A DNA stretch of 64,000 bases from Balanoglossus misakiensis (taxonomy: Eukaryota > Animalia > Hemichordata): NCBI GenBank assembly GCA_040954595.2, contig CM082576.2, forward strand, positions 18,275,028 to 18,339,027, given 5' to 3'. The notes under the pieces were generated by a model. The model saw only the letters and a program-made list of their open reading frames with translations. It was not told the DNA's origin and did no database searches. Position numbers and translations under genes: made by a program. Of this stretch, positions 1 through 64,000 are shown piece after piece. How positions within the stretch are numbered: the first letter of the stretch is position 1; every line of letters starts with the position of its first letter.

Positions 1-1193
1 TAGTGCTGAATGTGGTGAGGAGTTGCGATTCCTCATCAAGTGGGATATTCCAATATCCGCTTCTGAGATCAAGTGTTGAGAAGTACTTTGCGTTCTTCAG
101 CTCTGGAAGAATGTCATCAAGAGTTTTCGCGTAGTAGTGTGGACGTTTGATGAACTTGTTAAGTTCGCGTGGGTCCAGACATATGCGTAGGGATCCGTCA
201 GCCTTTGTGACAAGTACAATGTTGTTGACCCATTCAGTCGGTTCCTGTACTTCCCTGATGACGCCGATTTCAATCAGACGGTCAAGTTCTTGTCTGAGAG
301 GGGTTTTCAGTGGGTCGGGTGTTCTCCTTGTTGCGTTAACTGTGGGCACTGCTCCATCAGACAGCTGGATTTTGTGTTCATTTTGGATTTTGCCAACACC
401 TTCGAACACATCAGCGTTGTCATTGATGAAATGTTCCTTGCTGGTGTACGATGCGATTTCTTTCACATCAAATTTCTCAAAGCAGCTGTGTCTATCACAG
501 GGAAATTTCACAAGTCCTAGCTTGGCGCATAAGCTGAGGCCGAGTAGGTTGTTCCCCTGTTCTGAGATGAAGGACACGACATTAAGTAGACGGGCGTTTT
601 GATGCTCGATGACCGGGACAGTTACTTTCCCATGGTTTGGGAAACGTTTGCCTCCATATCCGCTAAGACGCATATCAGTTGTGTCTGGCTTGTGGTTTGG
701 GCCAAACAGTGTTCGGTATGTGGTATAGTCATGCGTTTTCTTATCATGCTGATCAGCTGGTTGAGTGTTTTTATTGGTGGTAGAGCGGCATTTCTTTGCC
801 CAGTGGTTGCGATTGCCACATTTCCTGCAGTCCTGTCCGAAAGCTGGACATTTTCTTGGCGGGTGGTCCAGGCCACAGTTTCTGCATTCCCCACCTGTGT
901 TTTGCTTCAGCTTGCTTTGTTTGTGGTTATGCACCTTCGCCCTGGCGGAGTGTACAACTTCTCCTGGTTCAGGCGGCGTTGCTTGCCCCATAGTCTTCAG
1001 TGCAGACACATGCGCATTGGCGGCTTCATAAGTTCTACTGAGGGCTATGGCTTCATTGAGTGTGTATTTTTTAGGTTTTGTTAACAGCTCTTTCTGGAAC
1101 TCAAGTATTGGCGTAGCGGCAATGATTAAATAGGTCGAAGGATTCAGTTAAATTGTCCGACTCCCAGTTCATAACCGGTATTTTGTTTGCCAT
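1..1193 (-). pseudogene. Degenerate Ty3/Gypsy gag-pol (Zn knuckle, partial protease, start of RT), running off the left edge
   Basis: Manual minus-strand translation gives MANKIPVMNWESDNLTESFDLF, then CRNCGLDHPPRKCPAFGQDCRKCGNRNHWAKKC, then RT motifs WVNNIVLVTKADGSLRICLDPRELN and YFSTLDLRSGYWNIPL. It is frameshifted, gag is short and the protease D-T/S-G motif is absent. Confidence 0.85.
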
Positions 1194-1341
1194 GGTCGTT
1201 TCGGGAAATGTGCTCGCTGTGTGTTGCTAGGTATATGCTATACATTAGGCTAGGCTGTGTTCACATCAAAAGTCAACTTACGCCAATTGCTTTGGATTGG
1301 GTATCACTCGTCTTCTGATGTCAACCGTCACTGGGTCACCA

Positions 1342-1572
1342 TGTTATGTTTACTGACTTGGTGAGATCAAGTTATGTTTTGTGTAACTCGTTTCATGAGA
1401 AACTTCAACTGGAACACGAACACAACAACTGTACGTTCTGCTAGTACAAGATGGCAGCCATGAACGCGGGAAAAATCATGACCTTACAATGTCATATGAA
1501 CTCTGCTAGAGGGCGCTCTATCAAAGCATTGCATGTGGTATGCTATAGTGAGATTATAGGTATATCATAACA
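1342..1572 (-). mobile_element. 5' LTR (231 bp) of the Gypsy element, followed by a tRNA-Trp-like PBS
   Basis: Termini TGTTATG...CATAACA form a 7-bp inverted repeat. On the minus strand TGGTGACCC follows immediately (1341-1333). Confidence 0.8.
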
Positions 1573-1867
1573 GACATTTTTTTTTTTTTTTAATTTATTT
1601 AATTTAATTTGGGAGATAAAGAATTTTACAGCGCTCAAAAAACAGATGCTGATACATTTAAAGGTACAGATACAGATTCAGTAACAAATATTACATATTA
1701 AATTGTGGTATATATTAAATTGTTGTATATGCAATTTCAAAGGAGATTCTCAAGTTACAGATATCATTAAACATCAAAATTTTCCCATTTCAGTAAAGCA
1801 TTCTCTATACATTTATTTCTTTTGGCAATATACATTTCCACTTTCTTCATAATTCGTACATTTATTT

Positions 1868-4800
1868 TCACAATATTGAAGGAAGGGAGACCTTACAATC
1901 ATAAATAGTATTCTTTGTGACAAGTATTACGCGATTTAAAAGTAAATTAAGAGATGCATCTCCCAAGAGAATTTGTTTAGCGGAAAGATTAGGAGGTGCA
2001 TCAAGTGCAGAGCCCCACAGGAGCAAAACGCTTCTCCATAAAGTTTGTACACATTCACACTCTACAAATAGATGAAGAATGGTCTCGTCGACTTTTTGAC
2101 AAAAAGTACAAAGACTACTGTTAACTCTGGGAGGATTCATATGAAACAAAATACGGTTTGTATATAAAACATTATGATTTAACTTCCACTGGAACTCTTG
2201 CAATTTTGTTTCTATTGTGACCTTGAATGGTAGTGCAAAAATGTGACACCACTCATTTTTGTCCACAGTTAAAAACTGTGAAAAGTACAGCACACTCTTT
2301 GGAGGAATTACATAACTTGCTGTGAAAAGTTTTCTAATATTTTTCACCGTACACTTCCTCAATGGCATAACTTTGTTACAAATTATTACACTGATAGGCA
2401 ATTCTGGCCTAATTACTTCCACATTACATTTCTTCCAATTTGATGGAATTGACTGTAAAATACCTTGCCATTGTAAAAGATGGTTAAGAGTACATCCCAT
2501 AGCAGATAAATCAAACCACGTTTTCAAATTATTGTATTGATTAAAGATGTCTACAATGTACACTATACCTTTTTGGAAGAAAAACTTATTAAAAATTGAA
2601 CAATTGTTAATGAGAATTTCTTTGTTGTTCCAAATGATTTGTTGCGTAAAACCAAAATAATTACAAGGATTAATGTCACTCCAAAATTCCAACATTTCAA
2701 TGACAAAGTCTGGTAGTTGAATGGGAAGAGGTTATACACTGTAGTTACACCTGAAAATGAGTCTGCCACCAATTGGTTGCAGAAAAAAATCCAAAATTAG
2801 TTTCCATGGGAGCTTTGTCTCAGACACGTAGCGCTTAATCCATGAAATTTTAAAAGCTTTGTACAATGCAAAAATGTCTATCATGCCTATTCCCCCTTCT
2901 CTAATATCACCGATTATCGTATTTCTGCTGACCCTATCAGGGCCATTCCAAATAAATTTGTGGATGACACTGTTAATTGTTTTGATATCTGAGATTTTGA
3001 TATATTTATAAGGTTGAAAATGTACAGAAACTTGGAAATTATCAATGTTTTAACAATCTGGATTTTACCAATTAAGGTAAGCCCTCTGGACCGCCAGTGG
3101 CAAAGCAAACGTGACATAGATTCTAAGGGACCTTTAATATTTTCTTTATAAGCAGCAGCAAGGTTATAAGAAAAGAAAATGCCAACAATTTTAATTGGCA
3201 TCTCTGGCCATTTTATACCAAAAGGTTTATCCTCTCTGTGCCTCCATTTGCCAAGCCACATAGCTTCCGTTTTGTTACGATTTATACATAAACCAGATGC
3301 TAAATGAAAATTGTTTAAAAGAGAAATAAGATTCACAGCAGATGTTTCGTCTGCCAAGAAACATGTCAGATCATCTGCAAATGCAGCATTTTTGATTTCT
3401 TTGTTTAATATACCAATGCCATGAATATTATCATTTTGTTGAAAAGCAACAAAAGTACTTCCAACCCAATGATAAAAAGAGCTGGGGATAGAGGGTCTCC
3501 TTGACGAACACATCGCTGTAAATCAAAATATCCTGTTGAGAGGCCACAATTAAGAACACAGCTGGTTGGATGTGAATAAAAAGTGCGAATCCAATTCATA
3601 AGAGAAGGGCCAAAATTTAAAGCTTCAATACAGAAATGGCCATTCTAGGCTGTCAAAAGCCTTCTCAAAAGCTACTGCCATAAGAATACCAGGTAAGTTT
3701 TCCATTTTTGTAAACTCCAAAATGCTATCTATGATTCTTACACAATCACCTATTTGACGACCTTTTATAAAAGCACACTGGGTCTCATTAATAATATTAT
3801 GCAAGATCTTGTCTAAATGTCTAGAAATACATTTCGCACCAATCTTGTAATCAACATTTAAGAGTGTAATGTGCCTCCAGTTTTTAACAAAACGTTTGTC
3901 TTTACCCTTTTTCTCAATGAGAGTGATAACACCTTGCTTCTGACTGTTTGACAAAACACCCATCTCATAACCTTTGTTTAAAGAATAAACAACATAGTAA
4001 CCTATAAGAGGCCAAAATTTCATATACAATTCAACAGACAGGCAATCATTACCTGGAGTTTTGTTTGATGGCATACTAGAGAGGGCCTGGAACGCTTCAT
4101 CATAAGTGATGAGGCCATCACAAGAGGCACTATCTGTATCAGTTAACATGGGCAAGTTTACCATGTTGAAAAAGTCAGTAATGGAGTTCAGATTTTAATG
4201 ATTTTGTTTACTATGATAAAGCTTGGAATAAAAAGACTTAAGTTCTCCTAAAATCTCTTGAGAGTCCGTTATCCTCCTTCCTTCATCATTTATAATTTGG
4301 ACACTGTGGGACTTCTTAGAATTAGCCTTTTCCAAACTAAGAAAATACTTTGTATTCTTTTCCCCCAGCTCATACCAGTTTGCTCTTGAACGAATAATGC
4401 TACCTTCAACAACGTAATCTAATTCTATCTGCAATTCCTTTCTTATACATTCAATCTCATCCCTAATCTCATTGGATGGATCAGAAGCTAGAGCTACCTC
4501 CATATGGGTAAGCTTGGTCTCAAGCTCAGAAATATTATCTCTTCTAGCTTTTGCCTTTTGTTTCCCATAAGAAAGAGAGGCTGTCTTAATTTTGTACTTC
4601 AAAAAATCCCAAACTTGAATTGGCTCTTGAGAGTGGTACTCATCTACCCAATTTTCAAAGTTGCCATAAATAAGTTTGATAAACTGATCATCTAGAAGAA
4701 AGCTATTATTGAACTTCCAGTAGGAATGCCCAAGCCTGGCTCGACTATCACCAATGGAAAGAGTAATTGCAGAATGGTCACTATAATTACAAGAAATGAT

Positions 4801-5502
4801 ATCTGTATCTGAGACAGCTTGCTGCAGAGAGCTGCTCACTAAGAAATAATCTAAACGACTCTGAATTAACTCGGGACGCAATTTGCTCCAGGTAAAACGT
4901 CTCGTGGAAGGATTACGGACTCTCCAAATATCCGACAGATCAAATTTAGCACAAAGCTCACTCAAAATAGTAGCTGACTTTTTCCACGTGGTTGGGTTTC
5001 CACCTTTCCTGTCCAAGTTAGGATTTATAGTCATATTATGATCCCTTACCCAAATAATCTCTCTATCTGGTTCTACTTCCATAGCATAAAGCATTTCAGT
5101 GATCTGTGAAAGATATGAAACATGCTCAGTTTCATTATTTGGACCATAACAATTTATGAGTAAATACGGCTTTTCAAAAATATCTACTGAAATAATAATC
5201 CGACAATCTTTATCGGTACTTACATTATAAATAGAGAAATGTACATTTCTAAAAATAACAAGTACACCTCTACTATTGGAGGTACCGTGTGAAAAAATAA
5301 AATGGCCAGGGAGTAGACTTGGCCACAGCTGTTCATCTTTAGGCACACTATTAGTTTCTTGAAGGAAAATGATATTTGGATTTTTCTTTTGCAACCACTG
5401 AAAAACACCTTTTCGTTTCTTATAGTTAGCAATACCACGCACATTTGCTGAAATTACATTATAGTTCTCTGACATCAAATTTGACAGAAAATAACTGTAC
5501 AA
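1868..5502 (-). pseudogene. LINE ORF2 (APE endonuclease, reverse transcriptase, zf-RVT) broken into several frames
   Basis: EN motifs SANVRG, FLQET, SRLDYFL, SDHS (4195-5502). RT motifs KNWRHITLLNVDYK, AFEKAFDS, VRQGDPLSP, AFADD (2914-4164). CTFC...ETILHLFVEC (1868-2695). Confidence 0.9.
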
Positions 5503-5977
5503 AGATGCACTGAATTTTTTCTAAATCTCCCAAAATTTTCAAAATAGAAAAGAAAAAAGGAAAAAAAATGAACTCTACAACGAGCTCAGCATAGACCGAA
5601 AACAAAACAAAAAAAAACAACAACAGGCAAGGTGGAGGATCTGGCGTAAAGCAATTTAGAGAGGTGTGGGGAAAGAATATCTCCCCAACAGCGATAACCA
5701 TAGTCAAAAGCATAATTGACTAATGCAGTAAAATGAAAAAAGAGAGAGAGAGAAAAAACAAGACATGAATGATCACAACATCGAATAATAGGTCGACAAA
5801 AAGCATTTCTCTAATGGCAGGTGTCCATGTATACAGACAAGTAAAAGAGGACTGATCACCAGTAGCGACATTGCTCTCACACTGACATCAAAAGGATATG
5901 ATAAACAAGTCAATGTCTTTGCTGGTAATCTTGTGGTGAAGGCGTGTATTTTGAGTTGTTGATGTAGAGTTGACCAT

Positions 5978-6751
5978 TTACGAACTTGACTTTCTTTTTT
6001 TCGTTGTACGGAGGCTTTGCTTGACTTTATAGTCCGCTGGGCACAAGTCTGGTTTGACAAAAATGTCCGTACCTCTGAAAGCCGTACGCCAGTTTCTCAG
6101 TAGTTCACTCCGCTGTAATCGAAGAGGGAGTTTAACGATGATATGCCTCGGTTTGCCAGATTTACTGCGAGTGTCTTTCACACTTGGACTGCGGTGGGCA
6201 TTGTCAATCAAAATGTCCGCCATCTTGAACTTTTCTGCAGCGAGTCCCTTTATGGTTTCAACGCAATTTTCATCTTCTTTTTCGGGTATGCCTCCAATAC
6301 GGAGATTGTAGTTTCGGGAGTATCTTTCAAGCCTTGTCACCGAACTCTCAACTTGTTCATTTCTTTTGGTAAACTCCTCTAATTTTGTTTGAAGTTTCTG
6401 AAAGTCTGCCTTCAACTCCACGTTCTCTCCCTTCAGCGTATCTATGTCGTCATATGCATACTGCATGGCCTTTTCAAGTTCAGTGTATTTCGTTTCAACA
6501 AGTTCCATTCTTTCAGACAGCTTTCGTTGTTCAGTTATAATCGTTAAAACCCGGTCAGATATCGAGCCCACTTTCTCCTCTAAGTCCTGCAGACATTCCT
6601 TCATTAAGGCTTTCAGCGAGTCACGAGAGAAGCCACTCTCACCTTCTCGCACGCCCGGTTCTGATGTACCGCCGCCATCTTTGAAGTACGCTGCGATGTC
6701 TTGGTTGTCCGTACCGACTTGTTTGCTCTTATTTCGGGTTGCGTTTGCCAT
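5978..6751 (-). CDS. LINE ORF1p (coiled coil plus RRM-like domain, L1/Tx1 type); C-terminus probably frameshifted
   Basis: 257-aa ORF with a long heptad-rich segment, then LERYSRNYNLRIGGIPE...IDNAHR...PRHIIVKL. It lies upstream of ORF2. Confidence 0.85.
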   Translation of the reverse strand: MANATRNKSKQVGTDNQDIAAYFKDGGGTSEPGVREGESGFSRDSLKALMKECLQDLEEKVGSISDRVLTIITEQRKLSERMELVETKYTELEKAMQYAYDDIDTLKGENVELKADFQKLQTKLEEFTKRNEQVESSVTRLERYSRNYNLRIGGIPEKEDENCVETIKGLAAEKFKMADILIDNAHRSPSVKDTRSKSGKPRHIIVKLPLRLQRSELLRNWRTAFRGTDIFVKPDLCPADYKVKQSLRTTKKRKSSS

Positions 6752-8399
6752 ATCACTTCCAGGTCCGCTACAAGCGTTCTAGGTAACTTTAAATCAGTAA
6801 CAGTAATGTCAAATGTTAAACCTGGTGGACTATTACCATGAAATTTGGCCTGCTTTTAGTGACGGTGTGACCACACTGTTCACTCCAGCGCCATGACCTA
6901 TGACCCCTGTAACATAACAGACATAGTAGTCAAAGTCCAGTATGTGTTTAAAATGATACCCTGGTCACACACAGTGACAAATATCAGCCTTTGACTATTG
7001 TGTCAAATTATCTAATCTGTGCATTGTTAATAACCCACTGTGAAGTTTAGTCCAGGTAATTCATTTTCAGTGTGGAAACATACTATGCTTTGAATACATG
7101 TTGCATATGGAGTGTTGAAGGTTATAGTTGGATGTAGTTTTCCAAGCAATTAGGACATTTTTATATATCGCTATATACTATTTCATTGGTTGATAAACAT
7201 CATGATTCTTCACGTCACGATGGAAACTGAAAAAAAAAATATTGCTTTATATTCACCAAAAACTATTTTTTTCACCATTGCTATGAAAAATAAAGCACAA
7301 AAAACGTAACACTTAACATGTTACAGTAAAGGGCATTGCCTGTCGATGTGATACACTTTATCATATAACTTCAAAACTGGTAGCTAGGGCAGTGTTTGCA
7401 CAGAGGAGTCCCTTAAATGCCTTCGCTCATTCACACCTCTTCAGTGATAATGCCTGGATTATATTGACATGAAGCTGTTTGTTCAGCAGTGTTTCAACTG
7501 CCAGCCACCTGAGTTCATTTTAACACCCAAACACTGAAAATATTGTAGCAATCAATAATATAACCTACACACGGTGTAAAAGTCACCGTGTTTTAAAGTT
7601 ATGTTGATGCCTGATGTGCATTGTGACTCACGGGGCATGCAAGGGTAAAGCTTGTCCAAAGTTGACAAAGCAAAATACCAGACTAAGTGCCTGTTTTAAT
7701 ATGTGCCTCTTTCCAAGGACCTTGGTGACGAGGCATAAATTTGGGAATGTTCACAGGACCCATTTTTTCACTGGACCCGCACATGTAATTATATAACCAT
7801 GAAATTGAACTGTTCCCGGGAGCTACCGAGTGTTGCCTTGTTTCACCCGCAGGTTACTAGCTAGGGTTTTTACACTGCCGGCAGTAGTTCCAAAAACTAG
7901 CTACACTGCGTAGTGATTGGTTGACTATATATGAATATGCATGAGGTCTGGTTTATAAGGTTCTACACAGATGTAGTGCCCATGCCTTCTCACGGCGGAG
8001 CGTGACAGAGAGCATATTCCGTGTACCTCGCTCGTCATCAAGTTTTCTAGGTGGAATTCAGAATGGCAACTCCAACCACAAAAGCAACAGTTGTAACAGC
8101 ACTGCAAACACCAGTTCTCAATACTTTGGCTGTGAGTAGAATGTCTACAACCAGGACTGCGACTGCCACTACCACCAATGCTACTGTCGCTCTTACCAGT
8201 ACCTGAACAGCCTCAACGGGTACCAGCCAAGTGCAACCAGTCGATGCGGCAAGTTTCACCTTGCAGATCGAATATTATTTGGTGCATTTTGCTGTGTTGT
8301 CTTTCCACAGCCAACTTGTATTCTGATATTCTGCGTTCAAGACCGAAGATATAATCGGGAACTGGGACTGGAGTCATTTCGAATGAGAATGTGATGTAT

Positions 8400-8765
8400 T
8401 TGGGTCTGACGAAAGAGAAGTGATTATTGAGTCGTCCCCATGAAGAGTTATAAATATGGTTGTGGGTATGACGAATTGACAGTTGTTAATGGCGAAGAAA
8501 CTGAGTATTGAGTCGTCCCCATGGAAAGTTATGAAATACGGTTTTGGGTTGACGAATTTACCGTTGTTAATGGAGAAGAAACTTGAGTCGTCCCCATGAA
8601 AAAACTGAGACTGTAATGAATGGTAATGAAGGTAATGAGTCGTCCCCAAGTGTTTTTCTTTTCGTATTTGGGTTTGACGAGTCTGGAATCGGTGTACTCG
8701 TTACATAATGTGAAAAGGTAGTCGGATTGGTCATGGCAGGTTGTAACATTTGGGTTGACGAATTA
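8400..8765. repeat. Degenerate minisatellite in the 5' region of the split-repeat element
   Basis: GAGTCGTCCCC at 8429, 8510, 8585 and 8637, alternating with GGGTnTGACGA motifs. Confidence 0.7.
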
Positions 8766-8826
8766 TCGAGCGCTAGTTGGAATGAATATGACTGCTGCAG
8801 AGGAAAATATTGCAGGCTGACTGTGA

Positions 8827-9453
8827 ATGGGTGTGGCCAGAAGTAATTGTCATGTAAATTACACGCTAAACGTGCGGCGTACCCCAGGTGCTAAGGTTTA
8901 TGCTTTGATTGGTGCATTGCAGGGACCCGCACATACTCGAAGACAGGAGATGTCAAGTGGCCCTCGACTGGAATCCTACGACAGGTTCGAAAGATATCTG
9001 ACAGAGTTGCGGTTGTATGCTGAACGGGACGAAGCGGCTTTTAGTCCAGAAGAAGCTTTGGCTCGCCTGGAAATGCTCGTGGACATATCGATGGATATAG
9101 GACATAAGGACTATCATAATTACGTAGCCATGTTTCGGGCTCTGCGTAAAGAGAGGCAATCACCCGCTATGCCTCAGATGTTGCTTTCCCTACTTGGATC
9201 AGGTGAACATGCAGAGATCTTAGAGAAAATTGCAAAAGTGAAGAAAGCCGTTAGTAATACCCATTTAAATGCTGATCGCAGAGAGAATAGAGAAAGATCA
9301 AGTTTGCGATGTTGGAAGTGTAATAGAATTGGACATATAGCTAGGTTTTGTTATGGTAGACGTGATAGGTATGATCGCTACGATAGATTTGATAGATATG
9401 ATGATGGGAGAAGGGAATATTACCGTTCCCGTTTAGGTAGAGATACCAAATAG
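8827..9453 (+). CDS. gag: Gag-like protein with CCHC zinc knuckle and RD/RY-rich tail (likely start at ATG 8950)
   Basis: CWKCNRIGHIARFC matches CX2CX4HX4C, followed by RDRYDRYDRFDRYDD. The N-terminal part looks helical. Confidence 0.75.
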   Translation: MGVARSNCHVNYTLNVRRTPGAKVYALIGALQGPAHTRRQEMSSGPRLESYDRFERYLTELRLYAERDEAAFSPEEALARLEMLVDISMDIGHKDYHNYVAMFRALRKERQSPAMPQMLLSLLGSGEHAEILEKIAKVKKAVSNTHLNADRRENRERSSLRCWKCNRIGHIARFCYGRRDRYDRYDRFDRYDDGRREYYRSRLGRDTK

Positions 9454-10534
9454 GTTATTGCTATTAGTACAGGTTTACGGTGATTTGCCTGCCTGATGTA
9501 TGGCTACATATGATATAAAGCGGACACCTTGGCTGGAATTCTATAGTGTCTATTGTATTGTAACACAGAATTGATAATGATGATTAAAGGAAAATAAGAA
9601 TGTAATGTAAAATGTTCTGTTGCTGTATGAATGGTTTGCACATGTGGGGAAATGGGGGCGTGCCTGGGGGAGGTGTACTGTAGTCTAATTACAGTCCCTT
9701 CTGTCTCAACTAGGCGGGGGTTTCTAACCCTATGCCCGGTTTATTATGTTCCCCCCCCCCCAAAAAAAAACAACAAAAACAAAACAAAAACAAAAACAAA
9801 AACCAATTGATTGTCGTTTTGATTACGAAAGATATTGAATTGAGGTTTTTTTTACCTTTTCAGCTCTGTGTGGTATTTGTGGATGTGCGTGATGAGTATT
9901 GGAGAGGGGTATGTTTTTGGGGTACGGTCGAGAGACCAAGAGAGGAGGCAAGGGACCCTCGACCACTAAATCAAACTAAATCAAACTAAACAACACTACG
10001 CAGTGTAGATGGGGAACTAGCTACACTGCGTAGTGATTGGTTTACTATATATGAATATGCATGAGGTCTGGTATATAAGGTTCTACCCAGATGTAGTGCC
10101 CATGCCTTCTCACGGCGGAGCATGACAGAGAGCAAACAACCAACCCACCCTAAAATCGCCGACGCCTTAGGCAAGTGTTTATGTACAAGGCAGCAGTTTT
10201 AAGGATGACGAGAGAGGTACCACAAATGGCCATCGGTCACTCCTTAAGATACAGCAAGGGACCCTCGACCACTCCACAACTAAATCAAACTAAACAACAC
10301 TACTCAGTGTAGATATGGAACTGTGTACTTTTATGAATAGTCAATTAGCATCAATTTATTTGTGGTAGTAAAACATAATGGCTTGCAGCTCCCACAACAA
10401 ATACCATTACAAGTAAGATGATGCGCCAATGAACTAATTATTGATCCTCAGTTTCTGTGTGCCACCGATGATGTCACTATTAATTCTGTGCTAGTTTGCA
10501 CTCAGACTTCTTTTTCAAGGCTGATATTTCATTT

Positions 10535-12612
10535 TTAGGGGACCAAGCGCCTGAGGGCGCTTGGTCCCCTTCTGTTATTGCTGGAGTTTTTCTTCTTTCT
10601 TCTTGAGTCGTTTTTTTGCTCCCGTTTTGCTAAAAAATCCCTGGGTCTACGCCTATGAAACTTGGCACGGTGGTTGGGGCCCATGAGTACTAGTGCACCT
10701 GCCCTTTGAATTTGTAATTAGTCACGTGACTTGGTGGCTATAATCGAGCGAAATTTTCAAATTGACCTAATTTGCACGTTAATGGGGGCATGTACATTCG
10801 TTTCGCGATTTTCGTAGACCATGTGGCCAAAATCCCCTGTGCCAAATTTTAAGGTCCTAGGCCACGTCGATTTTGAGAAGAAGATTTTTGTAATATTTTT
10901 CGCATTTTTTGGTGGGCTGAGGACAAACACTGGGGCATCGGACTTTGACCGTCATTACGTAATGTTGTGGAGATCTCATTAGCAGGAGGGTTGCAGTAGT
11001 CCTTGGAAAATCGGCTGAAATACGTAAACAGACCAGTGATTATTTTCCACAGAATGAATTTTGGGAAAATTATCGGAGTTCAGGCTGTGTTAGGGCGATT
11101 TATTGAATTACGCTGAGTTTGTTAGCTGTTGCCGTTTAAATGTGTCTCTGCAGCCCCGGCTACACTGGTTAACATTCAATGTAATGCGGCAGCGGACTTT
11201 GACCCTCAGTCGCTAATGTTGTGGGAGGTTTCATTAGCATTTAGGTAGTCACATGTAGTGGATAGTAGTTCGGGAAATTGGCCGAAATACATAAGCAGAC
11301 CAGTGATTTTCTTGCACAAAGGGAGTATGGTACCAGCAATAATCAGAGATCAGGCTTCGTTGCCGTTCAAATGTTCCTACTTCAGTCGTGACGTTGCAAC
11401 TGAACGTTCAGTATGGGGTTCGGCCCGCAGGTGGCCGTGGGGGTTATCATGTCGCCCGTAATGGCACGCAGCTTCATGCAGCTCTATGGGACCAAAATAA
11501 TACGCCCGATTCGGGGGTCACCTGTGACACCTGCGTAACTCTATTACGTGCATGCGTAATTGTGGGGTCAATGAAAGGGATGCTAGCATGGTATTTGTTG
11601 CACATGGATCAATATGAAGTCCGATTTTCCTGTCAAGTTGTGGGCGACCTTATGTGACATTTCACCTACTTTTGCTTAGTGAATAACAGCAGATGCATGC
11701 AGCTTTGGCGTGGTGGGGGGGGGGATATACGGATGGGACCATAATGATATACCAAAGGCGGGGTCACCCGTTGCACCTGCCGAAGTCATTGATTTGTACA
11801 TTTAATTGAACACTAACCAACAGGGCGATATGTGTGGTTTTTGTTCCACACGGACGAATGTAAGTGTCAGTTGGTTTTTGCCCAAATGTATAAGGTGATT
11901 TGGATGACCTCTGTCGTACAGTGCCATATCTCAGCACGTTGTACAGGTGCAGCTTTGGTATTTGGAGGGATGAAACTATCATGAAATGCCAAATACATGG
12001 GGATACCTGTGACACCTGCTTGATTCATGTATTCCGTGCATACCTAATGGTAGGCAAAGTGAAAGGGCTGCAAATGTAGGATTTGTTGCACATGACATAA
12101 ACAGGAATGAAATTTTTTTGTCAAATATTTGGTTGACCTCAGGTGTCCATTGACCTGCTTTCCATATGTTAGCATGCAAATCATATATAGCCAGGTGTTT
12201 GGAGGGGTAGGGTAGGACCTCTGCGTCATGAAATGCTAAATTCCTGGGGCCACCTGTAACTTACTTGCGTAACTCATTTTATGGTCATACCTAATTTGAC
12301 CAACTCAAAGGGCGAGGATTTTCCGTTGTCTTGAATATGAACCAAATAAGAATCAACATTTTTGGTCCAATTTTTGGGTACCCTCAGCTGACCTTTGAAG
12401 TACTTACTGAAGTACTTACAACGTAGAAGTTCACCTTTGGTTGTTGTTTTTGTACTTGTACGACATGCATTTCAGGTGGTTGCCTACTCCCCATATCTCA
12501 ACATCGAGAGCAAATACAGCCTACGCATTTGAATGGTACAACCCTGAATGGAGTCTAATGGTTATTAACTCTATGCTTGGGCCCCTTCAATGCTGCTTGC
12601 AGCTTTAATTTT
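10535..12612 (+). mobile_element. Non-autonomous Helentron-type element (HINE), diverged copy
   Basis: 5' TT, then the hairpin GGGACCAAGCGCC-tgag-GGCGCTTGGTCCC and a pyrimidine microsatellite. Decayed ~240-bp units inside. 3' subTIR GCTTGGGCCCC, stem-loop GCTGC-TT-GCAGC and a T-rich end. Confidence 0.75.
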
Positions 12613-13217
12613 TATTATCTTTTAAGTGTATGTTTAGAAAAAACAAAAAAGAACAGTTCTTCTACTGAACGCAGTCGCCTACTGCTTGTTGATATGTGTA
12701 CTGGCCCTGCAGTGCAACAACGGCATATGCTGCTGAAGAGGCAGATGTTTGACCAAATGTACCAGTGCAGTACTGAGATTGTAGAGCTGTTCAAATACGA
12801 ATTCAAAGTTTTGATTCCAATTGTTACATACACCCCCTAGACCAGTATCCAATCACTTTTATTAAAAATGATACTCACACTTCATTGGCAACTCGAACAC
12901 TACAACAACGCCATGTTTTATAGCACTGGAGGACTGACAATAGAAACAACCACAAATCCGGGTCAAGTTGGCAAAGGTCAAGGTAAACGAGAGTCCCAGA
13001 CGAGTGGTGGCGCTAGACCCGTATGCGGTCACTTGGACCAGTTCTCCTGTCAGTTGCACAAACACAGTTAGAATGCATATTCTCGTAAAGTATTTGGATC
13101 CTTATAAGTAGAAATACTTTTTTTCATGAAGGAAATAAGTTTTTAAAGGGAAGAGAGAAATTTCATGGGCCCAGGACAGCCAAGAAATTATAACAAATAG
13201 CTCTGTTAATCACTTAA

Positions 13218-15178
13218 AGAGCATATCTTGGCTCGAAACACACCTTTGAGGATAAATAATAATTGGGCTTGTGTGTTAAATACTGTTGTTCTTTTATTTA
13301 TTTCATATGGACAAATAAATGTTAAATTTAAAAATGTTCAGGGCCTGAGAAAAAAACTTCTGTTTGGGCCACGCCCATACCCGTGACGTCACAAGAGGAA
13401 CCCATTTACGTTTTCAACAGACTTAGCACTGCACATTGCAGTGGTTGAAATGCAATCATACATGTCTGTGATCTAAACAGCTTTGCTGTGTCAGCCTGGG
13501 TACAACTCTGTATCCCCCGTCCCCTTCAAAATAAACGTACATGTATACCTTATCATCTAGGGGAGATGCGATTATGAAAAAAAACTACTCGGCCCGGCTA
13601 GGCTACGGCTACACATTGCAAGCAGTACACAACATGCAATGGCAGCGGATGTGTATAGGGGCCCTACACATACAATGATTGCTGCCTCGATTAAACCGTG
13701 GAATATTGCCCAGAGGTTTAGGTCTAGAGTGCTGGGTCTAAATCTACTTATCTTGGACAATGTCAACTTATTGATAACTGATCGTGGTCTTTTGGCGATT
13801 TTCGATCACTGCCTCAACAGACAAAATACGCTCGTGTTATTACAAGGGAACTCCATCAGCGCCGATGCGTGTACACGCAGTCAGCAGCGATGACACATAT
13901 CGCGCCGCGATGTATATGTACCATGCCAGCACTAAAATTCTGTCTTCTGAATTACATGTAAGCTATATGCCTTTTTGGTGATGACAAACAGAAACATTTA
14001 TGACTTGTCGCTGTAATCATGAAAGTTCCTTCACATGCTTCATACTGCATTATAACAAAATGAAACCATACAACCAACAGCAACAGGCGATCGTGCCGGG
14101 GCGACCCACTCACGCTCACAAAGCATGAAACATTTTCATTGATACACACGAATATCCAAGTTTGGAAACGGTTTTCACTCACACGAAGCAAAATTTATTC
14201 AACACACTTTGTTTCAAAATTTGTACAGTGTGTTTTGGAGCCGATGAGTCGGACATAGTGCGACGTAAAACTTGTAAACAAAGAAATTAGAAAAGAAAGA
14301 TGGCGACCATTCAGCCGAAGCCATACAAAGGTATGACTGAAAGAAATGTGAAATAGTAACAGTAATATTTTGAACTTTCAAGTTTTTACATTGATTGCTG
14401 TCAACCTTAATTATCGAAGTTTGCGGTCCCTGGGTACCGGGTAGCCAGACAAAAGAGTGAATAATTATAAGCAATCTCGACATGATGTCGGCCAGCGCAA
14501 AATTGTGTTTACGCATCCTGCCAGTTCACCTACAACTGTGTAATCGCGGTCGCTGGAACACTGAATGAACACCAATATCGGGTATAAACGATCAGTTGTG
14601 CTCTGAATTGAATATTGATCACTGGTCGACCTCTCTTACTGACAGGCTTCTATTTTCCTGTAAGGGTGCTGATTGTCTTCTTGTGATTCGAACCTGGCCG
14701 ATTATCATTCAACGGTCATGCATTGACAGTTACCGCCACGGCCGTCACCGGCACCGCGCCGACTTCATATACACCGTACGATGTTGATGATCGTGGCATA
14801 GACTTTCATTCATTTTTGTGGAACTCACACGGGTGACTCCCGTCTAGGTAATGTGTTGCTGCAACCACGGCAAACAACTCCCTTTCCCATTGTGGTATTA
14901 CAGAGAAAAGCACGAAAACAACGCATCACACCTGTGAGCATCGCTAAAGCTGATCTACCTGAGGGGAACCTCCTGTGACGTCACGTCACGTGACCAAAAT
15001 GCAGCAAATCTGAACTCGGACTTTTCGAGACAGGGTGGATTTTGAAGTATTTTATGAGAACAAAACGAATATTATAGAAATCGATACCCGAAAAATATTG
15101 TAATTTTTGGAAAATATTAGATTTCTTTTGAACATTTTTTAATCTTCTGATATGATTTCAAAAGGCAATATATGCTCT
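13218..15178. mobile_element. Non-autonomous Kolobok-like DNA transposon
   Basis: TTAA|AGAGCATAT...ATATGCTCT|TTGA, with imperfect TIR extension. Subterminal GTGACGTCAC palindromes at ~13383 and ~14976. No intact ORF. Confidence 0.5.
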
Positions 15179-15279
15179 TTGAAGGGACAGTAATGCCTAA
15201 CCAGACCAACCTAAGTTGACCCCTCACCCCATTTTCCCCTTTGAAATAAAATCCCTAAAGATTGGTAACACCTTCAATA

Positions 15280-17498
15280 TCATGTAAATTTTTGAAATTT
15301 TCTCATTTTCCCCATGTTTTTGGTGTAAAAAATGACAAAAAAGTTTTTGCTTAGCCTAAATACATGATACATGCATCTACCAGTCGCAGCCCCCAGCACT
15401 TTTCTCGAACTGTAGCCATAACATGCATTCATCATCACCAAAGGGCACATGGCACACTTTACAACAGTCACGTTATTTGTTGTCATGGAAGTCAAGACGG
15501 CGCCTCTTCCTTGTGTTTGTTGCTGATGGCATACGTGCAGTTGCCCACTTCATCACCTCTTTTTCTTTCTTCTTCCTTTCTCTCTCTCTCTCTCTCTCCT
15601 TTTTATTCTCTCTCGAGTCTTTTCTTAGCTACGGTTTCTTCTCGCTGCTTCTTTTGCTTGCTTTTTTGCCGCAACCGGTCTTGCCTTTCTTTGATTTGAC
15701 GAAGATGTTTTAGATGTTCTTCCTGGTAGACCTTTTTGGCACTCGGATCATTTAAGAAGTTTGGAAGATGCTGAAGAACACTTTTTGCTCCAGGCTTTTT
15801 CTTTCTCTTCCCAATTTCCGGATATGAGAGCACTTAATCTAGGACTGGAGATACTTTATTACATGGTGGTGTTGTGCCTGTAATTTTCCTGTAACTTGAG
15901 GTGACTGGTGTACTTGTACATTCAGATGATGGGGCTGCTTTGCTTGCAACTGATTGGTTTGATGTGACACTGGTGTTGCTTGTGGCAGAGGAATCTATTG
16001 CTGTGTTGGACTCTGCAGACACACCTTTGTCGTTATCAGATGAGTGTGAAGACGTAGCAGCTCCACTTTCAATACTATGTGCTTGATTCGGAATGATGGA
16101 CTGCCAGGCAAGTCGTAGCCCTCTTCAATTCGTTTTCGGTACTTTTCCTTCTCAGGTGTAGTCATTACCTCTTCAACCATTTCCAAGAGACTGTTGATGG
16201 TGTACTGTTGATGGTGTTCTTCACTGCTGCCCGTGTCTCCATCTGGCTTTCCTCAACATCTTTATCGGCCGTGCAATCTTGAAAAGTAGTTGAAGGGAGC
16301 AGCATATCACTTGGAATGTTTGAGCTATTGATTGGATATATTCCTGATCTCAGAACACTGTTGGTTATATTCATCACGTTGCACCACGTTGCCATGCAGA
16401 TCTGAACACCCTGGCAAAAGTATTTTGGGTGACCTCTTCGCCAGGACTTTCCGCCATGAATTCCCTGACTGTGGTGACCCATGCAGCTTTCAAGGGACCA
16501 AAGAGAGGGACATCACACAGTTGCAGGAAATGTGATGCGTTCGGCAAAAGTCGGTATAGCAAGATGTTGTGCTCTTTTGCAAGCTTGAATATTTCGAAAT
16601 CCAAATGAGAGATGTGGCTGTCAAAATATAGCACTACAGGTCTTATCGCCGTTAAGTTTGGAATAAATTGGTTTGCAAGCCATGCATAACACGTCTCAGT
16701 TTCCATCCAGCCAGTTTCTGTGAAATAGCAGCTGGCTCCTTCAATTCCTCCCGACAATGGATTCCATGATCGTGGAACGGTCTTCAATGGGAACAAGTGG
16801 CAAGGTGGAATTGACCCACCAACAGCGTTGATACAGGCCAAGACAGTTATTTGAGTCTTGCTGTTTGCTGTTATTTGGGGAAGGGCACCACTTCTGTTTC
16901 TTGCTGGTCCAAGCACTTTCCCAGTCTTTACTTGCATACAGAAACCAGATTCATTCCAATTCCAGATCTGAGCTGGCTTGTTGAGCAAATCATGATCCGA
17001 AATAAACTTCTCATACTCTCCAAAACACTCAGCCACCTCCCTCTGGGTCACCTTGGCACGTTTCAAATCCAGGTTTCTGGTACTTACAAGTTTCATCAAT
17101 GGATTCCTCTTCAGGAAGGACCTGTACCATCGATCACCGGGAAGATTTGGAGGTTCTTTATTTTTCAAAATGGTGTCTCTTTTGTCCTTGTCCAGAATAG
17201 CTTTCACAGTCTGGAATAATCTATTTTTACTGACACCAAATCCTCCTTGACCCATACTGATGATCCATTCTGCTAGTTTCTTTACCTCTGCCGTTGTAAG
17301 TATTTGTGGTGGCCCTTTACGTCTATCAATGTAAACTTTTCCAGTGACTCTGTCACTCAGTATTGACCGCTTTACTCCCCACTTTGCAGCTGCTTTTCTC
17401 AGTGACATGTTGTACTCAACAATATCTGTCACAGCTCCCACAAACACCTTTTCTCTTTTCATGACTTCACTAAACAAACAAAAACCATACATGAACAA
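15280..17498 (-). pseudogene. pogo/Tigger-type (HTH-psq, CENP-B HTH, DDE_1) transposase, decayed
   Basis: MSLRKAAAKWGVKRSILSDR HTH. Catalytic motifs IWNWNESG (first Asp replaced by Asn), YFDSHISH and LQLCDVPLFGPLK. The C-terminal charged and Cys-rich parts are spread over several frames. Confidence 0.85.
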
Positions 17499-17559
17499 TT
17501 ACATTTCTGCTAATAAATAACTTCACATTACTCTACACTATATTTTCATAATTACTTGA

Positions 17560-18817
17560 TTTTTAGGTCCCATTGGTATAGGCCTATATACCATGGGACC
17601 TTATGGGATGGGTTGCGTCTGTATGTATGTATGGATGGATGGATGTATGTATGGATGTATGGATGTATGTCTGTATGTCCGTCCACATCAAAAACTTGAA
17701 AACCGCTACGCGTATCACCTCAATATTTGGTGTGTAGGTGCAGGCAGGGCTGTAGATGGGAGTTTGTCCAAACGAAGTTGCCAGGCCCAAAAATATGCAA
17801 ATTAGCCTGTAAAATGTGAAATTGATCAAAACTCTGTAAGTCAATAATTACTGGTCAGATTTCTTTGAAAATTGGTATGCATGTACCTTATGTCAACCTC
17901 ACACCGACCTGTAAGTGTTCAGGTGATATCATGGATGTTTTATTTTTTATGAATTTTTTAGTCTTTTTATTAAATTTATACCTTTACTTATACCTCTATG
18001 GTTAAGCTATGTCCACGTCTTACTGTGGAATTCTGGTCTGTGCAATAGTCCTGTACAGTGACTGTCTATTGGTCAGTGAGCACAATGGGGCCAAAATAAA
18101 AGGCAAATTTTTGGGCTCACCTGTAACACCTGCTTAACACATTAATTATGTGCATACCTAATTCCGGGCTAACTAATAGGGCTAGAGGTTTCGTTCTTGT
18201 GGGACATGGACCAGTATGAGGTCAAAATTTCTTGCCCAAATTTTGGGTGACCTCAGGTGACCTTTGACCTACTTTCCTATATCTTGGCATCCAGAGCAGG
18301 TACAGACTTGGCGTTTGGAGGGTTGGGACTAAAATTGAAAAGCCAAAATTGGGGGCCACCTGTGACACCTGCATATCTCATTAATTATGTGCATACCTAA
18401 TTCCAGGCTAACCAATAAGGCTATAGGTTTGGTTTTTATTGAACATGGACCAGTATAAGGTCAAAATTTCTTGCCCAAATTTTGCATGACCTCAGGTGAC
18501 CTTTGACCTACTTTATCATATCTTGGCATCCAGAGCAGGTACAGACTTTGGGTTTGGAGGGTTGGGACTAAAATTGAAAAGCAACAATTGGGGGTCACCT
18601 GTGACACCTGCGTATCTCATTAATTATGTGCATACCTAATTCCAGGCTAACCAATAGAGCTATAGGTTTGGTTTTTGTTGAACATGGACCAGTATAGGGT
18701 CCAAATTTCTTGCCCAAATTTTGCATGACCTCAGGTGACCTTTGACCTACTTTTCCATATCTTGGCATCCAGAGCAGATATGCTTATTGCTATGTTGCTA
18801 TGTGCTATGTCCTCAAA
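17560..18817 (+). mobile_element. HINE with (GTAT/GGAT)n microsatellite and about three copies of the ~240-bp satellite, 3'-truncated
   Basis: 5' hairpin GGTCCCATTGGTATAGGCCTATATACCATGGGACC and a microsatellite at ~17618-17680. 17965-18817 is the reverse complement of ~62984-63830. Confidence 0.75.
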
Positions 18818-19889
18818 TGGGACCACAGTGTCCTTGACGCTATTTTTTAAAATATTCAGATTGTTTACTTGTACCTGTTGAAATTATAACATTTTGATGG
18901 TTTAAAGCCCCAGTATTTCTCGTGTGTATCCATTTTTCATCATCGAAAAAGCCCGTTTTTCCTGTACATTCATCATGGAATACTACATAATGAAGATGTA
19001 AGAAAGGTTTGGGCAGTTGTAGCTACATGCAAGCCGAAAATATTGCCCGTAACACTTGAAATGATGCGCGGGTTTGTTTACATTGGAAACGGTGTACATG
19101 TGACCGAGAATGCTTATAGCGATGACGCATCAATCTCGCGAGATGATTGGGATTACGCGTGATCAATACAATACGGACATCGCAGGGCTCTGGTCACTTT
19201 CTTACGGTCGATCAGCAAACATGCCATTTCGACATTTGATGTCAGACCATTTTGGATTTGATCTGGTTCCATCGACTGATTTCATCCTATATATTTATCT
19301 TCCCGGAATTTCGCCAAATTAGGGAAGATGTCATTTTCAAGTAGGCAGTACCGCACGCGGTTCCCCCGACCTCGCATTCGCATAGTATACCTCCTCTCAT
19401 GTTATATGACGTGAATATTCATGAGCAACTCATTACCGGGGTCGTTCACACCTTGAACTAGTGCCATTATATTGTCTAAAGAGCCCTGTAGTTCAACAGT
19501 AACCCTGCGGTAGCAAATGGCCAGAACGGCTCCAATAATTGAGAGTGAAAAAATCACGAGAATATGATCTTATTTTTCCCCTTTTGCGCGACCAAGTAAG
19601 AGATCATGTTAGTTATTTATAGAAGCAGGCAATCGCGCACTCAAGTGTCCCATACTGACCACAGAAGGTCATGCCCTCGCTAAAAGCAGAGATGTAGAAA
19701 ATAGTCGGAAGCCAGAAAAATAGCCGGCTGTATAGCAAAAAATTTCCGCCTGTAAACAGAGGAAAATCGCTGGCCTGTTTTTTTTTTTTATGTAAAATCT
19801 TTTCATTTTCGCCGGCTTGGGTGAACGCGTACAAGAGAATCAATTTTCACAGTGTATGACCTTACGACCTGTAAACGATTGCCTGCAAA

Positions 19890-22149
19890 CGATACTGATC
19901 ACGATGTGTACTCCAAAAAGTCCAAATTTTTCGCACTATTTGCAGCATAACTCCAATGATCTTATTTGCACTGCTGCGGTGCAAATAAGAGTTCCCTGCA
20001 CCGCAGCGGTGCGAATAAGAGTTCCCTGCCCCGCAACGATCTGACAGTTCTTTATTCACTCGTCGGCGACAAAAACGTTTTATTACGACATAAATAACGA
20101 ATTTTTCGCTCCATGGTTGGTCATGCGGACAGAAACACACGGTTTTTGGTGAGTTTATCTTTCTCTCTCCTGAGCACTCCGTATTCAGACTTGCCCAAGT
20201 GAACCGCGACAAAAAATGGCCAAGTTTCCCTGCATGTTTCTTATACCCTACAGATAAAAAATGCAGCGTAGATATTGAAATGAATTGGCTTTATGAAAAT
20301 GCTAAAAATGACACTGATAATGTCGTTAAACATTATCACAAAAAAGTGGTCTCGAACCAACATCAGTTGACACCTTCAGGTAAAAGGGTAGCCTTCCTGA
20401 ACCCTTCGCCATCACGATGTGTACTCGAAAAAGTCGGAAATTTTTCGCACTATTTTGCAGCATAACTCCAATGATCTTATTTGCACCGCAGCGGTGCAAA
20501 TGAGAGTTCCCTGCACCGCAGCAGTGCAAATAATAGTTCCCTGCACCGCAGTGGTGCGAATAACAGTTCCCTGCACCGCAGTGGTGCGAATAACAGTTCC
20601 CTGAACAGCAACGATCTGTCCGTTCTTTATTCCCTCCTAGGCGACAAAAACGTTTTATTACGGCCTAAATAACGACTTTTTCGCTCCTTGGTTGGTCATG
20701 CGGACGGAAAGACACGGTTTTAGCGAGTTTATCTTTCTCTCTCCTGAGCACTCCGTATTCACACTTGCCCAAGTGAACCGCGACAAAAAAATGACCAAGT
20801 TTCCCTGCATGTTTCTTATGCCCGACAGATAAAAAACGCAGCGTAGATATTGAAATGAATTGGCTTTATGAAAATGCTAAAAATTACACTGATAATGTCG
20901 TTAAAAATTCTCACGAAAAAAAAAATAGAAAAAGAAGTGGTCTCGAATCAACATCAGTTGACACCTTCAGGTAAAAGGCTAGCTTTTCTGAACCATTCGC
21001 CATCACGATGTGTACTCGAAAAAGTCGGAAATTTTCGCACTATATTGCAGCATAACTCAAATGATCTTATTTGCACCGCAGCGGTGCTGTTACGATATAT
21101 AAAAATAGGAAAATTAAGAATTTCGCTCATAATAAAGAATTGTAATTTCTATGATTAATTTCCAATTAGATTAGTAACTCTGTGTATAGAGGTCAATAAC
21201 TCCATGTATAGAGGTCAAATACCTTTAGGTAAGACATTAATTAATAGCCACAACATTTAATTACCTTGGAGATATCGAGTACCTTACAAATAATGAGACC
21301 TGGGAATTTCAATCAACGAATGAGTTTTAATTACATATTTTACGTAATGTACCTCTATATTATTAAAATACGAGGGAGGAGATGTTTGCATACGATGGTT
21401 GCTAGTCCTTGTATTCGATCACCTTCAGTTGGTCGTGATCTTGACAGAGATAATTTCTTCTTTGAGAACCGACAGCCAATCCGAAGGATATTTCAGTGTG
21501 TAATAATTTTGTAATTGGACGATCAAGAATATGCCGATGTGTTGTAAAGTTGTAATTGGACAATGAGAATCACACTATGATGAATCTTTGATTTCTCTTC
21601 TTTCTCAAAGACATATAAACTCTGTAATTTCTTGCTTTTGGGTAGAACAACCATCTTGCAGACAACCGTGTGTTGTAAAGCCTTTGCACCAGAAATAAAG
21701 CATTCTGACTCCCACTACTTCCAGTCTCAACGAGTCTCTACTTTGGTAGATCCTGTACACCTCTTTGCTACTGCAAAGTTAGAGTACCATCTGGACCAGC
21801 CGTAACAGTGCAAATAAGAGTTCCCTGCAACGCAGCGGTGTAAATAAGATTTCTCTGCACCGCAGCGATCTGACCGTTCTTTATTCACTCCTCGGCGATA
21901 AAAACGTTTTATTACGGCCTAAAAACGCAGCGTAGGTATTGAAATAAATTGGATATATGAAAATAATAAAAATTACAATGATAATGTCGTTAAAAGTTCT
22001 CACGAAAAAAAGAAATAAAAGAGTGGTCTCGAACCAACATCAGTTAACACCTTCAGGTAAAAGGTTAGCCTTTGTGAACCATTCGCCATCATGATGTGTA
22101 CTCGAAAAAGGCGGAAATTTTCCGCACTATATTGCAGCATAACTCCAAT
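19890..22149. repeat. Complex tandem array (~0.5-0.6-kb units with 30-bp palindromic subrepeats)
   Basis: Unit marker (A)TCACGATGTGTACTC recurs at ~19899, 20411, 21002 and 22088. The subrepeat GCACCGCAGCGGTGCAAATAAGAGTTCCCT occurs in variable number per unit. Confidence 0.85.
21088..21807 (+). mobile_element. Solo LTR (720 bp) of the adjacent Gypsy family
   Basis: TGTTACG...CGTAACA termini and a 4-bp TSD GTGC (21084-21087, 21808-21811). Its last ~180 bp are near-identical to 22147-22328. Confidence 0.9.
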
Positions 22150-22285
22150 TTCTTGCTTTTGGGTAGAACAACCATCTTGCAGACAACCGTGTGTTGTAAA
22201 GCCTTTGCACCAGAAATAAAGCATTCTGACTCCCACTACATCCAGTCTCAACGAGTCTCTACTTTGGTAGATCCTGTACACCTCT

Positions 22286-23404
22286 TTGCTACTGCAAAGT
22301 TGGAGTACCATCTGGACCAGCCGTAACATTTGGTGGAGAAGTCCGACGGGTATCGAAGCAAACTCGTTGATGACAACACGTAGTGGGACGAGATACAGCA
22401 TCAGAATGGCAGATAACCAACTTCCACTACCACTAGAGGCAGAAGTGAAAGCAGAGGCAGAGCCACAACAACCGGCTCCTGAACAAGCGGCAGAAGTACA
22501 AGGTGCTGAATGGCAGGGCATCTTACAAGCCCAGCTGGCTGAAATCCGTTTGGCTTGTACTGATAGCTCAGACGGTTTATCACCAGCAACCTTCAGAGGT
22601 CGTGAAGACGAAAACGTACATCAGTGGTGGCAAAGATACCTAGACTTTGCCAACTTCAGGGGCTGGGCGGACGACAAGAAACGAAGCGGCATTGGTCTAT
22701 ACCTTGCCGGAGAGGCCGAACGATGGTTCCGGAGCCAGCCTGACGAGGTGAAGAACGACCTCGAGACCATCGGAACTAAGCTGCGGGAACGCTTTGGTAA
22801 GTATGGCCCTATGTGGCTGTACGACCAACAGCTATACAAGCTTAGACAGCAGCCCCGCCAGTCGGTCGAGCAATATGCAGCTTTGCTCAAAGATAAAAGC
22901 GACAAGGCGCAAAAATCCGACAGGGAGCTCCTGTCTTTCTTCATGAACGGCCTGAGACCTAAAATACAGGCCTTCGTGGCGGGACGGACTCCTAAGGATT
23001 TTGCGTCGGCGTATCTACACGCCAAAACAGCTGAAGTTGTCACCAAGCTCCCCTCAGACGAGGATGAACCCACCCCCGGCGTCCGAGCGATCATCGGCCA
23101 CCTGAACACTTTATCTGAAGAGATCAAGACCCTTCAGAGCAGAGCAGACCAGAAACCGCAACATCCAGGGGACCGACGTTCAGAACAGAGGCGACCACCT
23201 GCCGACTACGCAAGACGACCACCTGCTACCTATGGAGGACGAGCAATACGAAATGCTCAGGTAGAATGCTTTAATTGTCGTCAAATAGGTCATAGTGCTC
23301 CCAATAGTAACTCCCGCAGATATTTTGATACTCAAATTTGTTATTCTTGTAAACAACCTGGGCATATCGCACGAAATTGTCGACGTGCTCATTTAAACAA
23401 TTAA
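22286..23404 (+). CDS. gag: Gypsy Gag with zinc knuckles (true start probably at a downstream ATG, 22369 or 22406)
   Basis: Retrotransposon-gag motifs FRGREDENV and YLAGEAERWF. Knuckles CFNCRQIGH (incomplete) and CYSCKQPGHIARNC. Confidence 0.9.
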   Translation: MLLQSWSTIWTSRNIWWRSPTGIEANSLMTTRSGTRYSIRMADNQLPLPLEAEVKAEAEPQQPAPEQAAEVQGAEWQGILQAQLAEIRLACTDSSDGLSPATFRGREDENVHQWWQRYLDFANFRGWADDKKRSGIGLYLAGEAERWFRSQPDEVKNDLETIGTKLRERFGKYGPMWLYDQQLYKLRQQPRQSVEQYAALLKDKSDKAQKSDRELLSFFMNGLRPKIQAFVAGRTPKDFASAYLHAKTAEVVTKLPSDEDEPTPGVRAIIGHLNTLSEEIKTLQSRADQKPQHPGDRRSEQRRPPADYARRPPATYGGRAIRNAQVECFNCRQIGHSAPNSNSRRYFDTQICYSCKQPGHIARNCRRAHLNN

Positions 23405-26400
23405 GGCCCACTTGGGATATTTGTTCCGCTGAGTCACCCAGTGAACGGCCGCAATTTGGATTTAATCAGACTCGTAAGGGAGCGCAGGACATAAGGGGCA
23501 CTAGTGGTCAATCTGATGAAACCCCTATTCTTAGTGATAATAAGATTATTGTTTCCATTTGTTCAAGAGATGTACATTCTTTAATTAATACCGGAGCAAA
23601 CATAACTGTCGCACCAATCCGACTGTTGAAAATGGTTCCTGAACTGAGCAAATATCAAATTTATAAATCTCGTTATCATTCTGTTCAAACTGCTGATGCA
23701 AGTAAACTAAATGTGATGGGATTTATGAAAATACCTGCTCAAGTTGGGAATCAAACGGTAATTTTATACGTTAACCTTGTCGACACTCTCAGCCATGATT
23801 TAATTTTGGGTGTTGATTTTATGCGACGTTATGGTGCTGTTGTTAATTTCCAAACCAATAGTATAAATTTAAAATCAAAGGTATCTGTCAGGGCTAGTAA
23901 TAATGTTTTAATTCCTCCAAATAGCGAAGCAATATTTACAACTAAAGTGTCTTCTAAATTTCGAAATGGTATTCTAGGTTGTGTTAACGATAAGAGGTCT
24001 AAATTACCTCCTGGTGTTCTAATGGCGAGAAGTTTGGCATATTCCGACAAGAAATTTATTCCTGTGCGTGTTGTTAATACTTTAGAATCTGAAGTTTGTA
24101 TAAAGAAAAATACTGTTGTCGGAATGTTCTCGCCCTTGCCTGTTCAAAGTCATATCATTCCTTTAGATAAGCCTAATGTTAGCACAGTATCGTCAAGTGT
24201 TAAACAGACCAAAACAAATTACTTGTTGACTCAATTGCGATTAGACAACTTAGATGTAAATAATGAAGAGAGGGAACAACTTAAACAGGTGTTGCTCAGA
24301 AACTCTGATGCTTTTGTTGATTCTACTGGCAAATTAGGTCATTGTGATATAATCAAGCATACAATCCCACTTGAGGAGGGGGCCGTACCATTTAGACGTC
24401 CACCGTACAGAGTAACGCCGGAGAAAAGGCGAGAATTAGAATCACAAGTTGACAAATTATTAGCGCAGGGTATAATTGAACCATCTACCTCTCCATACGC
24501 GAGTCCAGTTTTTTTAGTTCGCAAACCCGACGGATCGTGGCGATTTTGTACTGATTTTCGACAATTGAACTAAATTACTGTGCCTGACTCTTTTCCCTTG
24601 CCGCGAACAGACGAATCACTTGAAATGTTAGGGAGAAGCAAGCCGCAGTATTTTTCCACTTTAGATTTACAGTCTGGATTTTTTCAGTTAGATTTAGACG
24701 AAGAGAGTAGACCTAAGACAGCTTTTGTAACTCATCAAGGGTTATACCAATATCGTCGCCTAGCTCAAGGATTACGCAACAGTGCTAGTTGTTTTCAACG
24801 CACCATGCAATTTGTTTTGCGCAATATTATGTGGCAATATGTACTTTGTTATATCGACGACATAATAGTTTTCAGTAGCACATTCGAAGAGCATTTGCAA
24901 CATCTTGACACAGTTTTGACTAGATTACGCGACGCCGGACTTAAGTTAAAACCCGGCAAATGTCAATTAATGAGAAAGAGCGTTAAATTTCTAGGTCATA
25001 TTATAGACCGAGACAGAATCGCTGTTGACGAGAGCAAAGTGACCGTTGTCAAGAATTATCCCCGCCCTCACACTGTCACGCAACTTAAGTCATTTCTAGG
25101 TTTAGCTAATTACTATCGGAAATTCATTAAGAATTTCTCCATTATCGCCAGGCCATTGCATAAGTTGTTGGGTAAGGATGGAAAATTCCTTTGGAATGAA
25201 AGGTGCGAAGCTGCATTTCAACAGTTGAAACAGGTTTTATGCGAAGCACCGATATTGGGGTATCCTGATTCCAGTAAAGATTTCATTGTTTATACGGATT
25301 GTTCCACTCATGCACTTGGTTTTTTATTGGCACAACAACAGGATGGTATTGAACGAGTTTTTTTGTATGGCGGGAGAAGTTTAAATTGTCATGAACGAAA
25401 TTATACAGTAACTGAAATGGAAGCATTGGCGGTAGTCCATGCCATTCGTTATTGTGATCCATACATTCGTAATAATCATATCACCATAGTAACGGACCAA
25501 TCCAACTTAACATACATGTTCAAACAGAAAATACCTAAAGGCCGTATTGGACGTTGGATCATGACCATGCAACAATATGACTATGAAATTATTTACAGAC
25601 CTGGTAGGAAACATATGAATGCTGACGGGTTGTCAAGGCGACCTTATCCCCAGTGTGAAGGGTACAAGTCTGATGTAACTAACTTAGAGCAGGCACCCGA
25701 GATAAACTACAAACCTAATAGCCAAATCGTAATGTTAGATAAGTCTGTAAATACTGAGCCATCACATCCGCTTGGTGTAAAAAATGTTGAGATAAGGCAT
25801 CGACCGGAACCTGAGGTTAATGATTCTCCTAATACTGAGGCCACCTCAGGTTACGGGACTTTAACTCGTAGCTCCGATAATTCCTCTCAGTCACAAATCG
25901 AGGATACATTTGATGAAGAGGTTCAATCACAAATGAAGGGAGAGCAAAGAAAGGATAGTTATCTAAATAAATTTCTTAATTATTTGGAGAATGATGAATT
26001 GCCTACTGATCTCAAGCTAGCTCGTAAATTGGTTAATATGGCTCCAAATTATGACATTGTTGACGGGGTTTTGTATCATTTTTGGAAACCCACGGGGAAA
26101 TCAATTGATAAGCTTGACTGTGTTAGGCAGGTCGTAATACCTAAATCTTTACGAAATTATCTCTTAAGGGGGGCTCACGATTGTGTTTTGGGGGGACATT
26201 TAGGGTATACCAAGACGTTAGGAGTTCTGAGGCAGAGATATTTTTGGGAACGAATGCCTCGGGACGTTAACATGTACGTTAAGACGTGCGCACATTGCCA
26301 CACAAGAAAACGAGCCACACCCCCAACACACGCCAAGTTGTTACCTATTCCAGTTTCAGGACCCTGGGACCGATTGGGTATGGATATTGTGGGACCACTC

Positions 26401-27168
26401 CCTAGAACTTATGATGGTCATACTCATAAGTACATTCTAGTACTCACTGACTACTTTTCTAAAATCCCACTAGCGTATCCATTACGAAATGCACGAGCTG
26501 AGACAGTTGCTAAGGTCTTGTTTGATGAAGTCATCGCTACTTATGGCAGTCCAAGAGTTTTGATGAGTGATCAGGGATCGAATTTTTTGTCTCAAGTTGT
26601 TCAAGAAACTTGTAAATTCTTCAACATTCAAAGGAAAGTTTCCACCCCTTATCGTCCACAAACTAATGGCCTTACAGAGCGTTTTAATGGTTGCTTAGTC
26701 GACATGCTATCCATGTGTGTCGATAGTAAACAGAAAGATTGGGATCGGTGCCTAAGTTCAGTGCTTTTCGCTTATAGAGTTAGCCCTCAAGAGTCCAGTG
26801 GGTTCAGCCCTTTTTATCTGTTATACGGTCGGCATCCCACATTGCCCATGGATGTTGAATTCCAACCAGTGGAGGGTAGGACAAGAAATATAGATACACA
26901 CCTTAAACACTTAGCCACAAAAAGGGATATAGCTCATCGATACGCCAAACAAAACATAGATAGATATCAGCAGAATATGAAAGACCGCTATGATCAAAAT
27001 ATCCAGCGGTCACAGACTCTTAAAGTAGGGGATCCTGTTTATTTATATACACCCGCTGTTAAGCCTGGGGTTAATAAGAAGTTTGTACATAAATGGACGG
27101 GTCCGTATGTAATTTCAGAAGCAGTTTCCCCATGGAATTATAAATTGAGACACTTAAATAGCAATAAG
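23377..27168 (+). pseudogene. pol: Gypsy Pol (PR-RT-RNaseH-INT) in the -1 frame, with an in-frame stop at 24571-24573 and a 3' truncation
   Basis: Protease LINTGA (Asp replaced by Asn). RT motifs LDLQSGFFQ and YIDD. RNase H YTDCS...EMEAL. Integrase HHCC, D-D-E and KWTGPY. Confidence 0.92.
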
Positions 27169-27285
27169 AAATATAGCTGCAAGCAGCGATAGCGGGCCCA
27201 AGCCGAAATAGCACATAGGAACATAGCAATAAGCAATAGTGTTTGGTGCTTATTTGTGCGAAATGTAAAGATAGGATGCTATTAA

Positions 27286-28985
27286 TTAGGGTTTCGAGAC
27301 CCTCTGGTCTCGAAACCCTCTTGAAATCGTGTTGTTTTTTTATTATTATTATTATTATTATTCTTCCCACTCTTAAAAACAGCCGCTATTCGAAGACCGT
27401 TGCACCCAATGACTTGAAATTTGGCTCATAGGTAAAACTCAAAGCAAGTAATTTTCTGATCATGTAACTATGGCAACAGGTCACATGACCTGGCAGCCAT
27501 CTTGGATTGAAAGTTTAAAATTGATCTCATTTGCATAAAAAATGACGAATCAAAATTCTTTGAACAAACTTTGTGGACCATATGGCCAGGGTCCTATATG
27601 CAAAATTTCAATGTTCAAGTCTTTGCCGATTTTGAGGAGATGATTTTTAAAGCATTATTTTTCATATTTTTCAAGACCATTGGACCCAGCCTTAGGCCTA
27701 TACTTTCCATAGTTAAGCTATGGCCACCTAGGATCTTAGATTTATGCCCAATATCTCAACATCCGCTGGGCTGATCAGCTTCAAATTTATTGTGCAGCTA
27801 GCCTACCTTCCAACAATCAGTTCCAACTGGAAAAAATAATATGAAAAATCGACCGATTTTTTTATATTAATTTTTTTATGAAATCTATACCTATACGTAT
27901 TCCACTATAGTTAAGCTATGGCCAAGTCGTTTTGTAGAATTCTGGTTGGTGCAATAGTCCTATCGGCCAGTGTGCAGCATAGGACCACAAAAAGAAGCCA
28001 AATTAATTCAAGGGTCACCTGTGACACCTGCCTAACTCATTAATTATGTGCATACCTAATTCGAGGCAAACCAATAGGGCTACAGGTCTGATTTTTGTTA
28101 GACATGGACCAGTATGGGGTCAAATTATCCCCCAAAATTTGGGGTGACCTTGAGTGACCTTTGACCTTCTTCCGCATATCTCGGCATCCAGAGCAGGTAC
28201 AGCTTAGGTGTTTGGGTGGATGGTACCAAAATAAGAAGCCAAATTCAAGGGTCACCTGTGACACCTGCCTAACTCATTAATTATGTGCATACCTAATTCC
28301 AGGCAAACCAATAGGGCTACAGGTCTGATTTTTGTTGGACATGAACCAGTATGGGGTCAAATTATCCCCCAAAATTTGGGGTGACCTTGGGTGACCTTTG
28401 ACCTACTTCCTCATATCTCGGCATTTACAGCAGGTACAGCTTAGGTGTTTGGGTGGATGGTACCAAAATAAGAAGCCAAAATTTAGGGTCACCTGTGACA
28501 CCTGCCTAACTCATTAATTATGTGCATACCTAATTCTAGGCGAACCAAGGGGGCTACAGGTCTGGTGTTTGTTGGATATGTACCACTATGGGGACAAATG
28601 TTTTTGCCCACATTTTGGGTGACCTTGGGTGACCTTTGACCTACTTCCTCATATCGCGGCATCCAGAGCAGGTACAGCTTAGGTGTTTGGGAGGATGGTA
28701 CCAAAATAAGTAGCCAAAATTTAGGACCACCTGTGACACCTGCCTAACTATGTGCATAACTAAGTACACACGAACCAATAGGGCTAGATGTGTGGTTTTT
28801 ATTGGATGGACCAATATAGTGTCAAAATTTTCTGCTCATATTTAGGGTGACCTCACATGACGTTTGACCAACTTTCCCACATCCTCCACCCTGACTAATT
28901 AAATATGCACATATCTATCTCCAGGCGAACCAATAGGGCTAGCAGTGTCTCGAAACCCGCTTATTGCTGTTCACAGCTATATTTT
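27286..28985 (+). mobile_element. Complete HINE with internal ~238-bp tandem repeats
   Basis: 5' subTIR/hairpin GGGTTTCGAGACC-ctct-GGTCTCGAAACCC, then (TAT)n and 3-4 tandem units (~28010-28860). 3' subTIR GTCTCGAAACCC, stem-loop GCTG-TTCA-CAGC and a T-rich end. Confidence 0.88.
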
Positions 28986-29379
28986 ATGTAGAAGTCTTCA
29001 TTCATGTCAGTTTAAGGTGAAAGGTCCTGTGAGGTCACTGTAAATTTGGGGCAAAAAGTGTGGACTCCCATACTAGTCTATGTGCAACAAAAACCAAACT
29101 CTACTTGCACTGGTTAGCCTGGAATTAGGTATGTACATAATTTATGAGATAGGCAGGTGTAGCAGGTGCGTTGCAAATGAAGCTTTTCATTTTTGGCACA
29201 TAGTGTACAATAATGTTTAATGATTGAAGGAGTGTTGAATGTAGTTAACGTAGGTTTGTTGATAGTGAGGCATTCAAAGAAGTTGACAAGGGAAAAATTA
29301 GAGTCAAGAGGCAGTTGTAAATAAGTAGGCAGTTATTTATTTTAATCTCTGGCTGAACATAGAGGTTAAGAGGAATGGG

Positions 29380-30095
29380 AAACTAGGGTTGAAGTTATCA
29401 AGATATACTCATATGCTGTGATGCTCAAGCAAAATGCAGTAAAAAATATAAATAGAAAGTGAAACAAAGATTTCTCAAGAATGTTAAATAACAACAGCTA
29501 GACTATATTGAACTTGTGCACATAGTAAAAAAACATAGTTCACAACTTGTTGTTAAAAAACAAAGCTTTCCAAAGAATGTTGAAGGGACAAAGTCTGTCT
29601 GTCGCTGCCCTTTGGTTTTGAACTATGGGTTTGAAGTTATCAAGATATACTCAAATGCTGTGATGCTCAAGCAAAATGCAGGAAAAAATATAAATAGAAA
29701 AGTGAAACAAAGATTTCGCAAAAATGTTAAATAATAACAGTCGAACTATATTGAACTTGTGGACATAGTGAAAAACATAGTTCACAAGTTGTCGTTAAAA
29801 GCAAAGCTTTTCAAAGAATGTTAAAGGGGCAAAGTTTGTCTCTCGCTGCCCTTTGGTTTTGAACTATGGGTTTGAAATTATCAAGATATACTCATATGCT
29901 GTGATGCTCAAGCAAAATGCAGTAAAAAATATAAATAGAAAAGTGAAACAAAGATTGTGCAAAAATGTTAAATAATAACAGTCGAACTATATTGAACTTG
30001 TGGACATAGTGAAAAACATAGTTCACAAGTTGTCTTTAAAAGCAAAGCTTTCCAAAGAATGTTAAAGGGACAAAGTCTGTCTTTCGCTGTCCTTT
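29380..30095. repeat. Tandem repeat, three copies of ~240 bp (unrelated to the HINE satellite)
   Basis: TTATCAAGATATACTCA.ATGCTGTGATGCTCAAGCAAAATGCAG recurs at ~29395, 29637 and 29878. Confidence 0.9.
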
Positions 30096-30238
30096 TCTAT
30101 TAATAATGTTTGATACAAGACAGTGTTCGTATTATTCTACATGTGGATATATAGAGAATCCATATTCAATGACAAACAACTTGCATCGTGTTTGTAGGAT
30201 GTGATAGTGGGAGAAACGCCATGAAATGAGTATGATAA

Positions 30239-31338
30239 CTACTGTGAGTGAAGGGTGAATGATGTGATGACGCGGCTGTGGATGTCATAGGTAATGGAGA
30301 AGTCATGAGTTTCAGTCAGGAAGGTGGATGCTATGTTATCAGAAGTGAAGAGTACGAGTGGGTTTCCTTGTGGTTGGCCGTAATGTTGGGGGTTCAGTGT
30401 AGATATGTATGCTGTAAGTGTGGTTTTGTGAAAGTATAGTTCCAGGTATTCGTCATTGTGTTGTACTGTAATTGAACCGGTGAACTGGATGGGCATGTTT
30501 GTGGTATGTTGGGACGAGTGGCATTTTGTGCATTTTATCAGAGTTGGGAGTGTGTCATTTGGGTATGGTATGGTTTGGTTGCAGTTGTGTTTTATACATG
30601 TCAGGGTTTTTTGGAATGAGCATAGGTGTGGTTTGGTTATCAGGGTGTTTGTGTTTGGGTCAGTGTAGTGAGTGGTGTAGTTTTGCAGTGTTGTGGTTGG
30701 TGTGATTTTTGTGTTTGTGTGTGTGGATAAGTATTTTTGGCCGAGGTAAGATCTAACTGTTACTTCATTGAAACTGTATGATGTGTTAATGAGTAGGCTG
30801 TTGCTGAATGGCCCCCAAGCTGACAAGCGAATGGCTGTGGTGTGATCGGAAATTATGTTGTTTGTCATGGGAAGTGATTTGTGTGTAGATTTTAAGCCAT
30901 ACTGAATGTTGTCCTGTTGTATGATGTGTGCAGTGATGTTGATGTGTTCGTAATCTTTTTTCATGTGGACTGTATTTAGGGGAGTGATGATGTTTGGTTG
31001 CTGACAATAAGGGAATGTGCATGTGTTAATGATTTTTATGGTTGTGTTGATTTGCAGTTTGATCTCGTCTTCGTCAAGTTTGTTAAAGCATGGTTGAAAT
31101 TTTATGTCATAGAGAGTAATGGGTAGTTTCCCTGTAGCTGCAATGTTGAGAGAATCGTAATGTTTTTGTGCTGAAAATGATATGAATCTGATGTATGTAC
31201 TGGTGTTTGTTTGTAGCTGTCCGGTGAGTCTTGTGCCTGTCTGATGCAAGTTGTGGACATACCCAGTGGCTGTTGTTGGTTTGGTTGTTGCAGATGCTGG
31301 ATTGTGGATTTGTAGCATTCTTCGTTTCATGGAAGGAG
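30239..31338 (-). CDS. Terminal exon of an RPA1-like multi-OB-fold ssDNA-binding protein with a C4 zinc motif
   Basis: 363-aa ORF. INITAHII...ISDHTTAIRLSAWG...SYSFNEVTVRSYLGQKYLST resembles an RPA OB-fold (D.TG.I.LTLWG). CIKHNC...KCTKC resembles the RPA70 C-domain zinc finger. A phase-1 acceptor TTCCAG sits 8 nt before the ATG. Confidence 0.75.
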
Positions 31339-32602
31339 CTGGAAATATAGACAGTAATAGTGTGATTGTGTAGTGAATGTTAAGGGTGTGTATTTCAGTT
31401 GCTGAGAATATAGATAAGTGGAAGTTAAAGGGACAAATTCCTCTCTTGCTGCTGTTTCAACATTAATTATGTTTGATACAAAACACTGTTCATGTAATTC
31501 TACAAGTAGATATATAGTGAATTAATGTTTGACCATATACAACTTTTATGGTGCTTGTTGACATATTGAAATGAATAATTATTCTGTACTGTGTATTCAT
31601 AGAGGCGAATTTGTACTGTTGTATGATATAAACGGGGTGGAAGTTGTGTGTTGTTGAACATTGCAGGTTCACTATATCCATATGGAATAACATGAATGGT
31701 GTGTTTGACAAAACATAATTACAGGAAAGGGAGAGACTTTGTTGCTGTAACGGGAACAGTATACACATGATGATTGACAATAAGGGCAACAGTGTATTTT
31801 GATGATTGAGGACGCTGCTAGTCACAACTAAAACAGTCTTGTTTGGAAAACAGACTGTATTGGTGTGACTGGCAGTCCCGAGGTCATCAAAAATACACTG
31901 TTCCCTAAATATGTAAGTCATCATGTGTTTTATAACACACCAAACACGACACACACCACATCCAGGCAACATTACCGGGCAGAAACAGATCGAACTGATG
32001 CCTTAGGGAACAGTGCGAAATGACTAAGGTCATGTGAGAGCATTTTGACGAATTGCAATCGAGGGTTCACTGCATGGTGGTTCACTGCATGGTGTGTTAT
32101 AACATAGTTTGTGTACATAGAGAAATAGATACATACATATGGAATATGTGACTTCATAAATATGCACAGTCAATAAAAGGAAGGAACTTGTGTGCTGATG
32201 TGGACAGAGACACAAGGGATAGTTTTGCAACAACTAAGAGTAGAAACTCTGCACACCACAAATTAGAATAAGCAGGTACTCATTGTTATGTGAAAGTGGC
32301 AACCCTAATCAACATTGCATCACCTATGTGCGTTTAAAAACCATGGCTTCCCCGTTGCATTTTTGACGGGTTAGTCTCCTGATGAGTGACCCCAGTGACT
32401 AGTGAAACAACATTGTAGAGATTATTTACTGCCTATTGTTTTTCAATAACTGTGACTTTTTATTCTGGTCTGGTGAGGTATTGAGCACTTTGTATGAGAC
32501 TAGTTGAACCACATACTGCGTATACAGAAATGCATACAGAAATGTTATCGGTATGATTATGGTAACTTGAGTTTGCGTTAATTGGTTTGAAGTTGTACTC
32601 AC

Positions 32603-32659
32603 CATCTTCTGGTGCTGTACTGGTACTGGGGAACAGTTGTCTTTTTGCTGTTGTAGATG
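32603..32659 (-). CDS. Predicted 57-nt phase-1 exon of the RPA-like gene (STTAKRQLFPSTSTAPED)
   Basis: tttcaacAG acceptor, GTGAGT donor, length divisible by 3, open frame. Confidence 0.65.
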
Positions 32660-33426
32660 CTGTTGAAAGGAATACATGTGTGTTAGGAGCTTCTTAGGAT
32701 TGGGGTGTATACAAGAAACTGTTTAATGGGAATGTGTCATCTGAATTGTGTGATAATAGTAATTGTGGAGGCTGTGTTCTTGTGGCTGTGACTTTGGGAT
32801 GTAAAGGAAAATGGTGTGGCTGCTTTTGGAATGAAAGGTTGCAGTGTGGATTGTAATCTGTAAGCATGTGACACCTAGTATAGTGTAAATCAGTGTGTTA
32901 ACAAATTGGGATGTTGTTCATTGTTGTGGGATATGAAATGGCAGTGGCACATGTTGAGGTGAAGCCTAATTTTAAAGTAGTATAGTTTGGTATTAGATGT
33001 AATTGAATGAAGTGAGATATATACTGAAATCAATGAAGCCGGCAGAGCTGACACTTGCTTGGATTATTTTCCTGATTTTATTTCCTTACTTAAAATGGTT
33101 CATATGTAAGGTAAGTGACAGGATTACAGGAACACCTTTTTGGACACATGACTGAAAGTGTATGTTGCAATTTAAAAATGCTATGTATTGAGGGAGTGCT
33201 GCATCGATGTAGTCAGTGTCTATAAAAAGAGTACATAGCTTTTATGGTATGTGTAACCAAGAGATGATAAACTGATGCAAATAATAGTAGAGATTTTAGA
33301 GGAAAGAGGATATATTTGAAGAATTTTATGGAGGGGAAAATGTGGGAAATTTAGCAGGTGTAAAAGCTTTAAGAGGTCTAAGGAATGTGTGTAGCATGTG
33401 TGGAAATCATATCGAGTGGTACATAC

Positions 33427-33513
33427 CATGTGAAGATGATGGTGGATTGCTGGCTTCAGAGGCTTGTATGGCCATGGTTTGTGTGGTAGTGGGCATTGTT
33501 ACTGGAGTGGAAG
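33427..33513 (-). CDS. Predicted 87-nt phase-1 exon (STPVTMPTTTQTMAIQASEASNPPSSSH)
   Basis: cctcaacAG acceptor, GTATGT donor, open frame. Confidence 0.65.
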
Positions 33514-33737
33514 CTGTTGAGGAAATAGAGACATGTAGAAATTGTTGTCTATGTGGAAGCAATGGTGGATTTTAATGTCGAAAGAAATCTGAAGAGTGTT
33601 GTTGCTTCTTGTTTGTGAAGCTAAGCCAAAACACTCTTTGTGATCATGTGGTAGTATGGAACAAGGGAAATGTTGTTTCAGGGGAATCAGTGCTGAGGAA
33701 TTATTGCATTGTTAAAATGTTATAGAATGGTACTTAC

Positions 33738-33836
33738 CATATGTACACGATGGTGGATTGCTGTCTGCAGTGGCTTGTTTGCCCATGGTTTGTGTGAAAG
33801 GTGGTGATGTAGCTGGCATTCCTATTAGAATGGAAG
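33738..33836 (-). CDS. Predicted 99-nt phase-1 exon (SILIGMPATSPPFTQTMGKQATADSNPPSCTY)
   Basis: cctaaatAG acceptor, GTAAGT donor, open frame. Confidence 0.65.
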
Positions 33837-34474
33837 CTATTTAGGAGAAGAAAATGTTGAATATGTAATGTAGGTAACGTTGATGATGGATAGGAATTTA
33901 AGGAACTTGCAGAGTGCTCAGTTACGGTGTAATATGGTTGAACTGTGAGTGACTTCCATTTTGGGGGTTATTACTTTAGTATGCTTGCTTTGTATGTTAA
34001 CTGTACTTTTTGCAGAGCCATTGTGTACTATTCAGAATTGTTTTAAAATAAATGGAAATATGGACTTCACTTGAGAAGCTCAACACTGCGAACATTTCAT
34101 GAAGTTGTGCAAAGTAGAAGGGAGCGGAGTTGAAGCATAGGCGAATATAATACAGGGGAAAAAGTGTCAAAATCAGGATGACTAGTGGAGTCGAAATGTT
34201 AGTTATGTATTGTAAGGTTGGATGTTGAAAAAGGGAACTGGGGGTGGAAAGGTTAGGACTACATGGAAAGAAAAAGTTATATACACAGCCTTAAAGCTGA
34301 TGTAGCTGTCAAATGTCACATATATTTTCCCGAAGTGAAATAGTTTAAATGTATTGCCTGTGCTGTGAGATTCTTATCATTAAGTGATATAACTTGCATT
34401 TCTATTATTTTGTTATATCTTGGTAATGCATACCGTGATAGCTGATGTCTACTGTTTGTAAGGAGGCTGATTAA

Positions 34475-34820
34475 ACGGACAAAGTCTCTCTCCAGCTGCC
34501 CCTTTTCCATTAATTATGTTTGATACAAGACACGGGTAATGTTAATGTAAATGTTGATATATAGTGAATCAATGATCGACCACACAAAACTTCCATCCCA
34601 CTTGTATGATATGAGAGTAAAACTCGCCCAAAATGAATAAATGGTAAAGAACGATTATTCATTTTGGCGAGTTTTTTCACTCTCCTGTCTACAAGAGGGA
34701 CGGAAGTTGTGTGTGGTTGAACGTTCATTCACTATATATCCACATGTAGAATAACAAATGGTGTCTTGTATCAAATGTAATTAATGGAAAAAAGGGCAGT
34801 GAGAGAGAGACTTTGTCCCT
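34475..34820. mobile_element. Kolobok-like MITE with TTAA target duplication (decayed copies at ~30065-30240 and ~31429-31745)
   Basis: TTAA|ACGGACAAAGTCTCTCTC...GAGAGAGACTTTGTCCCT|TTAA, with ~95-bp imperfect inverted ends. Confidence 0.7.
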
Positions 34821-35023
34821 TTAAATTGGTGTGGCACTGTTTGAATACATAGGATTTCCCAATGACTACATACAGCCACAATTGCATATTTATTAGTGAG
34901 CTTATTTAGATGGAGCAATTGTAGTTGGGAAATAAAATCATGAAAAGTATGGCAAAAAATATCAGCTGTAGAGGTTTTTAGGAGAAGCTGTTGTTGGAAA
35001 TAATAAATATGTATAATACTTAC

Positions 35024-35062
35024 ATGTACTTGGTGTACATGGTAATGTAGGTGGTGGTGTAT
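35024..35062 (-). CDS. Predicted 39-nt phase-1 exon (TPPPTLPCTPST)
   Basis: atttacAG acceptor, GTAAGT donor, open frame. Confidence 0.6.
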
Positions 35063-36234
35063 CTGTAAATTGTAAAGATGAAAGAAGTATTGGGTATTAT
35101 AATAATAGTTAATTTGTCAGGGCTTGCAGTGTACGCAAAGGGCGAAACCAAGTTGCATGAAATTGTATGTGGATTATGTAGAACATACAATAGACAAGGA
35201 GGGTTTCAATTAAGGTGGGATTGCAGGAGAAGTTGTGATTTGGGCAACTGTGAGTTTTGTACATAAATTGGTAGGTCTAATACTGATCCATTTTCGGACA
35301 AATGCGTTTTGGTGGAAATGGTGCATAATCATCGGGAAGTAGCACTTTTCAGAATGAGTCTACAGCTTGAGAAATAGGTGTCAGCAATGCAAATTGTTGC
35401 TGTTCTCAGTTTGCATTTTTGCTACTTTGGACTACTTCAGGAGAATTTAGTTTTTCTGTGCATTGGCCAAATTTGCTGAAATTTTAGCAGGAAATTGTGT
35501 ATGACCCATGTAACAATATGAAAATATTTTTAGTCAATAAAGTGTCACTGGCAGTAATAAACTCTGATTCAATGCAACTCAACGTAAATTTGCTCAAATT
35601 GTCTAAAAATCTAACTTCCAAACATTCCTTCCTTAATGGGAGCAGATAACATCAAACGAAATTTTGGTAATTTTGCATGTGCACTCTAGTTTCGAATCAT
35701 ATATTAAGATGCATGATGCATGGTGAACTTTTTTAGCTGATTTCAAGTGAATGGCATAAGATCAGGAAATGGGTTTTTACCGCAAAAATGCTACCATTTT
35801 GGAGGGTCAATAAAATTTGCAAGTCAAACAAAAGTGTGAGTTTTAACGTTGTCTTTGATGAGGAATAGGCCTCTGGAAAAGTCTTGATGGTTTAGTGCAA
35901 TGCCACCTGAAGTGAGAACATGAATGAGTTCTAGTTCCTGCTGAGGCTTAACTCTAAAAATCACATCAAGGACACGGTGGTCCCATGGAGTGATTACACA
36001 AGAAAAAGTATATGGCCATATACAGACAGACACACACACACACATAGCGAGAGATCAATGGGCAAACACTGACTGACCTATAAGCTGCCAATAGCATATG
36101 TACTTTGCATACACTAAATAGAACAGCTGACCTCTTTTAAACTTAGCCAGTTATGTAATCATTGAGCAATTTGCTGTGTTTATATGAATCACAGGAGGGG
36201 ACTTCCTGCCTAATTGAAAAACTCAATAAAGTAA

Positions 36235-36530
36235 ATACACATTACTTAGCAAAGTAATCTGACCAGTAGTTCTTGAGGGACTGAGTTTTGCCCAAAGTCA
36301 TATTTTTCCAGCTAATTTGCATATTTCTTGCAATGACAACTTCATTTGAACAAACTCCTATCTACAGCCCAGCCTGCATCAGCACACCAAATATCAAGGT
36401 GACACACACAGTGGTTGTCAAGTTTTTGATGTGAATGGACATACAGACAAACATCCAATTATCCATCGATCCATACAGACACAACCGATCCCATAAACTC
36501 CCATGGTACATACCAATGGGACCCAAAAAT
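36235..36530 (-). mobile_element. 5' fragment of the HINE family seen at 17560
   Basis: Reverse-complement similarity to 17560-17860, including the terminal hairpin (CCCATGGTACATACCAATGGGACC) and a decayed microsatellite. Confidence 0.65.
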
Positions 36531-37636
36531 GATTTTTCCAGTTACAGTATCATTTACATTACAGTATCATTATCATTTGTTGAATGAAGTACATAAAGAT
36601 CATGGAAGAGATTGTGTTGCAAGTGGGTTCTTCCCCTCCGTCTCATATGCATGAGCAAGGTAGTGAATTCTAGTGGTGGGGAAATCACCAGGAAGCCCTA
36701 CTTGCTTTGTTATATCAAATGGTTTCTGGGGCATTAATTATAGCACTGACACGTGTGTAGTTTGTCGCATACTTCATAGGTTATTGTGTGTAAATCAGTG
36801 TGTGTCCTGGTACAGCAGACAAATGCACATATGTGTACACGTGTACAGGGTGTCTGATTGACTAATTTTGACAAGGCGGCGAAGTTAGCCTTGCCCATTC
36901 TGTTATTTGTCAAATGATTTTTTTACGTGCATGTCATGCGACTGTTAAATAATAACTGATGATAGCGAGGGGAAGATCACGATTTGAAGGTGGCATGAGG
37001 GATGGTGATGTCTGACCATAATGTTGTTGGCACTAGGACTGCAGGCGAGGGTATCATGAATATATTGGTGTGAGAGCACCAGCGTGAGGGCAAGCTTCAA
37101 ATTGTGAGGTTGCTTGAGCATTACTCAAAAATATAGTATGAGTTGTTCAGCTTAATTTGGGGAAAAATGAGAACAGAACATGTTTGCATACAGTCAAATT
37201 ATTATTGAACAATTAGAAAAGTTGTTTTAGAAAAGGAGATTTTTTGTACAATAAATGAGGGAAATGACAGAAAAAATCCCTGAAAACAGCCATTTTGTGG
37301 TATCATCACAAAATGGGAGAACTGTATAGAACGTATCAATAAAGTGAATACACACAAATTTGCAAAGAAATTTGATTAGTAGTTTTTGAGTTACTGAGTT
37401 TTCTCAAAATTCACATGTTTTTGCTAATTTGCATATTTTTGGTCATAACAACTTAATTTCAGTGAATTGGATTGTAGCCTAGGTAAGTACATATTATAAC
37501 TGTTTGCAAAGAAGTGGGTAGGGACAATGTAATTGGAGTTTGTGATATTTTGCTATTATGGATCGATGGAGATTTTGTATGTGGTGATTAACAGTGTGTA
37601 GGAATTATAGTTGAAACTATATAGAGTGGTACATAC

Positions 37637-37723
37637 CATATGAAGATGATGGTGGATTGCTGGCTTCAGAGGCTTGTATGTCCATGGTTTGTGTGGTAGT
37701 GGGCATTGTTACTGGAGTGGAAG
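37637..37723 (-). CDS. Predicted 87-nt phase-1 exon (duplicate of 33427-33513)
   Basis: Same splice sites as the other copy, two substitutions, open frame. Confidence 0.65.
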
Positions 37724-37947
37724 CTGTTGAGGAAATAGAGACATGTAGAAATTGTTGTCTATGTGGAAGCAATGGTCGATTTTAATGTCGAAAGAAATCT
37801 GAAGAGTGTTGTTGCTTGTTGTTTGTGAAGCTAAGCCAAAACACTCTTTGTGATCATGTGGTAGTATGGAACAAGGGAAATGTTGTTTCAGGGGAATCAG
37901 TGCTGAGGAATTATTGCATTGTTAAAATGTTATAGAATGGTACTTAC

Positions 37948-38046
37948 CATATGTACACGATGGTGGATTGCTGTCTGCAGTGGCTTGTTTGCCCATGGTT
38001 TGTGTGAAAGGTGGTGTTGTCATTGGCATTCCTATTTGAATGGAAG
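37948..38046 (-). CDS. Predicted 99-nt phase-1 exon (duplicate of 33738-33836)
   Basis: cttggcAG acceptor, GTAAGT donor, open frame. Confidence 0.65.
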
Positions 38047-38617
38047 CTGCCAAGAGAATAGAAATTTGTGAAATATGTGGTGTAATGGGAAGTGATGATG
38101 GATTGTAATTTGAAAAGTGTGAAGTGTGTTGGGTTTATTGTCATTTGATCTGTATACATTTTGAATCTAGTACTTTCATTTGGTGATGTTTGGTCAGTAT
38201 TATTGTTTTCTGTATGAAGTGCACTTTGCTTGTGAAATTTAAATCAATGTTCACTATTTTTGAAACAGGCAATTTTCAGAGAAGAGCATTGTGGTTGTTA
38301 AACGAAATAAATTGGAATGTGGAGCCTTTATGAGTAATGTGAACAGAGTAATTGTCTATGGGGGCAAGTCTCAGAGGTTATACATAAACTTTGTGTGTGT
38401 GTGGACACAAGTGACTCAAACGATTAATTCTCTGTGTTTATGAAATGCAAGTAGTGTTAAGAAAACTTGTTGGATTTTTTTCCCCAGTGTAACAGTGGTA
38501 TATGTAATGTAGAACCACATGTGTATATCGATAAGATGTTTACTTAAACCTATGAGGTTCCGGACATTTTATGGTCAATTATGCTGTGTTTGAAATTGTG
38601 GTTATTATAATACTTAC

Positions 38618-38686
38618 TAGGTGTAAAGAATGGAGTAGTTGATGGTAAAGGTGGTGGTGGAGGTAGTTGTGGTGTTCCTGTTAAAT
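38618..38686 (-). CDS. Predicted 69-nt phase-1 exon (LTGTPQLPPPPPLPSTTPFFTP)
   Basis: Pyrimidine tract then gtacAG acceptor (an alternative in-frame acceptor lies 9 nt downstream), GTAAGT donor. Confidence 0.6.
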
Positions 38687-38891
38687 CTGTACGGTCAAAA
38701 AATAGAAATGGTAGAGTAAATTGATTTGAAGTCAACTTGGATTAATCTATATAAGTAAGCTATACTGATATGTATATATTAATGTCTGATGACAATTTGA
38801 ATGTCATGGTTATAGTTGCAATGTGAAAATCTGGTAGATTGGAAAAGTGTTGCAGTGTTGTAATCCCATGGCGAGTACACAAGTATCATGA

Positions 38892-39590
38892 GTGCCTTTC
38901 ACACGTGCCGTCAACGCCGCCCCAGCAGCTGCCCTAGGGCGGCGTTAATTTGTAAGTGCCACGTGTGAAAAGGTGAGAGCGGACCTGCGCCGCTCTTTTT
39001 CTGGGACGGTGTTGAGGGGTGGGACCTGGGTCGGGGCGCCGCACTAAACAGCGATTCAAATCACGTGTGAACAGAAACACCGCACTAAACGCCGATCTAA
39101 ACGCACTCTACCGACGCGGTTTGTCTCATTAAGCGCTGCATTAAGCATTGAGGTTCACTTTACTAAAACAATGGCCGAAGCAGTGTCTCGAGGCAACAAT
39201 TGGAGTGACGCGGAAATGGCCAAGGCACATACACAGGAATTGCAAACTCGACCTCCGACGACGATTTTGTAGCATGGACTGCAGTCTTCCAATCGCAACC
39301 TCCAATGAAAGGTTACCATAAACGGGTATGGGGTCATTCAAATGCCCATGAAATTGGCGTCGACGACGTTTAAAAAGCAAATTCAGGAGTACCATATACA
39401 GTGAACACATCACTGGATCCGCCATTGTGACCTTTTAGCCACGCTGCTGTGGACGCGCGTAGAGGGAGATGACCCCGTCCCTTTTATACACATGTGAATG
39501 CAAAACAATTTGAGTCGTTGATAAGAAATGTTTACCAACTTTTATAATCCCAAAAAGGGCGCCCTAACCATGGCACATGTGCAAGCGGCT
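38892..39590. mobile_element. Probable PIF/Harbinger-derived non-autonomous element
   Basis: GC-rich island with imperfect inverted ends GCCTTTCACACGTGCC / GGCACATGTGCAAGCGGC and repeated CAC(G/A)TGTG motifs. TSD is not clean. Confidence 0.45.
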
Positions 39591-41500
39591 ATGGTCATGA
39601 CAGTTTGAGCAGTGCTTATGTTTTGTGTACACTACAAAATAATCCGTGCTGATTAATCCTCTGGCAACCATGCTATTTGTCACATGCTACCTGGCAGCTC
39701 AAGAAAATGGTGGTAAGTTTCATGCAAATAGGCCTGCACGTACATTGTAGGTAGTTAACAGCATCAGAAAACCTTCCTTGAGGAGGTTATAATTAAAGTG
39801 TGAGTGTCTTGGTCACCACTTGTAGAGAAAGATGTTGGTTGTTTTGGAGAGCAAATGCCAGCCACACTTAGTCATTGTTATGACAATCCCTGTCTACGAA
39901 GAGCATTTGTGCAGAGAGTTTTCCTCATGTTTGAAATTGCTGTGAGAATCTTAAACTGTTTCCTGCAAGAATTCTGTTGGAAGTAGATGACAAATTCATG
40001 CAAATACAGCTAATGTAGCTTAATGCGTTTTATTGTAAAGCATGGGGAGAATATTGAAGCATGTTATCGTTGGTAAAAAATGCAAAATGTGGCAGCTGTA
40101 CAGGTTTAATAAAATGAATAGTGACAATGCGGACATTGAATGGAAAGCGTCATGAGCGCATTGGACTGTACCATTGTCTGCTGCTATAGGTTTGAATGGG
40201 AATTAGGGTTAGGTTTTTGGTCGGAAAAGTTAGCGTTACGGTTAGGTTAGGGTTATTGAGTATGTGTTTAAAATGACTGAAGTGATTGAGTTTTATGAAT
40301 GAAGTCAAGTTTTGGCTGCGAACACCAGTAAATCTATAGCAGTATCTGCTATATTCACTGCAGGTAAACTATATTCAAATGTTAATGCTAACCATGTGTA
40401 GTAGAGAATGCTAGAGTCCTAGGCACATAATGCCGATGCACACTGTGGGTTGACCTTAGTATGAATACATTAGCTAAGTAAGGGTTTACCAAAAAGAAAT
40501 GTTGTTTACTAAATAGGAATAGAATAATTGAAATGAAATACATAGGATAAGGGACCGTTCAGTTTTTACGGCAGGGGGGGGGGGGGCTGGCAAGTTTGTG
40601 TCATCAGTTCTCAAAATCAGGCCGACCCCCCCTTCACCCAGCACAAAAAAATGATGACCCCCCCTTTGACAGACCCAAAAATATGATGACCCCCCCCCCC
40701 CCACGCTGAAAACATTCTCCGTCCTGATCCTATGTATACACTGTATGCAATAAAGGGAATGGGGCTCCTCACCCCTCAATTATAAATTTCTTAAAGTAAT
40801 TGAATTTTTTAATAATATCGTTGCAATAAAGAAATCTATGAACAAAATAAAATGACAAGTCAATACAATAGTTGCTAGAATTGGTAAAACAAGAAAAGTG
40901 GCGTGGGAGGGGGTGTCCCCCTCCCACATAAGAAAATTTTGTAAAATACGGTGCTCAAAGTTGCATTTTAATGAACTCAAAAGCAAATAAAGTCAATGTT
41001 AGGCAGGACGAATTTTGATTTTGCCACTCCACTCAAAGTAAGCATAGGGGTGGGGTGGGAATAAGTCTGCCCTGGTACACTAGACAAACCAGCGGATAAA
41101 TGATATGTTGCATAGAATGTAGGGGGTGGGTGTGGGAGGGGGTGTCCCCCTCCCACATAAGAAAATTTTGTAAAATATGTAGCTCAAAGTTGCATTTTTA
41201 TGAACTCAAAAGCAAATTCATCTCAATGTTTGGGAGGACCAATTTTATTTTTTGCCATTCCACTCAAAGTTAGAAGATTTGGCGTCATCTTCGTCATGAC
41301 ATCATTTATAAAACTTCCAATATATAGAAGATGCAGCACGAAACTATCAGTTATGCAAAATGGTTTAAAAGTTTATTCTCCTTTATGTATTAACTTTGTT
41401 AAATATTATCATCAGTGGGTTTGGGGTTGCAAGCACTCTGCCCTGGTAGAATAGTCAAACCAGCAAAAATCGATATGTTGCAAAGAATGTAGGGGGTGGG

Positions 41501-44500
41501 TGTCATGAATTCAATGCATATTCATAGTTTCGTTTGTCGCACTGCGCTTATGTCATGAATTCAATGCATATTCATAGTTTCGTTTGTCGCACTGCGCTTT
41601 TTTTGACCTGGCGTTTGCGGTCAGTGCGCAGGCGTCCGTGTAATTTTTTTTTTCTCCGTATTAAATTTGGAAGCCCACGTGTATGCGTCCCCGTGTTTTT
41701 TTTTACCCAAGCAGTTGCTGGAAGGAAGGTGGATACGACGCCCAAGTACATGTAAGTTTTGAACATGTCAATGCGTTAGTGAAAGTTGGTAGTGCGAATC
41801 TGAGGGGATATGATGATGGATTTTGATGGTAGCCGCCGTCGTGGATGAATACCGTTCCCTTTGAACCGGCTGTTCGGGAACTCTCTGTTGAGTCGCGGCT
41901 TCTCGTGACACGCAGCTTTGAATGAATATACAAACATCACTGTTTCTTCCCTGTCATTAAAATTATCGAACGTAATTGTCATTGCAAATATTTCACAGAC
42001 GGTATTTTGTCGTTTCGTTAATTACTGACAAAAGATATCAGAGCTTTCTTTTCTGACAATAAAATATCTTGAAGATCCAAAGTGTCTCTTGCTGGCAAGC
42101 AAATTTTCCTCACGCCGTGACATATGGGGGCTCGTCTGGGAGAACGGCAATTTCGTTCTAATAAATCGGCGAGGATATTTGTTTTCTTGGTGGATTTCTG
42201 AACTTGTGAAATCCACAGACGGTATAGTATTTGTAAAACTGAGCATAGTTTATTTTTATTTCCCGTAAATCCTAGTACATGTACATAAAGCAGTGACATA
42301 GAGCTTTCTACTCAGTACGTATTTCGTTTTGTTATAATTGCCTAAAATTGTAAGGCGTATATTGTCGTGACTGATCCCGGTTGATATTTCTTGGACACTG
42401 CACTTCTTGCAGGGTAGTAGACGCACAATAGCATTGTGTGAAACTATCTGGATATCAACTGGCGGGTCCGCTTCCTTGAGTCCAAATTTGTTTAATGAAA
42501 TTGGATAGTTGGTCTACTCGAAAGCTTTTCACTGTTTTATAGGTTGCAATTATATATGTATATCAGTGCTTTGTACTAGTACGCAGTTGACATTTTATTA
42601 GATATGGAAAAGTTTATTGACATTGGATCTGGGCTCGGTTTAACGGGTGAAGCGTTGTTAAATTTTGTCAAGGAGCAGCAGAATATAGAGAGAGAAGAGA
42701 GGCAGAGGGAACGTGAGTTAAAAAGGGCTGAAATTGAAAGAGAGATCGAAGAGAAGAAGATGGCGGCAGATTTAGCTGAAAGAGAGGCACACCGAAAACA
42801 TGATTTAGTTGAAAGAGAAGCGCAAAGGAAACATGAATTAGAAATGAAACGGCTTGAAGCCGGTAGTGTCGAAGGGGGGCGTCATTTTGATGCTGGTTCT
42901 GATTTGGCGAAATCTCCCAAGTTACCCGCTTTTGTTGATGGGAAGGATGAGCTAGATAGTTATTTGCTCCGTTTTGAACGCTTTGCAACTAGTAATAAGT
43001 GGGATAAGCCAAAGTGGGCATCTTTGTTAAGTGCATTGTTAACGGGTAAAGCTTTAGATGTTTATTCTAGACTGTCTGATACGGCAGCACAGAAGTATGA
43101 CGATGTTAAGGATGCTCTGTTGAAGAGATACGAATTAACAGAGGATGGCTATAGAGCCAAGTTTATGAATTTCAAACCCGAACATGGGGAAAGTTGTGAT
43201 CAATGTTTGGTCCGTTTGATGAATTATTTCCATAAGTGGATCGAGTTATCTGGTACTGTGAAAGATTTTGATAATGTATGTGAACTTATAGTCAAACAGC
43301 AGTTTATTGAAACATGCCCAAAGGACTTGGCCGTACATTTGCGTGAAAAGAACCCCAAAACTTTAGATAAAGTTGCAGATATTGCAGATCGTTACCTGCA
43401 GGCTCACGACAGACGTTTAACGTCGCTTGTAAACAATACTGATACAAAGCCTGTAACCAAAAGAGAACGCCGTCCTGCCAGTAGTGGTGGAAGCGGCATT
43501 GAAACCTCCGGTATTCAGTGTTATCGATGCAAGGGGTATGGCCATTTGTCCAAAGATTGTGCAAGTAAAATTGACCATAAAAATGTGTTTGGGGTTAAAT
43601 GCCATAACTGTGGTCGTTTGGGACATAAAGCCCAAACGTGTAGGTTTCAGACTAAGTCGGGTGAGAAACCCACTCCCAAAAGAGTAGGAGCTGCAGTGAC
43701 TAACCTTGATGCGATTCATTCCGTAAGGGGAGAGATGAGCGCCGCCTGTCTTGTAGGGCCAGAGCCTGCAACAAAGGCTGATGTGGAGTCGTGTATAAAA
43801 AATGGCGAACTTCTATTGGCTGGTGGGAAAACGATACCACTAGTTCATACTGCGTGTTTTCAGCCATTAGAAGCGAAAATGCCTACTGTAAAAGGGAAAA
43901 TTGGTAACACTGCTGTAACTGCTCTCAGAGATACTGGTTGCAGTGGTGTTGTTGTCAAGAGGGAATTTGTGAAAGATGACCAATATACAGGTAAATTTTG
44001 TTGTATGCTTATGGTTGACAACACTGCTCGCACAGTGCCTGTTGCTAAAATTCATATTGATACTCCTTATTTGACTGGCGAGGTAGAGGCACAGTGTTTG
44101 CCTGATGCTATTTATGATTTAGTAATTGGTAATGTTCCTGCAGCAAGAGCGCCAGGTGATCCTGATACAAATTGGTCAGGAAAATGCGCTGTAGTTACTA
44201 GGGCTATGGCTAAAAAGAGCGACCAGTGCAAGCCCTTGAAAGTGCCTGCTGGCAGTAAATGTCTTGATGTTTGTAAAGAGAAGTTAATTGAAATGCAACG
44301 CAGTGACTCTGCTCTTGATAAATATTGGTCATTGAATACTCCCGAGGTCAAAGGGGAACGGGAAGTAGTATTTTTGGTAAGGGGTGGTGTGTTGTACAGA
44401 CAATATACTCATCCATATTTAAATCATGGAACACCTGTGAAACAGATAATGGTTCCAAAAGCATTGCGTAATCAAGTTATGTCAGTTGCCCATGATTCTA

Positions 44501-47500
44501 TAACAGGTGGCCATATGGGGATAAAGAAAACCACAGACAGAGTATTGACAAATTTCTATTGGCCGGGTATTCATGGTGACATAACACGTTTTTGTAGATC
44601 TTGTGATATTTGCCAGAGAACCATATCTAAAGGCAAAGTCATTAAAGTTCCCCTTCAGAAAATGCCGTTGATAGATGTACCATTCAAAAGAGTAGCCGTA
44701 GATTTAGTGGGGCCCATACACCCTCCTAGTGAGAGTGGCCATAGATATATACTTACCCTTGTCGACTACGCTACTAGATATCCAGAGGCTGTGCCATTAA
44801 AGCGCATCAGCACTGAGGATGTAGCAGAAGCATTAGTTGACATGTATAGCCGACTTGGTATACCTGAAGAGATTTTACATGATATGGGGACACAATTTGT
44901 ATCAGAATGTGTGCGTGAAGTGTCCCGTTTACTTGGAATCAGGGGAATGTCGACCACACCATATCACCCGATCTGTAATGGTTTGGTCGAAAAATTCAAT
45001 GGTGTTTTAAAGTCGATGCTCAAACGTCTTTGTAGCGAACAGCCAAATCAGTGGCATCGTTACATCAACGCATTATTATTTGCATATAGGGAGGTGCCCC
45101 AAGAGTCAACTGGGTTTGCCCCATTCGAGTTGATGTACGGGAGAACAATTCGTGGGCCGATGCATATTCTTAAACAGCTTTGGACAACAAAAACTGATGA
45201 GACTGAAGTTAGAAATAGTTATCAGTATGTCTTCGAGTTGAGAGAACGTCTTGAACAGACATTGAAAATTGCCCAAGCTGAGTTGTTAAAGTCACAACAG
45301 CGGTATAAACACTATTATGACCGCGGTGCTAAAGTACGAAAATACATGCCAGGGCAGATGGTATTGGTTCTGTTGCCTACTGACAACAATAAATTGCTCA
45401 TGCAGTGGAAGGGCCCTTATAAAATCGATAGTGTTATTGGTACCAATGATTACAAGGTATACGTAAATGGGAAGTACAAGACGTATCATGCCAATTTGTT
45501 GAAAGAGTATATTCATCGAGTTGAATTAGACAGTGATAAAGCAAGTTGCTGTTTACCAGCTTTGAATGTCGCAAGTGCCGCTATAATTGAGTATGAGGAA
45601 GCATGTACTGAAGATGCTGTAGTAGGTGATGACTTGTTGGAGCTTAACACATGTCTGTCAAAGGAAACAGTAGCTGATGTGAAGTTCGGTGATAAACGTA
45701 CCCATGAGGAATTAGAATCTGCTAGGGCATTAGTAAACGAGTTTAGGCACCTATTTACTGATATACCAGGGACTACTAATATAGTCCAGCACCACATTCA
45801 TCTTACATCAGATGAGCCCATATGTTCCAGACCTTACCCAGTCCCATATAAGATAAGAGAATCTTTGAAGAACGACATACAAAGTATGTTAGAAATGGGA
45901 GTGATACGTGAATCTAGATCGCCTTATGCTTCACCAGTAGTAATAGTTCGCAAACGAGATGGCTCGAATCGTATATGTATCGATTATCGCAAACTTAACA
46001 AAGTGACCGTATTCGATCCAGAGCCAATAATGACTTCTAATGACGTACTACACGGCCTTGCTGGCGATAAGTGTTTTACAAAAATCGATCTTAGTAAGGG
46101 GTACTGGCAAGTTCCTGTTGCTGATGGGGATATACCAAAAACAGCGTTTGTTACACCAGATGGAGCGTACGAGTTCCTGAAAATGCCATTTGGTATGATG
46201 AATACAGGTGCGACTTTAGTGCGTGGGATTCGTAAAATGTTGGGTGGGATGGTCCATGTAGTTTTCTATATAGATGACATCCTCGTCCACACACGTACGT
46301 GGGCGGAGCATTTGCGTGTGCTCAGAGAGTTGTTCAAGAGAATGTCCGAAGCAGGATTTACAGCTCGACCATCCAAATGCATTGTGGGAGCTGACAGTAT
46401 TGATTTTATCGGTCACCATATCAGGGAAGGTCACGTGAGTCCATACGAAGACAACGTTGAGAGAGTTAGAAATGCACAACGTCCGAGGACGAAGAAGGAA
46501 GTAAGGTCATTTCTAGGTCTTACAGGTTTCTACAGAGAATACATTCCAAACTATGCAGCAATAGCAGTGCCATTGACAGATTTGACCAAGAAGGGATCGC
46601 CAACTAGAGTTGCATGGGGCGACGCTCAGGAGATGGCATATAAGACGCTTATCCAACGCATAACAACGAAACCGATACTGAAGTTGCCTGACCCTGATAA
46701 GCAGTATGTTCTACGTACGGATGCATCTGATGTTGGTATCGCGGCTGTATTGATGCAGGCACAGGATGGTAAACTGTTCCCCGTGAGTTTTGCCAGCAAG
46801 AAGCTGTCAGAACGTGAGAGGGGATACTCAACTATCGAGAAGGAGTGTCTTGCTATTGTCTGGGCTGTTAGGAAGTATATGATGTATTTGTATGGTACAG
46901 AGTTCGTACTGCAAACTGATCATCAACCGCTCGTGTACGTCGACCGTGCCAAGTTTATCAACGACCGCGTAATAAGATGGGCTATGTTCTTGCAGAACTA
47001 CAGATTCCGAGTTGAATCCATCAAAGGATCGGACAACCATGGTGCGGACTTCTTTAGTAGAGCAGTGTAGAACGATTGACGGTTTTGCTAAACAGCATTT
47101 GGAAATCGAGTTTCACGTTATTGAATTCGCGTTGTAGTAGCAAACTTATAAGTTAGCTTTCAAAAAGGGAGTTATGTCATGAATTCAATGCATATTCATA
47201 GTTTCGTTTGTCGCACTGCGCTTATGTCATGAATTCAATGCATATTCATAGTTTCGTTTGTCGCACTGCGCTTTTTTTGACCTGGCGTTTGCGGTCAGTG
47301 CGCAGGCGTCCGTGTAATTTTTTTTTCTCCGTATTAAATTTGGAAGCCCACGTGTATGCGTCCCCGTGTTTTTTTTTACCCAAGCAGTTGCTGGAAGGAA
47401 GGTGGATACGACGCCCAAGTACATGTAAGTTTTGAACATGTCAATGCGTTAGTGAAAGTTGGTAGTGCGAATCTGAGGGGATATGATGATGGATTTTGAT

Positions 47501-47795
47501 GGTAGCCGCCGTCGTGGATGAATACCGTTCCCTTTGAACCGGCTGTTCGGGAACTCTCTGTTGAGTCGCGGCTTCTCGTGACACGCAGCTTTGAATGAAT
47601 ATACAAACATCACTGTTTCTTCCCTGTCATTAAAATTATCGAACGTAATTGTCATTGCAAATATTTCTCAGACGGTATTTTGTCGTTTCGTTAATTACTG
47701 ACAAAAGATATCAGAGCTTTCTTTTCTGACAATAAAATATCTTGAAGATCCAAAGTGTCTCTTGCTGGCAAGCAAATTTTCCTCGCGCCGTGACA
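41501..47795 (+). mobile_element. Intact Gmr1-like Ty3/Gypsy LTR retrotransposon
   Basis: Near-identical LTRs at 41501-42122 and 47175-47795 (TGTCA...TGACA). 5-bp TSD GTGGG. PBS TGGGGGCTCGTCTGGGA (tRNA-Pro-like). PPT AAAAAGGGAG. Confidence 0.96.
42604..47070 (+). CDS. gag-pol: Gag-Pol polyprotein, order Gag(2xCCHC)-PR-INT-RT-RNaseH
   Basis: CYRCKGYGHLSKDC and CHNCGRLGHKAQTC; ALRDTGCS; HHCC plus DLVGP/HDMG/VEKFN integrase; IDLSKGYWQ and YIDD; RTDASD...EKECLA. Confidence 0.96.
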   Translation: MEKFIDIGSGLGLTGEALLNFVKEQQNIEREERQRERELKRAEIEREIEEKKMAADLAEREAHRKHDLVEREAQRKHELEMKRLEAGSVEGGRHFDAGSDLAKSPKLPAFVDGKDELDSYLLRFERFATSNKWDKPKWASLLSALLTGKALDVYSRLSDTAAQKYDDVKDALLKRYELTEDGYRAKFMNFKPEHGESCDQCLVRLMNYFHKWIELSGTVKDFDNVCELIVKQQFIETCPKDLAVHLREKNPKTLDKVADIADRYLQAHDRRLTSLVNNTDTKPVTKRERRPASSGGSGIETSGIQCYRCKGYGHLSKDCASKIDHKNVFGVKCHNCGRLGHKAQTCRFQTKSGEKPTPKRVGAAVTNLDAIHSVRGEMSAACLVGPEPATKADVESCIKNGELLLAGGKTIPLVHTACFQPLEAKMPTVKGKIGNTAVTALRDTGCSGVVVKREFVKDDQYTGKFCCMLMVDNTARTVPVAKIHIDTPYLTGEVEAQCLPDAIYDLVIGNVPAARAPGDPDTNWSGKCAVVTRAMAKKSDQCKPLKVPAGSKCLDVCKEKLIEMQRSDSALDKYWSLNTPEVKGEREVVFLVRGGVLYRQYTHPYLNHGTPVKQIMVPKALRNQVMSVAHDSITGGHMGIKKTTDRVLTNFYWPGIHGDITRFCRSCDICQRTISKGKVIKVPLQKMPLIDVPFKRVAVDLVGPIHPPSESGHRYILTLVDYATRYPEAVPLKRISTEDVAEALVDMYSRLGIPEEILHDMGTQFVSECVREVSRLLGIRGMSTTPYHPICNGLVEKFNGVLKSMLKRLCSEQPNQWHRYINALLFAYREVPQESTGFAPFELMYGRTIRGPMHILKQLWTTKTDETEVRNSYQYVFELRERLEQTLKIAQAELLKSQQRYKHYYDRGAKVRKYMPGQMVLVLLPTDNNKLLMQWKGPYKIDSVIGTNDYKVYVNGKYKTYHANLLKEYIHRVELDSDKASCCLPALNVASAAIIEYEEACTEDAVVGDDLLELNTCLSKETVADVKFGDKRTHEELESARALVNEFRHLFTDIPGTTNIVQHHIHLTSDEPICSRPYPVPYKIRESLKNDIQSMLEMGVIRESRSPYASPVVIVRKRDGSNRICIDYRKLNKVTVFDPEPIMTSNDVLHGLAGDKCFTKIDLSKGYWQVPVADGDIPKTAFVTPDGAYEFLKMPFGMMNTGATLVRGIRKMLGGMVHVVFYIDDILVHTRTWAEHLRVLRELFKRMSEAGFTARPSKCIVGADSIDFIGHHIREGHVSPYEDNVERVRNAQRPRTKKEVRSFLGLTGFYREYIPNYAAIAVPLTDLTKKGSPTRVAWGDAQEMAYKTLIQRITTKPILKLPDPDKQYVLRTDASDVGIAAVLMQAQDGKLFPVSFASKKLSERERGYSTIEKECLAIVWAVRKYMMYLYGTEFVLQTDHQPLVYVDRAKFINDRVIRWAMFLQNYRFRVESIKGSDNHGADFFSRAV

Positions 47796-48495
47796 GTGGG
47801 TGTGGGAGGGGGTGTCCCCCTCCCACATTAGAAAATTTTGTAAAATAAAGGGCGCGAAACTGCAATTTTGTGGACTCAAAAGCAAAAGTTTGGTGGCAAA
47901 AGTATGTGACCCCCCCTTAAACGTTTAAAAAAAACAGATGACCCCCCTTTTGGACTTCAAAATTCAAGTGACCCCCCCCCCCTGGATTTTGCCGGCCCCC
48001 CCCCGGCCGTAAAAACTGAACGGTCCCTAAGTATGGAAAATAATTGGTAAATATAAGTGTGGTATTATTTCTGTGGGTGTTAAGCGCATTATTGTGTAAG
48101 TGTTGACTGCTGTTTAAAACTTTTTCACTGAAGTCTGGGTGACTTCGAATTTTGGGAAATATTGCAGGATCCAAAGCAGATTTGGAACCTGAGGAAATGT
48201 TCAACAAATGGAACCAATTGTTGAATAACAATGCTTAACAATTACTTTGGTAAAAGAAAGTTGATAGTGAAACACAAATTGTGGTATTGTAGTTTGTATA
48301 ATTTTGCGGAGTCATTGTATTTTTTGAATGCCACTTTCTGTAAAATTTGATTAGTTCGGATGATTGTTTAGGGTGATTCAAGACGTGAGATTAAACAAGG
48401 CAGGCTTAGTTATATATTCATTTTAAGTTTGGGAAGTGTGGGTTTGTTAGACATTTTGAAGAATTCAAGAATACTAATGATATATAAGTACATAC

Positions 48496-48556
48496 CTCTT
48501 GTTTTTCTACGTGATGAAGTCTTGTGGGACGAGTGTGCAGAACCTTTGCTTGCCAT
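48496..48556 (-). CDS. Predicted first coding exon of the RPA-like gene (MASKGSAHSSHKTSSRRKTR)
   Basis: ACAATGG start context, 61 nt, ends in a phase-1 donor AG|GTATGT. Confidence 0.55.
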
Positions 48557-49099
48557 TGTTTTTGCAAATCGTGATTTCAAAACAGAGATTTTCAATGTTA
48601 GAATGTGAAAGTTGCAGGAAATGCGTTCTTGTATAACAAAATTGCTGCGTCATTACCACGATCATGTGATTTTCTTACTCCTTGGGTTGGTCAAGTTTAT
48701 TGTCATATATTTGGAGTGCTGGTGGTTTACACAGGGGGTGAGCTGGGCAGCGCCGACATGAACAGACATAGTATATGATTAAGTGTACGAAGATAGAGGG
48801 TCTGCTATATTGTGGCTGCCTGCTCAGTAATGGGGGCGTAAGTGGAAACAGCGCATAGTAACATTTGAGCTCAACATCAAAGCAACATTTTAGGCGATGT
48901 TCTGTAATGTGTTGATATTATACATATTAGCTGTGATACACACAGTGGCTATTGAAATTTGTGCGGGAAGAGGCTGTTTGCACTTGACGGATCCGAAAAC
49001 GAATGTGATTACGGAAATACGTCTGCAGTAGGGGTCAGCTGATTACTGGTGAGTGGAATCTGTTAACATTTCGAAGTTTTGAAAGTGGTAGTAATCGCC

Positions 49100-49555
49100 T
49101 TATCGGTGATTTTAACGAGTGGAAACCTGGGTGGTGGCGATTGTGTTGTTGTAGTTTATCTAGCGGTAGTGTGATTTTGATGATATGAGAGCCAATGTCA
49201 GTTTAATTTGAGTTATATTTCCACACGTACAGAGGCAAGTCCGATACAATATGGCGGCGACCAAGTGTTTTGCAGAGTTGCTTACGCAATAGACTTACGC
49301 AATAATTTATGCTGACATGTCTGAGTTGTAAAAGTGGTATACTATTAATGTTAATCACTTTATCGGTGATTTGGATGAGTGGATAGGTGGATGGTGACGG
49401 TTGTGTAGTTGTAGTTGATCCGGCGGTAGTGAGATTTTGATGATATAAGACGCGATGTCAGTTTTATTTTCACACGTGAACTAGGTATGTCCAATTCAAT
49501 GTGGCGGCGACCAAGAAGACCATGTATTTCGCAGAATAGCTTACGCAATAATTAA
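49100..49555. promoter_or_regulatory. Candidate bidirectional promoter between the RPA-like and RepHel genes
   Basis: Imperfect duplication offset by ~260 bp, each copy with (A/G)TGGCGGCGACCAAG (YY1-like). TTACGCAAT (bZIP-like) occurs three times. Lies between the two divergent starts. Confidence 0.35.
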
Positions 49556-49732
49556 ATTAATAATTCCGTGTGGAAAAGGAAACTGATCTGTTGGTTTATT
49601 TTGAGTGATGTATGTGTATTTTTATACTGACATGTTTGTGACTTACTACATTTGCTTCCACATTTTCCTGTTGTGGTTTATCTGAGGAAAACAATGAATA
49701 ACTTGTAATATTTTTGTCTATTCTGTTAACAG

Positions 49733-50815
49733 ATTAAGCTGAAGAGATATATCTCAGTCTCAAGGTGAGTGTTTGATATTGTTTTTGACCATGACCTGAA
49801 GGGATAAAGGATGTGGTTTTGAGCTGTTTTCAGGAATATTGTGTGATATTAAAAGTTGTTTGACACTTTAAAAATGTTGGAAATACTGGTGAAATGATGT
49901 GCCATGATTGGTGTTTATTTCAATGTGTCTTTTTCTGTAAATGAGGGGGGCATTCCTGTGTTCATCCTTTTTTTTTCTTTTGGTACATATTAGTCAGTGT
50001 GACAAAGATTTGGATTTGAATGTGTAGACATGGTTGATTAAAGTAATGCAAGTGTGATTTTGTTTGTTGTGAAATGATATTAATCTGTTGATGGTTGGCT
50101 ATGAAAGTGATATGCATCATTGTTTTTTCCCTGAGAGTTCTGTTGATTTATAATTGTATTTGTAGTTATGTAAATATTGTTAACATACAGGGAAATTCAA
50201 AGGGCAGTTTCAATTAAATTTTAACAGCTTTTTTGTGCAAGTTTCCCACAGTGTACACTTTGTGAGTATTTTCTGTATGTTTTGTTGAATCATACAAATT
50301 TTCTTAATTACGTTATCTGGTTTATTTTGCAGTTTTTGGTCACACAACATAGTTGATGGTAAGTGTTATAGATATAGCAGAAGATTTCAAGTGCATTGTA
50401 GTTTGTAGAGGTGTACTCAACATAGCTGGTCGAGAGCTTGTGTACTGTATGTATGGTGTACCAGGATTATTGGTTCTATCCTGGGACATGGTTGGAATTA
50501 AAAATGTTGCGAGACAGTTGTAATGATAATGCCCAAGTTATGGTGTAGTTTGATTTCCATGAACAGAATAGAAGTTTGGTGAGCAAAGCTGCTGTACAAC
50601 ATTTCGTCTGTGTGGCAGGATTATTGATTGTAGCATGGGAGATGGTTTTATTATTTGACAGGGTTGTATTAATGCGATTGAATGCTGAAACAAACACAAG
50701 GACAAGTAATACAATCACTGAAATGAGGAAATGATTGAAAGGTGTGGAGTATTTCATCAACAATGAGATGGTAACTTCTGTTTGGTGATGGTAATCATGT
50801 TGAAATATTTTTCAG
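49733..50815 (+). other. Predicted spliced 5' leader of the RepHel gene (mini-exons 49733-49764 and 50333-50358)
   Basis: taacAG|...AAG|GTGAGT, then ttttgcAG|...ATG|GTAAGT, then a ttttcAG acceptor directly before ATG 50816. Confidence 0.5.
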
Positions 50816-53800
50816 ATGCCTCGTAAGAAGAACTGGAGGAAGAGTGATGCGCAGAAGAAGCGGTTGGGTTTGGTTCGTGTCCCACCAACCAGTGATATTG
50901 TCACTCAGGGCCAATGTGTCCTGTCTGATCAAAACAATGCTAATGAAATGGAAAATGAATGTGGAAATTATGTCCTTCGGGATGCTAATAACTTGCAAAA
51001 TGAATCTGATGGTGTCCTTCGGGATCATGATAACTTGCGAAATAAATCGGATGGTGTCCTTCGGGATCTTGATAACTTGCAAAATGAATCTAATGGTGTC
51101 CTTCGGGATCTTGATAACTTGCAATATGAATGTGAAGGTGTCCTTCGGGATCTTGATAACTTACAATATGAATGTGAAGGTGTCCTTCGGGATCATGGCG
51201 AAGAAGGTGTAGATTTGGAGGGCGCAAGTAAAACTATGGCAGATGATGTTGCACATGATGAAGGTGATCAAAGAGGATTTACTGTTGATCATGAAGTTGA
51301 GGAGACTTATGTGATGGGCGAGGTTGATAATATGAAAATAGCAAGAGTTACAGAGAGTGTTGGAAATGATTCACAAGATTTAGATAATGTTGGTACCGAA
51401 ACCAGTGAATATTTATTTTGTCCAATTACGTCTGTGATACAGCATGAGTTATGTGTCAAACTTCAGTTACATAATGAAACTACTATTGAGTGTGTAAATG
51501 GGATTGAGGGTGCGGAAGCTGGTGAACCGTGTAAAATAAAGTCAATTGTTGGTGATGGTAACTGTTTGTTTCGGGCGTTGTCATATGCTGTAAGTGGAAG
51601 TGAGAGAAATCACAGAGTGATGCGAAAAGCCATTGTTAATCACTTGAAAGTCAATGAGAATGCATATTTAGATTTCATAAAGTCAATGGGATATACATCA
51701 GTTGCAGACTACATTGAAAAGTCTAGAATGGATTGCCTTAACATTTGGGGTTCCGAAGTTGAAATCTTCGCAGGAGCAAACTTGTTGAATACTGACATAT
51801 ATGTCCATACCATTGGCAGATGGTGGAAACACCCTTGCACTGAATTTAATGAGAGGAATTGCAGTCGAGGTGATGGTATCTATATTTATCATCTGAATCA
51901 AAATCATTTTGATGTTGTTGAGTGTGTCAAAACACCTAACTTGAAAACATGTCACTGCACACATACTGATTGTGATGTACAAGTGTCTAGTGTAAATGTG
52001 ACTGACAACTGCAAATCTGTTACAAGTAGTGAGATATCTTCTTCACAAAGGAAGTGTCCAAATAAGACAGGAATTGTGAATGACAATTTGAATGCACTGG
52101 GGATTGAAAGTAGAGTTAAGAGGAAAAGGCCGATGAGTACACGGCTGAGAAAGAAACTGAGAAAAGTGAAATATCAACAGAAAGAAAGTATGGAAACTGC
52201 ATCTGGTGCAAATGTTAAAACAAAGAGCAGTAGGGCTGATAGACAGCGTGCGTTGTATCATAGTAATTGTGAAATCAGAGAGCAACTGAAATTGAAAAGT
52301 AAAAGAAAGTACCATGATGATATAACATACAAAGAGGTTAAGAAACAGAAATTGTCAGACAAGTACCAGGAGGACATTTTGTTTCGTGAAGCCACAAAGG
52401 TGAAATTGTCAGAGAAGTACCGGCATGACACATTGTTTCGTGAAGCCACGAAGTTGAAGTTGGCTGAGAAGTACCGTCATGACACATTGTTTCGTGAAGC
52501 CACGAAGGTGAAATTGTCAGAGAAGTACAGACATGACTCATTGTATCGTGAAGCAAAGAAGGGGAAATTTACAGAGAAATATAAGCATGACAATTTGTTT
52601 CGTGAAACAAAGAAGGTGAAATTGTCACAGAAGTACAGGCATGACGCATTGTTTCGTGAAACAAAGAAGGTGAAATTGTCACAGAAGTACTGGCATGATG
52701 CATTGTTTCGTGAAACAAAGAAGGTGAAATTGTCACAGAAGTACCTACATGACACATTGTATCGTGAAGGAAAGAAAGGGAAATTTACAGAGAAATATGA
52801 GCATGATGATTTGTTTCGAAAATCTGAGAAAACAAGATTTTCACACAAATATCACCACGATGAGGGATTTCGTGACAAGAAAAAATGGGAATTTTGTGAA
52901 CAATATAGAAAAATCCCCCTAGTCAGACAAAATCAGCAGAGACAATGTTCACAAAGGTACAAACAAAACCCTGACTATAGAGAGAGTGTATTGGAGAGAA
53001 CGAGAAGAGAAAGAGAACAGAAGACAATGCAAAAGGGGAATTTAGATTATGTTGTTGCTGCTTTTCGAAATCAGGTATCAAATGGTCCTGACTGTGTGTG
53101 TTCTGCTTGCCACAGGCGACTTTTCAGAAAGCAAGTAATTCTTTGCAGAAGGGATAAGTATGCGAGTAAAATTGCATCATGTGATATTGCTGAGAATTGC
53201 ATTACAGAAGATTATGTACATAGATGTAGTTTATTATGTCCTGTTGAGTGCCCACTTGAGAATAGTGCAGCTAGTAAGGAGTGGATTTGTTACACATGTG
53301 ACACAAAACTGTTGCGTGGAAAGATGCCAGTTCAAGCTGTTGCAAACAATCTCCATGTGAACCCAATTCCTCATGAATTGGAATGCCTGAATTCTCTAGA
53401 ACAACATCTGATTGCATTACATATTCCATTTATGAAAATGCTTGCATTGCCAAAAGGTGGTCAGAATGGTGTTCATGGACCTGTTGTATGTGTCCCATCA
53501 AATATTGAGAAAGCTACAAGTATTTTGCCACGAGGTGAATTGGATGATCAAATGATAAAGGTTAAACTGAAGCGAAAATTGACTTACAAGGGTTCTTATC
53601 AGTATCAGTTTGTAACTAAAAGCCACATTCAGAATGCATTGGATTACTTACAGAGAAATAACAAGTGGTATAATGATGTGAAATTCAATGTTGATTGGGA
53701 AAATAGTCTTGAGAAAACAAAAGATGAACCCTCAGAAATCAAAGATATTGATGCAGATGATGTGGCAGATGATGGAAATGACTCTGACAAAGAAACTAAT

Positions 53801-56800
53801 GGAATATTCATGGACACATGCTTTCAGCCAGTCAATATAGCTCAAGATATTCTTGATTATCACTTTGATGCTATAATCTCTGTTGCTCCTGCAGAAGGTA
53901 ATGTACCTGTTAGTGTTTTGATGGAGAAATTCAATGAAGCAAAGTGCTTTCCAGTGTTATTTCCAACTGGGTCACCAACATTTCATGATGACAGAGAAAT
54001 TAAAATTACTATAGGGCGATACTTGCAAAGTCGTTTGATGAATGCAAGCAATAGGTTTGCACAAAATACAGACTACATATTCTATTCACAGTATTTATCA
54101 GAAATTGAGCAGGTTGTATCTAATGTGTCTATTGCATTGAGAAAAGGAACTGCACATGCTTGTGGTAGAAAAGTAACATCTGATGTTTTGACTGACAGAG
54201 AATATTTGCAAGAAATTTTGAAGTGTGATGAAGGTTACAAGTTTTTGAAACCTATTAGGGGGACACCCCCTTACTGGCAAGCTACACAGAAAGATTTGTT
54301 TGCAATGATCAGACAGCTAGGTATACCAACATGGTTCTGTTCATTTTCTTCTGCTGATTTGCGATGGAAAGAACTGATTGAGACATTACTTCGTGGTGAA
54401 GGTGATACACGTAATGCAGAGGACCTTGATTGGTCTGAGAAATGTGGTATTTTGAAGCGTAACCCAGTAACAGCTGCAAGAATGTTTGATCATCGGTTTC
54501 AATGTTTTCTGAAAGATGTCATTATGTCACCGGCCAATCCTATTGGCAAAATCAAAGATTACTTTTATCGAGTAGAATTCCAACAACGTGGGTCACCCCA
54601 CACTCACTGCTTATTTTGGGTTGAAGATGCACCCAGAGTAGACAAGAATTCTGATGATGAAGTGGTTGATTTTGTTGACATATATGTTACATGTGAAATG
54701 CCATCATCTGACAATGATGAAGAATTACATGACATTGTTAAATCAGTTCAGAAACACAGCACACGCCATTCAATATCTTGCAAGAAGAAAAATACTAATT
54801 GTAGATTTAATTTCCCACGGCCACCATCAAAAGAGACATTTGTATGCCGCCCTGTTGACAGTGTAGTGAATAAAGTACCAGAAGATCTGGAAAACGCGGA
54901 GAGTCGAGAAGCATTTGAAATTGCCGTTTCACAGTTGAGTGTTTCACCAGTGGAGCAAATGATGGCTACAAAACTTCTAGAGAAACTTTGGATGGCAATG
55001 AATGACAAGGAGAAAGAGTATGATACTATAGATGACTTATTTGCTGAAGTTGGTACATCTCAGGAAGCCTATGAGAGAGCACATTCAATTGTTTCCAAAA
55101 AGACAAGTATAGTTATGAAACGTCAGCCTAGTGATGTGTGGGTAAACCAATACAATGCTTGTCTTCTGCGTTGCTGGAATGCAAATATGGATATCCAGTT
55201 TGTTGTTGATGCATATGCATGTGTTGTGTATATTGTATCATACATTTCCAAGGCAGAAAGAGAGATGGGTTTACTTCTGGAGCACGCGCAGAGAGAAGCT
55301 AACAAGGAAGGAAATATGGATGCTAAATCTGCATTGCAACAGTTGGGCAGTGTATATTTGCACAACAGAGAAGTAAGTGCTCAGGAGGCTGTATATAGAG
55401 TGTGTGGATTGAAATTGAAGCAATCATCTCGAAAAGTCCAGTTTATTCCAACTGGAGAGAATCCTATCAAAATGAGTTTACCATTTGCCACAATAAGAAA
55501 CAAAATGAAGGGAAACGAGGTAGATGAGGAAAGCATCTGGATGCATAGTATTGTTGACAGATACAAGAACAGACCAAATGGGATAGATTTTGATAACATG
55601 TGTCTTGCTACATTTTGCTCAGAATACAGAATAGTTTCAAAATCAGAAGTTGTGAATGTCATTGATGAGAAACGAAAGAGTCCTCTAGTAAAGTTACAAA
55701 ATGATATTGGCTATATGCAAAAGAGATCACAAACTGAACCAGCTGTCATCAGATATGCAAGATTCTCAGTGACGAAATATCCAGAGAAGTATTATCGCAG
55801 TATCTTGGAACTCTTTCTACCATACCGGGTTGATGCACAACTGAAACCTAGTGGTTTTGAATCCTACGAGGATTTCTATCGTGTTGGTGCTGTGAAATGT
55901 GGATCTGAATCTGTAGAAAAAGTGAAGGACATAGTGGAAAGAAACAAAGCACTGTATGAAAAAGAGGCTGATGCTGTTGATATGGCTGAAGAATTCCTTG
56001 GTGGGAATAATGAACCACTGGAAGATGCATGGGCACAAATCTGTCCAGAAAATGAATTAGACAGATTGGAATGTATTGAGGAAGGCAAGAAATGCAATGA
56101 CGATGATCATGGAGATGAAACAGATGATATTCCAGAGTTGGTGGCAAAAGCGCAAGGTGATTGCAGTATAGAGATTGCTACTTCAACATCAAGAGCAGAG
56201 ATTGCAGCAATGTGTAGATCATTGAACAAAGAACAAGCTGAAGTGTTCTATTGTGTCAGACAGTGGTGTTTGGATAAAAGCAATGGGAAAAATCCAGAGC
56301 CTTTTTATTTATTTTTGAGTGGTGGTGCTGGCACTGGAAAAAGCCATTTGATCAAGACGTTGTATCATGAAGCCAAACGAATTCTAGCTCGTGTATTGCC
56401 AAACCCAGATGAAATGTCTGTAATGCTCACAGCTCCAACGGGTGTAGCTGCATTTAATATACAAGGAGAAACACTGCATCATGCATTTTCAATAGCAGTT
56501 GACTCAAAGCTACCGTATCAGCCACTGCATGAGGAGAAGATAAACAGTCTCTGTTCAAAACTTGGAAATCTTGAAATTTTAATAATAGATGAAATTTCTA
56601 TGGTTGATAAAAAGTTATTGCACTATGTTCACGGAAGATTAAGACAACTCAAACAACGCTCAAGTCAGGCACCATTTGGAAATGTCAGCGTAATTGCTGT
56701 TGGTGATTTTTACCAACTTCCACCTATGAAAGGAAGTCCACTATGCATAGACAATGATGTCATTAGTTTATGGAGTGATATTTTCAGGATGGTCGAGCTT

Positions 56801-58300
56801 ACTGAAATAATGCGACAGAAGGATAGTGGATTTGCAGAAGCATTAAATCGCTTAAGACTTCACAAGAAGGGAGAGGCACTGAAAGCAAATGACTTGGAAA
56901 TGTTTCAGAAATGTATCACTGGTGAATCGTCTGAGGCAATTCACATTTTTGGTACAAATGCAGAAGTAAATAAATGCAATGTTACAATGCTTCATTCTGT
57001 ATGTTCAGATCCTGTGTGTATTGAAGCAGAAGATTTCATCAAAAATGCTACAACAGGAAAATTGGAAAGAAAGGAAGGTCACCATACAAAAGTCTACAGA
57101 ACTATGTTGCCTAAAAGTGTAAGTCTAGCCATTGGTGCACGAGTTCAATTGACACAAAATATAGATGTTTCTGATGGGCTGGTGAATGGTGTATTTGGAA
57201 CAGTCTGTTATATCGAAGTGAAGGAAACTGGGACTTTCCCAATGGCTGTTTATGTGGTGTTTGATAATGTAAGTGTTGGGCAAAAGTTGCGCAGAAAAAC
57301 ACCTATTGTAGTTCAGTTACCAGAAAGGAGCACACGTATTGAACCTCAGGAATTGTCTGTTGCAATTAATGGTGGTATAAGGAGACAGTTTCCCCTGAAA
57401 CTAGCATGGGCATGTACAGTGCACAAGGTACAAGGATTGACAGTTGATAAAGCTGTTGTTAGTTTAAAGAAGATGTTTGCACCGGGACAGGCATATGTTG
57501 CATTGAGTCGAGTGACATCATTGGAAGGTCTTGTCATTGATGAATTTGAAACATCATCTATTTATTGCAATCCAAAGGTACAGGTTGCTTTGGCAGAAAT
57601 GCCGAAATTTCTTGATACATGTAAAACAAAGTTGGAAACAAGTCATGCTTGCACTTTCATAATGCATAATATTGAGGGTGTTCAAAACCACATTGAAGAT
57701 CTTCGTATTGGTGCTGAATACTTGGAGTCTGACTTCATTTGTTTGACAGAAACATGGTTATCAGAGAAAACATTAGAATCTGATATAGAAGTCAGTGGTT
57801 TTGTATTTAGTCACAAACCTCGAAGTTTATCTTATAATCAATTTTATAAGAACACTGCAACTTTGCAATCACAACATAGAGGTGGTGTTGGAGTGTACTG
57901 CACTATATCCAAGACTGTTGACATTTTGCATCTACCTGTTTGTAACCTAGAATATATGGCATTTTATGTCCAAGACATCAATGTGACAGTAGCAGTAGTT
58001 TACAGACCACCATCATACAAATCAGAGACATTCAGGAAGAACTTGCTTCTTTTAGTAAGTGAAATGGATAAACGTCATGGTGGGACAGTGATCATGGGTG
58101 ATTTCAATGAAAACATTTCCACATCATCATCTCTTGTGGATTTAATGCAATGCTGTGGTTTCAAGCAGTGTGTTAATACAGCAACCACAGAAGCAGGTAC
58201 ATTGATTGACCATGTGTATGTGAAAGGCATAGAAAATGTCACAGTAGAGATTGTACCCAAATACTTTAGTTTTCATGAAGCCATACGCATTCAGATTTGA
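50816..58300 (+). CDS. Helentron transposase: OTU protease, repeats, Zn-binding region, HUH/Y2 Rep, Pif1-family helicase, APE-like endonuclease
   Basis: GDGNCLFRA...NHFD (OTU). VEFQQRGSPHTHCLFW and YIVSYISK (Rep). GGAGTGKS, IIDEISMV, GDFYQLPP, TVHKVQGLT, GQAYVALSR (Pif1). CLTETW, VYRPP, MGDFN, LIDHVY, SFH (EN). Uninterrupted 2494 aa. Confidence 0.96.
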   Translation: MPRKKNWRKSDAQKKRLGLVRVPPTSDIVTQGQCVLSDQNNANEMENECGNYVLRDANNLQNESDGVLRDHDNLRNKSDGVLRDLDNLQNESNGVLRDLDNLQYECEGVLRDLDNLQYECEGVLRDHGEEGVDLEGASKTMADDVAHDEGDQRGFTVDHEVEETYVMGEVDNMKIARVTESVGNDSQDLDNVGTETSEYLFCPITSVIQHELCVKLQLHNETTIECVNGIEGAEAGEPCKIKSIVGDGNCLFRALSYAVSGSERNHRVMRKAIVNHLKVNENAYLDFIKSMGYTSVADYIEKSRMDCLNIWGSEVEIFAGANLLNTDIYVHTIGRWWKHPCTEFNERNCSRGDGIYIYHLNQNHFDVVECVKTPNLKTCHCTHTDCDVQVSSVNVTDNCKSVTSSEISSSQRKCPNKTGIVNDNLNALGIESRVKRKRPMSTRLRKKLRKVKYQQKESMETASGANVKTKSSRADRQRALYHSNCEIREQLKLKSKRKYHDDITYKEVKKQKLSDKYQEDILFREATKVKLSEKYRHDTLFREATKLKLAEKYRHDTLFREATKVKLSEKYRHDSLYREAKKGKFTEKYKHDNLFRETKKVKLSQKYRHDALFRETKKVKLSQKYWHDALFRETKKVKLSQKYLHDTLYREGKKGKFTEKYEHDDLFRKSEKTRFSHKYHHDEGFRDKKKWEFCEQYRKIPLVRQNQQRQCSQRYKQNPDYRESVLERTRREREQKTMQKGNLDYVVAAFRNQVSNGPDCVCSACHRRLFRKQVILCRRDKYASKIASCDIAENCITEDYVHRCSLLCPVECPLENSAASKEWICYTCDTKLLRGKMPVQAVANNLHVNPIPHELECLNSLEQHLIALHIPFMKMLALPKGGQNGVHGPVVCVPSNIEKATSILPRGELDDQMIKVKLKRKLTYKGSYQYQFVTKSHIQNALDYLQRNNKWYNDVKFNVDWENSLEKTKDEPSEIKDIDADDVADDGNDSDKETNGIFMDTCFQPVNIAQDILDYHFDAIISVAPAEGNVPVSVLMEKFNEAKCFPVLFPTGSPTFHDDREIKITIGRYLQSRLMNASNRFAQNTDYIFYSQYLSEIEQVVSNVSIALRKGTAHACGRKVTSDVLTDREYLQEILKCDEGYKFLKPIRGTPPYWQATQKDLFAMIRQLGIPTWFCSFSSADLRWKELIETLLRGEGDTRNAEDLDWSEKCGILKRNPVTAARMFDHRFQCFLKDVIMSPANPIGKIKDYFYRVEFQQRGSPHTHCLFWVEDAPRVDKNSDDEVVDFVDIYVTCEMPSSDNDEELHDIVKSVQKHSTRHSISCKKKNTNCRFNFPRPPSKETFVCRPVDSVVNKVPEDLENAESREAFEIAVSQLSVSPVEQMMATKLLEKLWMAMNDKEKEYDTIDDLFAEVGTSQEAYERAHSIVSKKTSIVMKRQPSDVWVNQYNACLLRCWNANMDIQFVVDAYACVVYIVSYISKAEREMGLLLEHAQREANKEGNMDAKSALQQLGSVYLHNREVSAQEAVYRVCGLKLKQSSRKVQFIPTGENPIKMSLPFATIRNKMKGNEVDEESIWMHSIVDRYKNRPNGIDFDNMCLATFCSEYRIVSKSEVVNVIDEKRKSPLVKLQNDIGYMQKRSQTEPAVIRYARFSVTKYPEKYYRSILELFLPYRVDAQLKPSGFESYEDFYRVGAVKCGSESVEKVKDIVERNKALYEKEADAVDMAEEFLGGNNEPLEDAWAQICPENELDRLECIEEGKKCNDDDHGDETDDIPELVAKAQGDCSIEIATSTSRAEIAAMCRSLNKEQAEVFYCVRQWCLDKSNGKNPEPFYLFLSGGAGTGKSHLIKTLYHEAKRILARVLPNPDEMSVMLTAPTGVAAFNIQGETLHHAFSIAVDSKLPYQPLHEEKINSLCSKLGNLEILIIDEISMVDKKLLHYVHGRLRQLKQRSSQAPFGNVSVIAVGDFYQLPPMKGSPLCIDNDVISLWSDIFRMVELTEIMRQKDSGFAEALNRLRLHKKGEALKANDLEMFQKCITGESSEAIHIFGTNAEVNKCNVTMLHSVCSDPVCIEAEDFIKNATTGKLERKEGHHTKVYRTMLPKSVSLAIGARVQLTQNIDVSDGLVNGVFGTVCYIEVKETGTFPMAVYVVFDNVSVGQKLRRKTPIVVQLPERSTRIEPQELSVAINGGIRRQFPLKLAWACTVHKVQGLTVDKAVVSLKKMFAPGQAYVALSRVTSLEGLVIDEFETSSIYCNPKVQVALAEMPKFLDTCKTKLETSHACTFIMHNIEGVQNHIEDLRIGAEYLESDFICLTETWLSEKTLESDIEVSGFVFSHKPRSLSYNQFYKNTATLQSQHRGGVGVYCTISKTVDILHLPVCNLEYMAFYVQDINVTVAVVYRPPSYKSETFRKNLLLLVSEMDKRHGGTVIMGDFNENISTSSSLVDLMQCCGFKQCVNTATTEAGTLIDHVYVKGIENVTVEIVPKYFSFHEAIRIQI
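50968..51200 (+). repeat. Coding tandem repeat, 42 bp / 14 aa (GVLRDLDNLQNESD), about six copies
   Basis: GTCCTTCGGGAT recurs every 42 bp. Confidence 0.9.
52305..52885 (+). repeat. Coding tandem repeat, 54 bp / 18 aa (KYRHDTLFREATKVKLSE), about eleven copies
   Basis: KY.HD..FRE motif at an 18-residue period. Confidence 0.9.
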
Positions 58301-60209
58301 ATATTGACAGTAACACTGAGGCAAACATGTGATATATGGCAAAATAATTTCAAAGACATATCCCGTCCTGATTATGAACATTTTGTGGTGATCCATACTG
58401 ACGGGGCCACATGTTTTTGTGTTTTAATTCTTTATCTGATTAATACCAGCTGTAAAGTTATGCTCTGTCTTAACCATTGTCAGGTCTGTGTTGTTGTTTA
58501 CTCTTGTTCCAATGTCAGGAGTAAACAAGAATAAGGAAGACCTGACAAATGTAAAGACACTAAGCCTTTACAGGTGATATTAATCAGAGTCAACATGGGG
58601 GGGGGGGGGGGCAAGGGTGTGCAGGTCTGGTATGATAAGGGGACAAAATGTATGTATATATATGTATGGGTATAATGTATATATTTGAAGTTTTTATCAG
58701 AGGAAATAATTCTCTACTTGAATGGGAATATCTGAGAGTTTCTGTGAATTACTGCTTTTGTTAGTTATGGCAATGTAAAATGTGTTTTTAAATGATGTTT
58801 AGTAATGAGGAAATATTTGTCTTCCATAAGCTATTGGATATTGCATATTTAATGCCATGTTGTGATGGTCTAACTAGGTTTTACTGATAGTTCGCCAATG
58901 GCAATTAATTGGGAAATGAGGAAATTAACAGGTGCACACCTGGGACCAATTAGTTGCTCAGGGCAATAATTTGGCTATATATAAAACACCTACTATGATG
59001 CAATCGTCTCGTCATGAGCGTGATCAATAAATAATTGACGCAGTCGCCTAAACACGCACATGATCGCTGCCCTAGACGCTGATGCCGGTCGACGAGCTGT
59101 CAATGTCGTGAAGACGTTCATCATCTAGGATGCCATCTACATGGCGAAAGAGTCGTGAGACGATGTCACACCGCAGACACTTGTTGGGTGCTTTCGCAAA
59201 GCCAGCTTCACGGATTCAGACTCTGTGGTCACCGACGCGATGAATTCGACGCACTGCACTTGCCAATGTCCCCACGCCAGATGACACGACGACCGAGGAA
59301 TTCAGCCGTTCACGTCGAGGTGGACAGCGGTGTCGAGGTCAATGGTGAGCTGTCCGATGCAGAATTGAGAACGCCGTGTTTGCTGTAGCCCCAGAAGCGA
59401 AGATCAACGCACCATCGACTTGTGTCTCCAAGAGCGGCTTGTCTTCAGTGTGGTGTTATTCAATATTTATTGTACTTGTCTTTGATATTTTTACATGATG
59501 CTTTGGCAAAACGTACTTTATTTCAAGAAAGGTACAGTAATCGTTCATCTGTATACGTCACCTATGTCAATCACACACTAACAATGACCCTAAGTTATTT
59601 ACACTTGAATAGGCATTTGTATCAATCAGGTGGACGTCAGTTTCGCTGCAAGATTTTACCTCCTCTTTTTCGTTTATTGGTAAGAATCTTTGGTGAATCG
59701 TACATGTTGTATTTTACATGTCATGGCCGGAAATTTAATTTAAAAATCCGAAGCAGTTGCCAACCAGCCAAGAAATCGCCCATGAACGATTTCTTGGATG
59801 GGCGAACTATCAGTTAAACCCAGTAATTATTGAAGTATATTTGATGTAATGTTTATGCAGTTATAGTTCTTATATTGTAAGACAATATAGCCCCTTATAG
59901 TTCCATACCTCTATTGTTGACCAGTGTTATGTGAATTACCAATTAACTTCCATATAATGTATTTGTGACTTCAAAGTCACCATAAGCACCATGTACGTGA
60001 CAAGAATTAAATGTTCATATTAATTTAACAATTTCCTCAATGTGAATGAACAATTAATAATGTATATTTGTTTCATTATCAACTAACATGTCTACTGTGG
60101 TGCAGTTGTGATGGTTAACTTCACAATAAATAGTAATGTTTCGAAGAATTTGTTTGAAAATGTGTAATATAAGAGTAGTAATTCGCATGTATGTAATATT
60201 AAGGTCAAT

Positions 60210-62290
60210 AGTCACCTGAGGTCACCCGAAATTTGGGCCCAGAAATGGTTCAATAAAAACCACACCTTTAGCCCTATTGGTGCACATGGAATTGGTATAT
60301 ACAGTGTATGCACATAATTAATGAAATCAGCAGGTGCCACAGTTGACCTCCAAATTGGACTTTTCAAATCTGTCTCATACCTGCAAACGCCATGGCTATA
60401 CCTTCTGTAGATGGCAAAATATGGGGAAATAGGTCGAAAGTCACCCAATGTCACCCGAAATATGGGCATACATTTTTCACCCCATACCAGTCCATGTTAA
60501 ACAAAAAACGAAACCTCTCGTCCTATTGGTTGGTCTGTAATGAGGTATGGACATAATTAATGACTGAAGCAGGTGTCCACAGGTGACCCAAACATTTGGC
60601 TGTTCATTTTAGTCCTAAACTCCAAACGCCAAGTCTGTACCTACTCTGGGTGCCCAGATAACGGAAAATAAGTCAAAGGTCACCTGAGGCCACCCAAAAT
60701 TTGGGCAAAATTTTTTGACCCCATACTGGTCCATGTGCCACAAGAACAAAACCTCTAGCCCTAATAGTTACCCCGGAATTAGGTATGCACATAATTAATG
60801 AGATAAGCAGGTGTCACAGGTGACCCCCAACTTAGGCTTTTCAATTGTAGTCCCAACCATGCAAACGCCAAGTCTGTACCTGCTCAGGATGCCGAGATAT
60901 AGGAAAGTAGGTCAAAGGTCACCTAAGGTCACCCAAAATGTGGGCAAAAAATTTTGACCCCATACTGGTCCATATGCCACAAGAACAAAACCTCTAGCCC
61001 TAATAGTTACCCCGGAATTAGGTATGCACATAATTAATGAGATAAGCAGGTGTCACAGGTGACCCCCAACTTAGGCTTTTCAATTGTAGTCCCAACCATG
61101 CAAACGCCAAGTCTGTACCTGCTCAGAATGCCGAGATATAGGAAAGTAGGTCAAAGGTCACCTGAGGTCACCCAAAATGTGGGCAAGAAATTTTGACCCC
61201 ATACTGGTCTATATGCCACAAGAACAAAACCTCTAGCCCTAATAGTTACCCTGGAATTAGGTATGCACATAATTAATGAGATAAGCAGGTGTCACAGGTG
61301 ACCCCCAACTTAGGCTTTTCAATTGTAGTCCCAACCATGCAAACGCCAAGTCTGTACCTGCTCAGGATGCCGAGATATAGGAAAGTAGGTCAAAGTCACC
61401 TAAGGTCACCCAAAATGTGGGCAAGAAATTTTGACCCCATACTGGTCCATATGCCACAAGAACAAAACCTCTAGCCCTAATAGTTACCCCGGAATTAGGT
61501 ATGCACATAATTCATGAGATAAGCAGGTGTCACAGGTGACCCCCAACTTAGGCTTTTCAATTGTAGTCCCAACCATGCAAACGCCAAGTCTGTACCTGCT
61601 CAGGATGCCAAGATATAGGAAAGTAGGTCAAAGGTCACCCGAGGTCACCCATAATGTGGGCAAGAAATTTTGACCCCATACTGGTCCATATGCCACAAGA
61701 ACAAAACCTCTAGCCCTAATAGTTACCCCGGAATTAGGTATGCACATAATTAATGAGATAAGCAGGTGTCACAGGTGACCCCCAACTTAGGCTTTTCAAT
61801 TGTAGTCCCAACCATGCAAACGCCAAGTCTGTACCTGCTCAGGATGCCGAGATATAGGAAAGTAGGTCAAAGTCACCTAAAGTCACCCAAAATGTGGGCA
61901 AGAAATTTTGACCCCATACTGGTCCATATGCCACAAGAACAAAACCTCTAGCCCTAATAGTTACCCCGGAATTAGGTATGCACATACTTAATTAGATAAG
62001 CAGGTGACACAAGTGACCCCCAACTTAGGCTTTTCAATTGTAGTCCCAACCATGCAAACGCCAAGTCTGTACCTGCTCAGGATGCCAAGATATAGGAAAG
62101 TAGGTCAAAGGTCAACTAAGGTCACCCAAAATGTGGGCAAGAAATTTTGACCCCATACTGGTCCATGTCTCACAAGAACAAAACCTCTAGCCCTAATAGT
62201 TACCCCGGAATTAGGTATGCACATAATTCATGAGTTCACGCAGGTGTTACAGGTGAGCCAAAATTTTGCCTGTTATTTTGGTCCCATTGT
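60210..62290 (+). repeat. 238-239-bp satellite array inside the Helentron subterminal region (~6.5 near-identical units plus ~2 diverged)
   Basis: GTCACC..AGGTCACCCAAAATGTGGGC at ~60678, 60917, 61156, 61394, 61633, 61871 and 62110. Confidence 0.95.
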
Positions 62291-62947
62291 GCTCACTGGC
62301 CAATAGACAGTCACTGTACAGGATCGTCGCACAGACCAGATGAATTCCACACTAAGACGTGTACATAGCTTAACTATAGAGGTATAAGTAAAGGTATAAA
62401 TTTAATGTAAAAAATTAATATAAAAAAATCAGTCGATTTTTCATATTATTTTTTTTCGCTGCAAATGATTGACAAATTCTAGGGTAGCTGCACACCAAAG
62501 TTGGAGATGATCGGCCTAACAGATTTTGAGATATGTATGCGTATTTAGCCAAAATAATATGTGGTCATAGCTTTACTATGTAAAGTATAGGCCCATGGCT
62601 TGGGCGAAAAATATGGAAAATAATACTTAAAAATCTTCTTCTCGAAATTGACATGGCCTATAGCCTTGACATTTGGCATGTACAACCCTGGCCAGATGGT
62701 CTACAAAGTATGTTAACAGAATTTTGATATGTCCATTCATATGCAAATTAGGCCAAAATTAAAATTGTGCCCATATATGGTCATCAGGTCACGTGACTTA
62801 TTAAACATTCACAAGGGTACTGCACCAGCTCTCATTGGCCTGCACCATTGTGCCAACTTTGAAATTTGTAGGTTCAGCCGTTTTCCGGATCTAGCTGGCC
62901 GAAAAAACTACACAAGAAAAAAAAAGAAGAAGAAGAAGAAGTAGAAG

Positions 62948-64000
62948 AAATATAGCTGCAAGCAGCAATGGCGGGCCCAAGCCAACATAGCACATAGCAA
63001 CATAGCAATAAGCATATCTGCTCTGGATGCCAAGATATGGAAAAGTAGGTCAAAGGTCACCTGAGGTCATCCAAAATTTGGGCGAGAAATTTTGACCCTA
63101 TACTGGTCCATGTTCATCAAAAACCAAACCTATAGCCCTATTGGTTAGCCTGGAATTAGGTATGCACATAATTAATGAGGTAGGCAGGTGTCACAGGTGA
63201 CCCCCCAATTTGGCTTTTCAATTTTAGTCCCAACCCTCCAAACGCCAAGTCTGTACCTGCTCTCGATGCCAAGATCTGGTAAAGTAGGTCAAAGGTCACC
63301 TGAGGTCATGCAAAATTTGGGCAAGAAATTTTGACCCTATACTGGTCCACGTTCAACAAAAACAAAACGTATAGCCCTATTGGTTAGCCTGGAATTAGGT
63401 ATGCACATAATTAATGAGATATGCAGGTGTCACAGGTGACCCCTATTTTGGCTTTTCAACTTTAGTCCCAACCCTCCAAACGCCAAGTCTGTACCTGCTG
63501 TGGATGCCGAGATATAGGAAAGTAGGTCATAGGTCACCTGAGGTCACCCCAAATTTGGGCAAGAAATTTTGACCCTATACTGGTCCATGTCCCACAAGAA
63601 CGAAACCTCTAGCCCTCTTAGTTAGCTCAGAATTAGGTATGCACATAATTAATGAGTTAAGCAGGTGTTACAGGTGAGCCTAAAATTGTGCCTTCTATTT
63701 TGGTGCCATTGTGCTCACTGACCACAAGACAGTCACTGTACAGGACTATTGCACAGACCAGAATTCCACAATAAGACATGGACATAGCTTAACCATAGAG
63801 GTATAATTAAAGGTATAAATTTCATTAAAAAATTAATATAAAAAAATCGGTCGATTTTTCATACTATTTTTTTTTGCTTAAAATTATTGACAAATGCTAT
63901 GCTAACTGCACACCAAAGTTGGAGATGATTGGCCAAACAGATTTTGAGATATGTATGCATATTTATCCAAAATAGTATGTGGTCTTAGCTTTACTATGGA
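62948..64000 (+). mobile_element. Non-autonomous derivative (HINE) of the giant Helentron, inserted in its (GAA)n tract; runs off the right edge
   Basis: Starts AAATATAGCTGCAAGCAGCAATGGCGGGCCCAAGCC as at 27169, then three satellite units, then sequence matching 62250-62580. Confidence 0.8.

What the first reader, a model, noticed from the sequence alone, without database searches (positions are those of the whole stretch)
30239..48556. Hidden multi-exon RPA1-like ssDNA-binding gene inside the Helentron, head-to-head with RepHel
Seen: nine minus-strand segments have canonical splice sites, are all phase 1, and the internal ones are multiples of 3 (48556-48496, 38686-38618, 38046-37948, 37723-37637, 35062-35024, 33836-33738, 33513-33427, 32659-32603, 31338-30239). 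They join into a stop-free 1698-nt CDS (565 aa): a basic N-terminus, ~180 aa of S/T/P-rich low complexity, then OB-fold-like domains with a C4 zinc motif. The ORF track captures only the last exon as a full ORF. Known: RPA70-like genes are cargo of plant Helitrons and some animal rolling-circle elements. Inference: this element encodes its own intron-rich SSB with a modular disordered arm, spanning 18 kb and tolerating TE insertions in its introns. A further exon may start at acceptor 48188.
Basis: partly seen in the sequence, partly recalled or inferred. Interest (0 to 1): 0.85.

Follow-up and report, generated by a model that had tools for sequence, protein, structure and literature searches.

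The report
Spliced DNA-binding helper gene in transposon
A rolling-circle transposon carries, facing away from its transposase, nine DNA segments with splice signals that join into one unbroken reading frame, likely a gene for a stand-alone single-strand-DNA-binding protein predicted to coat the element's DNA while it jumps; such helper genes are already known, and only the floppy arm built from small duplicated exons is unusual.

Summary
Observation confirmed. The nine segments have GT-AG ends, all introns are phase 1, and they join into a stop-free 565-aa frame. A blind splice scan finds all 7 internal donors (shuffles: best 4 of 1000), but the exons are partly duplicates, so the evidence is weaker than it looks. 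The last exon folds (pLDDT 93) as three OB folds with a C4 zinc site, like RPA70 DBD-A/B/C. It lacks RPA70's N-terminal OB and C-terminal helix, so it is RPA-like, not an RPA1 orthologue. The gene lies between a Helentron end and an intact OTU-RepHel-endonuclease ORF, and the element interrupts a gypsy pol ORF, so it is cargo. RPA/Ssb-like cargo in Helentrons is published, and this scan noted it before on other DNA. Related elements also splice this gene; one has the same phase-1 micro-exon S/P arm. Head-to-head order is not general (0 of 5 related loci) and probably reflects the known reversed-RepHel variant. No RNA data were available, the arm shows no amino-acid constraint, and tolerance of the 7.5-kb intronic insertion is untested. 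Verdict: new variant of a known kind, interest 0.4.

The parts
48496..48556 (-). Exon 1 (ATG; basic, serine-rich 20 aa); the least testable exon
   Evidence: donor score 5.2
38618..38686 (-). Exon 2 (69 nt, phase 1-1); old paralogue of exon 5
37948..38046 (-). Exon 3 (99 nt); 94.9% identical to exon 6
37637..37723 (-). Exon 4 (87 nt); old paralogue of exon 3, 97.7% identical to exon 7
35024..35062 (-). Exon 5 (39 nt)
33738..33836 (-). Exon 6 (99 nt; possible in-frame alternative acceptor at 33821)
33427..33513 (-). Exon 7 (87 nt)
32603..32659 (-). Exon 8 (57 nt; holds an RxLF motif at aa 187-190); weaker acceptor
30239..31338 (-). Exon 9: OB-A, OB-B and a Zn-ribbon OB-C (C447, C452, C469, C472); has its own in-frame Met at aa 203
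50816..58300 (+). Intact 2494-aa RepHel: OTU, DUF6570, HUH Rep, Pif1 helicase, AP endonuclease
27169..27235 (-). Helentron 3' terminus (GCTGC-TT-GCAGC hairpin, T tail), at the point where a gypsy pol ORF is cut
29015..29194 (.). One degenerate unit of the element's 239-bp satellite, left of the coding core
60202..62948 (.). 239-bp satellite array, unique 5' part and purine-rich microsatellite, right of the coding core; the 5' terminus is not in the window
27283..28985 (+). Nested complete non-autonomous Helentron (HINE-like) with both subterminal repeats
40550..48028 (.). TIR element flanked by TAA (PIF/Harbinger-like, label recalled) in intron 1
41501..47795 (+). Young gypsy-type LTR retrotransposon nested in the TIR element, antisense to the gene; LTRs differ at 3 of 622 positions; GTGGG duplicated
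49092..49550 (.). Twice-repeated 200-bp motif (74% identical) between the two start codons; candidate shared promoter (inferred)
49733..50358 (+). Two candidate RepHel 5' exons (49733-49764, 50333-50358)
62945..64000 (-). Nested same-family non-autonomous copy: terminus 93% identical to 27166-27235, joined directly to satellite

Best explanation
This is likely a genuine nine-exon accessory gene of an animal Helentron, predicted to encode a stand-alone single-stranded-DNA-binding protein that would coat the strand displaced by the element's own Rep-helicase during rolling-circle transposition. Shown in the sequence: splice signals, open frame, position between a Helentron end and an intact RepHel, and conserved aromatic, basic and zinc-ligand residues. 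Predicted: three OB folds in RPA70 DBD-A/B/C order with no C-terminal helix. Inferred: it binds ssDNA without the host's two small RPA subunits. The first 200 residues are likely a disordered linker with basic patches (possible nuclear import) and proline-directed phosphorylation sites. The linker grew by tandem duplication of symmetric phase-1 exons, so exons can be added or skipped without breaking the frame. The two genes are likely transcribed divergently from the 2.3-kb spacer, and the head-to-head order probably arose because RepHel lies reversed relative to the element's ends.
For: Splice and frame tests. AlphaFold2 model, pLDDT 92.7; Foldseek top hits are RPA complexes (9pd4_N E 4e-15, 4gop_C 7e-15). 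VIA: 1fgu_A Z 14.1 (rmsd 7.0, 200 aligned); 4gnx_C Z 13.1 (rmsd 15.6, 316 aligned) over model 17-365; single archaeal SSB domain 7wcg Z 13.3 (rmsd 2.4, 107 aligned). The third domain alone hits the RPA trimerization core first (1l1o_F E 7e-4; VIA Z 7.1-7.5, rmsd 4.4-5.9, middling). The family profile hits Sulfolobus SSB at E 4e-14 and Ustilago RPA70 at 2e-10. Pfam Ssb-like_OB is in 13 of 61 members, REPA_OB_2 in 11, Rep_fac-A_C in 4. The window keeps F254, W374, R395, Y397 and four Cys. 5 of 80 related RepHel loci carry the same family. L040 has two phase-1 micro-exons giving an S/P-rich arm before the core exon, and L003 reads open across two introns. RefSeq homologues are annotated with isoforms in zebrafish, eel, loach, catfish and ribbon worm, some with 100-aa low-complexity arms. 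The element cuts a gypsy pol ORF. Reversed RepHel is published.
Against: Splicing and ssDNA binding were not observed. The arm exons show no amino-acid constraint: 5 of 5 codon changes between recent duplicates are non-synonymous, and exon 3 vs 4 has 12 non-synonymous and 2 synonymous changes among 28 aligned codons. The intron between exons 3 and 4 is about 99% identical to its duplicate, so exon identity there is not selection. The exon-8 peptide does not align with the nearest relative's arm (shuffle P 0.72). Exon 9 has its own Met where a 355-aa ribbon-worm homologue starts. The window copy lacks the family's YF aromatic pair in OB-A (R236, L237). HELIANO calls such genes fragmentary and not essential. 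None of the arm's 9 S/T-P sites has the full CDK consensus. The element's 5' end is outside the window.
Confidence: 0.65

Rival explanations
1. The gene model is right for the family, but this copy is disabled: the recent 7.5-kb nest in intron 1 cuts exon 1 off or adds poison exons, so the insertion is not tolerated.
For: The gypsy is young (3 of 622 LTR differences). 7 of the 13 strongest minus-strand exon-like pairs lie in it, and 6 of those 7 are not multiples of 3 or hold stops in all frames.
Against: The gypsy is antisense to the gene, the orientation usually better tolerated (general knowledge). Exon 9 and RepHel are still fully open. Older TE fragments already sit in several introns.
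Confidence: 0.25
2. Exons 1-8 are spliced but non-coding or rarely used, and the working protein starts at Met203 in exon 9 as a roughly 360-aa SSB like most homologues.
For: Most of the 89 hits are 300-400 aa or shorter. Lineus XP_064637032 starts at the matching position. The arm shows no amino-acid constraint.
Against: All 7 internal exons are multiples of 3 and open in one phase, and old duplicates differ by 12 and 30 nt. The other frames hold 7 and 4 stops. L040 repeats the phase-1 design independently. Many database proteins come from gene callers that cannot splice (inference).
Confidence: 0.15
3. The element is a composite: a RepHel-bearing Helentron landed in reverse inside an SSB-bearing one and lost its inner ends, so the two genes need not be co-regulated partners.
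For: This route to reversed ORFs is proposed for Fusarium (PMC5148889). In related loci the gene lies downstream of RepHel (5 of 5). Same-family copies nest in each other here.
Against: No inner terminus was found between 27235 and 62945 other than the HINE's. The start codons face a duplicated spacer motif 2.3 kb wide. A plain inversion explains the same data.
Confidence: 0.2
4. The protein shields the element's ssDNA from host RPA-dependent damage signalling or deaminases rather than helping strand transfer mechanically.
For: The host has its own RPA, and animal Helitrons typically carry a single RepHel ORF. The element's + strand is G-rich across both genes, as expected if that strand spends time single-stranded (inference).
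Against: No direct test. The nested gypsy also has skew +0.15, so the skew is not specific to the element.
Confidence: 0.15
5. It is a host gene (RPA1 or MEIOB paralogue, or a domesticated copy) that merely neighbours the transposon.
For: RPA70 fold; a MEIOB cluster appears at rank 28 of the Atlas feature search.
Against: It lies inside a Helentron end that cuts a gypsy ORF. It is at most about 30% identical to any long hit, has no Pfam RPA hit, and its family sits beside RepHel elsewhere.
Confidence: 0.03

Closest known systems
Helentron (HLE2) accessory RPA / Ssb-like_OB ORF: mite Helentron-Mo, Nematostella Helentrons (PMC4067079; PMC11417382)
   Same: Separate ORF for an RPA70-like OB protein of about 360 aa inside an endonuclease-bearing rolling-circle element. 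HELIANO reports RPA upstream of RepHel in HLE2 and Ssb-like_OB almost only in HLE2.
   Different: The mite ORF is intronless (358 aa), on the forward strand like RepHel (frames +1 and +3), and is found by CDD. This gene has nine exons, a 200-aa arm, the opposite strand and no Pfam hit. Thomas Table S3 scores the OTU-bearing fish, urchin and lancelet families as RPA-negative, and HELIANO limits RPA to subgroup a while the endonuclease is enriched in subgroup b.
Eukaryotic RPA70 (RPA1) DBD-A/B/C (PDB 1fgu, 4gnx/4gop, 1l1o)
   Same: Three OB folds in the same order, a C4 zinc ribbon in the third, conserved aromatic residues in OB-B.
   Different: No N-terminal OB domain; the model ends in a strand and aligns only up to human residue 599; 10-13% identity.
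Plant Helitron RPA (PHRPA, Mothra; PMC4683698)
   Same: Helitron-borne RPA-like gene beside RepHel.
   Different: HLE1 elements of plants; that paper found no homology between PHRPA and the zebrafish or anemone proteins and proposes independent acquisitions.
Reversed-RepHel Helitron2/Helentrons: Helitron-1_DR, Helitron-2_CRe, Helentron-Da-40, FoHeli4/5; FoHeli3 (PMC3627910, PMC4067079, PMC5148889)
   Same: RepHel opposite to the element's 5'-3' axis; FoHeli3 has an upstream opposite-strand ORF.
   Different: The FoHeli3 ORF has no known domain and no RPA-like gene was found in FoHelis. No divergent SSB gene is described in the passages read.

Membership tests
Helentron / HLE2 | RepHel with HUH Rep and Pif1 helicase; diagnostic FYR and GSP near motif 2 | tested here: met
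   FYRVEFQQRGSPHTH at 1250, YxxxYxxK at 1472, Walker A at 1836; criteria from PMC4067079 section 7
Helentron / HLE2 | C-terminal AP endonuclease; DUF6570; optional OTU | tested here: met
   Pfam PF03372, PF20209, PF02338
Helentron / HLE2 | 3' hairpin with subterminal repeat and T-rich end | tested here: met
   27169-27235 on the minus strand; 93% identical to a second terminus
Helentron / HLE2 | Matching 5' subterminal repeat and insertion in TT without duplication | not testable with these tools
   The 5' end lies beyond a nested copy at 62945 and outside the window; no genome held
Helentron RPA / Ssb-like accessory protein | OB-fold ssDNA-binding protein family | tested here: met
   the window protein itself has no Pfam hit at E 0.01
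Helentron RPA / Ssb-like accessory protein | Family recurs beside RepHel in other elements | tested here: met
   5 of 80 loci, 4 independent (L023 and L024 are near-copies)
Helentron RPA / Ssb-like accessory protein | Same lineage as the published mite or Nematostella proteins | not tested
RPA70 (RPA1) orthologue | Tandem DBD-A and DBD-B OB folds | tested here: met
   1fgu_A Z 14.1, rmsd 7.0, 200 aligned, model 21-227
RPA70 (RPA1) orthologue | DBD-C OB fold with C4 zinc site | tested here: met
   Four Cys nearly invariant; Foldseek top 3 are RPA DBD-C-containing chains, E 7e-4 to 2e-3; VIA Z 7.1-7.5 is only middling
RPA70 (RPA1) orthologue | C-terminal helix for the RPA32/RPA14 bundle (role recalled) | tested here: not met
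   Both models end in a strand; alignment stops at human 599; 38 of 51 family rows end within 9 residues of that strand
RPA70 (RPA1) orthologue | N-terminal OB domain (70N, recalled) | tested here: not met
   Residues 21-199 are 54% S/T/P repeats; the arm was not folded
RPA70 (RPA1) orthologue | Binds ssDNA | not testable with these tools
   Needs biochemistry
Expressed multi-exon gene | Junction reads and conserved splice sites among copies | not testable with these tools
   No genome held; no sequencing run was listed

The most novel reading that the evidence does not exclude
Endonuclease/OTU Helentrons of marine invertebrates and fish commonly encode their own spliced, trimer-independent SSB that domain scans miss. 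Its N-terminal arm is a phosphorylation and cyclin-docking module that grows by exon duplication and ties transposition to the host cell cycle. Family N-termini carry S/T-P-x-K/R at 1.39 vs 0.51 per 100 aa in the core, and RxL(x)F occurs in 5 of 38 and in this arm.
Probability: 0.2. Interest if true: 0.7.

Novelty: new variant of a known kind. Interest (0 to 1): 0.4.

Why it matters
The role of Helitron RPA-like genes in transposition has been proposed but, in the papers read, not tested. This copy gives an intact RepHel and an intact SSB core from one element, a ready pair for that test. It also suggests that surveys calling these genes rare, fragmentary or confined to one subgroup undercount them, because the protein escapes Pfam and the gene is spliced over 18 kb. 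Many 'uncharacterized' RefSeq genes of fish, molluscs, hemichordates and ribbon worms belong to this family and may be transposon cargo.

Tried and rejected
No genome is held, so other copies could not be aligned. No RNA holder was listed; this is no evidence either way, and read laying could not be used. The word-seeded protein search with exon 9 found nothing at E 0.01 among 974 candidates, and the alignment search gave 4. The SSB alignment was too variable for a locus scan. Viral contigs held no RepHel relative. A Helentron terminal motif matched none of 80 loci and the hairpin pattern gave only 4 isolated hits there, so RepHel orientation could not be read from ends in those loci. The extra exon at 48188 was rejected. 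Homology of exon 8 to the Lineus arm was rejected. Purifying selection on the arm was not found. A fold of the SSB with the helicase domain was not run because the queue was full, so binding to RepHel is untested. The tree is a quick search with long branches; it puts the window protein in an 8-row group (SH-aLRT 99) with two Lineus proteins and says nothing on origin. Literature searches for an intron-rich or divergent Helentron SSB listed no such description, but Repbase and the 2003, 2007 and 2015 subscription papers were not seen.
Full report
Observation. The nine segments exist as described: eight GT-AG introns, all phase 1, seven internal exons in multiples of three, and a 565-aa frame with one terminal stop. 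Intron lengths are 9809, 571, 224, 2574, 1187, 224, 767 and 1264 nt. A blind scan for pyrimidine-tract acceptors paired with GT[AG][AT]GT donors found 6 symmetric phase-1-open exons on the minus strand, all annotated ones, against 0 on the plus strand and a shuffle mean of 0.18 (maximum 2 of 300). A looser scan with the TE nest removed found 8 such donors, the 7 annotated and one extra at 32023-31955; shuffles allowed their best phase averaged 1.0, maximum 4 of 1000. A weight-matrix scan (frequencies recalled) listed 13 pairs: the 5 outside the nest are exons 2, 3, 4, 6 and 7, 7 lie in the antisense gypsy and 1 in the TIR element; exons 5 and 8 fell under the acceptor cut-off. The exons are not independent. 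Exons 3, 4, 6 and 7 form one family and 2 and 5 another, and with three families the shuffle P is 0.058. The proposed exon at 48188 has no usable donor. No genome and no sequencing run were available, so splicing is inferred.

The protein core. Exon 9 has no Pfam hit at E 0.01 and only a weak direct match to Sulfolobus SSB (E 0.01). It has 89 relatives at E up to 0.001, the best at about 30% identity. A profile of 61 of these sequences (the query and 60 of the 89, chosen mainly for length and score) hits Sulfolobus SSB at 4e-14 and Ustilago RPA70 at 2e-10. Members match Ssb-like_OB (13 of 61), REPA_OB_2 (11) and Rep_fac-A_C (4). The AlphaFold2 model has pLDDT 92.7. Foldseek ranks RPA complexes first, and VIA aligns model 17-365 to RPA70 191-608 (Z 13.1, rmsd 15.6, 316 aligned). 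The third domain folded alone also finds RPA DBD-C and Teb1 OB-C first, at modest scores. The window keeps F254, W374, R395, Y397 and C447/452/469/472, but has RL where the family has YF in the first OB fold. Both models end in a strand, the match to human RPA70 stops at residue 599, and 38 of 51 family rows end within 9 residues of that strand. The helix that joins RPA70 to RPA32/14 (role recalled) is therefore missing, and so is the N-terminal OB domain. It works like the DNA-binding half of RPA70 but is not an RPA1 orthologue.

The arm. Residues 21-199 are 54% S/T/P with nine S/T-P sites, none with K/R at +3, and one RxLF. The unit of exons 2-3-4 appears duplicated as 5-6-7. Old duplicates differ in length by 12 and 30 nt and keep their splice sites, while flanking introns fall to 44-67% identity. 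Against constraint: the block from exon 3 to exon 4, intron included, is nearly identical to its copy, all 5 codon changes there are non-synonymous, and exon 3 vs 4 shows 12 non-synonymous and 2 synonymous changes. Frame is kept, sequence is not. The arm does not align with that of the nearest annotated relative (P 0.72). Among the 38 of 92 homologues with an intact N-terminus, S/T-P-x-K/R and basic pairs are about three times denser before the first OB fold than in the core; this is a lead only.

Context. The RepHel ORF (50816-58300, 2494 aa) is intact, with OTU, DUF6570, Rep, Pif1 and endonuclease domains and the Helentron-diagnostic motif 2. Its best relatives are from abalone, acorn worm, hagfish and fish at up to 65% identity over the region searched. 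A Helentron 3' end at 27169-27235 sits where a gypsy pol ORF is cut. The element's 239-bp satellite flanks the coding core on both sides, and a nested non-autonomous copy at 62945 joins a 93%-identical end directly to that satellite, as a deletion of the core would. The gene is therefore inside the element; the 5' end is out of view. Intron 1 holds a TIR element with a young intact gypsy inside it.

Relatives. Of 80 metagenome RepHel loci (the best 80 of 146), 5 carry this family, all downstream of RepHel: L003, L040, L023 and L024 on the same strand, L019 convergent. None has it upstream, but only 6 of 80 hold 5 kb upstream of the match, and the window's core exon is 19.5 kb away, so the test is weak. 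L040 has two small phase-1 exons encoding an S/P-rich arm ahead of the core exon, which is broken in that copy; L003 reads open across two introns inside the core. RefSeq lists isoforms for homologues in zebrafish, eel, loach, catfish and Lineus; I saw proteins only, not exon maps or neighbourhoods. In the window the + strand is G-rich over both genes (four-fold GC skew +0.18 for RepHel sense, -0.59 for SSB sense), whereas in L003 and L040 both genes lie on the C-rich strand. That fits a reversed RepHel, as does the position of the 3' end. L019 and L023/L024 do not fit this pattern, and the nested gypsy is also skewed (+0.15).

Mechanism. Most likely (0.65) the element makes its own monomeric or self-associating SSB, which coats the strand displaced by RepHel, with a flexible regulatory arm and a shared divergent promoter. 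Fold is predicted; binding, expression, independence from RPA32/14 and the promoter are inferred. Rivals: this copy is disabled by the intron-1 nest (0.25), the element is a composite (0.2), translation starts at Met203 (0.15), the protein is a shield against host signalling (0.15), or it is a host gene (0.03). These are not all exclusive.

What is known. PMC4067079 (passages, section 7, a supplement search and Table S3) describes an intronless 358-aa RPA ORF in a mite Helentron and lists RPA with OTU in Nematostella, but none in the OTU-bearing fish, urchin and lancelet families. PMC11417382 (passages, sections 4, 22, 23 and a supplement search; figures not seen) reports RPA upstream of RepHel in HLE2, limited to subgroup a, and Ssb-like_OB almost only in HLE2. 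PMC4683698 (passages) mentions highly divergent RPA homologues in zebrafish and anemone Helitrons. PMC3627910 and PMC5148889 (passages) describe reversed RepHel ORFs. [quoted passage not shown] Eight searches listed no description of a micro-exon arm or a divergent SSB-RepHel pair. Repbase entries, the 2003, 2007 and 2015 papers and bioRxiv supplements were not seen and may hold spliced models. Earlier notes of this scan record RPA-like Helentron genes in four other genomes and self-nesting Helentrons in this one; these are unchecked leads.

Verdict. A real and well-read gene structure, in a known class of transposon cargo. The new elements are the exon-duplicated arm, the 18-kb span, the divergent layout and the sign that such genes are undercounted. 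New variant of a known kind, interest 0.4.

Noticed in passing
window 29000-59000: The + strand is G-rich across the whole element regardless of gene direction, while the window left of 22000 has no skew; possibly a mark of one strand being single-stranded during rolling-circle copying.
   Followed up: partly
window 62945-64000 and 27283-28985: Non-autonomous copies nested inside the autonomous element, one at the microsatellite near its 5' part; resembles the self-targeting noted elsewhere in this genome.
   Followed up: partly
window 49733-49764, 50333-50358: Candidate 5' exons of RepHel; the second ends in ATG and would splice in frame onto the ORF's ATG.
   Followed up: partly
window 49092-49550: Duplicated 200-bp motif, each copy with a TGGCGGCG core resembling a YY1 site (label recalled), between the two start codons.
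   Followed up: no
L040 5668-5754: The first exon of the SSB gene has its acceptor 29 nt after the RepHel stop codon, so the two genes may share one promoter through alternative splicing in tandem elements.
   Followed up: partly
L023 4285-5148 (and L024): The RepHel frame continues past the endonuclease into a Ulp1-like protease domain (Pfam Peptidase_C48, E 6e-6), followed by an intron-containing SSB gene.
   Followed up: partly
window 29381-30095: A 241-bp tandem array lies in the presumed 3' UTR; the first polyadenylation-like hexamers are at about 29346 and 29221.
   Followed up: partly
window 30062-30208, 31422-31731, 34471-34824: An old palindromic MITE-like family (70-80% identical copies) in the 3' region and in introns 8 and 5.
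   Followed up: no
window 22271-27170: Gypsy-type element with largely open gag and pol frames, cut by the Helentron near the integrase C-terminus.
   Followed up: partly
window 58990-59400: By eye, a decayed DDE-transposase-like fragment downstream of RepHel; not tested.
   Followed up: no
window 1868-6778 and 16374-17498: A broken L1-like LINE (ORF1 and ORF2 pieces) and a pogo-like DDE_1 transposase fragment, unrelated to the finding.
   Followed up: no
P0236 (eel XP_035263300): A homologue with a duplicated first OB fold and several annotated isoforms.
   Followed up: no
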